Below are positions 1 to 64,000 of a DNA stretch of 64,000 bases, piece by piece. Numbering within the stretch: the first letter of the stretch is position 1; each line of letters begins with the position of its first letter. The stretch lies in NCBI GenBank assembly GCA_963702845.1, contig OY969763.1:1856001-1920000 (forward strand), given 5' to 3'. Under the pieces are notes generated by a model that worked only from the letters and a program-made list of their open reading frames with translations, was not told the DNA's origin and searched no databases. The position numbers were made by a program, and so were the translations under genes. This DNA is from an uncultured Verrucomicrobiae bacterium (lineage in GTDB: Bacteria; Verrucomicrobiota; Verrucomicrobiia; Limisphaerales; Palsa-1400).

Positions 1-1695
1 TGCCGCTGCAACCGCTTCGCCCAGGCCGCCTTCGTGATAATGATCTTCAACGGTGACAACAACGTTGTTCGTTTTTCGTGCAGCCTCACGCAGCAACTCA
101 GTCGCCAGAGGTTTGATGCTATAAGCGTCGATAACCGTAATGCCAATCTGCTCATGGTTCAGTTGGTCCGCGGCTTTCAACGCCTCATGGACCGTCACAC
201 CACTGGCAACAACGGTGACTTGATCGTGGTCGTGTTGGTGCAGGATTTTTGCACCGCCAAATTCAAAATCCTCATCCACACTATAAAGCACCGGCGTTTT
301 TGGTCGTAACGTGCGCAAATAGCTGATCCCATCGTGGCGCGCCATCGCTTCGACCAGACGCTCTGTACTGACGGCGTCGCATGGACAAAGCACAACACTG
401 CCTTCAACAGCGCGCATCATAGAAATGTCCTCGAGCCCCATTTGCGAAGGCCCGTCTTCGCCGATGCTGACTCCGGCGTGCGACCCGCAAAGTTTCAAGT
501 CCGCAAACGAAACTGCGGACATACGGATCTGGTCATAGGCACGGCTCAGGAAGCAGGCGAACGTCGACGCAAACGGTTTTTTGCCGCGCGTGCCCATGCC
601 AATCGCCACACCAACCATGTTCTGTTCAGCGATGTAGCACTCGACCGATCGTTCTGGGAATTTTTTGAAAAATGTTTCGGAATAAGTGGAATTCTTCACG
701 TCGCCGTCGAGCGCAACAACGCTCTGATCAACCTCCCCGATGCGAGCCAAGGCTGTTCCGTAAGCTTCACGCGTCGCCACCTTGTCCCCTTGCTTATAAG
801 AAATGGGCGGAAAATTCGAAGTCCGCACGCGAGGCTTCGGCTCGACCTGTGCCGGCTTCGGAATGTTAATTCCCACGACGGACTGCGCCTTCGGTAGTAA
901 CATTGCGATCGCCTTCTTCGCGTCGGCTTCCGGCAATGGTTTACCGTGCCAGTTGTCTTTGTCCGCGACCTCGAGGCCTTTGCCTTTGATCGTTTTCGCA
1001 ACAATGCAGAACGGCTGTTCGCCCTGGCCAACCGTCTTTAACGCGGCGAGAATTTCCTCAACGTTATGCCCGTCGATCGTTACCGCGCGCCACCCAAACG
1101 CCTCGAAACGCCGTCGGTAAACTTCCACGTCATGACCAAATGCAGTCTGCTGGCTTTGCCCGAGCCGATTGACGTCGATGATTGCGACCAAGTCGTTAAG
1201 CTTGCGAACACCGGCGAGCGACGCAGCTTCCCAAACACTGCCTTCAGCACATTCGCCGTCACCGAGCATTACGTAAGTACGAAAATCGAAGTGATCAATG
1301 TTCGCACTAATCGCCATTCCAACTCCATTGCTCAGACCTTGACCAAGCGAACCGGTTGCAACATCGACAAACGGCAATCGTGGAGTCGGATGACCCTCCA
1401 AATCAGAATCGATTTTCCGCAGGTCGATTAAGCGTTCCACTGGAAACAAACCGGCTTCGGCCCAGGCCGCATAGAGCAGGGGGGCGGCATGGCCTTTCGA
1501 GAGAATGAACCGGTCGTTATTGGGGTATTGCGGATTTTTAGGATCAAACCGCATGTGACCAAAAAACAAAGCGGCCACCAACTCCGCGGCGGAGCAGCAG
1601 GAAGTTACGTGGCCGCTTCCAGCCGCTGTTGTGGCGGCAATGGAATGGATGCGCAATTGATTAGCAATTGCTTCAAGTTGTTTGGGAGTCGCCAT
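1..1695 (-). CDS. tkt: Transketolase, 3' end runs off the window start
   Basis: Manual translation from ATG at 1695: MATPKQLEAIANQLRIHSIAATTAAGSGHVTSCCSAAE...DRFILSKGHAAP...EGHPTP...VATGSLGQG...GDGECAEGSVWEA; near base 1 it reads VVTVEDHYHEGGLGEAV. Absent from the ORF track because no stop codon lies in the window. Confidence 0.93.
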   Translation of the reverse strand, partial: MATPKQLEAIANQLRIHSIAATTAAGSGHVTSCCSAAELVAALFFGHMRFDPKNPQYPNNDRFILSKGHAAPLLYAAWAEAGLFPVERLIDLRKIDSDLEGHPTPRLPFVDVATGSLGQGLSNGVGMAISANIDHFDFRTYVMLGDGECAEGSVWEAASLAGVRKLNDLVAIIDVNRLGQSQQTAFGHDVEVYRRRFEAFGWRAVTIDGHNVEEILAALKTVGQGEQPFCIVAKTIKGKGLEVADKDNWHGKPLPEADAKKAIAMLLPKAQSVVGINIPKPAQVEPKPRVRTSNFPPISYKQGDKVATREAYGTALARIGEVDQSVVALDGDVKNSTYSETFFKKFPERSVECYIAEQNMVGVAIGMGTRGKKPFASTFACFLSRAYDQIRMSAVSFADLKLCGSHAGVSIGEDGPSQMGLEDISMMRAVEGSVVLCPCDAVSTERLVEAMARHDGISYLRTLRPKTPVLYSVDEDFEFGGAKILHQHDHDQVTVVASGVTVHEALKAADQLNHEQIGITVIDAYSIKPLATELLREAARKTNNVVVTVEDHYHEGGLGEAVAAA

Positions 1696-1763
1696 AATTT
1701 GATTCCTCCTCGTCCCGCTCCTCGAACATCAAAATCGAGGACACGGACGAGAACGATTGGTTG

Positions 1764-2060
1764 TTATTCCTCTCCCACAAGCACTGTCGCTACCGGTTTA
1801 TATCCGCTTTTCAGCAACAGTTCGTGCAACTCCGGAATATTTGTCCGGCGCGCATCGAATGTGACAGTGGCTACTGCATTTTCGCGATCGATCTTAATGG
1901 ACTTCACTCCCGGGTTCTGGTGAAAGGCTTTTTCGATCTTCTTAACGCACCGGTCGCACGTCATGCCGGCGATGCCTAAAGATTTCGTTTCCAGAAGTTC
2001 CCCTTGTGCAGCGGTTGTGTGAATCCCACGTGTCGCGACCTCGGTATTGGTCTCGTCCAT
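1764..2060 (-). CDS. Heavy-metal-associated (HMA, CopZ-like) domain protein
   Basis: GMTCDRC metal-binding motif; ATG at 2060 preceded by a GGAGGA Shine-Dalgarno. Confidence 0.85.
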   Translation of the reverse strand: MDETNTEVATRGIHTTAAQGELLETKSLGIAGMTCDRCVKKIEKAFHQNPGVKSIKIDRENAVATVTFDARRTNIPELHELLLKSGYKPVATVLVGEE

Positions 2061-2164
2061 ACTGTAATTCCTCCTGTGAATAACTCGCACAGGAACTGCG
2101 TGGGGGCAACCACTGAAAAAGAGACAGGGACTACCCCGTTGAACAAACAGTAACCACTATTCGT

Positions 2165-3910
2165 TTATGCAGCCATCGCCCGCGGCGGATCGGTCGGCTT
2201 CGGAGCTGATGGTTTGCCGTTTTTTTTGGCTAAAATTTCCTTAGCGCGTTCAAGTGAGATTTCGATATCCGCGCACGTGTTTTCGCGACCGAGGACATCG
2301 AGAAACCCAGAACGATCCATCATGAACAGCGGCTGTGTGTGTGGGCCGCTCAGGATGAGATACTTGCCGCGCGCGCGCAGTTTGTTGTGCAAACTCTCCA
2401 GTGCAGCTAATCCGGTCGCATCCATCGCCAACACCTTTCGCATGCGCAAAATTAAAATATCCGGTTCCTGTCGCGCACGCTTAAGCGCCGTCTCCAGCTT
2501 GTCGACTGCCCCGAAAAAGAATGCGCCGAAAATCCGAAACACCATTACTTCCGGGGGAATTTCTTTTCCGATGATTGAGTGATGTGCACCTTCCGTTTCG
2601 GTGCTTTCGTCGACTGCCGTGACCTGCGTCGTTTCCGAAATGCGTTTGATGAACAGCACAGCTGCGAGCACCATCCCGATTTCCACCGCATACACTAAAT
2701 CCACCAGCACTGTTAAACCAAACGTCGCCAGGAAGACCGCCGCATCGCTCTTTGGCCAATGACTCAAACGCGCAAAATGCCGCCAGTCCCCCATGTTAAA
2801 TGCGACGATCACAAGCACCGCACTCAGCGTCGCAAGCGGAATATGCGCTGCCAGTGGCGCGGCCGCTAAAATAATCACGAGCAGCGTGATTGCATGGACG
2901 ATTCCAGCGACAGGCGTGCGACCGCCATTTTTCACGTTCGTGGCGGTGCGCGCGATCGCGCCAGTTGCCGGAATTCCGCCGAACAACGCCGCGCCGATAT
3001 TCGCCAAACCTTGCGCCATCAATTCCTGATTGGAATCGTGTTTGTCGTCGATCATGCCGTCGGCAACAACCGCGCACAGCAGCGATTCAATCGCGGCGAG
3101 CAAAGCAATCGTCAGCGCGGGACGAAAAAGTCCCTGCACATCAGTGAACGAAATGTGCGGAAACTGCAGAGGCGGCAGCGAACGCGGAATGCCGCCGAAA
3201 CGCGAGCCGATTGTTTCCAAACCCCACGTTTTATCGAGCGAAAATACCATCGTTGCAACGGTCGCAAAAACCAGCGCGACAATCGAACCGGGCACGCGCC
3301 GCGCGAGCTTTGTCGGCCACGCAATGATGATCGCCAGCGAACCCGCAGCCATGACAAACGTCTGCCAGCCCATTGCGTTGAACCCATCTACTGCGAATAA
3401 TTTGAACGCCTCAATCAGTTTGCCCACAAAATCCGCTGGAAGTTTTTCGATATGCAGCCCGAGAAAATCTTTGATTTGCGTGCTGAAGATCAGCACCGCG
3501 ATCCCGGAAGTGAAACCCGTGGTAACAGGGTGGGGAATATATTTGATCATTGTGCCCATGCGCACCAATCCCATGATGAGCAGAATGACGCCGGCCATAA
3601 TCGTGCACAGAATCAAATTGTTCAGCCCGTACTGCGTGATGACACCGTAAACGATCGCAACGAATGCGCCGGTCGGCCCGCCAATTTGCACGCGTGAACC
3701 GCCGAAAAGGGAAATAATGAAACCGGCAACTATCGCCGTATAAATGCCGGCGCGGGGATCAACTCCCGACGCAATACCAAAGGCCATTGCCAGCGGCAGA
3801 GCAACGATACCGACCGTGACACCCGCGGTCAGATCGCGGAAAAAATCCCGTCGCGAATACCCCTTGAATACCTCCAATAATTTCGGCCGAAACGGAGATT
3901 TAGAAAACAT
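2165..3910 (-). CDS. sulP: SulP/SLC26 family anion permease with C-terminal STAS domain
   Basis: DLTAGVTVGIVALPLAMAFGIASG, GGSRVQIGGPTG, NQELMAQG, ATGAIARTA and STAS-like MDATG motifs. Confidence 0.92.
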   Translation of the reverse strand: MFSKSPFRPKLLEVFKGYSRRDFFRDLTAGVTVGIVALPLAMAFGIASGVDPRAGIYTAIVAGFIISLFGGSRVQIGGPTGAFVAIVYGVITQYGLNNLILCTIMAGVILLIMGLVRMGTMIKYIPHPVTTGFTSGIAVLIFSTQIKDFLGLHIEKLPADFVGKLIEAFKLFAVDGFNAMGWQTFVMAAGSLAIIIAWPTKLARRVPGSIVALVFATVATMVFSLDKTWGLETIGSRFGGIPRSLPPLQFPHISFTDVQGLFRPALTIALLAAIESLLCAVVADGMIDDKHDSNQELMAQGLANIGAALFGGIPATGAIARTATNVKNGGRTPVAGIVHAITLLVIILAAAPLAAHIPLATLSAVLVIVAFNMGDWRHFARLSHWPKSDAAVFLATFGLTVLVDLVYAVEIGMVLAAVLFIKRISETTQVTAVDESTETEGAHHSIIGKEIPPEVMVFRIFGAFFFGAVDKLETALKRARQEPDILILRMRKVLAMDATGLAALESLHNKLRARGKYLILSGPHTQPLFMMDRSGFLDVLGRENTCADIEISLERAKEILAKKNGKPSAPKPTDPPRAMAA

Positions 3911-4156
3911 GGCACAACATTCTTTTCTGGATATTAAAAATGCACCAGAAAAAACTTTCATGGAAATTTTTTAACTGAGCAGATCGGTAGGCTCCTCAGC
4001 GATACGACTGAATTTTACCATCGCAAGGGAATGTGAGTATTGACCTAAGTCGTGTCTATCGAACAAGGTAGAAGTCGATACCAATGAGCTCTGTCGGCAT
4101 AACAACATTTGTCGTGACAAGCGACGGCAACCGCCTATATTGCAGCACTCTTTGAC

Positions 4157-4231
4157 GACCCTATCGTCTAGCGGTTAGGACACTGCCCTTTCACGGCAGC
4201 GGCACGGGTTCGATTCCCGTTAGGGTCGCCA
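4157..4231 (+). tRNA. tRNA-Glu (anticodon TTC)
   Basis: GACCCTA acceptor pairs with TAGGGTC; D-arm TCTAGCGGTTAGGA; anticodon stem CTGCC-CTTTCAC-GGCAG; T-arm GGTTCGATTCC; encoded CCA. Confidence 0.96.
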
Positions 4232-4568
4232 TTCTTTTTTCCGACCTGCAATTCTCTTGTAACATGTTGAAGATGAGACTCGTTGTGGCGGTTCGATATT
4301 CTCCATCCTTAAATTCGAGTCCTCCGGGGAAAAGTAATTTTTGAAACCGCTGTCTCTGTGACAGGGAGAATTCCTTCCAAAGGTGCGCCGCGTTCGTCAG
4401 GACATTCTCTGCAAGCGCGAGAACACCTTCGATGTCGAGTTCATCGACCTTTGCTTCTTCGAGTTCAAGTTGTACCCGTCACCATAAGTTCGTTAGTTAA
4501 GAAGGAACAAAACAATTACGAACTGTCAGTTCGTTCCCGTCAAGTCTGTTGTCGGGCACGATTGCGAC

Positions 4569-4799
4569 GTGGAACTGTCAAAGACGCAAACGCAAAAAGC
4601 TTTCGGAGCTAATTTGCGTCGCGTCCGAACCGCTGCCGGTTTTACTCAGTCAAAGCTCGCCGAATGCATCAACCTCGAACTACGCACCATACAGAAGTTT
4701 GAGGCAGGGGAAATCAACGTCCCCCTGTTCAATATCGTGCGACTTCAACGCGTGCTGCGCTGTTCTTGGCAGGATTTGTTAGGAGAATCCAAACAATAG
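4569..4799 (+). CDS. XRE/Cro-family HTH transcriptional regulator
   Basis: FGANLRRVRTAAGFTQSKLAECINLELRTIQKFEAGEINV is a typical HTH_3 pattern. Confidence 0.8.
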   Translation: MELSKTQTQKAFGANLRRVRTAAGFTQSKLAECINLELRTIQKFEAGEINVPLFNIVRLQRVLRCSWQDLLGESKQ

Positions 4800-4831
4800 G
4801 CTGTTGTATGCCGTAGTTGCATTCAACAGGA

Positions 4832-5182
4832 TCATTTGCCCCAATAAGTGATGTCCCAGCTGCTTTCAAGTTTCGTAGCCTGAGGAATAAACAACCTGTG
4901 GACTAGCCAAATCAGCTTGCGCCCGGCGGCGTTTGGAACCCGGTTTCCTTTTTCCCATTTGCGCACAACAACAACCGACACTCCGAGCAACCCCGCCAAC
5001 GACGCTCGTGACAAGACAAGCCGCTGGCGTAGATCGAGGAGCATTGCCTGAATCTCTGGTGGTTTCGGGGCAAACAGCTTTGACAACTGGACTGCCAGTT
5101 CGCCGGACAGATTTGGTCGAATTCTCGTCCCATCAGTCAGCGCTATAACGCTTCGCCGATATGAGATTCGTTGACCGTTCAT
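4832..5182 (-). CDS. HTH-domain protein (XRE/antitoxin-like)
   Basis: LRQRLVLSRASLAGLLGVSVVVVRKWEKGNRVP HTH pattern. Confidence 0.65.
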   Translation of the reverse strand: MNGQRISYRRSVIALTDGTRIRPNLSGELAVQLSKLFAPKPPEIQAMLLDLRQRLVLSRASLAGLLGVSVVVVRKWEKGNRVPNAAGRKLIWLVHRLFIPQATKLESSWDITYWGK

Positions 5183-5619
5183 TGGTGATACCTTGTATCA
5201 GATATGGTCACACAACGCACGTTTCATCCGTTTGTGATCCTGACGTGGCGTATTTCTAAAAGAGTCAATTTGAAAAACGTCATACTGGAAGCACAGAGGC
5301 ATCTTCGTTCGCTAATTTGACCCCCCGGCCACCCCCGCTTCCCACCGGGGGAGGGCACCGGTTCCAACTACGGACAGTCGGACCTATTGTTTTGGCATCG
5401 GCGACGGTGTGTCGATCAATTCGGTTGACGCGATTCTACTGGTCGTCAGCGTTGATGTTGGTATAACCGATTCAGTGGCTTCGCCGGTAAATGCGTCGCA
5501 AAAGACGACTAGACGCTTTCCGGCTGCGACTTTTCCGAAGGTTTTAAGTTGCCGTAGGAAGGAACAAGTTTGATTCCATGTCGCACCCGTTAGGGTCGCC
5601 ATCATTTTATCCCATGGTG

Positions 5620-7198
5620 ATGGCATCCGCCGTTTACAAACTGCACGCCGCTCTCGCAATCGCCTTTCTCATTTGCTTCGCCGGAACAGCGAGCGATGCA
5701 TCAAATCAGCTTGCAAATATTCCTGCAGTTCGCGCGCAGAATTTCAAAACCCAAAAAGTCTATCAATCACAACAACACCCGAGTTACACGTCGTGGACTT
5801 CGTTTTTTCCGGGTGAACATGGCCAATGGTATTTAGGCTGTGAAGAGGTGACCACGCCCGCCACGCCTTTGCCTCGTCCATCGAGAGAATGGCTATACGG
5901 AATGAGCCTTCCACGCGGCTACGAGCAATCCAAGTTTCTCAAACAACTTGTGCTGCTTCAATCAGATGACGATTTGAAGTCGTGGCGCGTCATCTCGCGT
6001 GAAGACGTCCGAGAAAGCGGCGGATCCTTTGGTCAGGCCCGCACCATAGACGGACGATTTCTTCGTTTCGTCTGGGCCTGCTATTCGGAGGACCTTTCCA
6101 CAAAGCCGAACGAAATCTTTTACGAATCCGACGACGACGGAAAAACGTGGAACAAAAAGCCGCCATTCGTCAGTGATCGATTCGCATGGTATCCGCATCG
6201 CCTGCGCACTCTGCGGGAGGGGACATTGGGCCTCTGCGCGCCCAGAGCGTTCAAGTGGGGAAATGGAACCGATTACCCAGTTCGCGCCGCCATCAAGCTC
6301 GACACCATGAGTGACATGGAAATGATGTTGTTCTTTTCGCGCGACCAGGGAAGAACCTGGTCAAATCCGCTGCCGATCCTGAGTGGCCAGGCGGTGTCAG
6401 AAACCGATTTTGTCGAACTACCCGACGGAAACCTTCTATTCTTTAATAACAGCATTTTCGCCCATCCCGGCCGGCAATTTGTATATCGCGATCGAAACCG
6501 TTTTACGCCCGGCCCGCTGGAGCTTGTCCATTCGGGAACAGTTCCCGAGTCCGTTTGTTTGATCGAAAATGGCATTCTCATCGGCTGCATGCGTCCGGGG
6601 AAATATTCTTGGTCAACCGACCTCGGGCAAAATTGGCAGCCGCTCGAAGGTGCCCCCGACAACATGGACGTCTATCAGCCGTGGATTCAACACCTCGGTC
6701 ACAGCCGCGTCGCCTGCGCCGGCCACCATGGCGCTGATGATCCGATCGGCGGCCGAGACCAATTTATCAGCGTCCAAACGTTCGATGTCGAAACCCTCCA
6801 AAAACGGTCCGATGCAAAACTTTGGATCGAGCGAGACATCGACGAGCTAAAGCACAATTTTCTGAACGCATTCGAAATCTCGCTCACTTCAAATGGCGTA
6901 GCGGTTACGAATCGAGACGTCGAGGTTTGGTATGTCGCTCGCGGCGCGCCTGGTTACGATTCCTGGAACAGCCGACCCCTGGCAGATACGGATGAAGATG
7001 GGCGGCAAAATAGTCACGCTGGGCACCGACAAAAATGGCCATGCCAAATTGCGCTTGCCGGAATTCGATGGCATCACAGACATCCACGCCAGCTACCAAA
7101 TGGTGGTCCGCTTCAATGCCAGCCAACGTTACATCGACTTCAATCCCACCCAACTTCCACAAGTCGAATACTACGCCAACAGCGGCTGGGACCCGTAA
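5620..7198 (+). CDS. Secreted sialidase/BNR (Asp-box) repeat protein; one apparent frameshift near 6985
   Basis: Signal peptide; Asp-boxes SDDDLKSW, SDDDGKTW, SRDQGRTW, STDLGQNW. The plausible C-terminus continues in the 6932..7198 frame. Confidence 0.7.
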
Positions 7199-7849
7199 CT
7201 ACTGAACCAACGCGTAATCAACGCCCGGCTGTGTGTAGGAAAACGTCATTTCGTTCGAGTTAAACCGACCATACGTTCCCGCGTGCGTGTCGGCGAAGAG
7301 CACGTTGACTTTATGATTGTGCGCCGGTGACGGATTCCAAAAGAGCGTGTCCTGCGTGTAATTATCCGGATCGGCATCAGTCGGCGTAAAATCCCAGTTA
7401 CAATCGCCAGATAAGATATATTGGCTCGGCACGAAAACTTTCTTTAGCGAAACCGGCGCGTCATTGTCGTTCGCATCGATGTAAGCAGCCCGCGATCCGA
7501 GAAAATAACTGTAGGGCGACTGATGATAAAATTCAGTGAACGCCGCGCACCGCACGACGTTCGTGTTTTTGTAATACGGCGCGAGCATTCGCAACCACGG
7601 AACCGGACTCGTGCTCGTCCATGGCACATCGCCGTTCGCCTGCGGCAACAACGACACATTGTCGTCCCCGTACATCACCATCGCGTTACCGAGTTGCTTG
7701 AGGTTGCTCATGCATTGAATGGTGATCGCGCGCTCTTTTGCTTTCGCCAGGCTCGGCAACAGCATCGCCGCAAGTATCCCGATGATGGCGATAACCACCA
7801 ACAGTTCGATTAATGTAAACGCACCGTTCTTTGCTCGTGATGTCTTCAT
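7199..7849 (-). CDS. Prepilin-type N-terminal cleavage/methylation domain protein
   Basis: [26 protein letters not shown]...CMSNLKQ...[11 protein letters not shown], the family with the H-X9-DG-like tail typical of PVC bacteria. Confidence 0.88.
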
Positions 7850-7907
7850 ACAAAACGCTCCGTTCTGTATGACTGACTCGATGCCCGCTGCCGAATATTC
7901 AAACCAA

Positions 7908-8989
7908 CTAGCGAGGTAAAACTTTTCGCAAAATCGGTGTAACCTTTTCCGCCATGCGATAGAACCCGAGGTCAGTCGCATGCGTCCCATCAACCGTTGC
8001 TTCACCATCGCTGCCGATCAAATTGTTCGACGGTCACATACTGCAAATTGCGCACGCCTGAACGTTTCAGATTTTCGTATGCTGTTTTGAGCGCCGCATT
8101 TGATTTGATGTAACCGCGCCACCCTTCAGCAAAGGGCGCATCGCAATACTCAACATTTTCAACGAGCACGATCGGCGTCTTCGGATGCGCGGCGCGCAAC
8201 GTTTTCACAAATGGCTCCATCCTCTCGCGAACTTTGACCTCCGTCATATTCGGCAGCGGATCGAGCACATAAACTTGCGGATCAAGTTCCGCGAGCAATT
8301 GCGCCAGCTCCGGTTCCGACCATGCGTTTCCGGAAAACCCGAGGTTGATTGTTGGCCAATCCAACCAACGTCCAACAATCGCCGGATACGCCATGCCAGG
8401 TCGCGAAGCGCAACCGCCTTGCAGAATCGAAGTACCATAGAAGACGATTGGTTTTCGCGTTCGGACGGGTGCTGGTTCGCAGATGCTGTTTGTCGTCACG
8501 CCGATCTCCACCGACTCGACACCATTATACAACGGCAGATAAACCATGTATTCCCGCGTGCCCGGTTTTATGCCGCGCACAAGTCGCAACTTCGTTGGAA
8601 GGAAACTGCTTCGGCCGGCCCTGCGCCAACCCAGTGCCACTTTCCATTTTCTTTGGTGTAAAGATCAAGACCGCTGACGCCGCTGGCTGGCATGTGCGCC
8701 ATGGCAAGTTGGTTCTGCGCAAAACCCAACGCGCCGCAATCTCCGGCGAGTTGCAGATGAATCGTATCGCCATGCCCGCTGAGTCTTGCGACAAACTCCA
8801 CACAGCACCGCGCACAACGCCTTTGGCCGACTAAGGAAGTCGATCGTAGAACTTAAACGTATTCGTCCACCCTTTGCCTTCGACGGTCAGCGCGCGCGCG
8901 TCATGCCAAATCAGATTCTTCGATGCACTTGTATCCGCAGCGGAGCAGGTGAGGGCGAAAAGCACTAGAGCAATGAGTTGCTTGAACAT
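7908..8989 (-). CDS. SGNH/GDSL hydrolase with N-terminal GxDLY domain; about 3 apparent frameshifts
   Basis: Pieces in consecutive frames: MFKQLIALV...YDRLP / SAGMAIRF / SGVSGLDLY / [18 protein letters not shown]...NLGFSG / [15 protein letters not shown]. Confidence 0.75.
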
Positions 8990-9199
8990 GCCGGAAGGTT
9001 TTCCGAAGATCGCGATGTCTACAAACAAAAAGAACTCTCCCTCTTGAGACATCCCGAGGGAGAGCAACGGGCTACCCCACTCGGGGCAGTCCGTTCTCAC
9101 ACAACATCTCTGCCGTGCGAGTCGCGTTTACTCGTCAACGAACTCGCAAAGAATGTCTGTCAGACGAACAGTGGACTGCATGTCCGTGTTTGTCCGACG

Positions 9200-11813
9200 T
9201 CACTTTACTTGCGTGAAAATTTCAACGAGTCGCCATCGCGCAGTTACTTTCACGCGATCGCCAGGCTTGAATTCACCGTCGAGCAGCTTGACCGCGAGCG
9301 GATTCAGCAAGCTCATCCTGAATCGTGCGCTTCAGCGGCCGCGCGCCAAACTGTGGATCATAACCTTCGCGCGCAATCAACTTCTTGGCTGCGGAATCGA
9401 TGTCCAACGTCAGACGCTGCTGCGCCAGACGTTTCTCTACCGTGCGCAACTGGATTTCCACAATCTTCTCCAGTTGCTCCTCGTCGAGGCTGCGGAAGAT
9501 AATAATTTCATCGACGCGATTCAGGAACTCAGGCCGAAAATATTTTCGCAACTCCGCTTTCACCAACTGCTCCATTTCAGCATGCGCCGTCGGGCTCTTC
9601 GATTTCTCCAGCGAATAAAAATCGTGAATAATCGGCGACCCTATATTGCTCGTCATGATGATGATCGTGTTCTTGAAATCGACCGTGCGTCCCTGACCAT
9701 CGGTCAGACGCCCGTCGTCGAGCACTTGCAAAAGAATGTTAAACACGTCCTGGTGCGCTTTTTCGATTTCATCAAACAACACCACGCTATATGGACGTCG
9801 GCGCACCGCTTCGCTGAGTTGCCCGCCTTCTTCGTAGCCAACATATCCCGGAGGCGCGCCGACGAGGCGAGCGACCGTGTGTCGCTCCATGTATTCGCTC
9901 ATGTCGATGCGAATCATCGCGTTTTCGTCATCAAATAGGAATTCAGCCAACGCCCGCGCCAGTTCAGTTTTTCCGACACCTGTCGGTCCGAGAAAAATAA
10001 ACGAACCCATCGGCCGATTCGGATCCTGCAAGCCGCTACGCGCACGGCGCACCGCATTTGAAACAGCGCGAATCGCCGGTTCCTGGTCAATGACACGCTG
10101 GTGAAGGCGGTCTTCCATTTTGACGAGTTTCTCGCGTTCGCCCTCGAGCATTTTCGTGACGGGAATGCCGGTCCAGGTCGCAACCACTTTTGCGATATCT
10201 TCCTCAGTGACTTCCTCGTTCAGCAAACGCTTGCCCTGTCGCTCAGCGAAATCCTTTTGTGCCTTGGCCAATTTGTTTTGCAGATCGGGAATCTGGCCGT
10301 ATTGGATTTGCGCCGCGGTATTCAAATCGCCAGCCCGTTGCGCAGCGTCCATCTTGTTTTTAGCTTCTTCCAGTTGGCCGTTGAGAATAGCAATCACGTT
10401 GATCGCAGCTTTTTCGTTCTGCCATTGCGCTTTGAGCTTCGAGGATTGCTCTTTCAAGTTCGCCAGTTCCTCCTCGAGCTTTTTCAGACGCTCACGTGAC
10501 GCGGCGTCCTTTTCCTTTTTCAAGGCGGTCTGCTCGATTTCCAACTGCATGATCTTGCGCTCCAGTTGATCGATTTCCACCGGCATCGAATCCAGTTCCA
10601 TGCGCAGACGCGACGCCGCTTCGTCCATCAGGTCGACCGCTTTGTCAGGCAGGAAACGATCGGTAATATATCGATGCGACAGCGTCGCCGCCGCCACAAG
10701 CGCAGCGTCTTGAATGCGAATGCCGTGATGCACTTCATAACGTTCTTTCAAACCGCGCAAAATCGCGATCGTCTCATCGACACTCGGTTCATTCACATAA
10801 ACCGGCTGAAACCGCCGTTCCAGCGCCGGATCTTTTTCGATGTGTTTGCGATATTCGTCCAACGTCGTCGCGCCGATGCAGCGCAGTTCACCGCGCGCGA
10901 GTTGCGGTTTGAGCATGTTCGAAGCGTCCGTTGCGCCTTCGGCCGCGCCCGCGCCGACGATTGTATGCAATTCGTCAATGAATAAAATGATCTTACCTTC
11001 GCTGGACGTGACTTCCTTCAGGAACGCCTTCAATCGATCTTCGAATTCGCCGCGATACTTCGCCCCGGCGATCATTGCGCCGAGATCCATCGAAATAAGG
11101 CGCTTGTTCTTGAGCGTTTCCGGAACGTCCCCGCTAATGATGCGCCGAGCCAATCCTTCAACTATGGCCGTCTTACCCGTGCCGGGTTCACCGATGAGGA
11201 CAGGATTGTTTTTGGTGCGACGGGTCAACACCTGCATCACGCGCCGAATTTCCTCGTTGCGACCGATGACAGGATCGATTTTGCCCGAGCGCGCCATCGC
11301 CGTGAGGTCACGCCCGTATTTGTCCAAAGCCTGAAACTTGTCTTCCGGGTTCGGGTCCGTCACGCGCTGGTTGCCGCGCAATTCCGCGAGCGCCTTAAGC
11401 ACCTTGTCACGCGATACGCCGGATTGCTTCAGCAATTTCTTTAATGTCGAACTGCCTTCATCCAACAACCCAAGCAGCAAATGTTCGGTGCTGATGTATT
11501 CATCTTTCAACTTGCCGGCCTCGCGCATCGCTGCGTCCAAAGTCTTCTTCAGGGCCGTGCTATAAAAGAGGTCCGACGAAGGTGCGCCGTGAACTTTGAC
11601 TTTGCGCTCCAGTTCGGAATCAACATCACCGGCGAGTTTCGAAACCGGCACGCCGAGCTTTTCCAAGAGGGCAGGGACAAGGCTGTCCGTCTGGGCCAAC
11701 AGGGCGGACATTAAATGATCTGCATCCACTTCCTGGTTGGCGTAGGTGTGCGCTGCCTGTTGCGCGCCTTGCAGCGCCTCTTGGGCTTTGATCGTCAGCT
11801 TGTCAAGTTGCAT
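9200..11813 (-). CDS. clpB: Chaperone ClpB; frameshift(s) in the last ~35 codons
   Basis: Two AAA+ modules ([16 protein letters not shown]), coiled-coil middle domain, [10 protein letters not shown]. The true C-terminus ([10 protein letters not shown]) continues in another frame. Confidence 0.95.
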
Positions 11814-11930
11814 ACCTAAGTATTCAATGAATACGTCCCAGTGCAACATCGTCTACAGACTGAGCTCAAATTCAGTTCGTGCGCGCAGTCGTTGTGTGTT
11901 CGTGTAACTGATTAAAACCAAATCGACCGC

Positions 11931-12623
11931 ATGAAAAATAAACGAGGCTTCACCCTGATCGAACTGCTCGTCGTTATCGCCATCATCGCAATTTTAGCCT
12001 CGATGCTCCTACCCGCTCTCGCGCGCGCAAAACAAAAAGCCCGCGACGCCCAATGCATGTCCAACCTCCGCCAATGCGGCATTGCCATGCACGCCTACCT
12101 CGGTGATTTCCGCGACCGCATCTTTTGGGGCGACCCGCAAGACGTCAATCAAAGCTTTAACACAAACGGAATGGAATGGTTCGTTTGGGCAGGCCGAACC
12201 AACAACATCGGGATCCCGGCAGCGATTCAACAAGATATTTTCCGTCGCATCGACCGTCCGCTCAATCACTATGGTGTCACCGACAAACTCGTGACGTGTC
12301 CCTCTGATCAAGGCAGGTCCGCGGACGATGTGACTGGTGGAGCAGGGTTCAAACTCGTCGATTGGGTGGGCAACTCCTATATCTTCAACTTCGGTGGCAC
12401 AAACTACAATGGCAACTGGTCCGGCGGCCTCGACAACAAAATCGCCGCCAATGTCACTAACGTCTCTAGAGAAGTCATGTTTGCCGAAGGCATCATGCCC
12501 TACCCAAACGACAGCAAGACCTGGCACAAGCAGGACAAGCCCGCCGGCAATCTATTGTGTGTCGATGGCCACGCCGCCTTCCGCTACGCCGACGCCGCCC
12601 AACGCGAGTTCGACTGGAATTGA
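11931..12623 (+). CDS. Prepilin-type N-terminal cleavage/methylation domain protein
   Basis: [30 protein letters not shown]...CMSNLRQ...GNLLCVDGH. Confidence 0.88.
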
Positions 12624-12654
12624 CGCCCCGCTTTAGAGTTGTCGAATGGCCGCT

Positions 12655-13119
12655 CTACAACGACTTGATCACACGCGCCATTTCAAGAGCCGTTTGCGCC
12701 GCTTCCGTGCCGCGATTGTGCTCTTTGCTCAAACAACGCACCTTCGCCTGTGCTGCATTCTCCAACAGAAGCACTTCGTGAATGACCGGGATGCCGGATT
12801 GAACCTGAATATGCATCAGCGCCGAAGTGACCGCGTTCCCGATTTGCTGCGCGTGGTCTGTTTCACCGCGCAGGATGACCCCGAGACAAATGATGCCCGA
12901 TAGCTTCCATCTCCTGGAAGCGAGCATTCCAGCGACCACTGGGATTTCGAAAGCGCCAGGGACGCGCACGAGTTTCACCCCTGCGGAACCGCCGCGCTCC
13001 AGTTCGCGCTTGGCCGCTTCCACCATCGCGTCCACATATTCGCCATTATACTTTGATGCGACGATGGCGAAGTGGCCGCCAGTGTCGCGCATTCTCGACT
13101 GAAGGTTTTTTCGGAGCAT
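12655..13119 (-). CDS. ribH: 6,7-dimethyl-8-ribityllumazine synthase
   Basis: VRVPGAFEIP, ICLGVILRGETDH, NRGTEAAQTALEM; directly downstream of ribBA. Confidence 0.92.
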   Translation of the reverse strand: MLRKNLQSRMRDTGGHFAIVASKYNGEYVDAMVEAAKRELERGGSAGVKLVRVPGAFEIPVVAGMLASRRWKLSGIICLGVILRGETDHAQQIGNAVTSALMHIQVQSGIPVIHEVLLLENAAQAKVRCLSKEHNRGTEAAQTALEMARVIKSL

Positions 13120-13120
13120 G

Positions 13121-14321
13121 TTAGAGCAGGTGCCCAAGTTTTTCGCGCTTGGTCTTCAAATATTTTTCGTTGTGCGGATTGGCTTTGGCACGGATAGGAA
13201 TCTGTTTCGTAATTTCCAATCCGTAACCTTCAAGGCCAACAATTTTCTTCGGATTATTCGTCAGCAGACAAATCTTTTTCAACCCGAGGTCGACAAGAAT
13301 TTGCGCACCCAAACCGTATTCGCGCAGATCCATCCCATAGCCCAGTTTCAAATTGGCTTCGACAGTATCGTAGCCATTTTCCTGAAGCTTATACGCCTTG
13401 ATTTTCGGACCAAGACCGATGCCGCGACCTTCCTGGCGCATATAGACAATCACGCCTTGTCCGGCGTCGTTGATCTGCCGCATAGCCTGTTGCAGTTGCC
13501 AACCGCAATCGCAACGGCAAGAACCGAACACATCACCCGTGAGACATTCGCTGTGCACGCGCACGAGCACATTTTTCTTTCCGGCGACTGCGCCCTTCAC
13601 CAGCGCGACGTGGTTCGTGTCGTCGAGGTGTGACTTGTATAAATACAGGTCGAAATCGCCGTAAGCAGTCGGCATCTTCACAATTTCGACGCGTTCCACC
13701 AACTTCTCTCGCGTGCGACGATAGAGAATCAGGTCCTGAATCGTGCAGACCTTCAGCTTGTGCTTTTTCGCGAACTTCTTCAGTTCCGGCAAACGAGCCA
13801 TCGACCCGTCGTCACTCATGATCTCACAAATCACACCGATAGGACGCCCGCCCGCGAGCTTGACCAAATCGACTGCAGCTTCGGTATGACCAGCGCGTTG
13901 CAAAACGCCGCCCGGTTTCGCTCTCAAAGGAAAAACGTGTCCCGGCTGAATCAAATCGTCGGGCACCGCCGTCGGGTCCGCCATAATACGAATGGTGCGA
14001 GCACGATCGGCAGCACTGATTCCGGTGGTGATTCCGGATGCCGCATCAACGCTCACCTGAAAATCCGTCCGAAACTTGTCACGGTTCTGAACCACCATTT
14101 GTTCGACGCCGAGCTGTTTCAAGCGCTCGGTGGTGGTAGGGAACACAAATGAGGCCGCGCCCGTGTTTCGCCATGAAATTCACCGCTGCGGGCGTCACGC
14201 ACTCGGCGGCCATAATCAGGTCGCCTTCATTCTCCCGGTCCGCATCGTCGACCACGATCACCATCTTGCCCGTGCGCAAGTCGGCGACCACTCCTTCGAT
14301 GCTGTCAAATACGCGTTTCAT
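13121..14321 (-). CDS. ribBA: Bifunctional DHBP synthase / GTP cyclohydrolase II; frameshift near 14145
   Basis: N-terminal [12 protein letters not shown]...GRGLIC (ORF 14079..14321) joins [45 protein letters not shown] (ORF 13121..14146). Confidence 0.93.
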
Positions 14322-14363
14322 TCCAATATGAACCTAACGGGGAAACCCCCAACAACCAAGCCC

Positions 14364-14482
14364 GAAGCTCCATAGAAAGAAGCTCCAAACTTCAGAGAAA
14401 ATCCAATTCACCAGCGCCATCGTGACGCTTGCGTTTGGAGCTTCTCTGGAGCTTGGAGCTTGGAGCTTGTGATTTAGAGCTT
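14364..14482. repeat. Intergenic heptamer-like (AAGCTCC/GGAGCTT) imperfect palindromic repeat
   Basis: gaagctcc...gaagctccaaac on the left is mirrored by ttggagcttctctggagcttggagcttggagctt on the right. Confidence 0.6.
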
Positions 14483-14486
14483 TAGA

Positions 14487-14699
14487 TTAGTTCTGCGCTT
14501 TTGGCGAGATCAACGTCTTCTTCGAAGCGCCTTCGGAGGTGCAAGCACCAGCTTTTTTGCCGGCGCAGCAGGCCTTCTTGTCGGCGGAAGCGGCGCATTG
14601 TTTCTTCGCCAAAGGACATTCCTTCTTGGCTTCTTCCGCGAAGGTCGCGGTGCTGATGGCAAATGCTGCAATTGTCAGTGTCAGGATGACTTTTTTCAT
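14487..14699 (-). CDS. Small secreted Cys/Lys/Ala-rich protein
   Basis: MKKVILTLTIAAFAISTATFA signal peptide followed by ECPLAKKQC...KACCAGKKAGAC. Confidence 0.65.
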   Translation of the reverse strand: MKKVILTLTIAAFAISTATFAEEAKKECPLAKKQCAASADKKACCAGKKAGACTSEGASKKTLISPKAQN

Positions 14700-14766
14700 T
14701 TTATTTTACTTTCTAAACTTTTCGGTTCCTCAGCTATCAGACGTGCAACCGGGGAAAATTGTTCAA

Positions 14767-14997
14767 CTACTTCTTCTTTTTGTGATGACGCTTGCCGTGG
14801 TGCTTTTTGCGCTTGTGATGTTTCTTATGCTTCTTGTGCTTGCGATGTTTACGCGGATGCGTGCTGACGTTAACAACTTGAGTGCGGCTTCCGATCCGGG
14901 CGGTGCGCGTTCCGGAGTTGACGATGGCGGCATCAACGCAAAGGGTCGAAGTCAAAACGAAGACCGACAGCAGCACGTACAATAGGACTTTTTTCAT
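14767..14997 (-). CDS. Small secreted protein with His/Lys/Arg-rich tail
   Basis: MKKVLLYVLLSVFVLTSTLCVDA signal peptide; C-terminus HPRKHRKHKKHKKHHKRKKHHGKRHHKKKK. Confidence 0.6.
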   Translation of the reverse strand: MKKVLLYVLLSVFVLTSTLCVDAAIVNSGTRTARIGSRTQVVNVSTHPRKHRKHKKHKKHHKRKKHHGKRHHKKKK

Positions 14998-15046
14998 CAC
15001 CAATGTTGTTTGGATAGTTGCCGTGTAAGATACAGCAGCCCAGCCA

Positions 15047-16084
15047 CTAGTCGAGAATTTTTCCGTCCGGCGTCGCCTCGAAACTCTCGTCGTTGTCGTC
15101 ACGTGTAACATCGACCTCGTAATACAGGCTATCGCTTTCCTGCGTTTTGGTGATGGGACCGACGGTCGCGCCCGCTGTATTTTCCTGAATGAGCTTTTGC
15201 ACCGGCGCCGGAACCTGAGCGAGCGGGATGACCTCGCTTTCGCTCACGAGCGTCCCATTCATTTCAACGACGAGCGAGTGCTCGTTGGTCGATCCGGTGA
15301 ATTCAACGGTGTATTGGCAATCGTGCGCCTCGCAGTCTTTGACGACCTTTAGGTCGGGACCGTTGCCCATGCGCGCGAGAATGGCCTTCTGCACCGCTGC
15401 CGGTGTTTCGAACAAGGTGAGTTCGCGCCGCAACAGATCGCCATCGTCCGCGACGAAGAACTCGAACTCTTTATCATTATTCGCCGCTTCGATGTGAAAA
15501 CTGACGTCGCCGCTTTCAACCACTTTGCCGAGATAAGTTATTTTGGCGGCGTTCAGTTCGGCTTTGATCGTGGCCTGCGCCGGGGCCGGAAGTTGCGCGA
15601 GATCGGTTTCAGTTTCTACGCTCAACACCTTTCCTTTGCTGTCCACTTCAACGAACGTGCTCTTGTCGTTCTTCGTGATCTCGGCTTCGAACGTGGTTTG
15701 TTCGTTATCAACGAATCGAGTGACCTGTTCGATTTTTCCGCCAGTTGCCTGTTGGCGAAAAACGTTCTGGACCGGTTTCGGGCAACCACCGAGACCCAGG
15801 TGCTGTTCGAGGTAAACGAACTTGCCGGACGCGGAGAGGTCCACGTCGTTGTGCTTGCCGTTCTTGCCACCGGAAAAGTGGTAAATGGTTTCGCCTTTTT
15901 CCATTCTCGTTTCCGCGGAAGGCGAACCATTGATGAAATGGTGCGCTTCTTTTTGGACCGGCTCGGGTATCTGAGACCAAGGGATTTTTGTGGCGTGGCA
16001 GGTGAAAGATCCAAGCACCAAGATCCAAGCACCAAGCTTCAAGCCACGCCGATTCGCCCGAGGTATCGTCATAGGTTTATCCAC
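15047..16084 (-). CDS. Secreted PepSY-like repeat protein
   Basis: Repeated units of the form 'LAQLPAPAQATIK...YEV...DGK'; signal-like N-terminus. Confidence 0.65.
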   Translation of the reverse strand: MDKPMTIPRANRRGLKLGAWILVLGSFTCHATKIPWSQIPEPVQKEAHHFINGSPSAETRMEKGETIYHFSGGKNGKHNDVDLSASGKFVYLEQHLGLGGCPKPVQNVFRQQATGGKIEQVTRFVDNEQTTFEAEITKNDKSTFVEVDSKGKVLSVETETDLAQLPAPAQATIKAELNAAKITYLGKVVESGDVSFHIEAANNDKEFEFFVADDGDLLRRELTLFETPAAVQKAILARMGNGPDLKVVKDCEAHDCQYTVEFTGSTNEHSLVVEMNGTLVSESEVIPLAQVPAPVQKLIQENTAGATVGPITKTQESDSLYYEVDVTRDDNDESFEATPDGKILD

Positions 16085-19000
16085 CGATCAATTGTTTCGC
16101 CTTCGCGAGCGCCTCGTCGAGCTTCACTGCGTCTTTGCCGCCGCCGCGCGCGTTGTCGGGTTTGCCACCGCCTTTGCCGCCGACGATCGGGGCAATCGCT
16201 TGAATGATTTTGCCGGCCTGGAATTTCGCCGTGAAATCTGGAGAGACCGCGGACATTAAAGAGACGGCATTATTCGCCGTGCCGCCTAGAACGATCACGC
16301 CTTTGAATTGTCCTTTCAACGCATCGGCAATGTCCTGCAGGAAATCGCCATCGGCTGCGGCGATGTTCTCGATGATCGCAGGTGTGCCGTTCAAAGTCTG
16401 GGCGCGTTGCACGAGAGTCTTCGCCAGATCGGCCGCTTGTTTTTGCTGCATCGACTTGAGCTGCTTCTCGAGTTCCTTCTGCTGCGCGAGCAGGGCTTCG
16501 ACCTTCTTCTCCAATTCGCCGACTGGCGCACTGACTTTTTTCGCGACGGAGCTGATGAGAGCGGTTTCTTCTTTGGCCTTTTCGTAAGCAGCGAGGCCGG
16601 AGAGAGCCTCGATACGCCGGATGCCCGCAGCAACCGCATTTTCTGAAACAATGCGGAACAAACCGATTTCACCGGTAGCACGAGTGTGCGTGCCGCCGCA
16701 AAGTTCCATCGAATAGCCATTGAGCGCTTTGGACTGGCCGCCGATTTGGACAACCCGAACGACGTCGCCGTATTTTTCGCCGAAGAATTGCATGATCTCT
16801 TTGCGACCCTTGATTTCCGCAAATGGAACTTCCGTCCAGGAAACAACAGCGTTTTCGAGGATGCGTTCGTTGACGAGTTTTTCAACATCGGCGACTTGCT
16901 CCGGCGTCAAAGCGGCGCTGCTGAAATCGAACGTCAATTTGTCCGGCCCAACATACGAACCTTTTTGCGTCGCATCCTGGTTGACCACTTCGTGCAGTGC
17001 CCAATGGAGCAGGTGCGTGACGGTGTGATGGCGCTCGATGGCGTGACGACGACCGGCATCAACGGAGATGCGGATCGCTTCACCGACTTCGGGATTTCGA
17101 CCATCGATCATTGCTGCGCGATGGAGAAAGGCGTCGCCTTTCTTTTGTGTGTCGACGATTTTCAGTTTGCCGACTTCGGTGCGGTCGTGGCCGGGGACGT
17201 GGAGCAAACCAAAGTCGCCGACCTGGCCGCCCATTTCGGCGTAGAGCGGTGACTTATCGAGCACGACGATGATTTCGTTCGGTTTCTCCGATGGAGCGAT
17301 TGCCTGGACGATAGCTTCGGTTTCGAGATAGTCGTAACCGAGGAATTTGGTCGCGCCGAGTTTCAGGCCGTCTTCGCTCAGTTTAATCACTTGCTTTTTC
17401 TTTTCATGATCTTCGCGTGCGCGATTGCGCTGTTCTTCCATCAGTTTTTCGAAACCGATGACGTCGACCTTCAGGCCGCGTTCGCGAGCCATCAGTTCAG
17501 TGAGGTCGAGCGGAAAACCATATGTATCGTACAGTTTGAATGCCGAAGGCCCTGGAAGAACAGGCTCAATCTGTTTCGGCAGCTCTTGACTGAGTGTGAT
17601 GAGTTCCTTGCGTAAGGTGGTTCGGGCTCGATCAAAAGCGACCGGGTCGCTGCCGCTCTCGATAAATCGATCAAATGCGCTATCAGCCGTCTTGGCCAAA
17701 TCTCGGGCTTTTTTGGCAACAGGTCCAAGCGTTTGGACTATAGCTGTAAGATTGTCCCCCAACTTCTGTTCACTAACCTTTTCGATAAACCTGTCCGACA
17801 AAGTCGAAGTGACATCCAAAATCAACGTAGCCCAAATACCTTCCAACTTTGTACGACTGGCGGGAAATGCATCAGGAATGGAATCAATCTCTCGAATAAT
17901 GTCTTGCACCCGCGGAGGAGCCGAAGTCAAAAACTTTGTTGCGCCCTCTATCTCCTTGGCTGCGACCTCAAAGAACGCGCACCCGGTATCGAGCGTTTTG
18001 TTAAACGCTTCTTCTTCCCGTAGGATGACCTCAACGACGTGCGACTGTTTTTTGCGGATTTCAGGGAAAACGTCGCCCATCGTGTCGGCAAGAATGTCGA
18101 CCAGTTTGTAAAAGAACGGTTCCGTAAAACCTAACGTGCGGCCGTAGCGAACGGCGCGACGGAGGATGCGACGCAGGACGTAGTTGCGGTCATTGTTGCC
18201 GGGGAGGATGCCGTCGGCGATGGAGAAACTCAGGGTGCGGATATGGTCGGCGATGACGCGCATCGCGACGTCGATTTTTTCCTGCTCGGTGTCGCCGGTG
18301 CTGCCGGTTTTCGGCAAAGTGGACTTGTAGGTCTTGCCGCTCATTTTTTCGAGCTTGTCGAAAATGGGGCGGAAAATGTCAGTCTCGTAATTCGAAATCG
18401 TGCGGCTGAAATCGCTGAAGCCTTTTGTGTTTTGGATGATGCCGCTGACGCGTTCGAAACCCATGCCGGTATCGACGTGTTTGGCGGGCAGGGGAGAGAA
18501 CGTGCCGTCGGGGTTCGCGTTGAACTGGATGAAAACGAGGTTCCAGATTTCAATGCATTGCGCGCTGCCTTTGTTGACGAGCGAGCCTTTGGTATCGCCG
18601 TTCGGCGTGAGATCGACGTGCAGTTCGCTGCATGGACCGCACGGGCCGGTGTCGCCCATCATCCAGAAATTGTCTTTCTTGTTGCCGTAAACGATATGGA
18701 CTTTCGGATCGAGATCCGGCCTCGGTGAACCATTTGGACCAATAATCGTACGCTTCCTGGTCGAAGTCGCTTGGATCGCCCGGCCCCGGTTTATAGACCG
18801 TCGCGTAGATGCGGTTCTTCGGAAATTTCCAAACGCCGGTGACGAGTTCCCAGGCCCATTCGATCGCTTCCTTTTTGAAATAATCGCCAAAGCTCCAGTT
18901 CCCGAGCATTTCGAAAAATGTGTGGTGATAGGTATCGAGGCCGACATCTTCGAGATCGTTGTGTTTGCCGCCGGCGCGAATGCACTTCTGGGTATCGGCC

Positions 19001-19209
19001 GCGCGAGTGGATTTGGCGGGAATGGCGCCGGCCCATTTATCGACATCCGGCGCGCGTTGGCCGAGGAAGATCGGGACGAACTGGTTCATGCCTGCGTTCG
19101 TGAACAGCAGGTTGGGGGAGTCCGGCATCAGGCTCGACGAGGGCACGATGGTGTGCGCCTTCGATTTGAAGAAATCCAAGTAGGACTGGCGAATTTGGGT
19201 GCTCGTCAT
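16077..19209 (-). CDS. alaS: Alanine--tRNA ligase; frameshift near 18720; internal insertion of about 125 aa
   Basis: [44 protein letters not shown] (ORF 18550..19209) joins [57 protein letters not shown] (ORF 16077..19046). Confidence 0.96.
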
Positions 19210-19279
19210 TGGGTCTAGTCTAAAGTTAAAGGTCTAAAGTTCAAAGTTTAAGGCATTAAGTCAAAGGTAACTTTTGCGG

Positions 19280-19314
19280 AGGGCGTTTCCAACTGGCCGA
19301 GTTGGAAACGCCCT
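19280..19314. repeat. Perfect 15-bp inverted repeat upstream of alaS
   Basis: AGGGCGTTTCCAACT-ggccg-AGTTGGAAACGCCCT. Confidence 0.7.
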
Positions 19315-19636
19315 TGGACCGCTGCCGGTTAGAAACCGGCGCTCCGAAAGACCTTGCTGCGCTCGGGACGGGCGCACTCCGGAAAATGCGCCGGAATGTT
19401 GCTACTAGTTGCTACAAGCGACTACTGGCGGCAACTGGTTGTGACATTTCTGACGTGTTTGTTGCTATTTCAAAGAACGAATCGGGCCGTTTTGGGCTCG
19501 AGGCCGGCTTGGCCGGCGACCATGGTTGAGAGACTAGGTGGGAAGTAGCGGGCTGTCAATAGGATGTAGCATAACAAATAGTTTGGCGACAGTGTTGACA
19601 GGGTAGTGCCTTCATTTTTATTGTTTTTGGATTGAT

Positions 19637-20470
19637 ATGAATGCCAACGAACACAATGACGGAGAGAATTTCAAATTTGAAATTTCGGATTTGAAAGAGG
19701 GACAGGTTTTAGAGCGTAAAGAAGAGTCGGAGGCTGTGGCGGTTGGGGATGCGGCGGTCACGGTGGTGGCGGAGGGTTCACGGGTTGCAGTGGAGGGAGG
19801 AAGTAAAGTTCGATGGAAGAAACGCGGAGCACGGATTACAGCCGTGGCGAGGGAGTCGGTTTGTGGTGAGGTGGCGGGGGTTTTGCCGGGAAGGAAGCGG
19901 TGGGGGAAGATTGCGCGGATGCCGTTTGAGACGCGGGAATGGTTGAATGAACAAATCCGGGATGGAATGAAATATGTGGAGATTTCGGCGGCGCTGAAGA
20001 AGAAGGGGTTTGATGGGGTGACGAAGTTTGATTTGTCGACGTGGCAACGCGGCGGGCATCAGGATTGGTTGCGCGACCAGGAACGGATGGCGGCGATTCG
20101 GAATGATGTTGGCCGAGTGGTTAAGGCGGTGGAGAAGTTGTCGGAGAATGAGGCAGAAGGAATTGAACGGTTTAATGAAATGTTGATTGGGATGCAGATT
20201 GTGCATTCGTTGCAGGACTTGCATCGGGGGACGTTGAAGGAGCTGGTGGAGGGGAAGCCAGAGTTGGTTTTCCGAATTGCGCGGGTGACGAGTGATCAGG
20301 CGCGGGATCGGGCGAGGAGGAAGCGGGCGAGGAGGAAGCGGGCGAATTTGTTGGTGCGAAAGTATGATGACGGGCTGAAGGAAAAGAAGGCGAGTGTTCA
20401 ACCGGTAATGAAGCGAGGGCTGACGCCGGAGACGCTGAAGCAGATTGAAGCGGCAATGGCGAGGTTGTAG
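19637..20470 (+). CDS. Hypothetical protein (possibly DUF3486/phage Gp27-like helical protein)
   Basis: 277-aa ORF; GKIARMPFETREWLNEQIRDGMKYVEI resembles that family's N-terminal motif; C-poor sense strand. Confidence 0.5.
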   Translation: MNANEHNDGENFKFEISDLKEGQVLERKEESEAVAVGDAAVTVVAEGSRVAVEGGSKVRWKKRGARITAVARESVCGEVAGVLPGRKRWGKIARMPFETREWLNEQIRDGMKYVEISAALKKKGFDGVTKFDLSTWQRGGHQDWLRDQERMAAIRNDVGRVVKAVEKLSENEAEGIERFNEMLIGMQIVHSLQDLHRGTLKELVEGKPELVFRIARVTSDQARDRARRKRARRKRANLLVRKYDDGLKEKKASVQPVMKRGLTPETLKQIEAAMARL

Positions 20471-20585
20471 GGAAAGGGTGAAGGTGCGTGAGTCGGTAAG
20501 TCGGAGCGCGAATGGGAACGATCGAACATGGTCGGAGGTTCAATTCGCGTTGTGATGTTGCTGCGCGCGAGACGCCCGCACTCCG

Positions 20586-20617
20586 AAAAAACGCCGCCGA
20601 TGAAAACCGGCGGCGTT
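20586..20617 (-). terminator. Rho-independent terminator for the 20643..21605 gene
   Basis: AACGCCGCCG/CGGCGGCGTT 10-bp stem; the A-run on + gives a U-tract on the - strand. Confidence 0.65.
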
Positions 20618-20642
20618 ATCGATTAAATTTTCTGGCTGGATC

Positions 20643-21605
20643 TTACGGATTGGCCAAACGGAAAAACAGGTTGTTGGTCGCCACCGGCACAGTGACCTGA
20701 TTATTCGTGCTGACCACGCCGACTGAATTAGTCGTGTTCACCCAATTGGTCGAACCAACGTCCGTATTTTGTTGCAGATGAAATCCGGCGAACGATGTGG
20801 GCCACGCCAAAACCACGCTGTTCGTTCCATTTTGGATATTCAAAGAGGGCTTAGGAGCTGTGGGCGTGAAAGCGATCCCATCAATGTTCGCGACGGACGC
20901 ACCGATATCCGTAACATTTCCGGCCGCATCAAAAATAACCAGGTGCGTCGGCGAGCCGAGATCCATTCCGTAGAGAGTATTACCATCAAACGCCATAGAA
21001 GCATATGAGGCATTAGGCCCCGCGGGTTTGACCGGATTGGTGATGTTGGAATACACGCCGGTCGTCGGAGCGAACGTTCCAAACTGTGTGTGGGTCGGAC
21101 TGCTAAAGAAAACTCCAGTAGGGCTGATCGCTATACCGCCTCCTTCCGTGAAGCTGACGCCGGAAGGTCCAACTTTCGTCGCTGTCCCAGTCGCGGTATT
21201 GATAGTGTAAAGATTCGCGCCGCCCGACGCGCTTATTCCGTAAAGATTACCACTCGGATCAAACGCGATATCGGCCATCGTGCCGGAAGTGCCATAAGAT
21301 CCGACTACGGTGACCAGAGCATTCGTCGGGTTAATCGTCAGCAGCAACGTGCCGGTTTTTCCACCGGTCGAACCATAGAGAACGCCGGTTGTCGGATGAA
21401 AAGCCAAGCCGGTAACCGCATAGTTTACGCTGCTGGAGTCGTTCAACGGGCCGACGTCCTGAACGGCGTTGCCCGTGGCTGCATCGATGATCCATAGTTC
21501 CCCCGCGCCGCCCGCCGAGGTGGATCCATAAAGTGTAGAAGCCTGGGAGTGAGTTTCAAACGCCCAAAGACAAAGCGCGGCCAGTAGCAGTGAGGAAGTT
21601 TTCAT
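20643..21605 (-). CDS. Secreted beta-propeller-like protein with verrucomicrobial-type C-terminal domain
   Basis: Signal peptide; repeats GLAFHP/DIAFDP/GIAF; tail LNIQNGTNSVVLAWP...LQQNT...W...FFRL. Confidence 0.7.
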   Translation of the reverse strand: MKTSSLLLAALCLWAFETHSQASTLYGSTSAGGAGELWIIDAATGNAVQDVGPLNDSSSVNYAVTGLAFHPTTGVLYGSTGGKTGTLLLTINPTNALVTVVGSYGTSGTMADIAFDPSGNLYGISASGGANLYTINTATGTATKVGPSGVSFTEGGGIAISPTGVFFSSPTHTQFGTFAPTTGVYSNITNPVKPAGPNASYASMAFDGNTLYGMDLGSPTHLVIFDAAGNVTDIGASVANIDGIAFTPTAPKPSLNIQNGTNSVVLAWPTSFAGFHLQQNTDVGSTNWVNTTNSVGVVSTNNQVTVPVATNNLFFRLANP

Positions 21606-22060
21606 AGGAGTTAGTTTTCAAGGAGTTTATTGTTGTATTCAAGATCGCGAACCCGATGGACCAAGAGTCAACCAGATTCAATTTCAAGTGACAAGGGCAG
21701 AAGTGTGGGCGCGAATATTGCTTTCAAGCCTGGATGGCAAACGGTGCGCTCGGTATGAGTGTCAATAGGTTGAAACTACCTCGCGCGCTCCGCTCTTAAC
21801 GCTTGGCGTTAACCCAAACGCACATCTTTTAGCTCGCTCTGTAGGTAACCAAAATGCAGATCATTTCGCAGAATGAAAACGGTTTGAAGGTGGGTTTGTT
21901 CGAATGACAGGCTATTTACCTATTACCGAGCAATTCTTAAGGTCAAGGCTAGGTGATCTGGCGTGGTGAGACGGGACCGGCCATGCGGTGGAGAGTCGTT
22001 GCTTCAGGCATTAGTGAAGAGGAATTGTCACCGCATGAATTGCGACGTTGGTTTTAAGCC

Positions 22061-22240
22061 GTCCCTTCGGGACTTATTGGCCTGCGTCGTTTTTACCCGG
22101 CATTGAAATGCCGGGCTAGGTTCAGGTGCCCCTTCGGGGCAAAGACCGGCAATTTTGTGTTGAAGGCAGACGGAGGCTCTAACTGTTGGCGGGCTTGTTT
22201 CGCGGAGAAAATTAGAGCCTCCTCACGTCGGCTGCCACAA
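22061..22240. repeat. Cluster of REP-like hairpins abutting the recombinase 3' end
   Basis: GTCCC-TTC-GGGAC (22061), CCCGGCAT...ATGCCGGG (22096), GCCCC-TTC-GGGGC (22128), and an 11-bp IR GGAGGCTCTAA (22172) / TTAGAGCCTCC (22212). Confidence 0.65.
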
Positions 22241-23716
22241 CCGCTGTTGGTTTTTTGTCACTTCTATAGAAGTAGGTAGATACGTGAAGGTTATGTCAAT
22301 TTCTTTGTCGCCTAGGGTGATCTTTTCAACGAGCGATTCGGCGATCTTGCGCTTGTCGTCGGTCGGAAGCGATGGCCATCGAGAGTAGAGGGCAGTCGCT
22401 TCGTGTAAGAGTTCGTCAGTGGAAAGCTGGTTCACTTTGTTGAAATCGACTTCGGCCTGGAGCTTCAGGAGTCCGGCGTTGAGCTGGTTCAGGCGTTCTT
22501 CGGCCGGTTTATAGAATTGGGCAAAGCCTTGTGATGTGACGGAGCCGTCAAGATACAGGCGGTGCGTACGGGTCATGTCGTCGCGAACCTTCTGGATTTC
22601 GCGCTGATGGGCGGCAAGGAGCGCTTCTTTCTCAGCCAAGGCCTTGTTTGCGTTATCGAGGTGCATGGCGATGCGTTGCGGCTGCGCAAAGAACGCTTTC
22701 ATTTCGTGTTGAAAAATGTCGTCCAAATCGGTGATGGGAATTTTGTTGTGGCACTTTGCGCAGACGTATTTGGGCGAATTGGAGCGGACATACATTTTGT
22801 GACCGCATGAGCAATGGGCGAGGTTGCCAAAGATTTGGACGGGAAGCCTTCCTGGGCGTTTGTATCCTTTATTTTGTTCTTCAATGATCTGGTTTACCTG
22901 AGTCCAAAGGCTCTCCGGCACGATGGGTTCGCATTCGATCTTGCCCCATTCGCTCTCGGGCTTCACGGCAAAGCGCCAGTCGCCGTTCTTCTTGGTGCGG
23001 TTGAAGAAATATATACCTTTGGCGCTGCTTTCGACTAACGAGCGAATGACTTGGGTGTCACGCCACGGTTTGCCTTCGCGGGTGCGGTATCCAGCGGCGT
23101 TTAGAAGTTTGGCAACGGTGCCTTTGCGGCGATGCTCCAAATAGAGTTCGTATGCTTTGCGACGGATGGGCGCTTCTTCGGGATGCGGAATGAGCTTCTT
23201 GTCCTTGAACTGGTAGCCATATGGTGCGCGTCCATTGATGGACTTACCCATTTTGGCGCGGATTGAGACTGAGGCATTCACACGCTCCACTATTTCCTCA
23301 CGCTCCCATTGGGCGAATACGGCGAGCAGATGAAAGAACATGCGGCCTCCGGCGGTGCTGGTGTCCACGGATTCGGTTAACGATACGAGATCAGCATTGT
23401 GCTTCTTAAAGAAATCGCTGAAATCCTGCACCTCGCGGATATTGCGGGACAGACGGGCGAGCTTTGAAAAAACGAGCGCGTTAATGTGGCCGCGCTGAAC
23501 ATCCTTCATCATCCGCTGCGCTTCGGGGTGCTGCATCACGGCTTTTCCGCTCTGGCCGGCAAGGTCGTATGTCTCCTTCACCGTCCAGCCTCGGGCCTGG
23601 GCGTATGCTTTGGCGCGTTCAAGATGGTGCTGCGGGCTGTCGCCGTTTTTCTGATCTTCGGTGGAGACGCGAATCCAGATGCCGACTGATTTTGGCTCTT
23701 CAAAAGTAGGCTTCAT
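22223..23716 (-). CDS. Large serine recombinase (integrase)
   Basis: IRVST catalytic motif, KLARLSRN, APYGY recombinase domain, CSCG...YVC zinc ribbon, C-terminal coiled coil. Confidence 0.92.
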   Translation of the reverse strand: MKPTFEEPKSVGIWIRVSTEDQKNGDSPQHHLERAKAYAQARGWTVKETYDLAGQSGKAVMQHPEAQRMMKDVQRGHINALVFSKLARLSRNIREVQDFSDFFKKHNADLVSLTESVDTSTAGGRMFFHLLAVFAQWEREEIVERVNASVSIRAKMGKSINGRAPYGYQFKDKKLIPHPEEAPIRRKAYELYLEHRRKGTVAKLLNAAGYRTREGKPWRDTQVIRSLVESSAKGIYFFNRTKKNGDWRFAVKPESEWGKIECEPIVPESLWTQVNQIIEEQNKGYKRPGRLPVQIFGNLAHCSCGHKMYVRSNSPKYVCAKCHNKIPITDLDDIFQHEMKAFFAQPQRIAMHLDNANKALAEKEALLAAHQREIQKVRDDMTRTHRLYLDGSVTSQGFAQFYKPAEERLNQLNAGLLKLQAEVDFNKVNQLSTDELLHEATALYSRWPSLPTDDKRKIAESLVEKITLGDKEIDITFTYLPTSIEVTKNQQRLWQPT

Positions 23717-23803
23717 AACGACGGAGAGTGTAAGTGAAACACAAACATAAATTCAAGAAAAACCGTAAGCGACTTACTAACATTTTCTGTTACGTTGTGG
23801 ACA

Positions 23804-24040
23804 ATGACGAAGAAAAAACTCTTGGACGAATCTGGCTTGGCACAACTCGCAAAAGAGTTCCGTAAGGCTGCGGGTAAAACGAAAGTTGCCGCTGCAAAGG
23901 AATTGGGAGTCCAACATCCAGCGATTTTCCACGCCGAGGAAAGCCCGAACCAAAGCATGCTCAAGCTTCGCATCCGCATCATCGAAGCGTATTCGCCGTA
24001 TAAGGTCATCGGGCCGGTGTTCTTTCTTAAAAAGAAATGA
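23804..24040 (+). CDS. Small HTH regulator divergent from the recombinase
   Basis: AKEFRKAAGKTKVAAAKELGVQHPAIFHAE HTH-like pattern. Confidence 0.6.
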   Translation: MTKKKLLDESGLAQLAKEFRKAAGKTKVAAAKELGVQHPAIFHAEESPNQSMLKLRIRIIEAYSPYKVIGPVFFLKKK

Positions 24041-24043
24041 AGA

Positions 24044-27000
24044 TTACTTTTTCTTTCGCATTGTTTCGGTAAGCAGCGCAAATGCGGCTGCTTCACGCGC
24101 CTTCACTTCTTCGTCCGTGAGGGTCACCACGCTACGCTTCACTTTGTATTTACCGATTTGTGATTCATTGCTCGCTGGCTTCGTTGAACTGGATTCTTGG
24201 GTTGCGATGGTTCGCAGATGCGACAGAAAGGCTTCGGGAACATAAAATCCAACACTCGTCATTTCTGATTCCGGCACGCACGAGCGCACGGCAGTTTCGA
24301 TCTTTTGCAACCGGTCGGTGCCTGGTGAAATCACCGCCACATGTTTGAAACCGGCTTTTAAGCACTTAGCGACGTTGCCGACTTCGTGATCGACTGTCGT
24401 GGTGATGGCGATCTCACACGCAATCGAGGACTCTGGCTTTTCAAGGACGACATCTACTTTTCCTCCCGAACCCGTGGCATGTTCCCGCGAGGTCGTGTAT
24501 CCAAGGAGACGCGCTGCTTCTTCAATTCGTTCGCGTATGAGATTGTGCTGGTGTCCTCCAATGCCTTTGTCCTCGCGCTCTATCTGGAGCGGAACTGCGG
24601 CAACCTGTGCTACAGGTTTCGTTTCCGTATCCGCTGGTTTCGGCTGCGATTCTTTGACTGGCGGCTGTGGTATTGCGGCTGGCTGACTTGGCGTCGGTTC
24701 TAAAATCTCGGCAGCCTTCGCGACTATGGGCGTCACGGGCTCAATTTCAGTTGCTTCGTGAGACGCGAGAGGCTTGCGACTGACTGTTGCCTCAGCTTTG
24801 GAAAATTTAGGTTTGGATGGCTCGACATTCCAGGCTTGGCGTAGCATGGCTTCCACTTCCGCCCGTGGTGTTCCATATTTTTTTCTCGAACCAGTAATAA
24901 CGTCTTGTCGTCGGGCGGCTGCATCCGTTTCGTCAACCTGATCGGGAAGAATGACGCTCAAATTAAAATCAAAGCTGCTGCGCTGGACACGAGCAATGGC
25001 ATGGCCTGTTTCAAGGTTCTTGAGGTCATTGGCCTCAAAGGATGAAAAACCTTCGGCTAGCTTTCGCGCATCATCGTCACTCACGCGAAACACAATGCGG
25101 GTGAATGGATGAGTCATAACTGCGCTGGCCACGTCGGGACTGCGCTGCAACTGGTGAAGCTCGTGATGGGCGAGTGTTAGTCCAATTCGGTATTTGCGTG
25201 CGCCAGAGAGTATTTCTGCCATGGAAGGGGTGATAAAATTTGCGAATTCATCCGCATATATCCAGTAGTCGCGCCTCGCCGCAATGTTTTTGGCCTGACG
25301 CGCCATGGCAAGCTGATGGAATTTGGAAATGAGCAATGTGCCTAACAGATACGAGTTTTCTCGGCCCAGCAAACCTTCCGGCAATTTCGCCAAAAAGATT
25401 TTTCTCGAATCCATGATGTCGCCGAAATCTAAGCGGTTGGTGGACTGTGAAACCATGTATGCAATCGGCTTCTGTGCGAGAAACATTTCCAGTCGCGTGA
25501 GGACCGGACCGATGGATTTGTTACCGGAGAGATGCGAAAAGCCTTTGTGCCAATAGTAGAGCACGTTCGGATCGGAAACGGATTTAAGGAATTCTGCTCG
25601 AAACGCTGGCTCGATTAAGAAACGGCGTAAGTCGGCAAGCGTTCCGCGCCGGTCACTGTTGAGGAAAGCGAGAATAGCGTTTTGAAGGACGCTCTGCATC
25701 TGATCGCCCCATGACGTGGAGAGACGTTGAAAAACAGATACGAGGTCAGATGCAAGGAGCGTCTTTTCGTGCTCGCTGTGCGCCGAAAGAATATTGAACC
25801 CGATTGAGTATTCTTCGTCTGATGGGTCAACGAGAACGACGTCTTCAATGCGCTCCAGTGGAATGACTCCCAAAATTCGATCGATCAAATCGCCGTGCGG
25901 GTCCAGCACCGCTACACCCGCTCCGTTTTCAACGTCCTGCTTGATGAGATTGAACAGGAGCGTGGATTTGCCGGTGCCGGTAGCTCCTATGATGTGGGTA
26001 TGATATACGCGCTGCTCCGGCGTGAGCTGGACGGAAACGCTATTTCCCAAGTGTTCGTTATTGCCAAGCAGAAGACCTGTCGCATTGCGCACGATGTCAG
26101 GCGCAATTTTGGTTCTGCCCGCATCGCGCTCCAAAGCGGCGGAACGAACTGCACTCGACGGCAAGTGAACAAATCCTATGAGTTCGTCACTCGTGAGGAG
26201 CATTCCTGCGCGACGCGATTGACGGCGCAAGACATCCTCTATGTGGTCGTAATACGGATAGTCGTCGTTTGCGAGGGGAATGAGTTCGTTGCCGTGCGGA
26301 TTGGCGAACACACGCAACGATGCCGCAAGCTCACGCGCAATATTCAACGAGGTCGTAAAATCATCGGTCTTAACCGCAATGCGAACGACTGCGGCATACA
26401 GCGGTCGCGAACCCTTGGCCTCTGCTGCGTGTGTGAGTTCCGGCCGGTTCACGAAATACGGCTTGCCGTCCGCGTGCGAGACCGAGGCGACGATGCTCTC
26501 CGGCCAATCTTCTTGCGTCACCTGAAACAGCACCTGAAACAGGGCAATCTCGTCTTGTTTCAATTCCGCAAGCGCGCCGACGATCCCGACGAACGGATCG
26601 ATCTTTCCGCTCAGAAGCGAGAACATGAATTCTCGCGCAAGGCCGAATTCGACGATAACAGCGTCTTCGCCCGCGCATTCATTCCATACGCGTTCCAGAG
26701 AGCTGTCGCGTTGCTGAAATGACGCGCCAGAGAAGTGCGCTTGTAACTGGCGGCGAACTGCCGAAGCGTCGTCTTCGCTCGTGACAAATTGGACGCTTAC
26801 ACGTCCGCTAATCCCCACGAGTTCAAATGCAATCGGTTCACGGCAGAGCGACAGGTTCTGTAGAAAATGCTCGAATGAATCCTTGCCGACGTTGAGATCG
26901 GCGGGAAGCGAGGTTTGGAATTCGACCAATGCATCGCGTGAAAGTGGCGTTGGTTCCGGCTCGTCCCGATTGTCCGTCTCGGTCGTGTGTGGCGGTGAGT

Positions 27001-27214
27001 CACTCGAAAGCTTCCGGCTCAACTTCTCGACGAATGAACTAAGAAACGTCGGCTTGCGTCCGTCGTCAACGACCGGCGCGGCAGGTAGGTAATGACCATT
27101 GAAAGGAGCAAACGGCGGCTCGGGATACACTGGCTCGCCATACACTTTCCATCCCCGTCCACGCTGTTCCCAGCGGTAGAATTGATCTGACAGTTGTTCG
27201 TGAATCCCTGGCAT
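24044..27214 (-). CDS. VirD4/TraD-like (DUF87/HerA clade) coupling ATPase, 1056 aa, with C-terminal PD-(D/E)XK-like domain
   Basis: HTHIIGATGTGKST Walker A, LDPHGD, WGDQM, YADEF Walker B, GARKYR, LAH; Pro-rich linker, then GKVDVV...IACEI. Confidence 0.85.
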   Translation of the reverse strand: MPGIHEQLSDQFYRWEQRGRGWKVYGEPVYPEPPFAPFNGHYLPAAPVVDDGRKPTFLSSFVEKLSRKLSSDSPPHTTETDNRDEPEPTPLSRDALVEFQTSLPADLNVGKDSFEHFLQNLSLCREPIAFELVGISGRVSVQFVTSEDDASAVRRQLQAHFSGASFQQRDSSLERVWNECAGEDAVIVEFGLAREFMFSLLSGKIDPFVGIVGALAELKQDEIALFQVLFQVTQEDWPESIVASVSHADGKPYFVNRPELTHAAEAKGSRPLYAAVVRIAVKTDDFTTSLNIARELAASLRVFANPHGNELIPLANDDYPYYDHIEDVLRRQSRRAGMLLTSDELIGFVHLPSSAVRSAALERDAGRTKIAPDIVRNATGLLLGNNEHLGNSVSVQLTPEQRVYHTHIIGATGTGKSTLLFNLIKQDVENGAGVAVLDPHGDLIDRILGVIPLERIEDVVLVDPSDEEYSIGFNILSAHSEHEKTLLASDLVSVFQRLSTSWGDQMQSVLQNAILAFLNSDRRGTLADLRRFLIEPAFRAEFLKSVSDPNVLYYWHKGFSHLSGNKSIGPVLTRLEMFLAQKPIAYMVSQSTNRLDFGDIMDSRKIFLAKLPEGLLGRENSYLLGTLLISKFHQLAMARQAKNIAARRDYWIYADEFANFITPSMAEILSGARKYRIGLTLAHHELHQLQRSPDVASAVMTHPFTRIVFRVSDDDARKLAEGFSSFEANDLKNLETGHAIARVQRSSFDFNLSVILPDQVDETDAAARRQDVITGSRKKYGTPRAEVEAMLRQAWNVEPSKPKFSKAEATVSRKPLASHEATEIEPVTPIVAKAAEILEPTPSQPAAIPQPPVKESQPKPADTETKPVAQVAAVPLQIEREDKGIGGHQHNLIRERIEEAARLLGYTTSREHATGSGGKVDVVLEKPESSIACEIAITTTVDHEVGNVAKCLKAGFKHVAVISPGTDRLQKIETAVRSCVPESEMTSVGFYVPEAFLSHLRTIATQESSSTKPASNESQIGKYKVKRSVVTLTDEEVKAREAAAFALLTETMRKKK

Positions 27215-27220
27215 AACGCG

Positions 27221-27931
27221 CTATGACTGTGGTGGGGCCGGCGGCTCCTGCGGTCTTACGGGCTTGTATAGTTCGCCGAGGATCGGCGCGAGTTCATATT
27301 GGCGGACGAGTTTGACGCCTTTTTGTCCCGTCACGTCTTCGGCCAGCTTTTTTACAATGTTCGAAACGGTATCCAAGTAGATGAGACGGGTATCAACGCG
27401 GTAGTATGTCTCTTTCCTGAACCACGCTTCATAGATCGCACCGAAAAGGGGTGACTGGATGAGCGCCGTGTCCAAGTCGCGCAATCCCATTGCGACCGCA
27501 TTGCGCAGGACATAGCAGGCACCGAGCAAGAGCGCCATAAGCACGATTGGTCCTAGAAACACTCCGACAAAACGCATCGACAGATACAGCACGATGAGCA
27601 ATCCAACGATCATGATGAGAAGTTGTGTTAGATGAACCACCACGGGAATCTGAGCCATGCGGCACGAGAAAAATGATCCGTTCCCGAATTGAGCAGCACA
27701 GATGTCGAATACAAGGCGCTCGCGAATCATGCGCAGATACGTGCGCTTGTGCGACAGTGCGCCGCCTTCGGCAAATTCTACACGGGTCATTTCAAGACCT
27801 GGCAAACACCGCTCCTTAACCGCAAGTTCGATGTCTTTGTAGAATTCTGTCGGCTGGCATTGGAAATTCTCCGCTGCCGCTATCCAGTGATTGAGGACTT
27901 CGGCCTCGCGCTTTCTGAACGATGAAAACAT
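27221..27931 (-). CDS. Hypothetical membrane protein
   Basis: 236-aa ORF with two hydrophobic segments, 6 bp upstream of the coupling ATPase. Confidence 0.7.
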   Translation of the reverse strand: MFSSFRKREAEVLNHWIAAAENFQCQPTEFYKDIELAVKERCLPGLEMTRVEFAEGGALSHKRTYLRMIRERLVFDICAAQFGNGSFFSCRMAQIPVVVHLTQLLIMIVGLLIVLYLSMRFVGVFLGPIVLMALLLGACYVLRNAVAMGLRDLDTALIQSPLFGAIYEAWFRKETYYRVDTRLIYLDTVSNIVKKLAEDVTGQKGVKLVRQYELAPILGELYKPVRPQEPPAPPQS

Positions 27932-27946
27932 GCGCCCTTCCTCCCA

Positions 27947-28381
27947 TTATTTTCTGGCGGCGATGCCGAGAATCGCGGCGGCAATAAGTCCAATCCAAGC
28001 TCCAGCGGCCAACCCCTGAAGGATGTTGTGTTCCTGGCTATACCCGTATGCCAAAATGACGAACGGAATCGCAGCGCATAGCTGACCGGCGATTTTGTAG
28101 TTCTTGCCCAAACCCGCGCCGCATGAGATTACCGCGAAGACAGGCATCGTCCAGAGCATGATCGCGTTGCCGCCTTCTTTGGTGAAATCGAATCCTGATG
28201 GGTGAGCCCAGAGGACATTGACCCAGGGAAGGAAAAATGAAACTCCGACAACCAATGAGAAAATGATGATAATGTGAGAACGCTGAAATGATACGTTCCG
28301 CGATGATGCCGTTGGTTCGATGATAGTTTCGGTTTTGTGAGGTGTGGTTTGTGCCGGTTCGAAGCTTTGCGTATCTGCCAT
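27947..28381 (-). CDS. Hypothetical membrane protein
   Basis: Four hydrophobic segments (FFLPW motif); co-oriented with the downstream genes. Confidence 0.65.
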   Translation of the reverse strand: MADTQSFEPAQTTPHKTETIIEPTASSRNVSFQRSHIIIIFSLVVGVSFFLPWVNVLWAHPSGFDFTKEGGNAIMLWTMPVFAVISCGAGLGKNYKIAGQLCAAIPFVILAYGYSQEHNILQGLAAGAWIGLIAAAILGIAARK

Positions 28382-28638
28382 ATAATGCCTGTCCACTTGG
28401 TTGATGCCATGCGCTGGCCGCGCGAGCCGTTGGGTGAATGGCCGCTACAATAGCTTTCGATGCTTCCACGTCAATCCTAATTAGTTGACACAATAAGCCT
28501 CTCTCGAAAAGAGAACCTGGCAACCACATTTTTTGCCGCTGCACTCGCCATGTTATGACTGATTCCATTCTTTCAAAGAGTGTATAAAAAAGCTTTTAGT
28601 TGGCTTGTGCGTCAGTAATTCTCCGCTTGTCACCGGAA

Positions 28639-28900
28639 TGAGCAAACGAGCTTTCATCAAAGATCCGCTGTGGGGCAATGTTGAATTTTGTTCATGGGAG
28701 ATATGTCTGACGGACCATTTCATCTTTAACCGTTTCGCAAATATTTATCCGAAACTCAAACGCATTCAAAGAATACTCTCGGTTTCTCCACGCAATTGGT
28801 GTCGTGCATATCACAACACAATTGTTTAGTAGTTCACTACGTAACGCTTACGGAGACGAGTTGAAGAAGTTGCACAAAGAGGAAAAGACCTTCAACTGGA
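28639..28900 (+). pseudogene. HD-domain phosphohydrolase N-terminal remnant
   Basis: MSKRAFIKDPLWGNVEF...FNR, then in a shifted frame NSNAFKEYSRFLHAIGVVHI. This resembles the 'DPxxG...SRFxHSxGV' start of HD dNTPase-like proteins; truncated. Confidence 0.55.
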
Positions 28901-29140
28901 GCTTTCAAAGAATGAGAATCGGTACTCCCGGAAGGTGAATAAGTGTGATAGCTGGCGGTGCCATATCAGAAGAGGAGAACAGGCCTAAAATTCCGAACCA
29001 AGTGTTATCCGCCTCGTAAAAGCCGTCGAGGGGCGTTTTTTTCATATCGTCCCATGAACAGACCACTGAAAGAAATAGGGCGAGCAATAGGAATCCAACC
29101 TCAGTGTTAATCAGCACGAAATGCATTAGGTTAAACCTAA

Positions 29141-29629
29141 TTAAACCAACGCAGAATTCACCGAACCCACAATCATTTGTTTCTGATTACCGTAGCAAGC
29201 GTCGCGTCGCATACGAATGTGCTCAATACCTGCGTCCAAAAACACATTTCCTTCCTCAGAGAAACCAAGTTTTTTATAGAAACCCACAACAAAAACTTGT
29301 GAATTGAGGTAAACTGTTTCCACTTTGATTTCAACAGCATAACTTAGAGCCTTTTCGATTAATCGTCGACCAACGCCTCTTCCGCGTCGTTCTTTGCTTA
29401 CAGCCACACGCCCGATTTTCATTGCCCCATCTCTTGTTACCATTCGAAGAGTACCAACAATGTCTGATTCTTCCCAAGCAACAAGATGGGGCGAAATCCA
29501 ATCGAAATGGTCGATCTCCTCATGCATCGGCACCCCTAGCTCGACAACGAACACCCTATAGCGTAAGGCCAAAACACCGTCCATTGAAGCGGTGCTGCCT
29601 TCTATCATTTCAATGCGTTCGACATTCAT
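29141..29629 (-). CDS. GNAT family N-acetyltransferase (ElaA/YjcF-like)
   Basis: LRYRVFVVE, KIGRVAV..RRGRGVG, LNSQ, FYKKLGF, DAGIEH. Confidence 0.88.
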   Translation of the reverse strand: MNVERIEMIEGSTASMDGVLALRYRVFVVELGVPMHEEIDHFDWISPHLVAWEESDIVGTLRMVTRDGAMKIGRVAVSKERRGRGVGRRLIEKALSYAVEIKVETVYLNSQVFVVGFYKKLGFSEEGNVFLDAGIEHIRMRRDACYGNQKQMIVGSVNSALV

Positions 29630-29632
29630 GAT

Positions 29633-30619
29633 TCATGACTTAAGTAGTAGGTCTGTCAGAATATCACGAGCCTCAATTATTGCACTTTTTTCAATATATT
29701 CATCCTGTGTATGTGCCTGCGCTATTGAGCCGGGCCCAAATAGCATCACTTTTTCGAACCTCTCAAAGTAGTGAGCCGCGTCTGATGAGAAATGAACAAC
29801 AACGGAGGTTGAAGAATGTTGCTCAGGCACAAATAATTCCACGGGCTCAATAGGTTTACTTCGAACCGTTAGGCACGATTCTCTAACCTTTTCCGAGATG
29901 ACACGGAAAACTTCGGTGGAATTTCCTTCAAATCGAGTGCAAAGTTGGGCCGATGCTAGGCTTGCTGTCATATTCGGGGCGGTACCGCCTTCAAGTCGTC
30001 CAACGTTCACTTGATAGGAATCTTGTAAATTTGGCTGTAAGCGACTCAAGTCACTGAGAAGTCGATGAATTGCTGAGTCCGCGGTATCGGAGGAACTATG
30101 GTGTTCGATACCTTGAGCTGTCAGCGTGCATTCCATGACGCCACGTGAACGACGAGCGAAGCGATTCTCCGTTGGCTCCCCATTGATAAGGAACTTGGAT
30201 CCGAGTTTCGAGTGACTGACAGCAAACTGGGCACCTATCCCGTCCACCTCCTCGCCTACAACAAAAAAGCACGCGTAATCACGCAACCCTTTGGTGATCG
30301 CTTGCTCCAATGCCCAAAGCTGTGTAACAATTTGTCCCTTCGCATCGCAAGCGCCCCTACCCGAAATTCTAGTCGCATTTTCGCTGACGTCTATTCTTCC
30401 AGGAACCGTATCGAAGTGTGTTGTAAGGGTATATTTGGGTGATCCTTTAACGAGAATGATGTTGTTGCGCCCCTTGGAAACTTCTTGGAACGCGAGATAG
30501 TCATGATCAAGATACGCATTTATGAATTGGTAGAGAAGTTCTCCAGCACTCGCCTCATCGGGGGAAACAGATTCGCATCTGACAAGGTCCACCAATAATT
30601 TAAAATAATCGAGACACAT
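29633..30619 (-). CDS. M20 family metallo-amidohydrolase (ArgE/DapE-like deacylase)
   Basis: THFDTV, GRGACDAKG, GEE, GEPT, GPGSIAQAH. Confidence 0.88.
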   Translation of the reverse strand: MCLDYFKLLVDLVRCESVSPDEASAGELLYQFINAYLDHDYLAFQEVSKGRNNIILVKGSPKYTLTTHFDTVPGRIDVSENATRISGRGACDAKGQIVTQLWALEQAITKGLRDYACFFVVGEEVDGIGAQFAVSHSKLGSKFLINGEPTENRFARRSRGVMECTLTAQGIEHHSSSDTADSAIHRLLSDLSRLQPNLQDSYQVNVGRLEGGTAPNMTASLASAQLCTRFEGNSTEVFRVISEKVRESCLTVRSKPIEPVELFVPEQHSSTSVVVHFSSDAAHYFERFEKVMLFGPGSIAQAHTQDEYIEKSAIIEARDILTDLLLKS

Positions 30620-30716
30620 AACATTTCACATACGAGTTACAGAACCATTGATTCAAATACTCTCAGCGATAGATATCATCCGGACAGTGTAACGAATGCC
30701 CCAATTCCAATCGCTC

Positions 30717-32378
30717 TTATGAAAGCTTCGTGATAAAGAACCCATTCAGAACCATATTCTTAACCGGTGAGTTCATAAAAGTTGTGAGAGCTTGCGCTGG
30801 TGTCTCCACAATAGGCTCATCCTTGCCGTTGAATGATGTGTTTAGAATAATAGAGGTTCCGGTTAATTCACCAACTCGCCCAACCAACGCGTAAACCTGA
30901 GGGTTTTGATAGCGGTTTACTGTCTGGACTCGTGCTGTATCGTCAACATGCACAATACCGGGAGCAACAGCTTTTGTGTGAACTAGGGTCTTCGGAGCAA
31001 AAAGCATAAACGGAGAAGATGCAGGTGAACCAAAAAACTTCGACGACTGTTCTTCCATGACAATTGGTGCCAACGGTCTGAACATCTCGCGAAATTTGAC
31101 ATGCTCATTTATGTAGTCTTTAGTGGTCGCCCGCCCTGGATTCGCCAAAATGCTGCGGTAGCCCAATGCACGTGGACCGATCTCAGCTCCCATTTGGAAC
31201 CACATTACAATATCGTGGCGCGCCAGAATCTGAGCGGTCCGTTCGATGAGCGCATCCTCGTTACATTCCTGAATCTCAAGCTTATGCTTATATCCTGCTA
31301 AAGCGCTCCATGTCTCCGAACGGGAGTATGTGCGTCCAAAATTTGTGCGATCTAGTCGACCGCTCCGTGGTAGTCCAAGAATTGTATGAGCTACGAAATA
31401 AGCAGCACCGAAAGAAATGCCGTTATCTCCTGGCGCAGGAAAAACAAAAATATCTTTGAAAGGCGAGTTTTCAAGGAGAAAACTATTCGCTACGCAATTC
31501 AACCCGACTCCGCCAGCAATACATAAACTGTCTGTCTTTGTTAAGCGATGCAGCAATTTCACGTAAAACAGAAGGACCTCATTCAGAATCAATTGGAAAG
31601 TAGCCGCAATATCCGCTCGCACTTCGAATTCCTGCCGATTTGGAACCTCTCGATTTAAGTCTTCCCACAGCCCCCCGTTGTTAATTTGCACTTCATCATC
31701 GAGGTAGCGAACATGTTTCATCACGAGGTTACGATACTTCGGCAGGCCATACGAACTCAGTCCCATAGTTTTTCCTTCGTCAAATAATCCAAAACCAGAA
31801 AGAAGAGTTCCAATTCTATAGAACACTCCAAGAGAGTTTTCCATGTCGTAGTAGTTTGAAACCTTGCCGCTCACCGTGCGGTGAACCTTCACCTGATTAT
31901 TTAGGCCGGAGCCAAGAAGGACAGTCTCATACGTACTCTCCGCAACGAGATCGCCGTAACCATCGGCAACCAATATTGCAGCGTTTTCAAACCCTGAAGA
32001 AAAGAACGTCGAAGTTGCGTGCGCAAGATGATGGTTGAGAAATATCGCACGTTCACGGAAAGGGACAGCCTTGTGCAGAGAATTCCCAGCCACGATCGCA
32101 ACATCTTCCAAAGTAATACCTGCGGCGTCTAAACAATACTGCATTGCAGGCGTGAGATTTTTTTCATTTTCTTGTGAATCCTTTGCTTCTAGATTCATTA
32201 GCGAAAATTGCGCGGGATTGTATCGTGACTCACCGTAAAGATGCAAAGCGTGCTTCGCACGAGACAATCGTTCTTCTTCAATAGCCACAACGATATCAGC
32301 GCCTTTGAACAGGCAAACAGACCGATCATGCAGCGAATCCGAAAATCCAATTATGAATTGCGAGGTGTGTTTGGACAT
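30717..32378 (-). CDS. Carbamoyltransferase (NodU/CmcH/TobZ family)
   Basis: HDRS, EEERLSR, HHLAHA, DGYG, GGVGLNC, GPRALG.RSIL, KFRE.FRP, HVDDTARVQTV, LNTSFN. Confidence 0.93.
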   Translation of the reverse strand: MSKHTSQFIIGFSDSLHDRSVCLFKGADIVVAIEEERLSRAKHALHLYGESRYNPAQFSLMNLEAKDSQENEKNLTPAMQYCLDAAGITLEDVAIVAGNSLHKAVPFRERAIFLNHHLAHATSTFFSSGFENAAILVADGYGDLVAESTYETVLLGSGLNNQVKVHRTVSGKVSNYYDMENSLGVFYRIGTLLSGFGLFDEGKTMGLSSYGLPKYRNLVMKHVRYLDDEVQINNGGLWEDLNREVPNRQEFEVRADIAATFQLILNEVLLFYVKLLHRLTKTDSLCIAGGVGLNCVANSFLLENSPFKDIFVFPAPGDNGISFGAAYFVAHTILGLPRSGRLDRTNFGRTYSRSETWSALAGYKHKLEIQECNEDALIERTAQILARHDIVMWFQMGAEIGPRALGYRSILANPGRATTKDYINEHVKFREMFRPLAPIVMEEQSSKFFGSPASSPFMLFAPKTLVHTKAVAPGIVHVDDTARVQTVNRYQNPQVYALVGRVGELTGTSIILNTSFNGKDEPIVETPAQALTTFMNSPVKNMVLNGFFITKLS

Positions 32379-32396
32379 AAAAAATGGGTTTAGCTG

Positions 32397-33299
32397 TCAG
32401 TCGCAGATAACGTTGGGTAAGATGGAATCCCATGCGTTTTTAGGAATCTCCCGGTTTATGACTTTGGAACGTTTTAGCCAGCGATCAGTTTTGTCGTAGC
32501 GAGGATTATAGCCGCTTCTGGCGTGAACCGAGTTGCGATTATCGATTAGCAGAAGATCCCCTTTCTCGAGGGTCACTGATAAGGATCCCTCATTAAAATG
32601 ATCTGTTAACGTCTTTAAAGCACCGGCAGCCTGAGTGTTATCACAGATGGTATACAAAGGATCGTATCTCAAGCTCGGTCGACTTGTTGTACCCGCGAAA
32701 ATTGCCACTCGTGATGATGGAGAGGATCGAATCGAAAAAGATTCATCTGGGTCTATACGAAATAACGGCTCTTGAAGGGTCCTAATTACATCCTTATCAA
32801 TTTGATTCGGTTCGAATCGGCTAACAAGTGTTTGGGCAGAATTATCGCCCTGTAAGCACAGCAGCGCAATAAAATCTGGATTATAATCAGTATGCGCGTC
32901 TTCCGTATGCCATTTTAGTTCGACACTTCCGGTGCCTAATTGAAGCTGTGCATGTTCTTTGACAGGTCTGAAATCGTGAACTATCGCCCCTCCCAATTGC
33001 CCATGGTAGCCCACTGGCGTCCCACAAGTCGAAGCCAATGAAAGCAGAATCAATTCGGAAATGGACGAGTTTTCGCGCAAATCAAACACATTATCTACTG
33101 GTAAACCTTTGACCAAATACATTCCAGTGGGACTGGATTGATCCCGAAACGCCGTCAGGCTTTTAATTAAGTCGTCCGGAAGGTTTAAGTTGAAATTTGT
33201 TAGCTCTTCCGAAGTTCGGGCCTTTGAGGATATGTAAGAGTATCGAGGTTTGGCGGCCGATGTCTTCCCAATCAGCTCAGAAAGGAACGGAGGAATCAT
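32397..33299 (-). CDS. Fe(II)/2-oxoglutarate dioxygenase, clavaminate-synthase/TauD family (start uncertain)
   Basis: WHTEDAH (HxE triad), LLIDN...HAR, DRWLKR. Confidence 0.85.
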   Translation of the reverse strand: MIPPFLSELIGKTSAAKPRYSYISSKARTSEELTNFNLNLPDDLIKSLTAFRDQSSPTGMYLVKGLPVDNVFDLRENSSISELILLSLASTCGTPVGYHGQLGGAIVHDFRPVKEHAQLQLGTGSVELKWHTEDAHTDYNPDFIALLCLQGDNSAQTLVSRFEPNQIDKDVIRTLQEPLFRIDPDESFSIRSSPSSRVAIFAGTTSRPSLRYDPLYTICDNTQAAGALKTLTDHFNEGSLSVTLEKGDLLLIDNRNSVHARSGYNPRYDKTDRWLKRSKVINREIPKNAWDSILPNVICD

Positions 33300-33744
33300 A
33301 TAGAAATCTGGTGATTCGTGAATCCGCAATTTTAGCGCCCTTTTACCAATCGCCACAAAGGGTATGGGCAACTCCGACTCCCGTCTTACCTTAATCATAG
33401 GCACCTCACTGGAGCGAAAAAAGAATACGCAAGTCGTTGAAAATTCAATGGGACGGGGGCACCCCAAATGCTGAAGAATTTGCAACTGGCATCCAACATG
33501 CGGCGAAGAGGTTCGAGGACTGAATTTAACACCTTCATGCTTGATATCTGTTATGTTCGGCCTCGTGGTTCGGGAGGCGGTGAGACGCCATTTCGACGAA
33601 GCCGACAATAATTTTCTGTGTCGGCTTTTTTATCTCATATTTTGACCCTGAGTCAACTATTTCTTTCTTGTTGCGTAATTTCTTTCTTTAGGAAATTTCT
33701 TGCGTCCGCCTTCCATTTACTCGACGTTGCCCCGGTTTCATTTA

Positions 33745-34821
33745 ATGAACGTACGTCTTTCAACCCTTTTGGATCGTGAATTTAAGCGCCGTGCTACAGA
33801 AACCGGTTCTCAGTCCTCATTCAAAACTTTGGATGAACAGGCTTTCTTTCTTGGCGTTACAGCAAGTTGGTTAAGCCGGTTGCGCAATGGCCGGGCTCGA
33901 CTTTCTATTGAGCTTTCAAAACAATTTGCTGACCGCTTGCGCGGTGACAGAGAAGAAAGAAAAGATTTGTTGCATGAGCTACAAATTGCTGCCGAAATTC
34001 TTGAAGACAACAGTCCGTTGCGGTTCAAACGAGTCCATGAAGTGGAGGTCGATTCCGGTGGAGCATTACACAGCGTTCAATCATTTTTTGAATGGCTTTC
34101 GACAAAGAAAAGCGCGTTTGTGGCCTGTGAATATCGTGACCATCCGCGAACACATGCAGATGGCCGGTATAGTCCTGCTGCTGGAGATGCAGGTCGGGCA
34201 ATTTTCGAATCCGATATTACTTTTGCTTTTTTTCAGCCTTTTGGCCCTCCCGAACAGTATGAAAATTTAAATGAAAATTTTTACCATTGTCGGGAAGTGC
34301 GGAATTATTTGTTTCGTCTGACAAATTACGCAAGGAATGCCTTTCACAGAATCCTAGCTGCCGCGTTGGACGCTGCGACCGACGCGGGCGTCAAAAAGGA
34401 CGAAGACCTACTAAAAATATGTGAGCGTATAATTTTGTATGAACGAAACAGTAGGATTTACCCGACGAATTTTCTTTCCGGCCTTCAGTCCCGAATTTTC
34501 TTTTTAAAAATCCCAGAGCCCAAACTTGGTGAAGCTCCAAAACAAGTATTTGAGTGGGTTGCCTGTGCCGGTGGACGCGACTTTATTTTTGAACGTGACG
34601 CAACGTCCATGCCCCCCGAAGTTGTCGGCGATCAATTTTTCCCAATTGTTTCATTCTGGGAAAAGCATAATCGATTACCTAGTGCACCTGATGAATTGAA
34701 AAATGCTGTGAAAAATTCTCAGCAGGAATTTGGCGCGAAATTACCAGATGAATCATGGGAAATTTATCGTCAACCACAACCTGCTCTCGCTGAATGGAAG
34801 CAGAGTAAAATCAAACATTAA
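33745..34821 (+). CDS. Protein with N-terminal XRE-like HTH and uncharacterised C-terminal domain (putative regulator)
   Basis: TLDEQAFFLGVTASWLSRLRNGRARLS; divergent from the enzyme operon; stop overlaps the next ATG (TAATG). Confidence 0.65.
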   Translation: MNVRLSTLLDREFKRRATETGSQSSFKTLDEQAFFLGVTASWLSRLRNGRARLSIELSKQFADRLRGDREERKDLLHELQIAAEILEDNSPLRFKRVHEVEVDSGGALHSVQSFFEWLSTKKSAFVACEYRDHPRTHADGRYSPAAGDAGRAIFESDITFAFFQPFGPPEQYENLNENFYHCREVRNYLFRLTNYARNAFHRILAAALDAATDAGVKKDEDLLKICERIILYERNSRIYPTNFLSGLQSRIFFLKIPEPKLGEAPKQVFEWVACAGGRDFIFERDATSMPPEVVGDQFFPIVSFWEKHNRLPSAPDELKNAVKNSQQEFGAKLPDESWEIYRQPQPALAEWKQSKIKH

Positions 34822-35906
34822 TGATTAACATTCCCGAAGAATTCAACCTGCCGGCGAGCCACGGTTTTACCATGGCTGGATGGAATTTCAGCTCGCAAGA
34901 AATTGCGTCCGCTATTAACGGCCAACGGATGCTCAATCCTGCTATGGAACTCGGAACAAACGAGTGCCCATGGAATTGCGATTTTTGTTTTACGGAAAGC
35001 TCGATAAATCCACAGGGGCGAAAACATCGGCTGACCAATGAACTTTCTCTGGAGAGACGTTTTCGGCTGATTGATGAGGCTGAAGCTCTAGGTACAAAAA
35101 GCATAAATTTTGCTGGTGCGGGAGAGCCAACCATTGAACCAAATTTCTGGATACTCTTGGAACGAATGCGAGAAAGAAGCATCACACCCATCATTTACAC
35201 GGAGGCTTCTCTAAAACTGCAAAACAAGGACTTTGTCTCACGCCTTTTTGATAGCGGCGCGACGGTCGTTGTGAAGATGAACTCTCTCTTCAATCCAGAA
35301 TACCAAGACAAGGTCTTGCGCGGGGTGCGCCCCAAGCCTGGAGTTCCAACACGCAGCTACAGTGAGGGCCGAAAAAAAGCTTTGGAATTGCTGTTGGAAG
35401 CTGGTTTTGCCAAATCTGTTCCCACTCGCCTAGCCTTCGACACAATTATCTGCCGTGAAAATGTTTCAGAAATAGAACAGATTCATCGCTACGCCCGCGC
35501 TCAAAATATTTTCGTAATCTTCGTTAATTATCTTCCATCAGGCCGAACATCTGACGGTCACACATCCGCGATTACTTGGGACGAGCAACATACTATTTTC
35601 AAGCGGTTGGCCGAAATTGACAGGAATGAATTCAAGATTGATCATGCGAGCCATTTTCCATATTCGGGTGGCGTTCCATGCACAATCCGCGGCTTGGGTT
35701 TATTCGTGAAAATCCAAGGACAAGTTTTTGATTGTCCCGGAGAAACCATCGCGCTTGGAAATCTTAAAGAGAAAAGTTTGAAGGAGATTTGGACGAAGGC
35801 TCGGGAGATTGCTCGTAATTTCAACGGAGAATGTTTACCTCGAAAATTATTTTGGCAACGAATGACGACGTCAAAATTACCGGAGGAAACTTTAGCCCGT
35901 GCCTGA
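34821..35906 (+). CDS. Radical SAM enzyme with C-terminal SPASM/twitch-like cysteines
   Basis: CPWNCDFC, GAGEP, and C-terminal C...GQVFDCPG...GNL...W...C. Confidence 0.88.
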   Translation: MINIPEEFNLPASHGFTMAGWNFSSQEIASAINGQRMLNPAMELGTNECPWNCDFCFTESSINPQGRKHRLTNELSLERRFRLIDEAEALGTKSINFAGAGEPTIEPNFWILLERMRERSITPIIYTEASLKLQNKDFVSRLFDSGATVVVKMNSLFNPEYQDKVLRGVRPKPGVPTRSYSEGRKKALELLLEAGFAKSVPTRLAFDTIICRENVSEIEQIHRYARAQNIFVIFVNYLPSGRTSDGHTSAITWDEQHTIFKRLAEIDRNEFKIDHASHFPYSGGVPCTIRGLGLFVKIQGQVFDCPGETIALGNLKEKSLKEIWTKAREIARNFNGECLPRKLFWQRMTTSKLPEETLARA

Positions 35907-36230
35907 GGTTCATTTCATCTTGCACATTACCAACTAAAGCCCGAGCCCAGCGCCGAGGTCGTTGCGCAATTGACCGACACGCCTCCATTTGTCCGCCTCG
36001 GTTGCAGCGTATTCCACATGAAAATTGATTTCATCTGTTTGGCCCTTTACATCCCGCCCTTCCGCCGCAAATAACAACTGCCGAGTTATGATGCTTCAAA
36101 ATTGAAACGTGTTTGGCTATTTTGATTTGAAATTAGATATATGTTAGAATGGAAATTTCCACGAACCTAAGACTTAAGATTTACCGTTGAAGAGAGTGAA
36201 ACAACTACAGAGTATTTATAATTAAAAGCT

Positions 36231-38009
36231 ATGCCAATAATTGAAGGTCTGAGCGAAGCGCAGAATAATCCTCTCAAGCGGATAATCACATCCTCTGTCT
36301 GTGAGGTAATTCAATCTTGGGGGACTCCCATTCGCGCCGAAGATCTCTATCTTTTCATCGGAGAGCCTCCGTCCGAAGACCTAGGGGATTACACATTGTC
36401 TTGTTACCCGCTTGCCAAACAGCTGCGGAAATCCCCCGACATAATCGCGAAGCAGCTTGGTGAATGTTTATCCTCTTGTGCGAACTTTTCGTGCAAAGTG
36501 GTAGGACCCTATGTGAACTTTTCATTCCCAATTGGAGTTCTCGGTGAGCAGGTACTGACAAAGATATTAAATCGAACACTTGATCAACAATCAGTATTCG
36601 TAAACCCGCCGCGGGTTATGATTGAGTATTCACAGCCAAATACTCATAAGGAACTTCATGTGGGGCATATGCGGAATATGGCTCTTGGCTCGGCGCTAGT
36701 AAATTTATTTACAAACTGCGGAATCCCAACTCTTTCTTCAACATTTCCGGGTGATGTAGGGGCGCACGTAGCAAAGTGTCTTTGGTATTTGCAATATGTG
36801 AACAAGGAAGCCACCCCAGATGTTAAGCGCGGAGAGTGGTTAGGAAGCATATACTCAAAAGCAGTCAAAGCGTTGGAACTTATTGAGGAAGATTTGGAAA
36901 AGAAGCGTGCAGCAGATGAGCAAATCAGTGAGATACTTAGATGCATTGAGCAAAAACAAGGGGAAGCGTATGCGTTATGGCGAGAAACACGCAAATGGTC
37001 TATCGACCTGCTAGAGGAAATATACCATTGGGCAGGCGTCCGGTTTGATGTGTGGTATTGGGAATCTGAAGTTGATTCAGCCTCCGTTAGTTACGTCAAA
37101 CAGCTCCTGGCGGATGGCCAACTTATGCTATCCAACGGTGCCGTCGGCATGGACTTATCAGATGACGGACTGGGGTTCTGTTTGCTATTAAAATCAGATG
37201 GCAACGGTCTATATGCAACAAAGGATGTAGAACTTGCCCGCCGTAAGTTCGAGGACCACAAGATCGAACGGAGTATTTATATTGTTGATAGTGGGCAGTC
37301 TTTTCATTTGCAGCAGATATTCGCTGTTCTAAGACGCATCGGATTTCCGAATGCGGCGCAATGTGTTCATCTGAAATACGAGGTCGTGGAGTTGCCAGAG
37401 GGAAAGATGAGCTCCAGGCGCGGAAACATTGTACCAATTGCCGAACTGATAACACGAATGCAAGAAATTGTAATCAAGGATCACCTAGATAAGCATCGTG
37501 GCATTTGGTCTGATGTGGAGATCGAAGCGACGGCGAAACTGGTTGCGCGAGGAGCGATCAAATTCGGTATGTTGCGAGTAACGAATGAGCGGAAGATTGT
37601 GTTCGATATGGGTGAATGGCTTCGACTGGATGGTGATTCTGGTCCCTATTTGCAATATGCTTGCGTCAGATTAAACAGTCTTATTCGTAAAGCAAAAGAG
37701 GCCAATGGAAATTCCGATGCTGTATCGTGGCCTCTTTTGGACGTAGCCATAGAAAGAGAGATTGTAGTAATGATGAGCCGTTTTAATGATATCGTCGCCA
37801 CTGCATGTAAAGATTGTCAGCCTTCAATTATTTGCTCATACCTCATACGTCTCGCTCGTAAGTTCGCTAATTACTACGCTACTACTCAGATAATAATTCC
37901 CACTGATCCAGCGTTGACCCGAGCTAGAGTAGAACTTATGAGCGCTGTCAGATGTATTCTGGTAAGAGGCCTCGAACTACTTGGAATCGATGTCCCTGAA
38001 AGAATGTGA
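36231..38009 (+). CDS. argS: Arginine--tRNA ligase located on the island (probably an extra copy)
   Basis: EYSQPNTHKELHVGHMRN (HIGH), KSDG..LYATKD, KMSSRRG, GPYLQYA..R, LGI..PERM C-terminus; full length, no frameshift. Confidence 0.94.
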   Translation: MPIIEGLSEAQNNPLKRIITSSVCEVIQSWGTPIRAEDLYLFIGEPPSEDLGDYTLSCYPLAKQLRKSPDIIAKQLGECLSSCANFSCKVVGPYVNFSFPIGVLGEQVLTKILNRTLDQQSVFVNPPRVMIEYSQPNTHKELHVGHMRNMALGSALVNLFTNCGIPTLSSTFPGDVGAHVAKCLWYLQYVNKEATPDVKRGEWLGSIYSKAVKALELIEEDLEKKRAADEQISEILRCIEQKQGEAYALWRETRKWSIDLLEEIYHWAGVRFDVWYWESEVDSASVSYVKQLLADGQLMLSNGAVGMDLSDDGLGFCLLLKSDGNGLYATKDVELARRKFEDHKIERSIYIVDSGQSFHLQQIFAVLRRIGFPNAAQCVHLKYEVVELPEGKMSSRRGNIVPIAELITRMQEIVIKDHLDKHRGIWSDVEIEATAKLVARGAIKFGMLRVTNERKIVFDMGEWLRLDGDSGPYLQYACVRLNSLIRKAKEANGNSDAVSWPLLDVAIEREIVVMMSRFNDIVATACKDCQPSIICSYLIRLARKFANYYATTQIIIPTDPALTRARVELMSAVRCILVRGLELLGIDVPERM

Positions 38010-38615
38010 TGACGTTTATTGCTTGATAACTCTGGCGGACTACATTTACGTATGTTTAGTTTCTTAAACGTATTTGACACTGTCTTCGCCATCGGCCAAG
38101 GTGCGGCACATGACTGGCATTTGGCTGAATAGCAGTATTGTGCCTCCTATCGGAGCGACTTGTTTTGGAAATAGTCGCAGGCTGGCTGGTTAGGTTTTTT
38201 CATTTGGAGGTTCAATAAGTTTGGTCCCAAGGGATTTGGAGCCGTGTTTACCGTCCTATTCGGTGAGGCTGCTATCAAATTCATGGAGACTGAAAAGACA
38301 GTTCTGTGGTTCTATCCCATCGGGTTTGGCAAACCGTTCTGAGCAGCCCGCTTTCTCCCTGACCACTGGAGACCAGAGAAATTTTCCGAGTTTGTTTAGG
38401 TGTTTAGGCGGTGCAAGTGTTTTTAGCAAAACGCGATTAAATGACCTCGTCCCTCGGCGGCGCTTCGCAGGGAACACGACTTTAAATATTGATGACATCA
38501 GCTCGCGTCAGCCGTCCGTTCATCCCTGCCCTTTAACATCCGCTGCAGAAGGGCGAGATCCGACGGGGCTTTACTGGGCAAGAAAAAACCTCTCTCGGAA
38601 ACGAGAGAGGTGTGT

Positions 38616-39362
38616 TTAGAACTTCAGCGTGAACTCCTGCTGACCAAGCGATGCTTTGATCCGCTCCACTTCTGCTGGTTGAGGCGGCTGTCCTTGTTCC
38701 GTAGCTTCCGGTGCTCGATTTCTCAAAGCCAGAGGAAGCCATGGCGCAAGATAGTGGATGTTTGACCATGCGGACCAAAACTCCAGTGACAACGAGTTGC
38801 CGTGAATGACACGTGAAGGAATACCCCACAGAGTCGTATTAAGGAACGCCATATCACAGGCTGTGCGGCTGATGTCTATCGCTGTCACCCGCAACCTGCG
38901 CCGGACATCCGGCACACAAGCTCCGGCGAACGATAGTATCATCGCACCTGCGCCACAGGCCGGTTCGCAAACTGTGATCTCGCGGTCAGATGGTAGCGAA
39001 GTTGCATCACCAATCATCATGCGAGCCATGAGGTCGCAAACCGGCTTGGGCGTGTGGAACTCGCCGTTCCATTGCTGTCCTTTCTGCGACAGCGCGAATT
39101 CCATGTAGTAGCCGCCTAGGATGTCTTCGAACGGACAACATTCCATTTGAATGATAAGCGCGCCCAGAGCTTCCGCGAACAAATCCAATTCAGATTTCTC
39201 CCATTGTTTCGCTTCTTCAAGGTATTCGGCCTCGCGCGTCTGTGCGGCAAGCGTGCAGGCGGCGAGGCGGACGAACGCGTCGAATACCATGCGTGTATCA
39301 TGGCGATGAGAAATCTCCTGAAGGATTTTGCGGAAGTCGCGCGTGTGCGACTTCGGTTTCAT
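38616..39362 (-). CDS. N-6 DNA methylase-like protein (ICE-type)
   Basis: GEFHTP, EPACGAGAM, AIDI, HGNSL. Confidence 0.75.
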   Translation of the reverse strand: MKPKSHTRDFRKILQEISHRHDTRMVFDAFVRLAACTLAAQTREAEYLEEAKQWEKSELDLFAEALGALIIQMECCPFEDILGGYYMEFALSQKGQQWNGEFHTPKPVCDLMARMMIGDATSLPSDREITVCEPACGAGAMILSFAGACVPDVRRRLRVTAIDISRTACDMAFLNTTLWGIPSRVIHGNSLSLEFWSAWSNIHYLAPWLPLALRNRAPEATEQGQPPQPAEVERIKASLGQQEFTLKF

Positions 39363-39363
39363 C

Positions 39364-39864
39364 TCAGCTGTAGAAGTAGCCAAGCTCGCGAAGCGAGATG
39401 TGTTTCGAACTACCGACGATCACGTGGTCAACCACATCGATTTTGAGCAGTTGTCCCGCCCGTATCAAATCCCTCGTGGTCTTTATGTCCGCTTCGGAAG
39501 GTGTTGGATCGCCAGATGGGTGATTGTGCATAAGCACAATCGCGCCAGCTGCAATCGCGATCGCCGCTCTGAACACTTCGCGCGGATGAACGAGAATCTG
39601 GTCCAGAATTCCGATGGAGATTAGGTGATGTCCTTTGATGCGTCGCCTTGTATTCAAGAGCAACACAACGAAGCATTCACAATCAGGGTTGAAGTATGAC
39701 GACGTCGCAATGTGCGCCTGCCAATACTCCACGGCTGATTTCGGCTCCTCGCATATCTGCTTCTCGTCCGGCGTGACGCATTCCCGCAATGTTATCACCT
39801 TGTATTCTTTGGGCTGCTGTATCTTTCGTTTTGGTGGTGGCTGCTGGTCCAATAATTGGTCCAC
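39364..39864 (-). CDS. radC: RadC-like JAB domain protein
   Basis: VHPREVF, HNHPSGDPTPSEAD, DHVIVG. Confidence 0.9.
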   Translation of the reverse strand: MDQLLDQQPPPKRKIQQPKEYKVITLRECVTPDEKQICEEPKSAVEYWQAHIATSSYFNPDCECFVVLLLNTRRRIKGHHLISIGILDQILVHPREVFRAAIAIAAGAIVLMHNHPSGDPTPSEADIKTTRDLIRAGQLLKIDVVDHVIVGSSKHISLRELGYFYS

Positions 39865-39996
39865 AAGTCCTTTCTGAAGCCGTCCATCCCGCCGAAGCGG
39901 GATCGCTTCGGGGTTAGATATGCTCGCTGGAAGCAGGACGGCGGAAACAGCGAACGAAGATGAAGGCGGCCTTTCTCAGGGAGAAAGGCCGTTTGA

Positions 39997-40284
39997 TTAG
40001 TAGTCTTCCGGCAACAACACCGTTGTTGCCGATCGATCTGCTTCGGTGATGAGCCAGAAGCGGATTCCCGCTGTGGATTGATACACCGACAGCAAACGAA
40101 GGCCCTGTCGAAGCGACTGTTCGTTTTCCTTGCGGTCGTAATCCGGAATGTCGCCCCAATCGCCGGCCTGGTGCCGGCGAATTCCCATGAGAATGTCATC
40201 GGAAGTCAGGTATCGCAGCGCATTCGGCGTCGCGACGATGCGGCCAAGTCGAAACATGGCGATGGGCAAGGCCTCGGCATTCAT
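39997..40284 (-). CDS. Conserved plasmid/ICE hypothetical protein
   Basis: FRLGRIVATPNAL...RHQAGDWG...WLITEADRSATTVLLPEDY, a pattern recognised from mobile elements. Confidence 0.7.
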   Translation of the reverse strand: MNAEALPIAMFRLGRIVATPNALRYLTSDDILMGIRRHQAGDWGDIPDYDRKENEQSLRQGLRLLSVYQSTAGIRFWLITEADRSATTVLLPEDY

Positions 40285-40610
40285 AGTTTGTAATCCTCGA
40301 ATGCCACGGCCAAGCCGTCCTCGTCGTCGCCCAACAAATCCTCAAGAGCCGCTTTGGTGGCGACTCTCTCGGCGTTGGGCTTGGCGTCTTTGGGGCACGC
40401 CGGACAACGAATCACGTTGATGACGCCGCGCCCGAATTCCCAGCCTACCGCTTTGAACTCGTCGCGGTAACTCGGTGAGAGCTTATGATGCGTGGGCAAC
40501 TTGCACCATGCTTCGGCTTCGTCTGGACTCAAGCCGGTGTCGAAGATGGCATCGTGCCAGAGATGATGTACATCCCATGGCTCGCTGCACGTTGAGCAAT
40601 GAACGTCCAT
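40281..40610 (-). CDS. Hypothetical Zn-finger-like protein
   Basis: CSTCSEPW and CPAC motifs; 4-bp overlap with the downstream gene. Confidence 0.65.
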   Translation of the reverse strand: MDVHCSTCSEPWDVHHLWHDAIFDTGLSPDEAEAWCKLPTHHKLSPSYRDEFKAVGWEFGRGVINVIRCPACPKDAKPNAERVATKAALEDLLGDDEDGLAVAFEDYKL

Positions 40611-40622
40611 GTATTCCTCCGT

Positions 40623-41657
40623 TCATGCGATCAACGCTTTCACTTCCTCATCGGTGAGATCCTCGGCCTGATAGTTCTCCTGCGCAAAGACGTGCGTCTT
40701 CACAAAAGCGAACTTGGACAAACGCACGGCAACATCTTCACGCCCCGTCCGTCCCGATTCGTCTTCGTCAAAGACGATGACGATGCGGCTATTTCGATCC
40801 GTGTGCTCTCGAATGAACTTCTCCTGCACGTCAGACATGCTGCTACCCATGAGCGCGATCACTTTTTTGTATCCGTCCTGGTGCATGAGCATGCAGCCAA
40901 AGAAGCCTTCAACGATCACAAGCGCCTGGTCCTTTGGTTCTCTGAAGGCGCGCTCGACGTTGAATATTTCGAGCGACTTCCTGAACCCTGGCGGGAGTTT
41001 GTATTTCTCGGTGTCTTTGTCGGGTTCTCCGGCAAAGCGACCTGCATACGCGACAACCGCACCATCAGCATTGCAGATGGGAATCGCAATGCGTCCGGTC
41101 ATCATGCCTTTGGCGCAATATCCGATGCCGAAGTCCTGGATGGTCTCCGGCAACAGGCCGCGCTCGACAAGATACGGATGTGCATGGTCGAGCTTGTCCA
41201 AACGGAATTTGAGTGGCTTGTTCGGTCCGCCCGTGTCTTCCGGCTTGGCCGCTGGTTTGCTTGCCGGCTTCGGCTTCTCATTGGCAGGCTTGTCATGCTT
41301 CTCGTCAGATGGTTCCGGCTGGTCCTCACTTTCTTTGCATCCGGTCACGGCTTCGGGATCGAGACTGAACCATTCGATGGCTTTGACGGCCGCCGCGTGA
41401 ATCGTTACCCGCTCCATTTCGGCAATGAAATCAAGGACGTTGCCGCCATGTTTGCACTCCGAAAAGCAATTCCAGATGTTCTTGCTGATACTCACCCGGA
41501 ATTGCGTCGGGTTGCTGCCTTTGTGAATCGGACACGGACCACTTAGACTGTCTCCGCTTCGTTTGAATTGGTTCAAGAGGCCGTATCGGTCGAGAACCTG
41601 TTCCATTTTCAAAGCCTCTCTGACGGCTTTGAAATCTACATACGGTGATTTGGGCAT
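40623..41657 (-). CDS. DNA primase-like protein (CHC2 zinc finger + Toprim)
   Basis: CPIH...WNCFSEC..GGN, YAGR, VEGFF, FDED.SG. Confidence 0.87.
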   Translation of the reverse strand: MPKSPYVDFKAVREALKMEQVLDRYGLLNQFKRSGDSLSGPCPIHKGSNPTQFRVSISKNIWNCFSECKHGGNVLDFIAEMERVTIHAAAVKAIEWFSLDPEAVTGCKESEDQPEPSDEKHDKPANEKPKPASKPAAKPEDTGGPNKPLKFRLDKLDHAHPYLVERGLLPETIQDFGIGYCAKGMMTGRIAIPICNADGAVVAYAGRFAGEPDKDTEKYKLPPGFRKSLEIFNVERAFREPKDQALVIVEGFFGCMLMHQDGYKKVIALMGSSMSDVQEKFIREHTDRNSRIVIVFDEDESGRTGREDVAVRLSKFAFVKTHVFAQENYQAEDLTDEEVKALIA

Positions 41658-41779
41658 ATAACTACTCCTGTGGTTTGATTGTGAAGAACGGGACAGTTCG
41701 GGAGTGAACTGTCTCTGCACTACATCGTACGGAGCATTTAAAATCTGCCCAGACACTGGCATATGCCGTTTCCGGCAAG

Positions 41780-42691
41780 TCAGTTGAGAAGCGTGGAAGT
41801 CTCGCCAGCACGCCCGGTCTGCCAAATGTGCGAGAAAATCTCGCTTGGTTTCTCCGAAATGCTTCTGTCAGTGAATAGAAATAGCCCGTGACCGTGCTTT
41901 AATTGGCTACATGCATCCACCAAGGATTTCACCCGTGCTGCACTGATTGTGACGGTGAGGACGCGGAAGCGATGAAAGCCGTATCGTTTCTCGTATATGC
42001 GCTGCAACCATGTCGCCTCGTATGCGAGCAGTTTTCGAAGGAATGACGTTTGCAAGAAACTCTTCCGAATGACTGGCATCGTGCCGCGATCTGCTTCCAA
42101 AAAGAAACATGCCCTCTCGACTTTGCCATTCTCCGTCATGTATTCCAGTGCGAACACACGGTCTGGCGTTGTGGTCAGCCGAACCTGCGGGGCGATATTA
42201 ACCCGCCACTGAAACGGCTTTTCCTTTCCTCGAACCTGTAGTTCTTCCTCGGTGAGCAAGCGAATGCCTCGTTTACGACATGCAAGTTCCAATGCGACCA
42301 TGAAGTCTGAAACCAACAGAGCGTGTTCCAAGTACATGCGCTCGAGCTTTTGATTCTTTTCGCTCCACCGCTCATAGTGGCCTCCCAACTTGGTCTCCCG
42401 CTGAAGCAGTTTAATGCTCTTGTCTGCCAGAGCGCAGATGATCTCGCGCGAACCGCCCTTGTGATAATACTCCAGTTGGGCGCGCGGGCGCTCCAGATAT
42501 CCGTGATGATAGAGCGATTGAAGTCGACGCACGATACCCTGATGACTACCGCCAATAAGCGAGACGATATGCGAAGAACGCAGAAAACGATGCCGATGGA
42601 TGAGCCGGAGGATTTCGCGGTCGCGAGGCGTGAGGTAAATGGGGGCAACCGATGTGGTGCGCGTGAAGCGGGGAAGACGATGAAACTCCAT
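41780..42691 (-). CDS. Replication-relaxation (Replic_Relax) family protein
   Basis: LTPRDREIL..HRFL wHTH, EHALLV, PD..F, FLEADRGT. Confidence 0.8.
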   Translation of the reverse strand: MEFHRLPRFTRTTSVAPIYLTPRDREILRLIHRHRFLRSSHIVSLIGGSHQGIVRRLQSLYHHGYLERPRAQLEYYHKGGSREIICALADKSIKLLQRETKLGGHYERWSEKNQKLERMYLEHALLVSDFMVALELACRKRGIRLLTEEELQVRGKEKPFQWRVNIAPQVRLTTTPDRVFALEYMTENGKVERACFFLEADRGTMPVIRKSFLQTSFLRKLLAYEATWLQRIYEKRYGFHRFRVLTVTISAARVKSLVDACSQLKHGHGLFLFTDRSISEKPSEIFSHIWQTGRAGETSTLLN

Positions 42692-42729
42692 CGTGCCACT
42701 CTATCGGACACAACGAAGTGGGGAAGACA

Positions 42730-42987
42730 CTACGGTTTGCTTTTGCCGGCAGATTTGTGCGCTCTCGTGATGATCTTTGCCAAATCAACGCCGATGCCAT
42801 CCGCAAGCCGCAAGGCGGTTTCCAACGACGGTTTTCGCAGGCCGCGTTCAACGTAGCCGACCATTTGCTGCGATAATCCGCAGCGCTGCTCGACGGCGTA
42901 TTTGGTCAATCCACGCTGCTTCCGTTCGGCAGCGAGCATTCGCACGATGCGCTCGCTTCGTTCGGCGTAGGACTTGTGAGCATTCAC
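42730..42987 (-). CDS. XRE family HTH regulator
   Basis: ERKQRGLTKYAVEQRCGLSQQMVGYVERGLRKPSL. Confidence 0.8.
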   Translation of the reverse strand: MNAHKSYAERSERIVRMLAAERKQRGLTKYAVEQRCGLSQQMVGYVERGLRKPSLETALRLADGIGVDLAKIITRAHKSAGKSKP

Positions 42988-43047
42988 TCGGGCAGGCTAT
43001 GCGTGATTGCGTTTGACACGATACGACACAACTGTTACGTACTGGCC

Positions 43048-43290
43048 ATGATCTTCATGAAGCGCATTGGACCGGATCCTCACGAAGGCGGTGCGGCAAC
43101 CCCTGGCTGCCGCGGTTGTCCTGATATCTGGGAGCTCGACAACGGCGATTTCGCCGTTATCGGTGCGGACATTACTGAACTTTCCTCATCGCTTCCGGCC
43201 TCGGCAAATTGTGGGCCGGATGAGCGTATCGTGCGCATTCCTCGTAAAACCTTGGTTCGGGCAAAGAACGATATCCCCAATTCCCTCTGA
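43048..43290 (+). CDS. Small conserved hypothetical protein
   Basis: C..CPDIWEL..GDFAVIG.DIT...ERIV.IPR; divergent from the XRE gene. Confidence 0.6.
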   Translation: MIFMKRIGPDPHEGGAATPGCRGCPDIWELDNGDFAVIGADITELSSSLPASANCGPDERIVRIPRKTLVRAKNDIPNSL

Positions 43291-43325
43291 CGAGTACTTC
43301 TGCACTTCGTCCTCGCCGTGGTATC

Positions 43326-43796
43326 ATGGTCGGCATGACAGGTTTGCAATGGGTAATCGACAATTGGCCGGTTGAAATCAATGCCATTGGGGTGATTGGC
43401 GGCCTCGTTTTCGCCGCGATTGCATACCGTTCTGAGGCTAAGACTAGGCGCATCGCCAACCTGCTCACGATCACGGCCAATCGCGAGCACATATGGAAGA
43501 AGTTCTACTCGCGGCCGGAATTGACTCGTGTCGTCGATCCATCGGTCGACTTAGTGAAGAAGCCCATTACGCCTGCGGAAGAGGAGTTCGTCACATCCGT
43601 CATTCTTCACATCAACAGTGCCTATTACGCCATGAAGGACGATTTGGTTGTGAAACTCGAAGAACTGCGCTGGGACGTGGGCGCATTCATGTCGCTGCCG
43701 CTGCCCCGAGCAGTTTGGGAGAAGACCAAGAAATATCAGAACAGTGATTTCATCGCGTTCGTGGAGATGTGTAGGACGGGGGGGCGTTTGCTTTAA
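43326..43796 (+). CDS. Hypothetical protein with N-terminal transmembrane helix
   Basis: 156-aa ORF with a hydrophobic N-terminus. Confidence 0.6.
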   Translation: MVGMTGLQWVIDNWPVEINAIGVIGGLVFAAIAYRSEAKTRRIANLLTITANREHIWKKFYSRPELTRVVDPSVDLVKKPITPAEEEFVTSVILHINSAYYAMKDDLVVKLEELRWDVGAFMSLPLPRAVWEKTKKYQNSDFIAFVEMCRTGGRLL

Positions 43797-43969
43797 AGTT
43801 GGTGGCGATCGTCGCGCGAAGTGTGGAGCGAAGATGCACTTTCATTACCAGAGAAAGCGATATCGAGCGATGGTTTCGTCTTCTGCGCGCGCTGCCGGCG
43901 GTGTGAGGAAGAAACGCCAACCTCGGACAAGTTGCAGATGTATTTGTGTATGGTACAATTGCCGCTGCC

Positions 43970-44245
43970 ATGAAACGCCCAATGAGCATCCGCGAAGAAG
44001 CCAATGCGCTCACCTGCTGCGCCGTGCGCAACGGATATCTTGAGGAACTCCATGCCGGCAAGCATTCAGCGCTCTTGGAAACTCCCGGCCTTTCGCGCAT
44101 CACGGACGCCGAGATGAAGAAGCTAATGATCCAAATTTCATCGAAGGTCTCCGAGCTCCTTTCGCTCAGAGAGACTAATCCGGACGAATACTGGCGGCAA
44201 ATGACGTTATTCAACGACCGTTACTGCGGCCGGTGGGAGAAGTAG
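43970..44245 (+). CDS. Hypothetical protein
   Basis: RNGYLEELHAGK...ITDAEMKKLMI; plausible coding composition. Confidence 0.55.
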   Translation: MKRPMSIREEANALTCCAVRNGYLEELHAGKHSALLETPGLSRITDAEMKKLMIQISSKVSELLSLRETNPDEYWRQMTLFNDRYCGRWEK

Positions 44246-45544
44246 CTAATTCGGAGGAGAGACCATGCCGGCTCGCGCCATCCAGCGGTTGAGTTTCTCG
44301 TCTATCTTCGAACGACGTACAGCATATCGCATCCGAGATTGGGCGATACGGACGTCTTTCCTATTCATTGGGCTTTCGAGAGGTGGATGTGTCTTCGCTC
44401 GGAACGGCTCCTTGTTGGTTCCGTGGTCGAGGAGTTTCAGCGCCACCTCGAAGCGGCCAAGATCGGCAAGCGCGCTTGGCGGGAAAGTTTTCCCGAATTC
44501 TTTTTCCATGATCTCTGCGTCGGCGTAGCCGATGCGGAATGTAATAACAGTTCCCACGTTTCCGAATACCGCCTGACGCACGGGTAAAGAGAGTTGATCT
44601 ATGTATTGGTGCGAGAGAATGAGACAGAGTCGGTACCTGCGCGCTTCGGCGAGAATTGAAGCGAATGCATCAGTTGAGAAATTCTGGAACTCGTCAATGA
44701 ACAGGTAAAAATCACGTCGTTGCGATTCTGGAACGTTGGAGCGGGCCATCGCCGCCAGCTGGAATTGTGTGACAAGCAACGAGCCAAGCAGGTTTGCTTT
44801 CTCGTGTCCCAAGTGGCCTTTGGACAGATTGGCAATGAACAAACGGCCGTTGTCCATGACGAACGGAATACTCACTTTGTTCTTCACTTGGCCGAGAATG
44901 TTGCGAATCACCGGGCTCATCAGAAACTGGCCAAGCTTGTTTTGGATCGGCGCGATTGCTTCGCGGCGGAATCGGTCGTCATATCCGGCGTATTCCTCGG
45001 CCCAAAACGCTTTGATGAACGGGTCCTTGATTTGCCGGATCACTTTTTCCCGGTATGCATCGTCCGTGAGCATTCGGCTCACGCCAAGCAGCGTCGCATT
45101 CCGACAATCCAGAAGCGCAGCAACGGCATTGTAGAGGATGTATTCAAGCCTCGGCCCCCAGGAATCTCGCCAGATGCCTTTGAACGCCGAAACAATGCCC
45201 GATGCAACAAGGTGCCGGTCGTCCGGAGCAACATTGGTGAGCACGTTGAAGCCGATGGGGAAGTCCAAATCCCCCGGATTGAAATACACAACGTGATCAG
45301 TGCGTTTGGGCGGGATGTAGTCCAGGATTTCTTCGGCCAAATCGCCGTGCGGATCGATCAAACCAACGCCATGGCCTAACGCGATGTGCTGAACGATCAT
45401 GTTTTTAAGGAGCGTCGTCTTGCCGGAACCCGTCTTGCCAATGATATAGATGTGGTGGCGTTGGTCCTTTTCAGAAATGCCAAAAGGCAGGGCCTGTCCC
45501 CAGCCCTCACGCTCTCCGATCGTGATGTAGTCTTCGGGATTCAT
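44246..45544 (-). CDS. Second VirD4/TraD-like (DUF87) coupling ATPase
   Basis: HIYIIGKTGSGKTT, IDPHGD, WGPRLE, FIDEFQNF, EARRY, SHQY. Confidence 0.87.
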   Translation of the reverse strand: MNPEDYITIGEREGWGQALPFGISEKDQRHHIYIIGKTGSGKTTLLKNMIVQHIALGHGVGLIDPHGDLAEEILDYIPPKRTDHVVYFNPGDLDFPIGFNVLTNVAPDDRHLVASGIVSAFKGIWRDSWGPRLEYILYNAVAALLDCRNATLLGVSRMLTDDAYREKVIRQIKDPFIKAFWAEEYAGYDDRFRREAIAPIQNKLGQFLMSPVIRNILGQVKNKVSIPFVMDNGRLFIANLSKGHLGHEKANLLGSLLVTQFQLAAMARSNVPESQRRDFYLFIDEFQNFSTDAFASILAEARRYRLCLILSHQYIDQLSLPVRQAVFGNVGTVITFRIGYADAEIMEKEFGKTFPPSALADLGRFEVALKLLDHGTNKEPFRAKTHPPLESPMNRKDVRIAQSRMRYAVRRSKIDEKLNRWMARAGMVSPPN

Positions 45545-46293
45545 GGTTCCGGCACCAGCCGCAACACTCCACCGCACAGTGAAAACCCGCCTTCCTGTTT
45601 AGGCTTTCAGGTGCGACTTCCTTGGGAATCGTCGGCAGAATGCTTTTGGAGCAGCCGACGCGGTAATGGCGGCTGGTGTCGAAACCCGAACCCTTTCGGT
45701 GCCGTATCGTAGCACGGCACGTTTGGGCGGACGCGCCCTGCGGCGCGACTGATTTTGTAAAACGCCCATACTGGGCGGCGCTTTTTCCTCACTGCCAGCA
45801 AATGGCAGTGTCTTGACCGAATAGTCGTTCCGCCAGTCCTCCGCGCTCTACGCGAACGCTTCGCGCTAGCGAGCGCGTGTATCCTCCACGTTTTACGCGT
45901 GAACGGTCGTGATAACGAAGACGTGATTTGTGCGATAGCACCTTCTCTCAAAACCCGTCCCCCAACGTGTCGGCGTCTAAGGGAGGATACGACCGTGCGG
46001 CCGACATAAACGGTTTTTGGTTAAAGGACAGCGGATAGATGTCCTTTATACCCGATAGCCGGAGGAAAAAGCGTTTATGTCGGGCGGTAGCCGACGACAC
46101 GTTGGGGAACTCGTTGTGCGCGGTTAAGCCGTATACGTAAGGTCGTGACGGGCGTCTGCCCCTACATACCATGTATGTAGCTCGTGGCGCGCGCGTCGGA
46201 GATAATGCTTTCGCATTCGCACGTGAAGAGCGTCCATCGCTTTGCGCCGTGATCTTCATTCAAAATTGACAGAGTCGATCGGTCACGTTTCAG

Positions 46294-46650
46294 TTGCTGA
46301 GTGATTACCCAGTATTTAGCCGAAGCCCTCTTGGGGATGACGCATTTAAAAGGTGGGCTGCGGACAATCTCGAGCCAGCGCCCTTCAAGCCTTCGTTTGA
46401 GGCCAGAGATTTGGCACCTGACACAAGCCTCCGCCGTTTCATGGACTTGCCAAAATTGTTCGATATTTTGACGAGGTAACGCTTTGTCCTACCACAACTT
46501 GGTCGATTGATGGAGAGAGACCCATTCGAGTGCAACGCTCGGAGATTATTTACTGAGATGGGCCGTGAAGAACTGGAAAAGTTTGTTGTGCTGCGTAAAT
46601 CGTATGCACCGAACCTGGAAATTGGTTATCGCTCCAAGAACCCCGGATAA
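46294..46650 (+). pseudogene. Degraded hypothetical gene (DUF2971-like start)
   Basis: LRRFMDLPKLFDIL, a stop codon, then the in-frame continuation RFVLPQLGRLMERDPFE. Confidence 0.35.
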
Positions 46651-46767
46651 AATCGCTCAGCATAAACTTGCCAGGTTGTATTTTGAAATTGCGCGCATAT
46701 TTGAAAGGCAATCTCATTAACTGCGTTCACTCTCTACTGGACCGACCAGATACTCAACTGGCAGTTA

Positions 46768-47346
46768 CTAATTACACAATCGGCCTGCGGATAAGATGGT
46801 TCTGATTACTTTTGATTCAGTGTCAGTCGTCCCGTCTAACACCAAGACTTGTGGGATTGTCTCCGCAAGTTGATGGAGATGTCGGTCGACGGTTGATCTG
46901 AAACCTTCATCAGTGTCGCGCGGCTTTTCGGGATCGATTGTAACCGGTGCTGTGGCTTTCGAGTATATTAGACAGCCGTAGGTCAAACAGTGGTGGGCAA
47001 CTAACTCGCGGAGGTATGCTTGGCGCCGCGTATCGAGCTTTTCATTCCGGAATTCAAACGCCGCCAGCTGATAGCCAAGCGCGTCGACCGGAGGCCGGTC
47101 GACAAGCAGAATATCTTGCGTTTTGTGTTCGAGTTCCAAGCTAATTCCTCGTGCCATCATCCACAATGTGCTCTCAAATGTATGATTCGCTAGGATTGGA
47201 AATCCGCGATCCCGGGCCTCCACAGCCAAACCACCGAGAGTTTTTACTGACAATCCTCGGTTTACGAGTTCCGCCTCAAGCTTTTTCAAAAAGCTCGACT
47301 TGCCCGTAGAATGGGTGCCGAAAATTCCGATTTTAAATTGAGCCAT
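46768..47346 (-). CDS. P-loop nucleotide-kinase-like protein (AAA_28/NadR-like)
   Basis: KIGIFGTHSTGKS Walker A; LLVDR..VDALGY; start overlaps the radical SAM 3' end. Confidence 0.78.
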   Translation of the reverse strand: MAQFKIGIFGTHSTGKSSFLKKLEAELVNRGLSVKTLGGLAVEARDRGFPILANHTFESTLWMMARGISLELEHKTQDILLVDRPPVDALGYQLAAFEFRNEKLDTRRQAYLRELVAHHCLTYGCLIYSKATAPVTIDPEKPRDTDEGFRSTVDRHLHQLAETIPQVLVLDGTTDTESKVIRTILSAGRLCN

Positions 47347-48475
47347 TATCGTTCCATCCAATGTCAGCACGTCCGTGTCGCCCAATTTTATGTGGGTGTT
47401 TTCGATCGTGCACCTGAAAACGAAGATTATGCTGCAAAAAATACCGATATTGTTCGTCCAAATCATCGAATTCGATGGCCCGGTCAGTTATCGAGAAAGA
47501 TTTATCGGTTCTGCCGATTGCCTTTAATAAGAGTGAGACGGCGGAGTCGTCGGGTCGTCGATGGCGATGCGAGCACAAATCTACTTGGCCTCTTGGGCAA
47601 ATATCGCAAAGCTCGGTGATTCCGAAATGCCCGTTATAATCTGCGTCGCCGTGTGCAAAACAAACGCCGCACGAAGTCTTTCTGAAAAGTTTGTGCCTTT
47701 CGCCGGCGGTAGTAAATGTGGCGATGATTTGGCGTTCAAGATCTTCAGGCAAGATTTTTCGACGGGCTGTGGCCCCGTACGGTTCCGGCAAACCAGCCTG
47801 TTGATAGAATGCTTTTATCTCGTCTCTATAGAATAGCCCCGTGAAGACCGTCGCGTGCGAATGTCGGCTTAAATCAACCGCCTTCGTGATGTCCTCATCT
47901 CGGTCGTTAAGTCCAGGGACGATTGGCCGCCAATATTGCACGACTCGAAACCGCTCGGCCTGCGAGTAAGCTAACTTCAGCGAGTGCTCGGCAATCGAAC
48001 TGTCGATAGGTTCGATGCGACCGTCCTGAATTCCAGAATGTGTGATCAATAACGTAATCCGCAAGGAGCGCAGAGCATTCAACCTCATGCAATCTTCTGC
48101 GAGCACTTTGTACCGGCTGATCACGAGAACGTGGTTCTTCAGTTGCATTGCATCCATCGCATTTAAGACAGCAAACAGGTGCGGTTTAACCGTTGGTAGA
48201 AATGGATCGGTCGCACGGTTGAAAATCTGGATCGGCGTGATGTCTCTACGGAAAAATTTGTGCCCGATTAGCAGGCCAACCGCCTCGTTATCGGACATGA
48301 GGAGCGCGGGTTCCTTCATCTCGAAATTATTGAACAGATGCCGAACGCAATAGGCACAATCAAGTGGACATCCGATGACGTGATTTAAGCTTAACCCTGA
48401 CTTCCGGTACTCAATCGGGTCCTGTAGGCTGGAATTCAAGCCCACCCATTGAGATTGCGAAATGTGTCTCAACAT
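47333..48475 (-). CDS. Radical SAM protein (spore-photoproduct-lyase-like branch)
   Basis: GCPLDCAYC, TDPF, RPIVPGLND; additional C-terminal Cys (CGVC, CDIC...C). Confidence 0.83.
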   Translation of the reverse strand: MLRHISQSQWVGLNSSLQDPIEYRKSGLSLNHVIGCPLDCAYCVRHLFNNFEMKEPALLMSDNEAVGLLIGHKFFRRDITPIQIFNRATDPFLPTVKPHLFAVLNAMDAMQLKNHVLVISRYKVLAEDCMRLNALRSLRITLLITHSGIQDGRIEPIDSSIAEHSLKLAYSQAERFRVVQYWRPIVPGLNDRDEDITKAVDLSRHSHATVFTGLFYRDEIKAFYQQAGLPEPYGATARRKILPEDLERQIIATFTTAGERHKLFRKTSCGVCFAHGDADYNGHFGITELCDICPRGQVDLCSHRHRRPDDSAVSLLLKAIGRTDKSFSITDRAIEFDDLDEQYRYFLQHNLRFQVHDRKHPHKIGRHGRADIGWNDNGSI

Positions 48476-48887
48476 AAAAAATTACCGTAATTCGGTTTGC
48501 GGCCTGGTCAATCATTCTTCGGTTTCAATACGGAATAGTGTTGAGTTAGTACCGCTGTCTATAAAACATGGGCACTGCTGCGTTTCAACGCAACGAGCAC
48601 GCCTTAGTGCTGAAACACTGGTTCTGCAACGAAGCTGAATCGAAACGCCTTAAGTTAGCAAATGCTTTTTCTTTTTAGCCGCTCTGTTTCTCGCTCGCGT
48701 GTTACGGCTTCGACCGGCCTGCAATAGGCCTTCATGTCTTCGATTTCGCCGTGATCGATCGGGTCAGGGAGAGAAATGTTCAGCTGTATGAGAAGGCCGT
48801 ATTCAATAAGTTTTCTAACCGCGTCGAGTCAGGACCCCGGCACTGAGGGTACCCCCATCACCGGCGGTAGTTGCCAATTCTCACCGG

Positions 48888-49175
48888 TTACGTCGGTTGC
48901 AAGTTATACCACGTGCTGCCGTTAGATTCCGTGACGAGGACAGAATAGTCTTTCACGACGGCAGCTGCCCCCTGCTTAGCTGCGTCGAGCACCTGTTGGC
49001 TAGTCCAATTAGCGTCTAGAAAATATTCGGCCGGGGGAAGCTTGTACGTTTTCGGCTCCGACGACCTTATCGTCCGGGAAAAGCCTCGTTTTTCCATTTC
49101 CGCATGGAGTTTCGTATATTCGGCAGCGTCATGCCGGATTCCATGCAACTCGACTCGTGTTATGAACCGTGCCAT
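48888..49175 (-). CDS. GhoS/DUF2622-like small protein
   Basis: MARFITRVELH...Y..LHAEMEKRGFSRTI...YKLPPAEY...VLVT. Confidence 0.65.
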   Translation of the reverse strand: MARFITRVELHGIRHDAAEYTKLHAEMEKRGFSRTIRSSEPKTYKLPPAEYFLDANWTSQQVLDAAKQGAAAVVKDYSVLVTESNGSTWYNLQPT

Positions 49176-49185
49176 ACGTACGTGA

Positions 49186-49575
49186 TTAATCCGAAATGAT
49201 GTACAGCCCTAGAACGATCGCCGCCAAAGCAAAAGCCGCGGACAACTGAGGGCTCGTCGCCTTACCAGTCTGGGAGTAGTTCGCGTAATGCTCACAATTG
49301 AATTTCCACAGATCGTATTTCGTTCCCAAGAGAGATAGAGCGCGTTGGACGACCTGCGTTCGAGCGAAACTGTCTGCTGGTGCGGGAATTTCGATCGAAA
49401 CTGCGGAACCGCCCAAGAATTTTTCGAAGGTCGAGAGGATCACGACGCCCGTTTTCTTGTCGTTATGAGCCACGCAGCGCCCGTCTAACCGCGGGCCCAA
49501 ATAGATGCCGACGTGGCGATATAAAAACCTCTGCACTTGAATCTTGTCTCCCGCCGCTAGTGTGTGCGATTGCAT
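49186..49575 (-). CDS. LRAT-like (permuted NlpC/P60) protein with C-terminal TM helix
   Basis: YRHVGIYLG, VAH, Y.LWKFNCEHYA catalytic motif. Confidence 0.78.
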   Translation of the reverse strand: MQSHTLAAGDKIQVQRFLYRHVGIYLGPRLDGRCVAHNDKKTGVVILSTFEKFLGGSAVSIEIPAPADSFARTQVVQRALSLLGTKYDLWKFNCEHYANYSQTGKATSPQLSAAFALAAIVLGLYIISD

Positions 49576-49746
49576 GGCACCCCATATGTTGTACAGGGCG
49601 GGCTCAAGTGTCAAGCGAATGTCTAAATCCCTTCCGCGGTTGCAAAATTTACGCGCGACTAGCGGTGTTGAATTTGGCCAGCAGACGGTTCGGTGAATCA
49701 AGATTTGGCCTATTTTCTGAAAACATTTTGTCATGATTCCGCGGTA

Positions 49747-50361
49747 TCAGCGCAACGGGACCACTGTCCAGCCAAATGGTTGGCGATACGCTTCCGCCAT
49801 CACTTGGCCCATTATCACAGAATAGTGCGCGACGGTGTAATCTTCATCGTCATTATGTTCGCGGACCAGACGGGCCGCCCATTCGGCGTCAGGAACAACA
49901 ATCTTTGCATCCACGGAACTGAGTTCCAATCGTTCGCAAGGTATTCTCCATTCGCGTTCCCAAGTGAAGTCCGAGAACTCGAAACCTTCGCGTATCTCAT
50001 ATAGCATGTGCCGCCAGCGATGGCTTTTTGGCAGTGCGTCATACTCGGCGTTTGTCTGGTATATGACTGGACGGCCTCCTTGAGCGAACAGCCATTTCTT
50101 GGCCACCATGATACCGAATGGGGAATAACGGGAATAGTAGTCTTCATTGAGCAAGCCCTCGCCGAGACTGGAAAGGGGCGCCTCGGAGAAGCATACGCAC
50201 GGGAAACTTCCCTTAATGAGTCGGCCACTGCCCAAAAGGGTCTTTTCGTAGATAATCTTTTGAAGCCGCTGATATGCGGCTTCGTCTGAAACATCACTCG
50301 TAAAATGAATCAGATTCGGAGAAATATCCAACCTGCCCATAGGGCAAATAATCGTATCCAT
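49747..50361 (-). CDS. AbiGi-like / ART-fold-like hypothetical protein
   Basis: LIHFT, VCFSEAPL, YSPFGI..K..LFAQGGRPVIY, WEREWR. Confidence 0.55.
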   Translation of the reverse strand: MDTIICPMGRLDISPNLIHFTSDVSDEAAYQRLQKIIYEKTLLGSGRLIKGSFPCVCFSEAPLSSLGEGLLNEDYYSRYSPFGIMVAKKWLFAQGGRPVIYQTNAEYDALPKSHRWRHMLYEIREGFEFSDFTWEREWRIPCERLELSSVDAKIVVPDAEWAARLVREHNDDEDYTVAHYSVIMGQVMAEAYRQPFGWTVVPLR

Positions 50362-51043
50362 GTCTTCAAAAAGCTAAAGCAAATATCGTCCGCAACTTAC
50401 CACACAGGAGCAATGCGCTTTGAAGTTTATCCCGAATTCGCCTGTGCTGTCGTCGATTCGAGAGATTACTGGTGCCATAGGACTGTCGTCTTCAGGATCT
50501 GGATATCGTGTCGTTCAAAGCTTAATGCGAAAGCGGCTTATTTCTCGTGATGCTGAAGGAAAGCCCCGTGTTGCTTAATAGCTTCTCGTTGTGCTGATGG
50601 CCCTCTAAATGAACCTCCCATTGCGTCCACGTTTTCGTTTGGAACCATCGGCGCGTTCTTATCAAACGGATAACGCCGAAAAACAGGGGACTGCGGATCG
50701 ATCTCTTTCCATATCTTTTCCAAGGCAACCTTGCCTTTGGTTCATCTTCCTTCACGCCCTGCACCATTGGGAGTAGATAGAACCAAATTTTTGTGGTCAA
50801 AAAAGCTAAGCAAATGCTGGGCCATTTTGATTTCGATTTTTTCGTCAAAAATCCAAAATCAGGCACCCATTTATCAAGATCGAACCGGCATCGATTCTAC
50901 GGCTTAAAATCGTGAGTACGGGTCGATGAAGAAACGCACGTCACCGAAGGAAATTTCGCTCTCGATATTGGCAGAACACGTCGATCACGCGACTGCTAGT
51001 ACCGCACTGGGCTGAGCAAGCGTATAACTAGGAGGAGGTTCTT

Positions 51044-51259
51044 ATGAAACGTGCATCAACCGTTTTCCGCGCCCTTAAGCTGTCTTTGTGGACTGCGTTT
51101 TGGGTATTTGCCGGGCTCACGGCACCGTTCGCATTCTCACCAATCCAAACGGAGCAAAAGGTAGCTCGAATCTATCAGTTCGCGGGTCAAATGGCGGCAA
51201 TAAGCGCATCAATTGTCTTCGTAGGGGCTCTGATACATTCGAGCAGGCGTAACCGATGA
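51044..51259 (+). CDS. Small membrane protein
   Basis: Strong AGGAGG RBS before the ATG; two hydrophobic segments. Confidence 0.5.
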   Translation: MKRASTVFRALKLSLWTAFWVFAGLTAPFAFSPIQTEQKVARIYQFAGQMAAISASIVFVGALIHSSRRNR

Positions 51260-51295
51260 AGACCGGCCTGGGGCAGAATAACCCAGGCTTTTTTA

Positions 51296-51778
51296 TCAAT
51301 GATATCCGATCCAAATGGCGATATCGATTATCGGGAACGCCCAAAAAAACACCACTGGGAGCGCAGCGTATTTCGTTTTGACTTTTGAATCATCGATAGC
51401 TGAATACTGGCTTGCTGCCTGTTGAAGTTGGAACCGGTACGAATAGTAGCGCTTCAACAGGTTGAGCGTTAGCATCGAAAATAAAAGTGCAATTGTGATT
51501 TGAATAAATGTCCCGTAGAACCATCGTGAAAAAGGGAATACGGCCGCTGGCACAACGAACTGGTTGTGGGCGATCCCTTGCGCGATATCTCGCCTAATGA
51601 AGTATAAGGCAGATTCGACACCGGCCAATAACGCCATCCCCCACTGAATCAGAGAAAACAGCACGGCTCGATGATTCCTTATCTCCTCACGCAACCACTG
51701 CTCATGATTCTTCATCAATTCGACTTCCTCGTTCCGGCATTGAGGCTTCATATTGCAATATGCGTTTGTGGGGAACAC
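51296..51778 (-). CDS. Hypothetical membrane protein (start may be 51715)
   Basis: Three hydrophobic segments. Confidence 0.55.
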   Translation of the reverse strand: MFPTNAYCNMKPQCRNEEVELMKNHEQWLREEIRNHRAVLFSLIQWGMALLAGVESALYFIRRDIAQGIAHNQFVVPAAVFPFSRWFYGTFIQITIALLFSMLTLNLLKRYYSYRFQLQQAASQYSAIDDSKVKTKYAALPVVFFWAFPIIDIAIWIGYH

Positions 51779-52660
51779 ATTTTCAAGTTCTGGTTCATAT
51801 TAATCCGGCTCCTTGCGCTTCATTATGAAATTTGCCGTCGTGAAGTTGCGGGACGGGCTCTGTGACAAAGCCTCATTGATATGGATTGCGGCATGGCTGT
51901 AATCCGTGTGTTACTGAAAAACGAAGAACACTCATGGTCAAACACTTGGGAGGACAGACGAGGTGACTGTCAGCAAAAACGTCAGCATCTATGCTGACAT
52001 TATCAGTGCACCGGCACTACACCGGACTGACACGCTGATAGCACCGTATCGCATCCTCGGCGAAAGAACTTGGGGAGGCACTGAAAGTTCAAACCGCGTT
52101 GGCGGCCAAGATCGAATCCCACGAAGAAGAGTCATTTTGATTCGTTTCTAGTGTTGGCGATTGCCAGATCGCCACTGGTCAGCAGTGACGGCTATCCACC
52201 CAGAGCTCGTGATCCACAAAGTCTAGAACGTCTCGTTCCGATTGATAATAGATAGTCACCGTTCCGTCGTATGCGGGCCTGACCACGATGCTCACCTCTC
52301 GGCCTTCCTTCTTAATTCCCGCGAGGACAGTGACCGCGGTCTCGTCGAGATCGGTAACTGTCAGCAGAGGTGCTGAGAAAGTGTTGGGTTGGGTTAGCGA
52401 GTGTTAGTTTGATTCATCAGCGAAATAGAGCATTTTAGAGACGAATTTGATGCTTAAGGCGACCGATTCCACCCTCGCCTTCAAATCTAACCGTTAGTGC
52501 GGCAATGATTTGTGAAGCTTCCACATACGAGTAACAGCGGAAGTGCCAGCAGGATTTAACCTGCTCTGTCGAAAACATTTTTTCGCGAGAGTGTCCGCTA
52601 ACGGCGAAGGACAGACGACGCAAGCGCGGCGGGCCGGAGCCACGAAGAAAACTCTCAAAT

Positions 52661-53098
52661 TTACAATGCCCGTTGAATGCGCTGCAAACAATTTAACGGG
52701 CGTTTTGCCAATGCACATTCCCAAATTCTAACAACCGTCCATCCTGCCGCGCGCAGCTTGCGCGTGACACGACGATCACGATTCTTGTTTCCAACGATCT
52801 TGCCGCGCCATAATGCCGCGTTTCGCTTGGGTTTTAGATTGCGACCACATTCATGGCCATGCCAAAAACAGCCGTCAACGAATACCGCCAGTTTTCCTCT
52901 TGGAAAAACGAAATCGGGTTTGCCGGGCAGGAGAAAATCACGGCGCCATCCATGCAATCGCGCGGAGCGTAAGAGCAAGAGCAGTTTCAATTCCGTAGAG
53001 GCATTTCGCTTGCTGCGAATCCGCGACATAAGCACCGAACGAGATAGTCCTCCAAATGTCGTTTTCGTATGTTTGCTACTACCGGGCCAGCGACTCAT
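52661..53098 (-). CDS. vsr: Very-short-patch repair endonuclease
   Basis: MSRIRSKRNASTE, GKPDFVF, FVDGCFWHGH, W.VVRIWEC. Confidence 0.92.
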   Translation of the reverse strand: MSRWPGSSKHTKTTFGGLSRSVLMSRIRSKRNASTELKLLLLLRSARLHGWRRDFLLPGKPDFVFPRGKLAVFVDGCFWHGHECGRNLKPKRNAALWRGKIVGNKNRDRRVTRKLRAAGWTVVRIWECALAKRPLNCLQRIQRAL

Positions 53099-54177
53099 GG
53101 CGCTTCTTCAACTCCTCTCGGATGCGCTTGCCAGCCACACGCGCGAACTTCGGTGGCACGGCGTTTCCAATCATATCGCATACCACTTCCATGTGATCCG
53201 TTTCAAACTTGTAGCCGCGTGGAAAAGTTTGAATCAGCGCCGCCTCACGCACCGAAATTGTCGTGCGACTTTTTTTGTTGGGATGGCCGAAGCGCCCCTT
53301 GCAAGCCGTAGTACCAGCCGCCAGTCATCGTGATGGGAGTTTGATTCCATGACATCCGACCATAAGTGTTTGTGAATCCTTCGTAGCCGCTACGATGACA
53401 CTCGGGGCGAATGGATTCCTCCAACCCCAGCCACGTCTTTCCAGGAATTGCGGCGTCGAGTCGCGCGGCAACTTGCGGTTGAAGGTCGCGGACAACGTGC
53501 CAATTGAATTTTCTTGGCCCGCCCTTCTTGCGTGCCTTACTCATCACAATCGGAATTGGTTGTTTCGCAACCACGTCTCGGAGCGTGAGCCATTTTTTTT
53601 GTTTTGAATTTGGCTGTGGATTCTTGGCGTGAGTGGTTTCAGGAAATGGAATGGCGAAACCGCGTCCAGCAAAAAGCACGAGCCGCCTGCGCGATTGCGG
53701 CACGCCATAATCTGCCATTTGAATGACTTGCCATCGAGGCCAATAACCCGCCGCGCGCAAACGCGCCAAGAACTTCTTGAAGATTCGCTTGCCCCTTTTC
53801 TGCAAACCCGGAACGTTCTCCATCATAACTACGGTGGGTTTGAGTTCTCTAATGAGCGTCGCCATTTGCAACACCAATTTGTTGCGTGGGTCTTTTCGTT
53901 TGTTTTTAACGGTGAGCGAACAAAATCCCTGACACGGGGCGCACCCGGCCAGCAGGGATATTTTTTTTCCGCCGCACAATTTTTGCAACTCGCTCGCGGT
54001 AACTTTGCAAATATCGCGTTCAATTAGATTTGTCTGCGGATGATTCTTGCGGTAGGACTTCGCAGCCGCTGCGTCGATCTCAACGGCAGCACGAACATCA
54101 AAGCCCGCTTTCTGCAGGCCTTCTGACAGGCCGCCACACCCGGCGAACAAATCAATTGCAATGAGCGGTTTCATCAA
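53079..54177 (-). CDS. dcm: DNA (cytosine-5)-methyltransferase; frameshift near 53315
   Basis: [25 protein letters not shown]; motifs IX/X ([20 protein letters not shown]) continue in a shifted frame. Confidence 0.9.
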
Positions 54178-56300
54178 GATTTTCCACCTGACAACTTTCT
54201 CTGCCTTTTTGCCTCGTTTAGGAATTCCTTATGTGCTTGCCCAGTCCGGAGCAAAAATGTTTTCCAATTTATGTGTGTGAGTGCCTGCGTGGACTTGTAG
54301 CCGTCAAATGCCGCCCGAGTGGCTCCTGTGAGTCCGATTTGATCGCAAATCAATGTGATGTGGAATTTTGGAAATTTGTCGGCAAAGTCTTTATTTCCTT
54401 CTTCTTTCAAGAAATCCCGCATTAAATCGTGGTAGCGCACAATTCTCTCCATTTCCTCATTGGCCAACTTGTGTTTTGGACGCTTAATTTCAATGATCTG
54501 AACAGTATCGTCCTGACTTGAAAGAACGAAATCAGCACGTTTAGTGGAATCGGAGAAATCATGCAACACAATATCCTTTTTCGTCCGGTCCTTGTAAAAT
54601 TTTACGAACTCTGTTCTCAATGATTCAAAAGACTGGTTGGCGGTAATTGGCGACCATGCTGGGTTAATTAACCAAGGGGCTTCCGTGAGCAGTTTTTGCA
54701 GTTCCGCTTCCTGGGTGGTTTTGTCGTCTTTGAGTTTTTCTATGGTTTCTATAACTCGCACGCGATCATCTACAATCCGACCAAACGAGGCCAATTCTGC
54801 GATGCGCGCGGTCTTCAATACTTCCGACACCACGGACATCGGTCTGTCTTTTGAGCCCGCAGCTTGCTTAAGTTTTCGATCCAAGGTTATGTGTGGCCCG
54901 AGCAGGAGGCTGAGTTGCACGAAACACTCGATTGTTTCCGGGTCTTCTAGTTCGTCTTTGCGCGCAGCTTTAGCTATTGTCTCCGCCATTTCCATGGTCT
55001 GCTCACGAATTTCTTTGTTGTCTTTACCAGGATATGCCGCTTCAACTTTTTGTTCGATTTTGGATTCTTCTTGGAATTTTTCCCACGCCGACACCCTCAT
55101 GGGTTCACGAGTAATTTTGCCGAGCAATTTCACCAGTGACTGCCCCCACTTCTCAAAGCTTTGCCCCAAATCGTGTGACCAAAGAATATCTTGACGGTCT
55201 GTGCGGATGAGATCTTCCGCCTCATCGAGCCAGGGGGTGTGCAACTCCCCGATCAGATAGGAACGCACATCGTGTTCTCCAGTAAATCCTGCCGTTAGGT
55301 CAAAAAGTTTTGTCTGTGCAGCAATTTTGCCGCGGCAATAGATACGAATACCGGCCATCAATTCATCTTTGTATGGCTTCGGCGCGTAACCGACCCATCC
55401 GGTGACAGGGTAAAAGCGGCCTTCATGTTCAAAGCCGGGAAGCAAATCGCCCAGGTCAATATTCGGAGGGCCGGTTACAGTGTAGTCGGTTGATTTAGAG
55501 GAGTCCTCTTTGGCTTTTGCTTCGCGTGAAAATGTTATTTTCGTGGCGCTGTTTGCTTCAATTTGAAACTCGCCGACCGAACACTCGTAACCTTCTTGGT
55601 TGGATTTTTTGTTTATATCCCGGAGCGCAATGCTCCATTTTGCCGACTGCAATCCGAACCGCTGTGCCATCTGACGCTCAAAGTCTACGATGGTAGGAAC
55701 GTGACGGTAATCGAAAATCGTCATCCGAATAATCGTTCCGGCCTTGGGACGATAAGTGCCATCGAGTGAGCCTATAGGCGGAAAATATGGTTCGTCTGTT
55801 TCACTCAGAATCGCACGACGCTCAAGGATAAGATGGCACGTCAAATAGCCCGTTTTTTCTACCCCTTTAGCGTCGGTGTATTTACATGCGTTGCCACCCG
55901 CCGTGATAACCTCAATCTTTTCGCATACACCAAAAGGAGCTAGTTTGCCGACGCCCTTTCGCCCCATCACCCGACGTTTGTAAATCTTGGATAAATCGCC
56001 GCGCTTGGGATCACTACGACGTTCTTTTCCGACTTTAAGATAAAATTCATTTACCTGCTCCGCAGTCATTCCAACGCCGTCATCTTCAACCTCAATGACA
56101 TAACCGCGATCCGTTATGACACCTTTGCTCTTCGTTGATAGCAATTCACCCATCGGCGCGCGCACAGTCACTTCAGTTGCGTCAGCGTCGTAGCTGTTTG
56201 CAATGATTTCAGCGATGACAGCCGAAACCCGGTCATAAAGTTTGACGCCCAGCTTGTCAACCGTAAGCCGGGAAATCGTCATTATGTATTTCTCATTCAT
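54174..56300 (-). CDS. GHKL/MORC-type ATPase with C-terminal PD-(D/E)XK-like nuclease domain
   Basis: [25 protein letters not shown]-terminal RADFVL...IIEIKRP. Confidence 0.82.
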
Positions 56301-56990
56301 GATGAACAATGGCCCGAATCTAATTTTTCATGCAAACGCATGTGGACATGCTGTGTTGAGTGTGGGCGGGAAATTTATCAGCGTCAATACTAGGGCGCTG
56401 GTCAGTCCGCGACTCCGGCCTTCAACCCTCCGGTGCTCGCGCCGCCAATGTCCTCGGCCTCTCCGATCAGGTGCCAATGGGTTTCTGGCATTTCGCAGCA
56501 TGCCTAATAGACCTCGATAGTGATCATCGAGAACGGGCCGTTTTGAGGTTGTCGCAACAAGCGGAAGTAGAGTATCCAGCTGGAAACTGTAGGTTGCAGC
56601 TGATTCTAAAAATTGAACCACTTTTTTCTTACCGCCACGGCGGCAAAAACCGTCTCAAGGAAACGAAACAGCTTGGCTTCAACGGCCACGTTTCCGTGTT
56701 GAGAAAAATCTTCGTTTGGAAAACTGTGGTTTTTGCTCCCAAGGCATTGAATGCGGTCCACATGAAATCTTCTTGCACCAGTCTAAATGCAATATCCCAC
56801 GGAGTGTGTTGCTGAGAACATTTCGCGCATGCGATCATCCTTTTTTGGAACTGCAGATCGACAAAGGATTCCGGCAAAAGTTCGGAGCGCTGCACGCATT
56901 ACATGAAAAGTGGGGGCCAGATTACGTAATGTAGCGGTTAAGCCTGGCGTCTGAGGAGGTCTCATTGATGCGAGTTTAGTGCACTTAAAT

Positions 56991-57362
56991 TCAGTTGGAA
57001 CTCAACAAATTGAAAATCTCAACGGCCTTGGATGGCGCCTCGCTTTTGTCTGAAATACTGACTGTATTCACGCCGTACGACGCTTTGACCAGGGCATCGT
57101 GAATGAGCTTAAATTTCGAGTCGGGTTCAGTTTCGGGCCGCGCAGCGAATACCAATAAATCGTACCTGAAATATCGAGCACTATGGTCGAGGAAATCGCG
57201 CACCGATTCTTCAAAACTCTGAGACAAAATATAACCGTTTTTGCCGTTGAGGATAAATTTGCGATCGTCATTGCCGATACCGAGTTTTGGTTTGAGATGG
57301 ACATTTATAGTCAGGCTTTTGCCGGTATGATGACTTCCCACGATGATCACTGCCTTTTTCAT
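56991..57362 (-). CDS. Small P-loop-containing hypothetical protein
   Basis: MKKAVIIVGSHHTGKS Walker A-like motif; 123 aa. Confidence 0.55.
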   Translation of the reverse strand: MKKAVIIVGSHHTGKSLTINVHLKPKLGIGNDDRKFILNGKNGYILSQSFEESVRDFLDHSARYFRYDLLVFAARPETEPDSKFKLIHDALVKASYGVNTVSISDKSEAPSKAVEIFNLLSSN

Positions 57363-57479
57363 ATGTAGTTTTGGTCTATGCTGATCGTTGACTTGCTACT
57401 CTTTATTGCGCCGGAGTAAAGGCGTTTCTGGACTGTTTGCGCGTCGTATGTAGTTTTGCTATCGTTGCTCGCATCGAAA

Positions 57480-59068
57480 ATGAGCGCGGCGAACGAAGCT
57501 GAATGCGATGACTCAAGCGGCACCATAAATCCCTCATTTGGGGTCGGAAAGCTGGCGGAAAACCTATTTGAACAATGGACTTACCGAATGGGATGGATTC
57601 CTCGAAGGCAAGAGCCCGATTTTTTCGTTGATTACTTGGTAGAGCCGAGTTCAGGTAAAACATTGGTGGGATGGAGTTTTGGTGTCCAAGTGAAAGGTGT
57701 ATCCATTTCCAAGAACACCGGTATCCGAAAAGGTATGTCGCGAAAGGTAAACACGTCAGGCACTGGACGGAAAAGTGCCGGTATCCCGTTTTTCTCTTTT
57801 TAGTTGATGTAACGAGCAGTCGCGGCACGTGGCTGTTCGTCCAAAAGTACGTTAAGGAGAATATCAGCGAGCGAGCGCTTAAGACTCAACGGAGCTTCAC
57901 GCTCCATCTTCATCCCAAAAATAATTTGGATAACGTCACTGGGTTTATCTCGGCAGTCGAAGCAGCCGCTACATACGTTAACGATATGTATCCTGGTTCT
58001 CCTAAAGCAGCTGTAGAAAAAAGGCAGCGTGAACTGAAGGAACTCGACCCCAGATTATCGATCAAGGTAACAGCCACACAAGACGTTGAGACACTGCACG
58101 TATCCGCCGACCCACCGGTTCCGTTTAAAATGCGCATTCGTGATCCGTCCGCTCGGCTGGCGTTCAAACGAGCAATCGAAAGCGGGACTAAATGCACGTT
58201 GATGCTCGATGCATTGGAGTTTTCCGAGTCGCCATTTTTTGAAAAATACAACAAATCCAAGGGAAGTTTGTTGATGCAATTTGCGCAGAAAACGTCTGGT
58301 CATATCTGTCTTGGCTTCAAAACATCTGCGGGATCGCGAATTCTACAGGTAAACGGCGAATATAGCGCCGGAACAAAACGAGCAACATTCCGCGGCACCA
58401 CCCCGAATGCGCCGCTCGAAATCAAGTGCGGCATAGGGATACCTTGTCTCGATGCAAACAAGGATATTTCCATCGGATTATTCCAGCACTTGGAACGGTG
58501 GGAAGGTCAGCAGGTTCTGCTGCTGTCGCATTTTGATGAGATATTTGGAATATACGAGTCGTTGTTTTCCGGCGAGGGTGTCGAAATCGAGCATTACATT
58601 GCTGGTAATCGTTTTGCCCATGGGAATTTGCAAGGTATAGCAAATGAATCAAGCAAGGGGCTTCTCAAAACACTTCGATGGCTTTCACGCTGTCGCCTTG
58701 TTACAAAACGGTACCAAATTAACCCGAAACTGCCGAGATTGGATTCTATCACTGCGGTTCAACTGGAAGCCGTTGATGATCTCGCGGCCTTGATTTGTTC
58801 AGCAAAGCGCGTAATGCCATATCCACATTTCCATAAACGCGGACGGCCTTCTCGTGTCGCCGAACTGACGAGTCAGGGCCCGATGATTGTAAGGATCGAT
58901 ACCGAGGGTGCGAAATTCGACGTACTTGGGCATCACGTGATTGTCGGAAATATTCGATCCATTTTCACCGGTGTCACTATCACCGTGCTAGAAAATACGC
59001 GTTCCGGAAAACCCGTTCTGGACCTCCGCGGTTCAGCTTCGACGATGAGAATGCTGGAGAAGTTTTAG
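57480..59068 (+). CDS. DUF4365-like (PD-(D/E)XK) domain protein; frameshift near 57715
   Basis: EPDFFVDYLVE...GVQVKG (ORF 57456..57803) joins W...PVFLFLVDV...W in ORF 57671..59068. Confidence 0.65.
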
Positions 59069-59098
59069 CTGGAGTTGGAGTCATATATTCCGAATCGA

Positions 59099-59371
59099 AT
59101 GAGCACATCACACACGTTTGTTCTTGGCCAACGAGTTTCTCTTGAAGAGGACGAAACGTACGAATTCAAAAGTGTAACGTCAGGTCGGCCTGCTGACGCC
59201 ATAGCGAATACCGACGATGAATACGTTGTCGGTTTTTTGAATGGTCAAGGTGGAATAGTTTTGTGGGGAATTTCCGATGAAGGCTTGGTGATTGGTGTCT
59301 CGTTGCAACGCGCCGATCTCGAATATGCACATTTTAGAACGTTTGGAAGAGTTGGTGGCGAGTCTATTTGA
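59099..59371 (+). pseudogene. Truncated Schlafen/AlbA_2 domain
   Basis: EEDETYEFK...VVGFLNGQGGIVLWGISDEG.V.GV, then an abrupt end after about 90 aa. Confidence 0.65.
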
Positions 59372-59719
59372 AGAAAGGCAGCCCACAACTTCCTGATAGT
59401 TATTTTCCTTCGTTTAAAGGAGGTTGGCAGCACGCCAAATTCGGCCTGCGTGTGTAAAAATATTTGGCCCGATATGCTTGGGCCATATGAAAAACAATAA
59501 TCCAAAACCAAATAGCAAGGGTGAGAAGGGCTTGGGATACGGTGGACTGAAGTTATTGATCGATTTTTGGCGGATTTGATCACCAAACTGCGAATTGATC
59601 TGCTCGTGCAGGGGAATGAAATCCTGGGAAAGATTCGGGAAGTGAACGATTCGGTCGATATTATTGCGCGTGAAGTTGAGCGACAGGCGGAAAGGAGCAA
59701 GAAGTCTTAGTGAATTTCG

Positions 59720-60347
59720 ATGGTCCAGCCAATCGTTGTGAGTCTGTTCGACTATACCTGCAATATGGTGAAGCCGTGGGCGGAAGCTGGGTTCCTTTGC
59801 TACTGTGTGGATATAAAACATCCTGCTGGCGAGCATCGCGACGGCAACATTGTTCGGGTCGGCGCTGATGTGCGCGAGTGGCTGCCGCCATTCGCACCAA
59901 TAAAAATTCTATTCGCATTTCCTCCGTGCACGCACGTTGCCGCAAGCGGCGCGCGGTGGTTCAAAGACAAAGGTCTCGGTAGTCTCATTGATTCGCTCCA
60001 CATGTTTGACGCATCAGTGCGTTTGGCGAAGTGGACGAAAGCACCATACATAATCGAAAATCCGGTAAGCACGGTTTCAACCTACTGGCGCAAACCGAGA
60101 TCACACATTCAATCCGTGCGACTTCGGCGGCTATCTCACGCCTTCCAGTGATCCCTACACCAAGAAAACGTGTTTGTGGATCGGAAACGGGTTCGTCATT
60201 CCCAAAATGAAACGTGTGCGACCGATTGATGGAAGCAAGATGCATCGTTTGCCTCCGTCGGCTGGTCGCGCCGCGTTGCGCTCGGAGACTCCGCGTGGAT
60301 TTGCGAATGCTGTGTCCGGGGCGAACTCGAAATCACACCGGTCATAG
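59720..60347 (+). CDS. Phage/plasmid-type small cytosine-methyltransferase-like protein; frameshift near 60098
   Basis: SLFD, AFPPCT...SGARWF, IENPV, then in a shifted frame DPYTKKTCLW...RSETPRGFA. Confidence 0.72.
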
Positions 60348-60363
60348 CGTCATTAGTTCGAAT

Positions 60364-60780
60364 TCAGCGTACGGTTTTCTCGGGTTCGGTGATCGTTCCC
60401 TTAGAGTTCCACCACTTTTCGACTTCCGCTTCGGACATCTGGGGCATTTTACCGATGAGTAGCCTCACTTTGTTACGCCGGAGGATAAAATGGCTGCAGC
60501 AGCCAGTGGTTAGCCAAACTGAAGGCCACAAGGACAAACCGTACTTTGGTTCCAAAGCCATTCGCCAAGCTAATCCCGTTTCCGGCATGAGATTCACTGA
60601 TATTATCTCACCACAGCCGCACGGGCAGAAGAATTTGAGGCTTTTTGCGCGTTTGTTCGGAATGACGATTACAAGCACTCCAGGTTTGATGAGTGATGAA
60701 GCCTGAGTTTGATCATGCGCCCTGACAACCTTGGAGTATTTAACGTCCCTATACGAAAATTTCACTTCGAGACCACTCAT
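60364..60780 (-). CDS. DUF6527-like Cys/His-rich protein
   Basis: FCPCGCG...LWPSVW...CCSHFI; ATGA overlap with the upstream kinase gene. Confidence 0.72.
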   Translation of the reverse strand: MSGLEVKFSYRDVKYSKVVRAHDQTQASSLIKPGVLVIVIPNKRAKSLKFFCPCGCGEIISVNLMPETGLAWRMALEPKYGLSLWPSVWLTTGCCSHFILRRNKVRLLIGKMPQMSEAEVEKWWNSKGTITEPEKTVR

Positions 60781-62318
60781 AGTTTCAGATTCTTAAGGAG
60801 GTCGCAGGCGAGAGAGTAACATAAGGCCCGGCGTTTGGCCATGTGCGGTTTGTCTTCCGCCAGATCTTGCGGTTGGCTAGCAAATCTCAACAGGTGGCAA
60901 ATAGTCAGCACTTCATACTCATATGTGGGGATGCCTTCGCCGCCTGCCAGCCTACGAATTTGATAAATGGCGTCTGTGCGACCATCTGTAACGGTAAAGT
61001 CGCGGGGAGGAAGCAAATGGCCATGATACATCCGGCGCAACGCAGTTTCCGAAAGCTGTTGGTCGGTTTTATCGGTTACCGTCAATGCAATACTCGTTTC
61101 AAGTTTCGCGGGATCACGGGCCAGCGATTCCCGAATTCCGGAATGAGAAAAATCTATTAGAATTGTGTCGATCGAGTTCCACCTAACAAAAACATTCCGG
61201 ACGTTCAGATCACCGTGTACACGACAAATGTAATAGTCGATTTTCGGTTGGTTCTCTAGCTGTTGCCACAATTGAGACGGGCTTGGAAGTGAGGGCGTCT
61301 TTTTTCGCGCGTCGGCAAAGCTACCAGAAAGTCGTGTGGGGTCAGGAAGCAGCGATTTCGCGAGCGCTTCTTTCGGGTCGAGCTTCATCGCTTCCTTCTG
61401 CTGATTAACGTAAAAATAGCCGAGGGATGCATGTATTAGATCAATTGCACGCCGCCACTTTCGCAACGCTCCTTCAAACAGGGATACCATCACAAGCTCA
61501 GGGTTTGAACTGGTGGCGAGATATTCGTCGAGACGTTGTGATCGGCCGACAAACGCAGAGACGATAAGTGCACGTGTGGCACCTTTGATGAATTTAGCTT
61601 CGAGAATAGGCGCACGAAACGGAAATGGAACGTAATCGCGGACAAAATCTTGGTATGTATCAAATTCGGTTTGCAAATCGAGAAGCCGCCCCGCTTTCGC
61701 TACGAATGGTTGACATGGCTGGCTGTCCCGGCTTGCTTCGATTTTCCACACGTTGCAGTCTGTTGAACGTCCTCCTTGCTGTGACGTGAGATTCACGTGG
61801 CTGAAATCGTTAAATGCTCGCTTAAGCAAGATCATGTCAGTCTCATAATCCTCGATGCGAGTTGCCTTGTAATCGTCCTTACTGTGGCCGGGAAGCAAGA
61901 GTGTTGCTTTAGCGACAGCAGGTTGTTTTGCCAAGTGAGAGGTGATCACTCGTGCGAAATCGTTGGGCTCGTTTCTCCTCGGCTCACTGTTGATCACAAC
62001 GATCTGCGCTGATACTTTCTGCTTAACCGCGCTTTGCAGTTTGTACGCAGCAGTTAAATCAGAAGCTGCTACGCCAAGTAACACGCCGTAATCCTGCAGG
62101 TGCGTCGTCAATAACCGTAGCATCCTGCCGTGAGCCTTTTGGGCATCCTCACCATCGGCAGATACCAGCACCGCCAACAAGTCCTCGGCTCCAGCATTGA
62201 ATTCGCTTATATCGCTGGCTGCTTCAACCGAAAGACTCAGCATGGTAGCAATTTCGCGCAAGTTCTCAGGAACCTGACGACCGACCCATACAACTCGGCT
62301 CCGTTGCCCGGCAGTCAA
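60777..62318 (-). CDS. Phosphotransferase (APH/protein-kinase-like fold, TCAD9-like) with uncharacterised N-terminal domain
   Basis: GGRS..V, FVAK, HGDLNVRN catalytic loop, LIDF, D.AKLE; 4-bp overlaps at both ends. Confidence 0.72.
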   Translation of the reverse strand: MTAGQRSRVVWVGRQVPENLREIATMLSLSVEAASDISEFNAGAEDLLAVLVSADGEDAQKAHGRMLRLLTTHLQDYGVLLGVAASDLTAAYKLQSAVKQKVSAQIVVINSEPRRNEPNDFARVITSHLAKQPAVAKATLLLPGHSKDDYKATRIEDYETDMILLKRAFNDFSHVNLTSQQGGRSTDCNVWKIEASRDSQPCQPFVAKAGRLLDLQTEFDTYQDFVRDYVPFPFRAPILEAKFIKGATRALIVSAFVGRSQRLDEYLATSSNPELVMVSLFEGALRKWRRAIDLIHASLGYFYVNQQKEAMKLDPKEALAKSLLPDPTRLSGSFADARKKTPSLPSPSQLWQQLENQPKIDYYICRVHGDLNVRNVFVRWNSIDTILIDFSHSGIRESLARDPAKLETSIALTVTDKTDQQLSETALRRMYHGHLLPPRDFTVTDGRTDAIYQIRRLAGGEGIPTYEYEVLTICHLLRFASQPQDLAEDKPHMAKRRALCYSLACDLLKNLKL

Positions 62319-63664
62319 CTTGGCCTCCCAGGCATAGGTAAAGTGTCTCCCCTCGCGAACACCCCATTAAGCGAACAAACCACGCAATGCGGCAACGGTT
62401 CGGATGATGCCGCACGAACTACGCCGCGATTGAACAGAACCAACTGATGTCGCACCGGAAGGGGCAAACCCGCGACAGCGGAGAGCATCATAGTTACACC
62501 AAGTGAAGCAACTGTGCCGTTTAACGAGATTACAGCTGGTTGAGGTTCCACCGCCCCAACTATATACGGGTCACGCACCCTTGCTTCGTCTGTCAGAAGG
62601 TCCTGGCGCACTTCTTCCGGGTCGAGAAGATTATGGCATAGCAGACAAGGAAGACCTGGAGCGAGCATTTGAATTCTCCCGGTCACGCTTTGGACTTTAC
62701 CAGCACGCACCTGAATTCGAACGCCGAGGTCAACAGTGGGGATGACATATTGATAGGCGAGTTGGTTTATGACTGCACGGCTGCCGTGGGAGTCGGTGCA
62801 ACAAAAAATAAAATCGCACGAGAGCAGTTTTTGGGCATCGCCGGATACCATTACATTTCCGGCATGTCCAGCAGGGTCGGATTCGGGATTAATGTGACGA
62901 ATTAAATTCGCCGCCACGTCCACCTTTGGTCTGTCAATATCGCTTCGCGTCGCACCGACAACACGATTCAGATTCGTTTCCTCAACGCGATCCGGATCGA
63001 GCAACACAAAGTCTTTCACGCCCAAATGGGCGAGTTGTTCTGCAACGATCGAGCCCAAGCCACCAAGTCCAACGATACCGACACACAATTCAGCAAGCGC
63101 TGCTTGCCCTTCAACTCCAAACGCTCGTACGCTCCTATCAAAGCGATGTGGGACCTTTGGGGTCGAACTGTTGCCGCGATTATGAAACGTGACATCTCGT
63201 CCAACCTCAGTGACAGGGGACGCATTGGTCGGAACAGCATTCGGCGCATTCCAAATTCGAGCGTTACAATCACGTGCCGTGAGCAAGAGGGCTCCTTGGG
63301 GAGCTCCGTTTGTCCGTGAAAAGAGAGTCGGCATTAAAATCCGTTCACCTTCATCATCCACGATCGAAAATTGTGCCTTGTCAGCGAAAGGGTGTGTATG
63401 GGTTAAGACCAGCGAGAACCCATCTTTGCGAGCTTTTTTCAGAATGGGCATTATGAACGACGGGTCGATCACGGCACGGAGATTGTCTTGAGCTTGGTAG
63501 GACTCGGAGGGCACAACGAAATGCTCGCGAACTAAAAGCCGTACGCGCTCACCTTCACCAGCGTGGCCCGCAATGAGAAGAGCAGCGGCTTCCTTTGGTG
63601 CTGATGAAAATAGTGCTTTTCGTAGGTGAGGCAGCCCATCGTCTCCGAATACAATGCCTTTCAT
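62315..63664 (-). CDS. JAB/JAMM peptidase fused to ThiF/E1-like adenylating enzyme
   Basis: N-terminal E...HTHPF....FS..DD; C-terminal GLGGLGS, D.D.VEETNLNR, CTD, PCLLC and CVVC. Confidence 0.88.
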   Translation of the reverse strand: MKGIVFGDDGLPHLRKALFSSAPKEAAALLIAGHAGEGERVRLLVREHFVVPSESYQAQDNLRAVIDPSFIMPILKKARKDGFSLVLTHTHPFADKAQFSIVDDEGERILMPTLFSRTNGAPQGALLLTARDCNARIWNAPNAVPTNASPVTEVGRDVTFHNRGNSSTPKVPHRFDRSVRAFGVEGQAALAELCVGIVGLGGLGSIVAEQLAHLGVKDFVLLDPDRVEETNLNRVVGATRSDIDRPKVDVAANLIRHINPESDPAGHAGNVMVSGDAQKLLSCDFIFCCTDSHGSRAVINQLAYQYVIPTVDLGVRIQVRAGKVQSVTGRIQMLAPGLPCLLCHNLLDPEEVRQDLLTDEARVRDPYIVGAVEPQPAVISLNGTVASLGVTMMLSAVAGLPLPVRHQLVLFNRGVVRAASSEPLPHCVVCSLNGVFARGDTLPMPGRPS

Positions 63665-64000
63665 CGCTTTTCCTCGAACCGGCGACGTATCATGGAAACA
63701 TAGTTAACCAAGCTGTCCCGGTTAGGGTTCCAGGCGGCTGGATGCCACGAAAACCAGAGTAAATTAGGTGGCACGCCTGGAGGCTGGTTTTGACCTGTGC
63801 TGACCGGCGGCCCTCCGGAAGCCAATTTCAATCCCGGATCAGTCCAAAACGTGTCAGGTCGGGCGACGGGATATCCGACTGGCACTAGGAAATAAACATT
63901 AGTGGTGGCGGGGGTCCATCCTTCCGGCAGCACGAAATCGTAAAGCTTTATCAAGGTGGTGCCGTTCGAAATTTGCGCTTGCTCCAGCCTAGAAAACCGC
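63661..64000 (-). CDS. Prokaryotic E2/UBC-like protein (family E type), 5' end beyond the window
   Basis: LPEGW, VPVGYP.ARPD.FW, WFSWH, WNPNRDSL; the frame stays open to base 64000; ATGA overlap with JAB-E1. Confidence 0.75.
   Translation of the reverse strand, partial: RFSRLEQAQISNGTTLIKLYDFVLPEGWTPATTNVYFLVPVGYPVARPDTFWTDPGLKLASGGPPVSTGQNQPPGVPPNLLWFSWHPAAWNPNRDSLVNYVSMIRRRFEEKR

Follow-up and report, generated by a model that had tools for sequence, protein, structure and literature searches.

The window, the whole 64,000-nucleotide stretch of DNA that was analysed, contains a block of low GC content in which seven genes are arranged in two divergent arms (Table 1). All seven genes described in an earlier note on this DNA were recovered as ORFs with the proposed domains at the same positions. 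Between 28001 and 38000 the GC content per 1-kb segment was 0.434-0.471, compared with 0.538-0.561 in the left flank and 0.510-0.558 in the right flank, in agreement with the description of an AT-rich 9-kb block (0.43-0.47 against 0.51-0.56 when rounded). When the window was compared with five relatives, positions 1-19.2 kb matched at 64-97% DNA identity (long matches 70-86%), and positions 28.0-39.4 kb gave zero DNA matches to any of the five. The block is flanked by the serine recombinase, two TrwB-like ATPases, a primase, Replic_Relax and RadC, and related copies of the recombinase were found on other contigs of the relatives. The proposed mobile-element setting was confirmed by these flanking genes and by the absence of the island from the five relatives. 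The block is horizontally acquired cargo. As the earlier note had remarked, Pfam and NCBIfam searches of the block detected no transporter, NRPS or PKS domains.

Table 1. Positions of the genes and other features of the low-GC block and its surroundings, numbered within the window.
Feature	Position	Strand	Description
GNAT	29141-29629	-	ElaA-like N-acetyltransferase, 162 aa, last gene of the left-hand operon
M20 metallo-deacylase, ArgE/LysK group	29633-30619	-	328 aa
NodU/CmcH/TobZ-type carbamoyltransferase	30717-32378	-	553 aa
Clavaminate-synthase-like (CAS/VioC-like) Fe(II)/2-oxoglutarate amino-acid hydroxylase	32397-33398	-	333 aa, heads the left-hand operon
Divergent intergenic region between the two arms	33399-33744		
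Xre-type HTH protein	33700-34821	+	C-terminal ~250-aa domain of unknown function
Radical SAM/SPASM enzyme	34821-35906	+	361 aa; start overlaps the HTH gene stop
Second, foreign ArgRS	36231-38009	+	592 aa, apparently intact
Low-GC cargo block holding all seven genes	28001-38200		Base composition; unmatched in five relatives
Large serine recombinase of the surrounding mobile element	22223-23716	-	Resolvase and Recombinase Pfam domains

The dioxygenase ORF spans 32397-33608 on the minus strand; its database form (P0121) is the 333-aa version, and the true start is probably 33398. The protein matched the Pfam family TauD, and its NCBIfam scores against GntD (176 bits), VioC (145 bits) and CS1 (118 bits) all fell below the cut-offs. 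Its closest solved structures were AsnO (a non-heme iron hydroxylase, 6daw), CmnC, OrfP and VioC. Comparison of residues, with roles taken from PMC9513391, demonstrated retention of H164/E166/H292, T190, R306, R310 and D246. With VioC, CmnC, OrfP, GntD and AsnO, the enzyme has in common the HxE...H iron triad, the 2-oxoglutarate-binding Arg and Thr, and the carboxylate-binding Arg and side-chain-binding Asp of arginine hydroxylases, and it also matches the Q-L-G motif of OrfP. However, it is only ~30% identical to each of these enzymes and below every NCBIfam equivalog cut-off, the second Asp that binds the guanidino group in VioC and CmnC is missing, and it has no linked PLP cyclase or NRPS. 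The best solved relative, AsnO, is an asparagine hydroxylase; we infer arginine as the substrate from the association of the genes.

The carbamoyltransferase matched Carbam_trans_C (4.5e-57) and Carbam_trans_N (1.2e-36), both above the Pfam cut-offs, and scored 148 against the NodU equivalog cut-off of 1000. Its closest solved structures were the carbamoyltransferase 7xb6, GdmN, NovN and TobZ, the last three of which are O-carbamoyltransferases. The two-domain architecture, Kae1-like and YrdC-like, is that of TobZ, CmcH, NodU, GdmN and NovN. Known members of this group act on sugars, macrolactams and β-lactams, whereas the cluster enzyme probably modifies a hydroxy amino acid.

The deacylase matched Peptidase_M20 and M20_dimer in Pfam, and its top NCBIfam matches, N-acetyl-lysine and acetylornithine deacetylases, were below the cut-offs. 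Its best solved relative was the acetylcitrulline deacetylase 2f7v, and H68, D70, D92, E123/E124, E148 and H303 were invariant when three orthologues were aligned. The GNAT matched Acetyltransf_10 (1.5e-19), Acetyltransf_1 and Acetyltransf_7, scored 63 bits against PRK10314 (below the cut-off), contains an R-G-R-G-V-G motif, and has SACOL1063, PA0115 and ElaA as solved relatives. Just past the GNAT gene lies a 149-aa multi-pass membrane ORF (27947-28396, minus strand).

On the right-hand arm, the HTH protein probably starts at the ATG at 33745. Its HTH_31 match (21.7 bits) was below the 27-bit cut-off; in its family of 142 members, HTH_3 was matched by 16 of 40. The AlphaFold model (pLDDT 86.7) gave weak fold matches to TrmBL2 and PLD-like domains (best E 2.7e-3). 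The radical SAM enzyme matched Radical_SAM (3.5e-12) and SPASM (24.8 bits against a cut-off of 21.5), reached no NCBIfam equivalog, and fell in an unnamed ESM Atlas family. Between the arms, a 47-aa ORF (33468-33611, plus strand) is followed by a terminator-like hairpin (33598-33628; -13.9 kcal/mol, z -3.4), and the intergenic region had no Rfam match.

A core of dioxygenase, carbamoyltransferase, M20 deacylase and ArgRS was found in the same order at three further loci, L003, L086 and L129. L003 and L129 lie in tiny (1.1-1.3 Mb) CPR-like genomes (G001 and G1043), and L086 is a metagenome contig. Of the 80 dioxygenase loci retained across all GTDB species genomes, one had the full set, as did one of 24 carbamoyltransferase loci from metagenomes. 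Identities to the window were 38-40% for the dioxygenase, 55% for the carbamoyltransferase (the best-conserved gene of the set), 40-41% for the M20 deacylase and 28-30% for ArgRS. The argS gene is the last of the operon at three of the four loci; in the window it lies on the opposite arm, with two unrelated genes between it and the enzyme operon. Three of the four loci have an ElaA-like GNAT (34% identity at L003 and L086), which was not found at L129. In L003 and L086, the two of the four loci with linked carAB, carA-carB-GNAT is convergent to the operon. No OTCase/ATCase-family gene was found in G001, and therefore carAB there has no ordinary consumer. In the host genome of the window, carB is present as two halves at separate loci. 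No exporter was found at any of the four loci, and the clusters contain no tRNA genes.

The gene association proposed in the earlier note therefore recurs for the four-gene core and, at three of the four loci, for the GNAT, but not for the HTH and radical SAM genes. The HTH protein was absent from L003, L086 and L129 and from 400 other genomes of the host phylum, and a radical SAM gene adjoining L129 was 21% identical to that of the window and not orthologous. This pair probably arrived in the same low-GC block, as a regulator with an optional tailoring or unrelated enzyme, and stands outside the conserved pathway.

The island ArgRS scored 343 bits against TIGR00456 (cut-off 261.65), contains all three ArgRS Pfam domains, and has yeast ArgRS (1bs2) as its best solved relative; its closest database relatives are at most 54% identical. 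The host genome carries the separate housekeeping argS that had been predicted (534 bits), and the two proteins are 26% identical. The expected separation of the island copy from the host lineage was likewise observed: island-type ArgRS was carried by none of 30 relatives of the host, and in the ArgRS tree the island copy fell within a yeast/Bdellovibrio/Saprospiraceae-type clade and the housekeeping copy in a third clade. A second clade contained the cluster copies of L003 and L129, grouped together as a separate subclade (SH-aLRT 100), with the L086 copy as a long branch at the base of this second clade. Between L003 and L086, ArgRS was the least conserved cluster gene (43% identity; others 55-85%). 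Because the linked genes represent two or three distinct branches of ArgRS, more than one recruitment event is probable. G001 carries a second full argS and G1043 two more besides the cluster copy, whereas one argS per genome is usual: among 40 relatives of G001, 34 have a single copy, a tally that includes the unpublished genomes G712 and G842 with one copy each. The two G001 enzymes share one clade (58.6% identity), and thus a naturally insensitive foreign enzyme is not the general rule.

Residues of the ArgRS copies were compared using roles from PMC3956977. The island ArgRS retains the arginine-binding residues, HVGH and MSSR, and all cluster copies keep the arginine-binding and catalytic residues, with every arginine- and ATP-site residue conserved, which suggests from sequence that arginine charging should be retained. 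The cluster copies showed no convergent or active-site change that would mark them as resistant, and no substitution was common to the cluster lineages; the copies look canonical. Deviations from the clade consensus were confined to single lineages: the window copy and its sister P0002 carry R355G and D154S/C, and the clade-B cluster copies carry Y→A/V and Q→L within the PYLQY motif.

Duplicated synthetases are established means of self-resistance in the clusters for mupirocin (IleRS), albomycin (SerRS), agrocin 84 (LeuRS) and indolmycin (TrpRS). As at the window, the target in these clusters is duplicated inside or beside the cluster, and the resistant copy is often of distant lineage. Here, in contrast, the putative target is ArgRS, the three-enzyme pathway involves neither PKS nor NRPS nor nucleoside chemistry, and spare-copy resistance is putative. 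The statement in the earlier note that no characterised natural product targets ArgRS is out of date: the available text of a December 2025 preprint (bioRxiv 10.64898/2025.12.02.691738), which also names indolmycin as a self-resistance case, reports that trifolitoxin inhibits ArgRS. As described in that text, tiarin (trifolitoxin-like) clusters carry spare aaRS genes of the targeted specificity beside the biosynthetic genes, with the housekeeping copy elsewhere, and small GNAT immunity genes, often divergently placed, of which TfxH acetylates the warhead α-amine; ArgRS is a proven target of one family member, trifolitoxin. However, tiarins are described there as ribosomal peptides made by YcaO and dehydrogenase-type enzymes acting on a precursor and taken up as Trojan horses, whereas the enzymes of the window cluster are predicted to act on free amino acids. 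No YcaO or dehydrogenase-type tiarin family and no recognisable precursor peptide was found here.

Collectively, we give an even chance to the reading that, judged from sequence, the core makes a basic amino acid bearing a hydroxyl and a carbamoyl group by a compact pathway, that this product acts against ArgRS, and that immunity is provided by the extra ArgRS and probably by the GNAT. The hydroxylase would add a hydroxyl to arginine or a closely similar compound, either free or with an Nα-acyl group, and the ATP- and carbamoyl-phosphate-dependent carbamoyltransferase would O-carbamoylate that hydroxyl, with carbamoyl phosphate supplied at two loci by the carAB genes. The M20 enzyme would strip an Nα-acyl protecting group, and the GNAT would either install that group or re-acetylate the free toxin as immunity. 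The predicted product would inhibit ArgRS or be mischarged by it, and the extra ArgRS would keep translation in the producer going. Such a pathway would pair producer immunity with synthesis independent of any NRPS, PKS or ribosomal peptide. Its recurrence in three distant microbes suggests a new kind of antibiotic pathway whose maker is shielded by a spare copy of the target. The earlier reading of an arginine mimic with a resistant ArgRS is thus supported in part: every computational refutation test came out in its favour, and we infer what is made, that it is toxic and that the extra ArgRS is insensitive to it.

It is unlikely that the block is instead a resistance, detoxification or scavenging island for arginine or foreign arginine analogues, in which a discriminating or high-affinity ArgRS would work beside enzymes that modify (hydroxylate, carbamoylate, acetylate) or deacylate such compounds. 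In the two tiny hosts, no gene passed the family cut-offs for argG or argH, and OTCase-family genes are absent (the last checked in G001 only); these hosts must therefore import arginine. In a genome of the same taxonomic order (G446), a spare foreign-type ArgRS lies in a GNAT-M20-GNAT-M20 operon that contains neither a dioxygenase nor a carbamoyltransferase, and thus the ArgRS/GNAT/M20 trio may work without biosynthesis; the tiarin-system GNAT is a pure detoxifier according to the available preprint text (bioRxiv 10.64898/2025.12.02.691738). However, the M20 of G446 is 28-29% identical to the cluster M20 over about half its length and its GNAT has no match to the cluster GNAT, so neither is orthologous. 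Further, carAB, linked to the set at two of four loci, together with TobZ-type carbamoylation costs three ATP per molecule, which is typical of biosynthesis, and the window host has an ordinary argS and carB, yet carries the set as mobile cargo.

More doubtful still is a biosynthetic role, in which a tRNA-dependent step would draw on Arg-tRNA made by the ArgRS or on an intermediate that it charges. The valanimycin cluster resembles the window in holding a spare aaRS within a small-molecule cluster, the dedicated SerRS VlmL, but it also encodes a recognised seryl-tRNA-using transferase. The available text of the preprint (bioRxiv 10.64898/2025.12.02.691738) names the valanimycin cluster and lists tRNA-dependent biosynthesis as the alternative known role of a cluster aaRS. 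The terminal operon position of argS fits a pathway enzyme as well as immunity, the conserved arginine and ATP sites are consistent with charging, and repeated recruitment of host-compatible ArgRS lineages would suit charging of host tRNA. However, Pfam searches detected no tRNA-dependent family at any locus (Fem/L-F-transferase/ATE-type transferase, cyclodipeptide synthase or LanB-like enzyme), the GNAT has the glycine motif of the classical acetyl-CoA GNAT families that it matches, the clusters lack a tRNA gene, and the housekeeping ArgRS could already provide Arg-tRNA.

An unconventional citrulline or arginine route, in which the TobZ-type enzyme replaces ornithine carbamoyltransferase, the M20 enzyme is an acetylcitrulline deacetylase and argS is a mere arginine-metabolism neighbour, is very improbable. 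The acetyltransferase, carbamoyl-phosphate synthase, carbamoyltransferase, ArgE-like deacylase and ArgRS do echo the N-acetylated arginine pathway (acetyltransferase, acetylornithine carbamoyltransferase, acetylcitrulline deacetylase), with its logic of acetyl protection, carbamoylation and deprotection and with an ArgE-family deacylase that is the nearest solved relative of the cluster M20. However, the cluster uses another carbamoyltransferase superfamily, whose nearest solved relatives include O-carbamoyltransferases, and the extra hydroxylase is left without a role. In addition, citrulline could not become arginine in G001 and G1043, since neither argG nor argH was found above the family cut-offs in these cluster hosts, and the window host gained the set on an island absent from its relatives. 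That ArgRS and the enzymes are merely unrelated island cargo, as the placement of the window argS on the other arm beyond two unrelated genes might suggest, is refuted for practical purposes by the conserved synteny of the same four families in the same order at three further loci (28-55% identity to the window), and all genomes amenable to this check carry another argS besides the linked one.

All seven open reading frames of the low-GC block were recovered at the positions and with the domains claimed for them in the earlier note. The block was visibly AT-rich, as described there, with a GC content of 0.434-0.471 across all 1-kb windows between 28001 and 38000 and of 0.51-0.56 in the windows on either side. 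The first 19.2 kb of the window, which contain transketolase, clpB, ribBA and alaS, showed 64-97% DNA identity to five relatives of the same genus or family (70-86% over long matches), and from approximately 19.3 kb on the matches to these relatives consisted only of scattered element genes encoding a recombinase, TrwB-like ATPases and RadC. The interval from 28.0 to 39.4 kb had no match in any of the five, and element genes surrounded the block, in agreement with its proposed location on a mobile island. These comprise genes for a large serine recombinase, two TrwB/VirD4-like ATPases, a primase, a Replic_Relax protein, RadC, methylases and defence-like proteins; the surroundings also encode many DUF1559/N-terminal-methylation proteins, as is common in planctomycetes. 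No flanking repeats were found at the block ends and no riboswitches, T-boxes or tRNAs within it, and promoter and terminator scans returned sites no more numerous than in shuffled sequence. A 149-aa open reading frame with approximately four hydrophobic helices (27947-28396, minus strand), 745 nt downstream of the GNAT gene at the low-GC boundary, had no family match and is the sole candidate near the block for an export or immunity membrane protein.

Genes of the low-GC block and of the far end of the island, and carAB of other loci, with their occurrence among the four loci and the identity of the other loci to the window
Feature	Window position (strand)	Setting	Loci with the gene	Protein identity to window
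Clavaminate-synthase-like Fe/2OG dioxygenase	32397-33398 (-)	First in transcription; 333-aa form in database is P0121	4/4	38-40%
NodU/CmcH carbamoyltransferase	30717-32378 (-)	Second in transcription	4/4	55%
ArgE/LysK-like M20 deacylase	29633-30619 (-)	Third in transcription	4/4	40-41%
ElaA-like GNAT	29141-29629 (-)	Fourth in transcription	3/4	34%
Xre-type HTH protein	33700-34821 (+)	Probable start 33745	Window only	
Radical SAM/SPASM enzyme	34821-35906 (+)	Start overlaps stop of HTH gene	2/4 (radical SAM neighbour)	Pair only 21% (E 0.002)
ArgRS, complete	36231-38009 (+)	325-nt gap after radical SAM gene; TIGR00456 343 bits versus cut-off 261.65	4/4	28-30%
carAB			2/4	
AbiGi-like protein	49747-50361			
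C5 DNA methylase	53245-54177	Overlaps HATPase gene		
HATPase protein with Shedu SduA_C-like domain	54174-56309			
TCAD9-domain protein	60777-62318	Overlaps ThiF-family gene		
ThiF-family E1-like enzyme	62315-63664			

The genome also carries a separate housekeeping argS (G000:C1:4755891-4757597, 534 bits), the product of which shared 26% identity with the island copy. In a maximum-likelihood tree of 51 ArgRS sequences, the host copy clustered with those of the five relatives and the island copy fell in a different deep clade, as expected of a gene foreign to the host lineage; its neighbours in that clade were sequences labelled Bdellovibrio, Oligoflexia and Saprospiraceae. No island-type ArgRS was detected in 30 relatives ranging from the same genus to the same order, in which the only matches were of the housekeeping type and 25-30% identical. 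The best solved relative of the island copy was yeast ArgRS, and the closest protein among 5.8 billion, P0002, was 54% identical.

All GTDB species genomes were scanned with an alignment of the dioxygenase, and the best 80 loci were kept. One of these, L003 in genome G001, held five of the seven window families, 75 held the dioxygenase alone and 4 combined it with one weak second match. A scan of metagenome contigs with the carbamoyltransferase alignment gave 24 loci, of which one (L086) had the same five families as L003. Both scans relied on short peptide patterns and may have missed further instances. A third locus, L129 in genome G1043, came from a search of 309 other genomes in the family of L003; it had been foreseen from the NCBI accession numbers of its dioxygenase and ArgRS, which lie three apart, the spacing seen in L003. 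The cluster is rare, occurring in 1 of 401 sampled genomes of the order of L003 and in 2 of 310 genomes of its family, and weaker carbamoyltransferase matches in two genomes of this order (G603 and G806) were accompanied by no other cluster gene. Nothing on this gene combination was found in the open-access literature beyond a preprint on the trifolitoxin-like tiarins and one general review.

The gene association proposed in the earlier note was conserved for the dioxygenase, carbamoyltransferase, M20 enzyme and ArgRS and largely for the GNAT, but not for the HTH protein or the radical SAM enzyme. In L003, L086 and L129 the first four genes lie in this order on one strand, so that argS, which in the window lies inside the 10-kb block, is the last gene of the enzyme operon; every locus with the three-enzyme set has it. 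Since the GNAT, carAB, radical SAM and HTH genes are each missing or non-orthologous in some loci, the strict core consists of four genes. L003 and L086 share a carA-carB-GNAT operon convergent toward the argS end. No ElaA-like GNAT was found in L129, where the sole GNAT-domain gene encodes a 405-aa protein (Pfam GNAT 30.1 bits versus a cut-off of 20.7) with almost no similarity to that of the window. The cluster-linked carB of L086 (6432-9630) was read as two overlapping open reading frames of 488 and 600 aa, because either the gene is split or the contig contains a frameshift. The host carB of the window's genome also lies in two halves, at distant loci (G000:C1:4973666-4975162 and 4066039-4067763). 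P0002 is found on contigs of up to 5589 nt and P0406, a dioxygenase of the P0125 cluster, on a contig of 5590 nt; because a contig of about 5590 nt just fits the four core genes, P0002 and P0406 may represent a fifth instance with a window-type ArgRS.

As in the window's genome, a separate argS was found in G001, which has a second full-length copy, and in G1043; L086 is a lone contig. Two further argS were detected in the 1.3-Mb assembly of G1043, giving three full-length matches on three contigs, from either a mixed bin or multiple real copies; as the assembly could be mixed, it was counted as having at least one other copy. Among 40 relatives of G001, 34 had one argS, 4 had none at threshold and 2 had two matches, one of these second matches being a contig-edge fragment; when the unpublished genomes G712 and G842, each with a single copy, are left out of this count, 32 of 38 relatives have one argS. 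Within the tree, the window copy and P0002 were sisters on long branches inside the first ArgRS clade (SH-aLRT 100). The L003 and L129 copies formed their own subclade with P0281 and P0282 (SH-aLRT 100) inside the second clade, in which most named members bear the label Saccharimonadales or Saccharibacteria, and the L086 copy was placed, with uncertainty, on a long branch at the base of that clade. Between L003 and L086, ArgRS was 43% identical, below every other cluster gene (55-85%). To us, this pattern suggests that an ArgRS was recruited independently into this enzyme set on two or more occasions. Since repeated recruitment is hard to explain otherwise, ArgRS activity itself appears to matter to the cluster. 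G001 has a genome of 1.1 Mb, and all sampled genomes of its GTDB order are 0.5-1.5 Mb. For both of its ArgRS copies, the closest named relatives carry for the most part the labels Saccharimonadales or Saccharibacteria, and the genome seems to be that of a CPR (Saccharimonadia-type) bacterium.

Residue roles in ArgRS were taken from a report on the E. coli structure (PMC3956977) and mapped with the additional use of an alignment with the yeast enzyme. All cluster ArgRS keep the guanidinium-binding Glu/Asp, Tyr and Asp, the backbone-binding Asn, His and Gln, and the HxGH and MSSR motifs; in the window copy these are E132, N137, H143-G145-H146, Y328, D332, Q356 and M393-S-S-R396. The window copy also passed the curated TIGR00456 cut-off together with the motif and residue criteria for an arginine--tRNA ligase. 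Since binding and catalytic residues are kept, the cluster copies should charge arginine, and their sequences indicate no re-specification for a modified amino acid. No tRNA gene accompanied the cluster ArgRS copies. Deviations were scored at positions otherwise at least 90% conserved, and none was common to the cluster ArgRS lineages, all being lineage-specific. R355G, adjoining the carboxylate-binding Gln356, and D154S/C were common to the window copy and P0002, and in the four clade-B cluster copies the near-universal PYLQY motif had Tyr replaced by Ala or Val and Gln by Leu; these changes are candidates for insensitivity. The non-cluster ArgRS of G001 (L083, G001:C1:101324-103000) has Ile at the otherwise strictly conserved site of E. 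coli Q341, which binds the arginine carboxylate. Ile occurs there in 12 of 119 sequences of its clade, and in L083 it represents either an alignment shift or a real active-site variant.

The dioxygenase belongs only to the wider CAS-like superfamily (TauD Pfam 54 bits versus a 27-bit cut-off) and fell below the cut-offs of the NCBIfam equivalogs GntD (176 versus 345), VioC (145 versus 418.6) and CS1 (118 versus 450). It was approximately 30% identical alike to Asn, Arg, enduracididine and Lys hydroxylases. Since these are about equally distant and all equivalogs were missed, homology does not fix the substrate, and assignment on this basis was dropped. The enzyme has the features of a CAS-like hydroxylase, namely the HxE...H iron triad (H164/E166/H292), the 2-oxoglutarate ligands T190 and R306, the substrate-carboxylate R310, and D246; among 10 aligned dioxygenases, H164, E166, H292 and R306 were invariant and R310 nearly so. 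An Asp at the D246 position binds the amide in AsnO. Residues were mapped by alignment to CmnC, with roles from PMC9513391, where the equivalent Asp of CmnC and VioC is a guanidino-binding residue. The second guanidino-binding Asp of VioC and CmnC is, however, replaced by Leu in the cluster dioxygenase, which shares a Q-L-G motif with OrfP.

The carbamoyltransferase matched Carbam_trans_N and Carbam_trans_C with 127 and 193 bits (Pfam cut-offs 24 and 27) and did not reach the NodU equivalog (148 versus 1000); its nearest solved relatives were the carbamoyltransferase 7xb6 and the O-carbamoyltransferases GdmN, NovN and TobZ. The M20 catalytic and dimerisation domains scored 62.7 and 34.4 bits, both above the Pfam cut-offs, and no equivalog cut-off was reached. 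Invariant in three M20 orthologues were H68, D70, D92, E123, E124, E148 and H303, which we take to be the metal ligands and catalytic Glu of the family. The nearest solved relative of this enzyme was acetylcitrulline deacetylase, an enzyme whose amino-acid substrate carries an Nα-acetyl group and a carbamoylated side chain. The GNAT was of the classical acetyl-CoA type.

In the pathway that we favor, at about even odds, a basic amino acid, most simply arginine, would be hydroxylated in its free or Nα-acylated form and then O-carbamoylated. The M20 enzyme would take off the Nα-acyl group, and the GNAT would serve either to install this group or to re-acetylate the free product as an immunity measure. 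The product would interfere with ArgRS, and the spare ArgRS would keep the producer alive. The earlier note knew of no natural product that targets ArgRS, a statement that is superseded by trifolitoxin, a member of the tiarin family that inhibits this enzyme according to the preprint (bioRxiv 10.64898/2025.12.02.691738). As described there, tiarin clusters combine a spare aaRS with a GNAT, a direct precedent for the ArgRS and GNAT of the block, whereas the families that define them (precursor peptide, YcaO and dehydrogenase-type maturases) were absent from the block proteins, searched with Pfam and NCBIfam, and from L003, L086 and L129. Mangotoxin was considered as a known relative and rejected as unrelated, its description naming a haem-oxygenase-like oxidase, ATP-grasp ligases and a deiminase.

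The gene set might instead be a resistance or scavenging island, which we consider unlikely. In its favor, the hosts resemble arginine auxotrophs, and the tiny genome G446, from the order of L003, encodes an additional ArgRS of foreign type (641 aa, TIGR00456 396 bits, 25% identical to the L003 copy) at locus L125 (G446:C5:181000-200000, 8532-14729, minus strand). The operon there reads GNAT, M20 (ArgE/DapE family), GNAT, M20, an unknown protein of 179 aa, ArgRS and an unknown protein of 153 aa, with no dioxygenase or carbamoyltransferase, and could be an immunity-only or arginine-analogue-handling set. However, neither its M20 nor its GNAT genes are orthologues of the cluster genes, and both the energetic cost and the linked carAB weigh against this alternative. 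That ArgRS serves tRNA-dependent biosynthesis seems improbable, as no known aminoacyl-tRNA-using family was present in any locus. An arginine-pathway bypass is very improbable and was rejected: no OTCase- or ATCase-family gene was found in G001 and no argG or argH above family cut-offs in G001 or G1043, so that a hidden route to arginine is unlikely and the linked carAB is most simply a dedicated supply of carbamoyl phosphate. Chance adjacency of ArgRS and the enzymes is scarcely credible.

The preferred reading, in which the enzymes make an inhibitor of ArgRS, can be extended tentatively, to a proposal that we hold to be possible but somewhat short of even odds. The block would then belong to an unrecognised class of tiny antibiotic clusters in which a hydroxylated, carbamoylated arginine-derived amino acid poisons ArgRS. 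The four-gene cassette would move between ultra-small epibiotic CPR bacteria and the window's mobile element, with the ArgRS immunity gene swapped in each new lineage to suit the host tRNA, and a genome like G446 would have retained no more than the immunity half (ArgRS, GNAT and M20). If true, the product would be the first small-molecule, non-peptide natural inhibitor of ArgRS, an enzyme only just shown to be a natural target and so far only for a ribosomal peptide. Clusters for aaRS inhibitors that also encode the resistant target have proved to be a source of antibiotics with a predictable mode of action, to which an amino-acid pathway of three enzymes linked to a spare ArgRS would contribute a new chemotype. 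With four or five genes, the system is small and open to direct testing, and rule-based BGC finders could miss such a cluster, as the earlier note argued. The occurrence of the cluster in CPR genomes of 1 Mb would have implications for the ways in which these epibionts compete with their hosts or control them, and the apparent repeated replacement of ArgRS would be a clean natural example of immunity-gene swapping.

The HTH-radical SAM pair lies outside the conserved set as judged from the loci compared; because it has the low GC content of the block, it probably came with it. The family of the HTH protein is rare, with 142 representatives, and was absent from 400 other genomes of the phylum and from viral contigs. 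The protein has an N-terminal Xre HTH and a confidently modeled C-terminal domain (pLDDT 86.7) with weak TrmBL2/PLD-like fold matches (best E 2.7e-3); this domain had no Pfam family, the protein had no PADLOC match, and the ESM Atlas clusters were named only "HTH protein". At a guess, it is a ligand-sensing regulator. For the radical SAM enzyme, similarity to viperin, MoaA and maturase models was no more than generic, and its ESM Atlas family is unnamed, with no named relatives. A 47-aa open reading frame (33468-33611, plus strand) lies in the divergent intergenic region upstream of the pair, with a terminator-like hairpin and U-run directly 3' of it (33598-33628; -13.9 kcal/mol, z -3.4, 0 of 200 shuffles as good). 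The enzyme encoded downstream has radical SAM and SPASM domains, as in peptide maturase systems; the reading frame may encode a leader, a small protein or a precursor peptide, but nothing supports the last of these. The far end of the island (46768-64000) carries defence-like cargo. In L129, a radical SAM gene (14103-15161, plus strand) lies divergently upstream of the dioxygenase and encodes Fer4_12 where the window's enzyme has SPASM; the placement of a radical SAM gene upstream of the dioxygenase at both loci may be coincidental or may mark tailoring steps of analogous function.

Follow-up and report, generated by a model that had tools for sequence, protein, structure and literature searches.

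A kinase gene inside a five-gene Type I Bub operon of a Verrucomicrobiae bacterium

What would a kinase do inside a bacterial ubiquitination-like (Bub) operon? The question is raised by one end of a 64,000-nucleotide stretch of DNA (the window), where a sequence-only reading had recognized E2, JAB-E1 and DUF6527-like genes with an embedded phosphotransferase gene. The enzymology of Bub systems has been worked out, their targets and biological role were named as future work, and no Bub operon protected E. coli against phage (PMC11601596).

Composition of the operon

We found that the four minus-strand reading frames are chained by 4-bp start/stop overlaps (63661-63664, 62315-62318 and 60777-60780), as first described, and that the ubiquitin-like (Ubl) gene expected just past base 64000 is present 66 bp beyond the window end. 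Therefore, judged by its sequence, the locus represents a Type I Bub operon of five genes: Ubl, E2, JAB-E1, kinase and BubE (Table 1). Restriction genes and other island genes form a mosaic around it. A promoter scan returned 0 sigma-70-like sites (shuffled mean 5.0), and terminators occurred at chance frequency.

Table 1. Genes and domains of the kinase-bearing Bub operon
Feature	Position in window	Strand	Evidence
bubA, single-domain Ubl, 90 aa	window-equivalent 64066-64338 (L001:8067-8339), wholly outside window, upstream of bubB	-	Multi_ubiq 36.3 bits
bubB, stand-alone Cys-less E2, 130 aa	63661..64000, start 53 bp past window (L001:7662-8054)	-	Prok-E2_E; Citrobacter BubB match; motif alignment
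bubCD, JAB peptidase-E1 fusion, 449 aa	62315..63664	-	ThiF 126.8 bits; invariant columns; Citrobacter BubCD alignment
Kinase gene, 513 aa, pseudo-receiver and APH/choline-kinase-fold domain	60777..62318	-	TCAD9; structure model; fold matches; conservation
Kinase N-terminal domain, about residues 1-131, receiver (CheY-like) fold without acidic pocket	61926..62318	-	Structure model; fold match
bubE, DUF6527 serine peptidase, 138 aa	60364..60780	-	DUF6527 60.9 bits (cut-off 23.6)

Profile matches and residues agree with the published Bub proteins, in keeping with the Bub-type layout first proposed, and none of the catalytic residues published for Bub is missing (E1 Tyr367; E2 Ser102, His104 and Asp67; BubE Ser87 and His97). 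The Ubl C-terminus, PPATMG-RYV, has a mature end at Gly87 followed by a 3-residue tail, and the terminal Gly is invariant in 29/29 Ubls of kinase operons. The E2 scores about 44.1-44.4 bits against Prok-E2_E (cut-off 25) and matches Citrobacter BubB (E 5.9e-6); the absence of Cys and the Ser in WFSWH, noticed earlier in its visible part, hold for the entire protein, where the Ser-His-Asp residues are in place. Likewise, the E1 has no Cys between CLLC (340-343) and the PQP motif, as had been claimed for the loop after CLLC; this crossover loop carries DPY367, and Arg234 is also present. The loop Tyr occurs in 33/33 kinase-operon E1s and in 13/13 other E1s. The JAB site of bubCD is intact (Glu25, His89, His91 and Asp103, all invariant columns), and the JAB-E1 family aligns with Citrobacter BubCD (E 1.5e-62). 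Cys52/54/56/94, Ser87 and His97 of BubE are spaced as C57/C59/C61/C99, S92 and H102 in Citrobacter. Among the profiles proposed for checking, ThiF was matched, Prok-E2_E, DUF6527 and TCAD9 scored above their cut-offs, and APH and Prok-JAB fell below (the latter 20.1 bits on the N-terminal 157 aa of the JAB-E1 protein, cut-off 25). The earlier statement that Bub operons use oxyester (hydroxyl) intermediates instead of thioesters is borne out by PMC11601596.

The closest known system is BubAB-BubCD-BubE of Citrobacter sp. RHBSTW-00271, a Type I Bub operon (6E.1 / DUF6527) (PMC11601596). Both contain a Ubl, a Cys-less E2 (Ser-x-His, Asp), a JAB-E1 with a crossover-loop Tyr and a DUF6527 Ser-His peptidase, with the same gene order in an island and plasmid setting. 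Unlike the Citrobacter system, the operon here has an additional 513-aa kinase between bubCD and bubE, a single-domain Ubl ending in PPAT(F/M)G, and separate Ubl and E2 genes instead of the BubAB fusion. The text of PMC11601596 describes the fusion for Type I and its Table S1 lists 31 split operons under this type, so the split does not disqualify the operon from Type I; the same 31 rows ruled it out as a novelty. Compared to sampled kinase-less operons, the E1 crossover loop of kinase operons is about 10 residues shorter, and the E2 motif reads WFSWH rather than WQRWSRH.

The layout was absent from PADLOC 2023 and NCBIfam 2026 (0 PADLOC families for the kinase, Ubl, E2 and BubE; only generic E1 matches), and a literature search found no description of a kinase-bearing Bub subtype. 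The operon is thus apparently an undescribed subtype of the known Bub kind, and the kinase, as first supposed, an extra component. A kinase gene, CapK, is likewise associated with Bub operons, together with CapS; encoded upstream of the operon, CapK is an HTH-STAS-GHKL anti-sigma-type kinase whose phosphorylation target is a repressor (PMC13373217). In contrast, the kinase here has a protein-kinase-like (APH) fold, lies inside the operon and has no STAS partner, and its identity with CapK was ruled out by the HTH-STAS-GHKL type of the latter. No HTH-STAS-GHKL kinase with a STAS-wHTH repressor was found upstream of the window operon.

The kinase and its receiver-like domain

Two observations support the TTG start of the kinase: Arg6 is conserved in 93% of 132 relatives, and the -3 offset of the start recurs in 18/28 operons examined. 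Its description as a 513-aa phosphotransferase embedded between E1 and DUF6527 is confirmed by TCAD9 (49.4 bits, cut-off 40) and by an APH/choline-kinase fold in the structure model (pLDDT 91.5). The catalytic residues are Lys208, Glu218, His368, Asp370, Asn375 and Asp389. K208, H368, N375 and D389 are invariant in an alignment with a mean column identity of 23%. In the 132 sequences they stand at 100%, with D370 (99%), E218 (97%) and G183 (92%) nearly as high. The protein has the features of an active kinase, including a Gly-rich loop, beta-3 Lys, alpha-C Glu, HxDxxxxN, Mg-binding Asp and bilobal fold; the conserved catalytic residues among the 132 sequences rule out a pseudokinase. A C-terminally activated, Ubl-like substrate was also ruled out, as only 5/132 sequences have a C-terminal Gly. 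Small-molecule kinases rank highest in the fold comparison (choline kinase/LicA, Z 15.8; APH, Z 15.1-15.7), which also retrieved LxmKY, the dehydratase complex for lexapeptide (Z 14.6, rmsd 4.8, 289 aligned). There is no close solved structure, the closest PDB sequence match scoring 27 bits. The family comprises 489 clusters at 50% identity (E up to 1e-30), and the gene neighbourhoods described below cover about 30 loci. As members of the subtype, 33 weak TCAD9/APH matches (at most 106 bits) were ruled out, with 0/33 beside Bub genes.

We found a receiver fold in the N-terminal domain (model pLDDT 91.9). In a VIA-align search, its top match was TadZ (Z 11.5, rmsd 2.9, 119 aligned), with receiver domains making up almost all of the 50 matches listed; Foldseek gave no match at E 0.001, and the ESM Atlas gave OKR_DC_1_N at 0.86, a lead only. 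By consensus, a receiver carries an acidic pair after strand 1, an Asp ending strand 3 and a Lys after strand 5. This phosphorylatable signature was not found; at pocket positions taken from the secondary structure of predicted models, Asp occurs in at most 2% (positions 11-13) and at most 5% (positions 52-54) of 132 sequences, so that the acidic pocket is absent.

The kinase shares a homologous kinase domain, HGDLxxxN and DF motifs and an N-terminal receiver fold with TCAD9 (PF19974)/APH-like conflict kinases, active members of which are counted among conflict-system effectors (PMC7159879), and with two distant kin, L120 and L121 (hhalign 98%, kinase domain only aligned). The N-terminal receiver of each of these kin looks canonical, that of L121 matching Response_reg at E 5e-6 with 27 bits, which is below the cut-off (30.2); an HATPase_c (histidine-kinase-like) gene precedes L121. 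Unlike these receiver-TCAD9 proteins, the Bub kinase has lost the acidic pocket and is tied to a Ubl operon, and among its neighbours we saw neither a histidine kinase nor a MoxR-vWA ternary system. Its receiver did not align by sequence with those of L120 and L121; consequently, descent from a receiver-kinase is argued from the fold.

Linkage of the kinase to Bub genes

All 30 distinct full-length relatives of the kinase elsewhere adjoin Bub genes, which answers the earlier doubt that the two might never be linked in other genomes. The kinase directly follows JAB-E1 in 28/29 scorable relatives, and linkage holds down to 24% identity, across several phyla and plasmids, with the same gene order in Acidobacteriota, Planctomycetota, Alphaproteobacteria and Deinococcus. 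In the window operon, it overlaps both bubCD and bubE. The one unlinked kinase is a truncated fragment without the HGD motif (L045/L046). The E1s of kinase operons all fall on the same side of a branch with 100/100 support (1 change, compared to a shuffled mean of 12.3) and have a long stem, and pair identities of E1 and kinase are correlated (Spearman 0.70; 0/999 permutations as high). These comparisons show that the kinase is inherited together with the Bub genes as one unit.

The arrangement varies at a few loci. At G078, the kinase gene has been relocated to a position after BubE, coupled there with a second Ubl gene of its own; L034 keeps the kinase and has no BubE behind it; in Roseomonas, BubE directly follows a related E1, with no kinase in an IS-truncated operon. 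In Table S1 of PMC11601596, the numbering of the Bradyrhizobium tropiciagri row implies a gene between E1 and DUF6527. Restriction genes, CBASS, a Pycsar effector and CapH/CapP-like genes lie near several kinase-Bub loci. Cultured hosts from soil and root nodules (Mesorhizobium, Rhizobium, Bradyrhizobium and Deinococcus) have it on plasmids; cultured carriers include Deinococcus NZ_CP140099.1 and Mesorhizobium NZ_AP023251.1. Viral contigs yielded 86 pattern matches, of which 0 were confirmed as relatives of the kinase, and an E1 search of them gave 16 loci (best 37% identity). We found no long fused kinase forms (941-2685 aa) at E 1e-15 among 8000 candidates, which is weak evidence, and 241 genomes of the G005 phylum yielded nothing at E 1e-20; in 251-genome samples around G002 and G001, the centre genome was the only strong match.

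Predicted contact between kinase and Ubl

The predicted kinase-Ubl complex scored 0.41 (best of 3 controls, 0.00), a weak pass of a mark reached by 116/157 solved complexes and 2/215 mismatches; of those that reached it, just 18 solved complexes and both mismatches scored 0.60 or lower. At least 95% of contacts are common to the runs, and the partner pLDDT is at least 83. The pass gives no interface and does not distinguish an allosteric site from the active site. Likeness to solved kinase-ubiquitin pairs, such as that of PINK1, could underlie the weak score. Thr35 is the sole Ser/Thr kept in 29/29 kinase-operon Ubls, and the position is also Ser/Thr in 10/11 kinase-less Ubls; thus, the Ubl offers no visible acceptor peculiar to the subtype. 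On the kinase, no conserved acceptor lysine stands out besides the catalytic K208; at position 214, 62/132 sequences have Lys.

Discussion

We tentatively interpret the kinase as the dedicated, Ubl-gated output of a five-gene Type I Bub subtype, an interpretation that falls a little short of an even chance. By steps established for the family, with matching residues here, JAB (or BubE) would trim the Ubl to Gly87, and BubE would later take it off again; in between, the E1 would adenylate the Ubl and hand it over, via Tyr367 and then E2 Ser102 oxyesters, to target lysines. The kinase's ancestor would have been a receiver-kinase switched by a histidine kinase, and the Ubl, bound or E2-conjugated, would have replaced Asp phosphorylation as its switch. 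Until reset by BubE, the active kinase would phosphorylate a host protein or a small molecule as part of a response to phage or stress. So read, the operon resembles Type II CBASS (Cap2/Cap3) in applying E1/E2 chemistry to a same-operon signalling enzyme, reversed by a peptidase. However, CBASS conjugates its own signalling enzyme to targets (PMC11601596), whereas the Bub operon relies on oxyesters and on a Ubl that is separate from the kinase, in which a C-terminal Gly is not conserved.

For the Ubl-gated kinase we counted the linkage, the E1 branch, the invariant residues, the receiver fold without Asp, L120/L121, G078, the complex score and PMC7159879; against it, we counted the weak complex pass, the kinase-less Roseomonas operon, L034 without BubE, the lack of an acceptor lysine, the receiver non-alignment and the no-protection result of PMC11601596.

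Alternatively, the kinase could act upstream, turning conjugation on or off by phosphorylating the tagging machinery (the Ubl, or E1 Tyr367, E2 Ser102 or BubE Ser87), which we regard as a serious though unlikely explanation. Ubiquitin itself is phosphorylated by PINK1. The hydroxyl nucleophiles of Bub chemistry are phosphorylatable, and the weak kinase-Ubl pass equally fits an enzyme-substrate pair; APH-fold enzymes can act on peptides, as the LxmKY match illustrates, although the best fold matches are small-molecule kinases and the Ubl shows no acceptor specific to the subtype. Upstream of the window operon we saw no CapH/CapP, CapW or CapK/CapS gene, so its control could be post-translational, but CapH/CapP-like genes do adjoin several kinase operons (L004, L047, L064 and L115).

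It is rather improbable that the kinase shares the promoter as a co-regulated passenger, acting on small molecules in defence or detoxification independently of the Ubl cycle. Such a passenger would agree with the APH/choline-kinase fold, the frequent clustering of defence genes, the loss of the kinase in Roseomonas and a core that works without it (in parts 1-2 of the published table, a gene lies between E1 and DUF6527 in just 2/139 Type I rows). However, it predicts solo kinases, and 0/30 full-length members are solo; at 20-60% identity, the gene keeps its place within the operon, where it overlaps or abuts the adjacent genes, the E1 clade has a long stem, and the weak Ubl-binding prediction also argues against it. 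Chance insertion of an unrelated kinase gene into a defence island, for all the mosaic neighbourhood, is highly improbable because 30/30 relatives adjoin Bub genes, and it is refuted by the recurrence of the order from Acidobacteriota to Deinococcus.

If the Ubl-gated reading holds, the operon could also contain a two-component-type receiver-kinase rewired to switching by a Ubl tag in place of a histidine kinase. It would then hold the first dedicated Bub target and output, in an oxyester-based ubiquitin-kinase circuit, with possible feedback phosphorylation of the Ubl or the Ser/Tyr nucleophiles; we consider this broader claim doubtful. Described Bub operons are without an obvious output gene, and the kinase subtype supplies a candidate within the operon. 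The kinase may therefore be the missing output of the Bub tagging system, and a catalytic-dead control (Asp370), together with cultured plasmid carriers, makes the role of the Ubl tag directly testable.

Operon core

The four genes and three 4-bp overlaps described from the sequence alone are present, and the Ubl gene predicted just past the window's end was found there (90 aa, Multi_ubiq 36.3 bits), beside an E2 gene whose first 53 bp also lie outside the window. In genome coordinates the window spans G000:C1:1856001-1920000. The Ubl and E2 ORFs share one frame, with two stop codons between them, and for the Ubl, E2, kinase and BubE profiles the window operon is the sole match in its own genome. 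We considered the split Ubl and E2 as a novelty and rejected it, because 31 rows in the available part of Table S1 of PMC11601596 already show the same arrangement.

Type I Bub, as PMC11601596 defines it in the portion available, combines a Ubl, an E2 that lacks Cys and has Ser/His/Asp, a fused JAB-E1 with Tyr in the crossover loop, and a DUF6527 peptidase of Ser-His type. Each defining residue has a counterpart here, in E1 by alignment (Glu25/His89/His91/Asp103, Arg234, Tyr367), in BubE (Cys52/54/56/94, Ser87, His97) and in E2 by motif alignment (Asp67/Ser102/His104; the HMMER alignment to BubB is off by two at the motif, and the Ser-x-His match is a manual reading). The Bub-type assignment thus holds, and judged by sequence the operon core is the already known Type I Bub.

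A Bub subtype with a constant kinase component

Kinase relatives numbered 57 in one sequence search and 489 clusters (E up to 1e-30) in another, both returning sequences without gene context. Context was taken from 157 pooled loci, 94 with a kinase-profile match and 46 with a full-length one; subtracting 3 own-genome loci and 13 re-fetches or near-copies left 30. We found that Bub genes adjoin the kinase in all 30 distinct full-length loci, so the linkage seen in the window recurs elsewhere. The kinase directly follows JAB-E1 in 28 of the 29 loci with upstream DNA (one of the 30 has none), and in the remaining one, from genome G078, it follows BubE and a second Ubl. BubE comes after the kinase in 26 of 30; two loci end at contig ends and two have no BubE there (L034, G078). 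The partial matches include one truncated fragment (L045/L046) without a nearby Bub gene and a frameshifted kinase with BubE and without E1 (L157), and none of 33 weak profile matches adjoins Bub genes. Among the named carriers are Candidatus Sulfotelmatobacter, Pirellulales, Tepidisphaerales, Mesorhizobium, Rhizobium, Bradyrhizobium and Deinococcus; where measured, their kinases are 24–53% identical to the window's. RefSeq labels the gene 'phosphotransferase'. This subtype of Type I Bub is real and conserved, and the kinase is one of its constant components.

In part of the subtype (for example loci L005, L047, L061 and L115), BubE extends further at its C terminus, and these extensions have in common an 'EIPWD' type motif that the window's BubE lacks.

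The sequence-only reading had taken the kinase as an extra component, and the available parts of the Bub literature searched contained no layout with this kinase. 'Kinase', 'TCAD' and 'phosphotransferase' occur nowhere in both supplements of PMC11601596; by eye, gene numbers lie between E1 and DUF6527 in 2 of the 139 Type I rows available in its Table S1 (parts 1-2). In the parts available, PMC11601603 does not contain 'kinase', the 6e operons of PMC1779556 are listed without one, and PMC7159879 and 10.64898/2026.09.18.752743 make no connection between TCAD9/APH kinases and Bub operons. The Bub-linked kinase in the accessible portion of PMC13373217 is a different one, of GHKL type and lying upstream. 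A description of the subtype was not found in the literature searched.

Distribution and descent

A plasmid search with E1 only returned 97 records; among the 45 listed, 13 stood apart at 40–44% identity (281–321 bits), the next reaching at most 35% and 189 bits. The kinase is present in 12 of the 13, seven being near-identical Bradyrhizobium plasmids of which one was opened. In the 13th, Roseomonas NZ_CP025190.1, BubE directly follows E1 in an operon cut by IS21, and therefore the kinase can be lost; this E1, fetched later, is absent from the E1 tree. Of 351 genomes from G004's order, 32 have DUF6527 and 3, counting the centre genome, have a strong kinase match, which in all three lies in a Bub operon. 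Within the source phylum, 2 of 301 genomes matched, the source genome included. From the plasmid search and these counts we conclude that the subtype is mobile and has a rare and patchy distribution.

On the E1 tree (47 rows, one short row omitted, two duplicate pairs retained), 33 kinase-linked E1s form one side of a 100/100 branch, and kinase presence requires 1 change versus 12.3 when shuffled. Since these E1s were mostly gathered via the kinase, the tree shows only that no kinase accompanies the other sampled E1s, and is no proof that every branch member keeps it. Across 28 operons, E1 and kinase identities (means 57% and 31%) correlate at 0.70, with 0 of 999 permutations as high, which can be explained by common descent alone.

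Kinase structure and possible role

The AlphaFold2 model (pLDDT 91.5) has two parts. For residues 144–513 the structural matches include choline kinase/LicA (Z 15.8), APH enzymes (Z 15.1–15.7) and LxmKY (Z 14.6), at 8–14% identity throughout. Every catalytic motif is conserved across 132 sequences (23% mean column identity), and the kinase is therefore very probably active. Modelled alone, the N-terminal domain matches receiver domains (Z 11.5), and acidic residues are absent at the ends of its strands 1 and 3. The kinase domain is shared by two distant relatives (L120, L121), which start with normal-looking receivers; one of them lies behind an HATPase_c gene. We infer loss of the histidine-kinase input and retention of the switch domain.

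In one complex prediction, the kinase with mature Ubl scored 0.41, versus 0.00 for the best of three controls, with contacts agreeing at least 95% and partner pLDDT at least 83; the output gave a score and no interface. The score mark was reached by 116 of 157 solved complexes and 2 of 215 mismatches, and scores up to 0.60 within it comprise 18 solved complexes and both mismatches, so 0.41 is weak support. The alignment of kinase-operon with other Ubls contained no subtype-specific Ser/Thr.

In our judgement the kinase may, tentatively, be an output kinase gated by Ubl, every step past conjugation being a proposal. We favour this because the kinase has a receiver architecture, is folded like small-molecule kinases and in G078 is coupled to a second Ubl, and because of the lack of subtype-specific Ubl Ser/Thr and the weak complex score. 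That the kinase instead regulates conjugation we judge somewhat less likely. That it is a co-regulated passenger we consider less likely still.

Genomic setting

Neighbours at related loci include CBASS, Pycsar effector and restriction genes, integrases and CapH/CapP-like pairs. These, with the window's restriction genes, suggest a defence or stress role for the operon. In the available parts of PMC11601596 and PMC13373217, however, no Bub operon is reported to protect against phage.

Features near the window operon and at fetched loci (L-numbers)
Feature	Location	Remarks
AbiGi-like ORF	window 49747-50361	
Vsr, C5 methyltransferase, GHKL-type restriction endonuclease	window 52661-56309	4-8 kb from operon; methyltransferase 310 aa long, possibly cut short by a frameshift
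DUF4365-like ORF	window 57671-59068	
Schlafen AlbA_2 fragment	window 59075-59371	short
Similar segment flanking both Ubl operons	window 59414-60151; L159:5191-5742	133-143-aa ORF, no Pfam match, both copies look truncated; we take it to resemble phage DNA cytosine methylases
Second Ubl-type operon, own genome	L159:5990-9088 (G000:C1 about 1952000-1955100)	34 kb past window; CapP-like M78 peptidase + HTH, 91-aa ORF (possibly Ubl-like, no Pfam match, no terminal Gly), Prok-E2_E, JAB-ThiF fusion (388 aa, looks cut short); no DUF6527
SMODS-AGS_C and SLATT_6 genes	L159:9991-11873	after second operon
Rearranged operon, G078	L115:6570-11100	Ubl-E2-JAB/E1-BubE-second Ubl-kinase; second Ubl has Gly at end, its gene overlaps kinase start
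Kinase-type and kinase-less Type I Bub operons side by side	L021:3579-9870; L034:6044-14029	L034 kinase operon without BubE of its own
350-aa ORF behind BubE	L003:9926-10978	internal Ubl-like segment (32% to Ubl), no Pfam match
Isochorismatase-TCAD9 kinase fusion	L118:6811-8589	genome from G002's phylum, unlinked to Bub genes; L119 has a match of similar size
Pycsar effector gene near kinase-type operon	L018:4192-4770	
CBASS pair near kinase-type operon	L155:11910-13518	

The core is known; the kinase subtype offers a way to test what Bub tagging is for.
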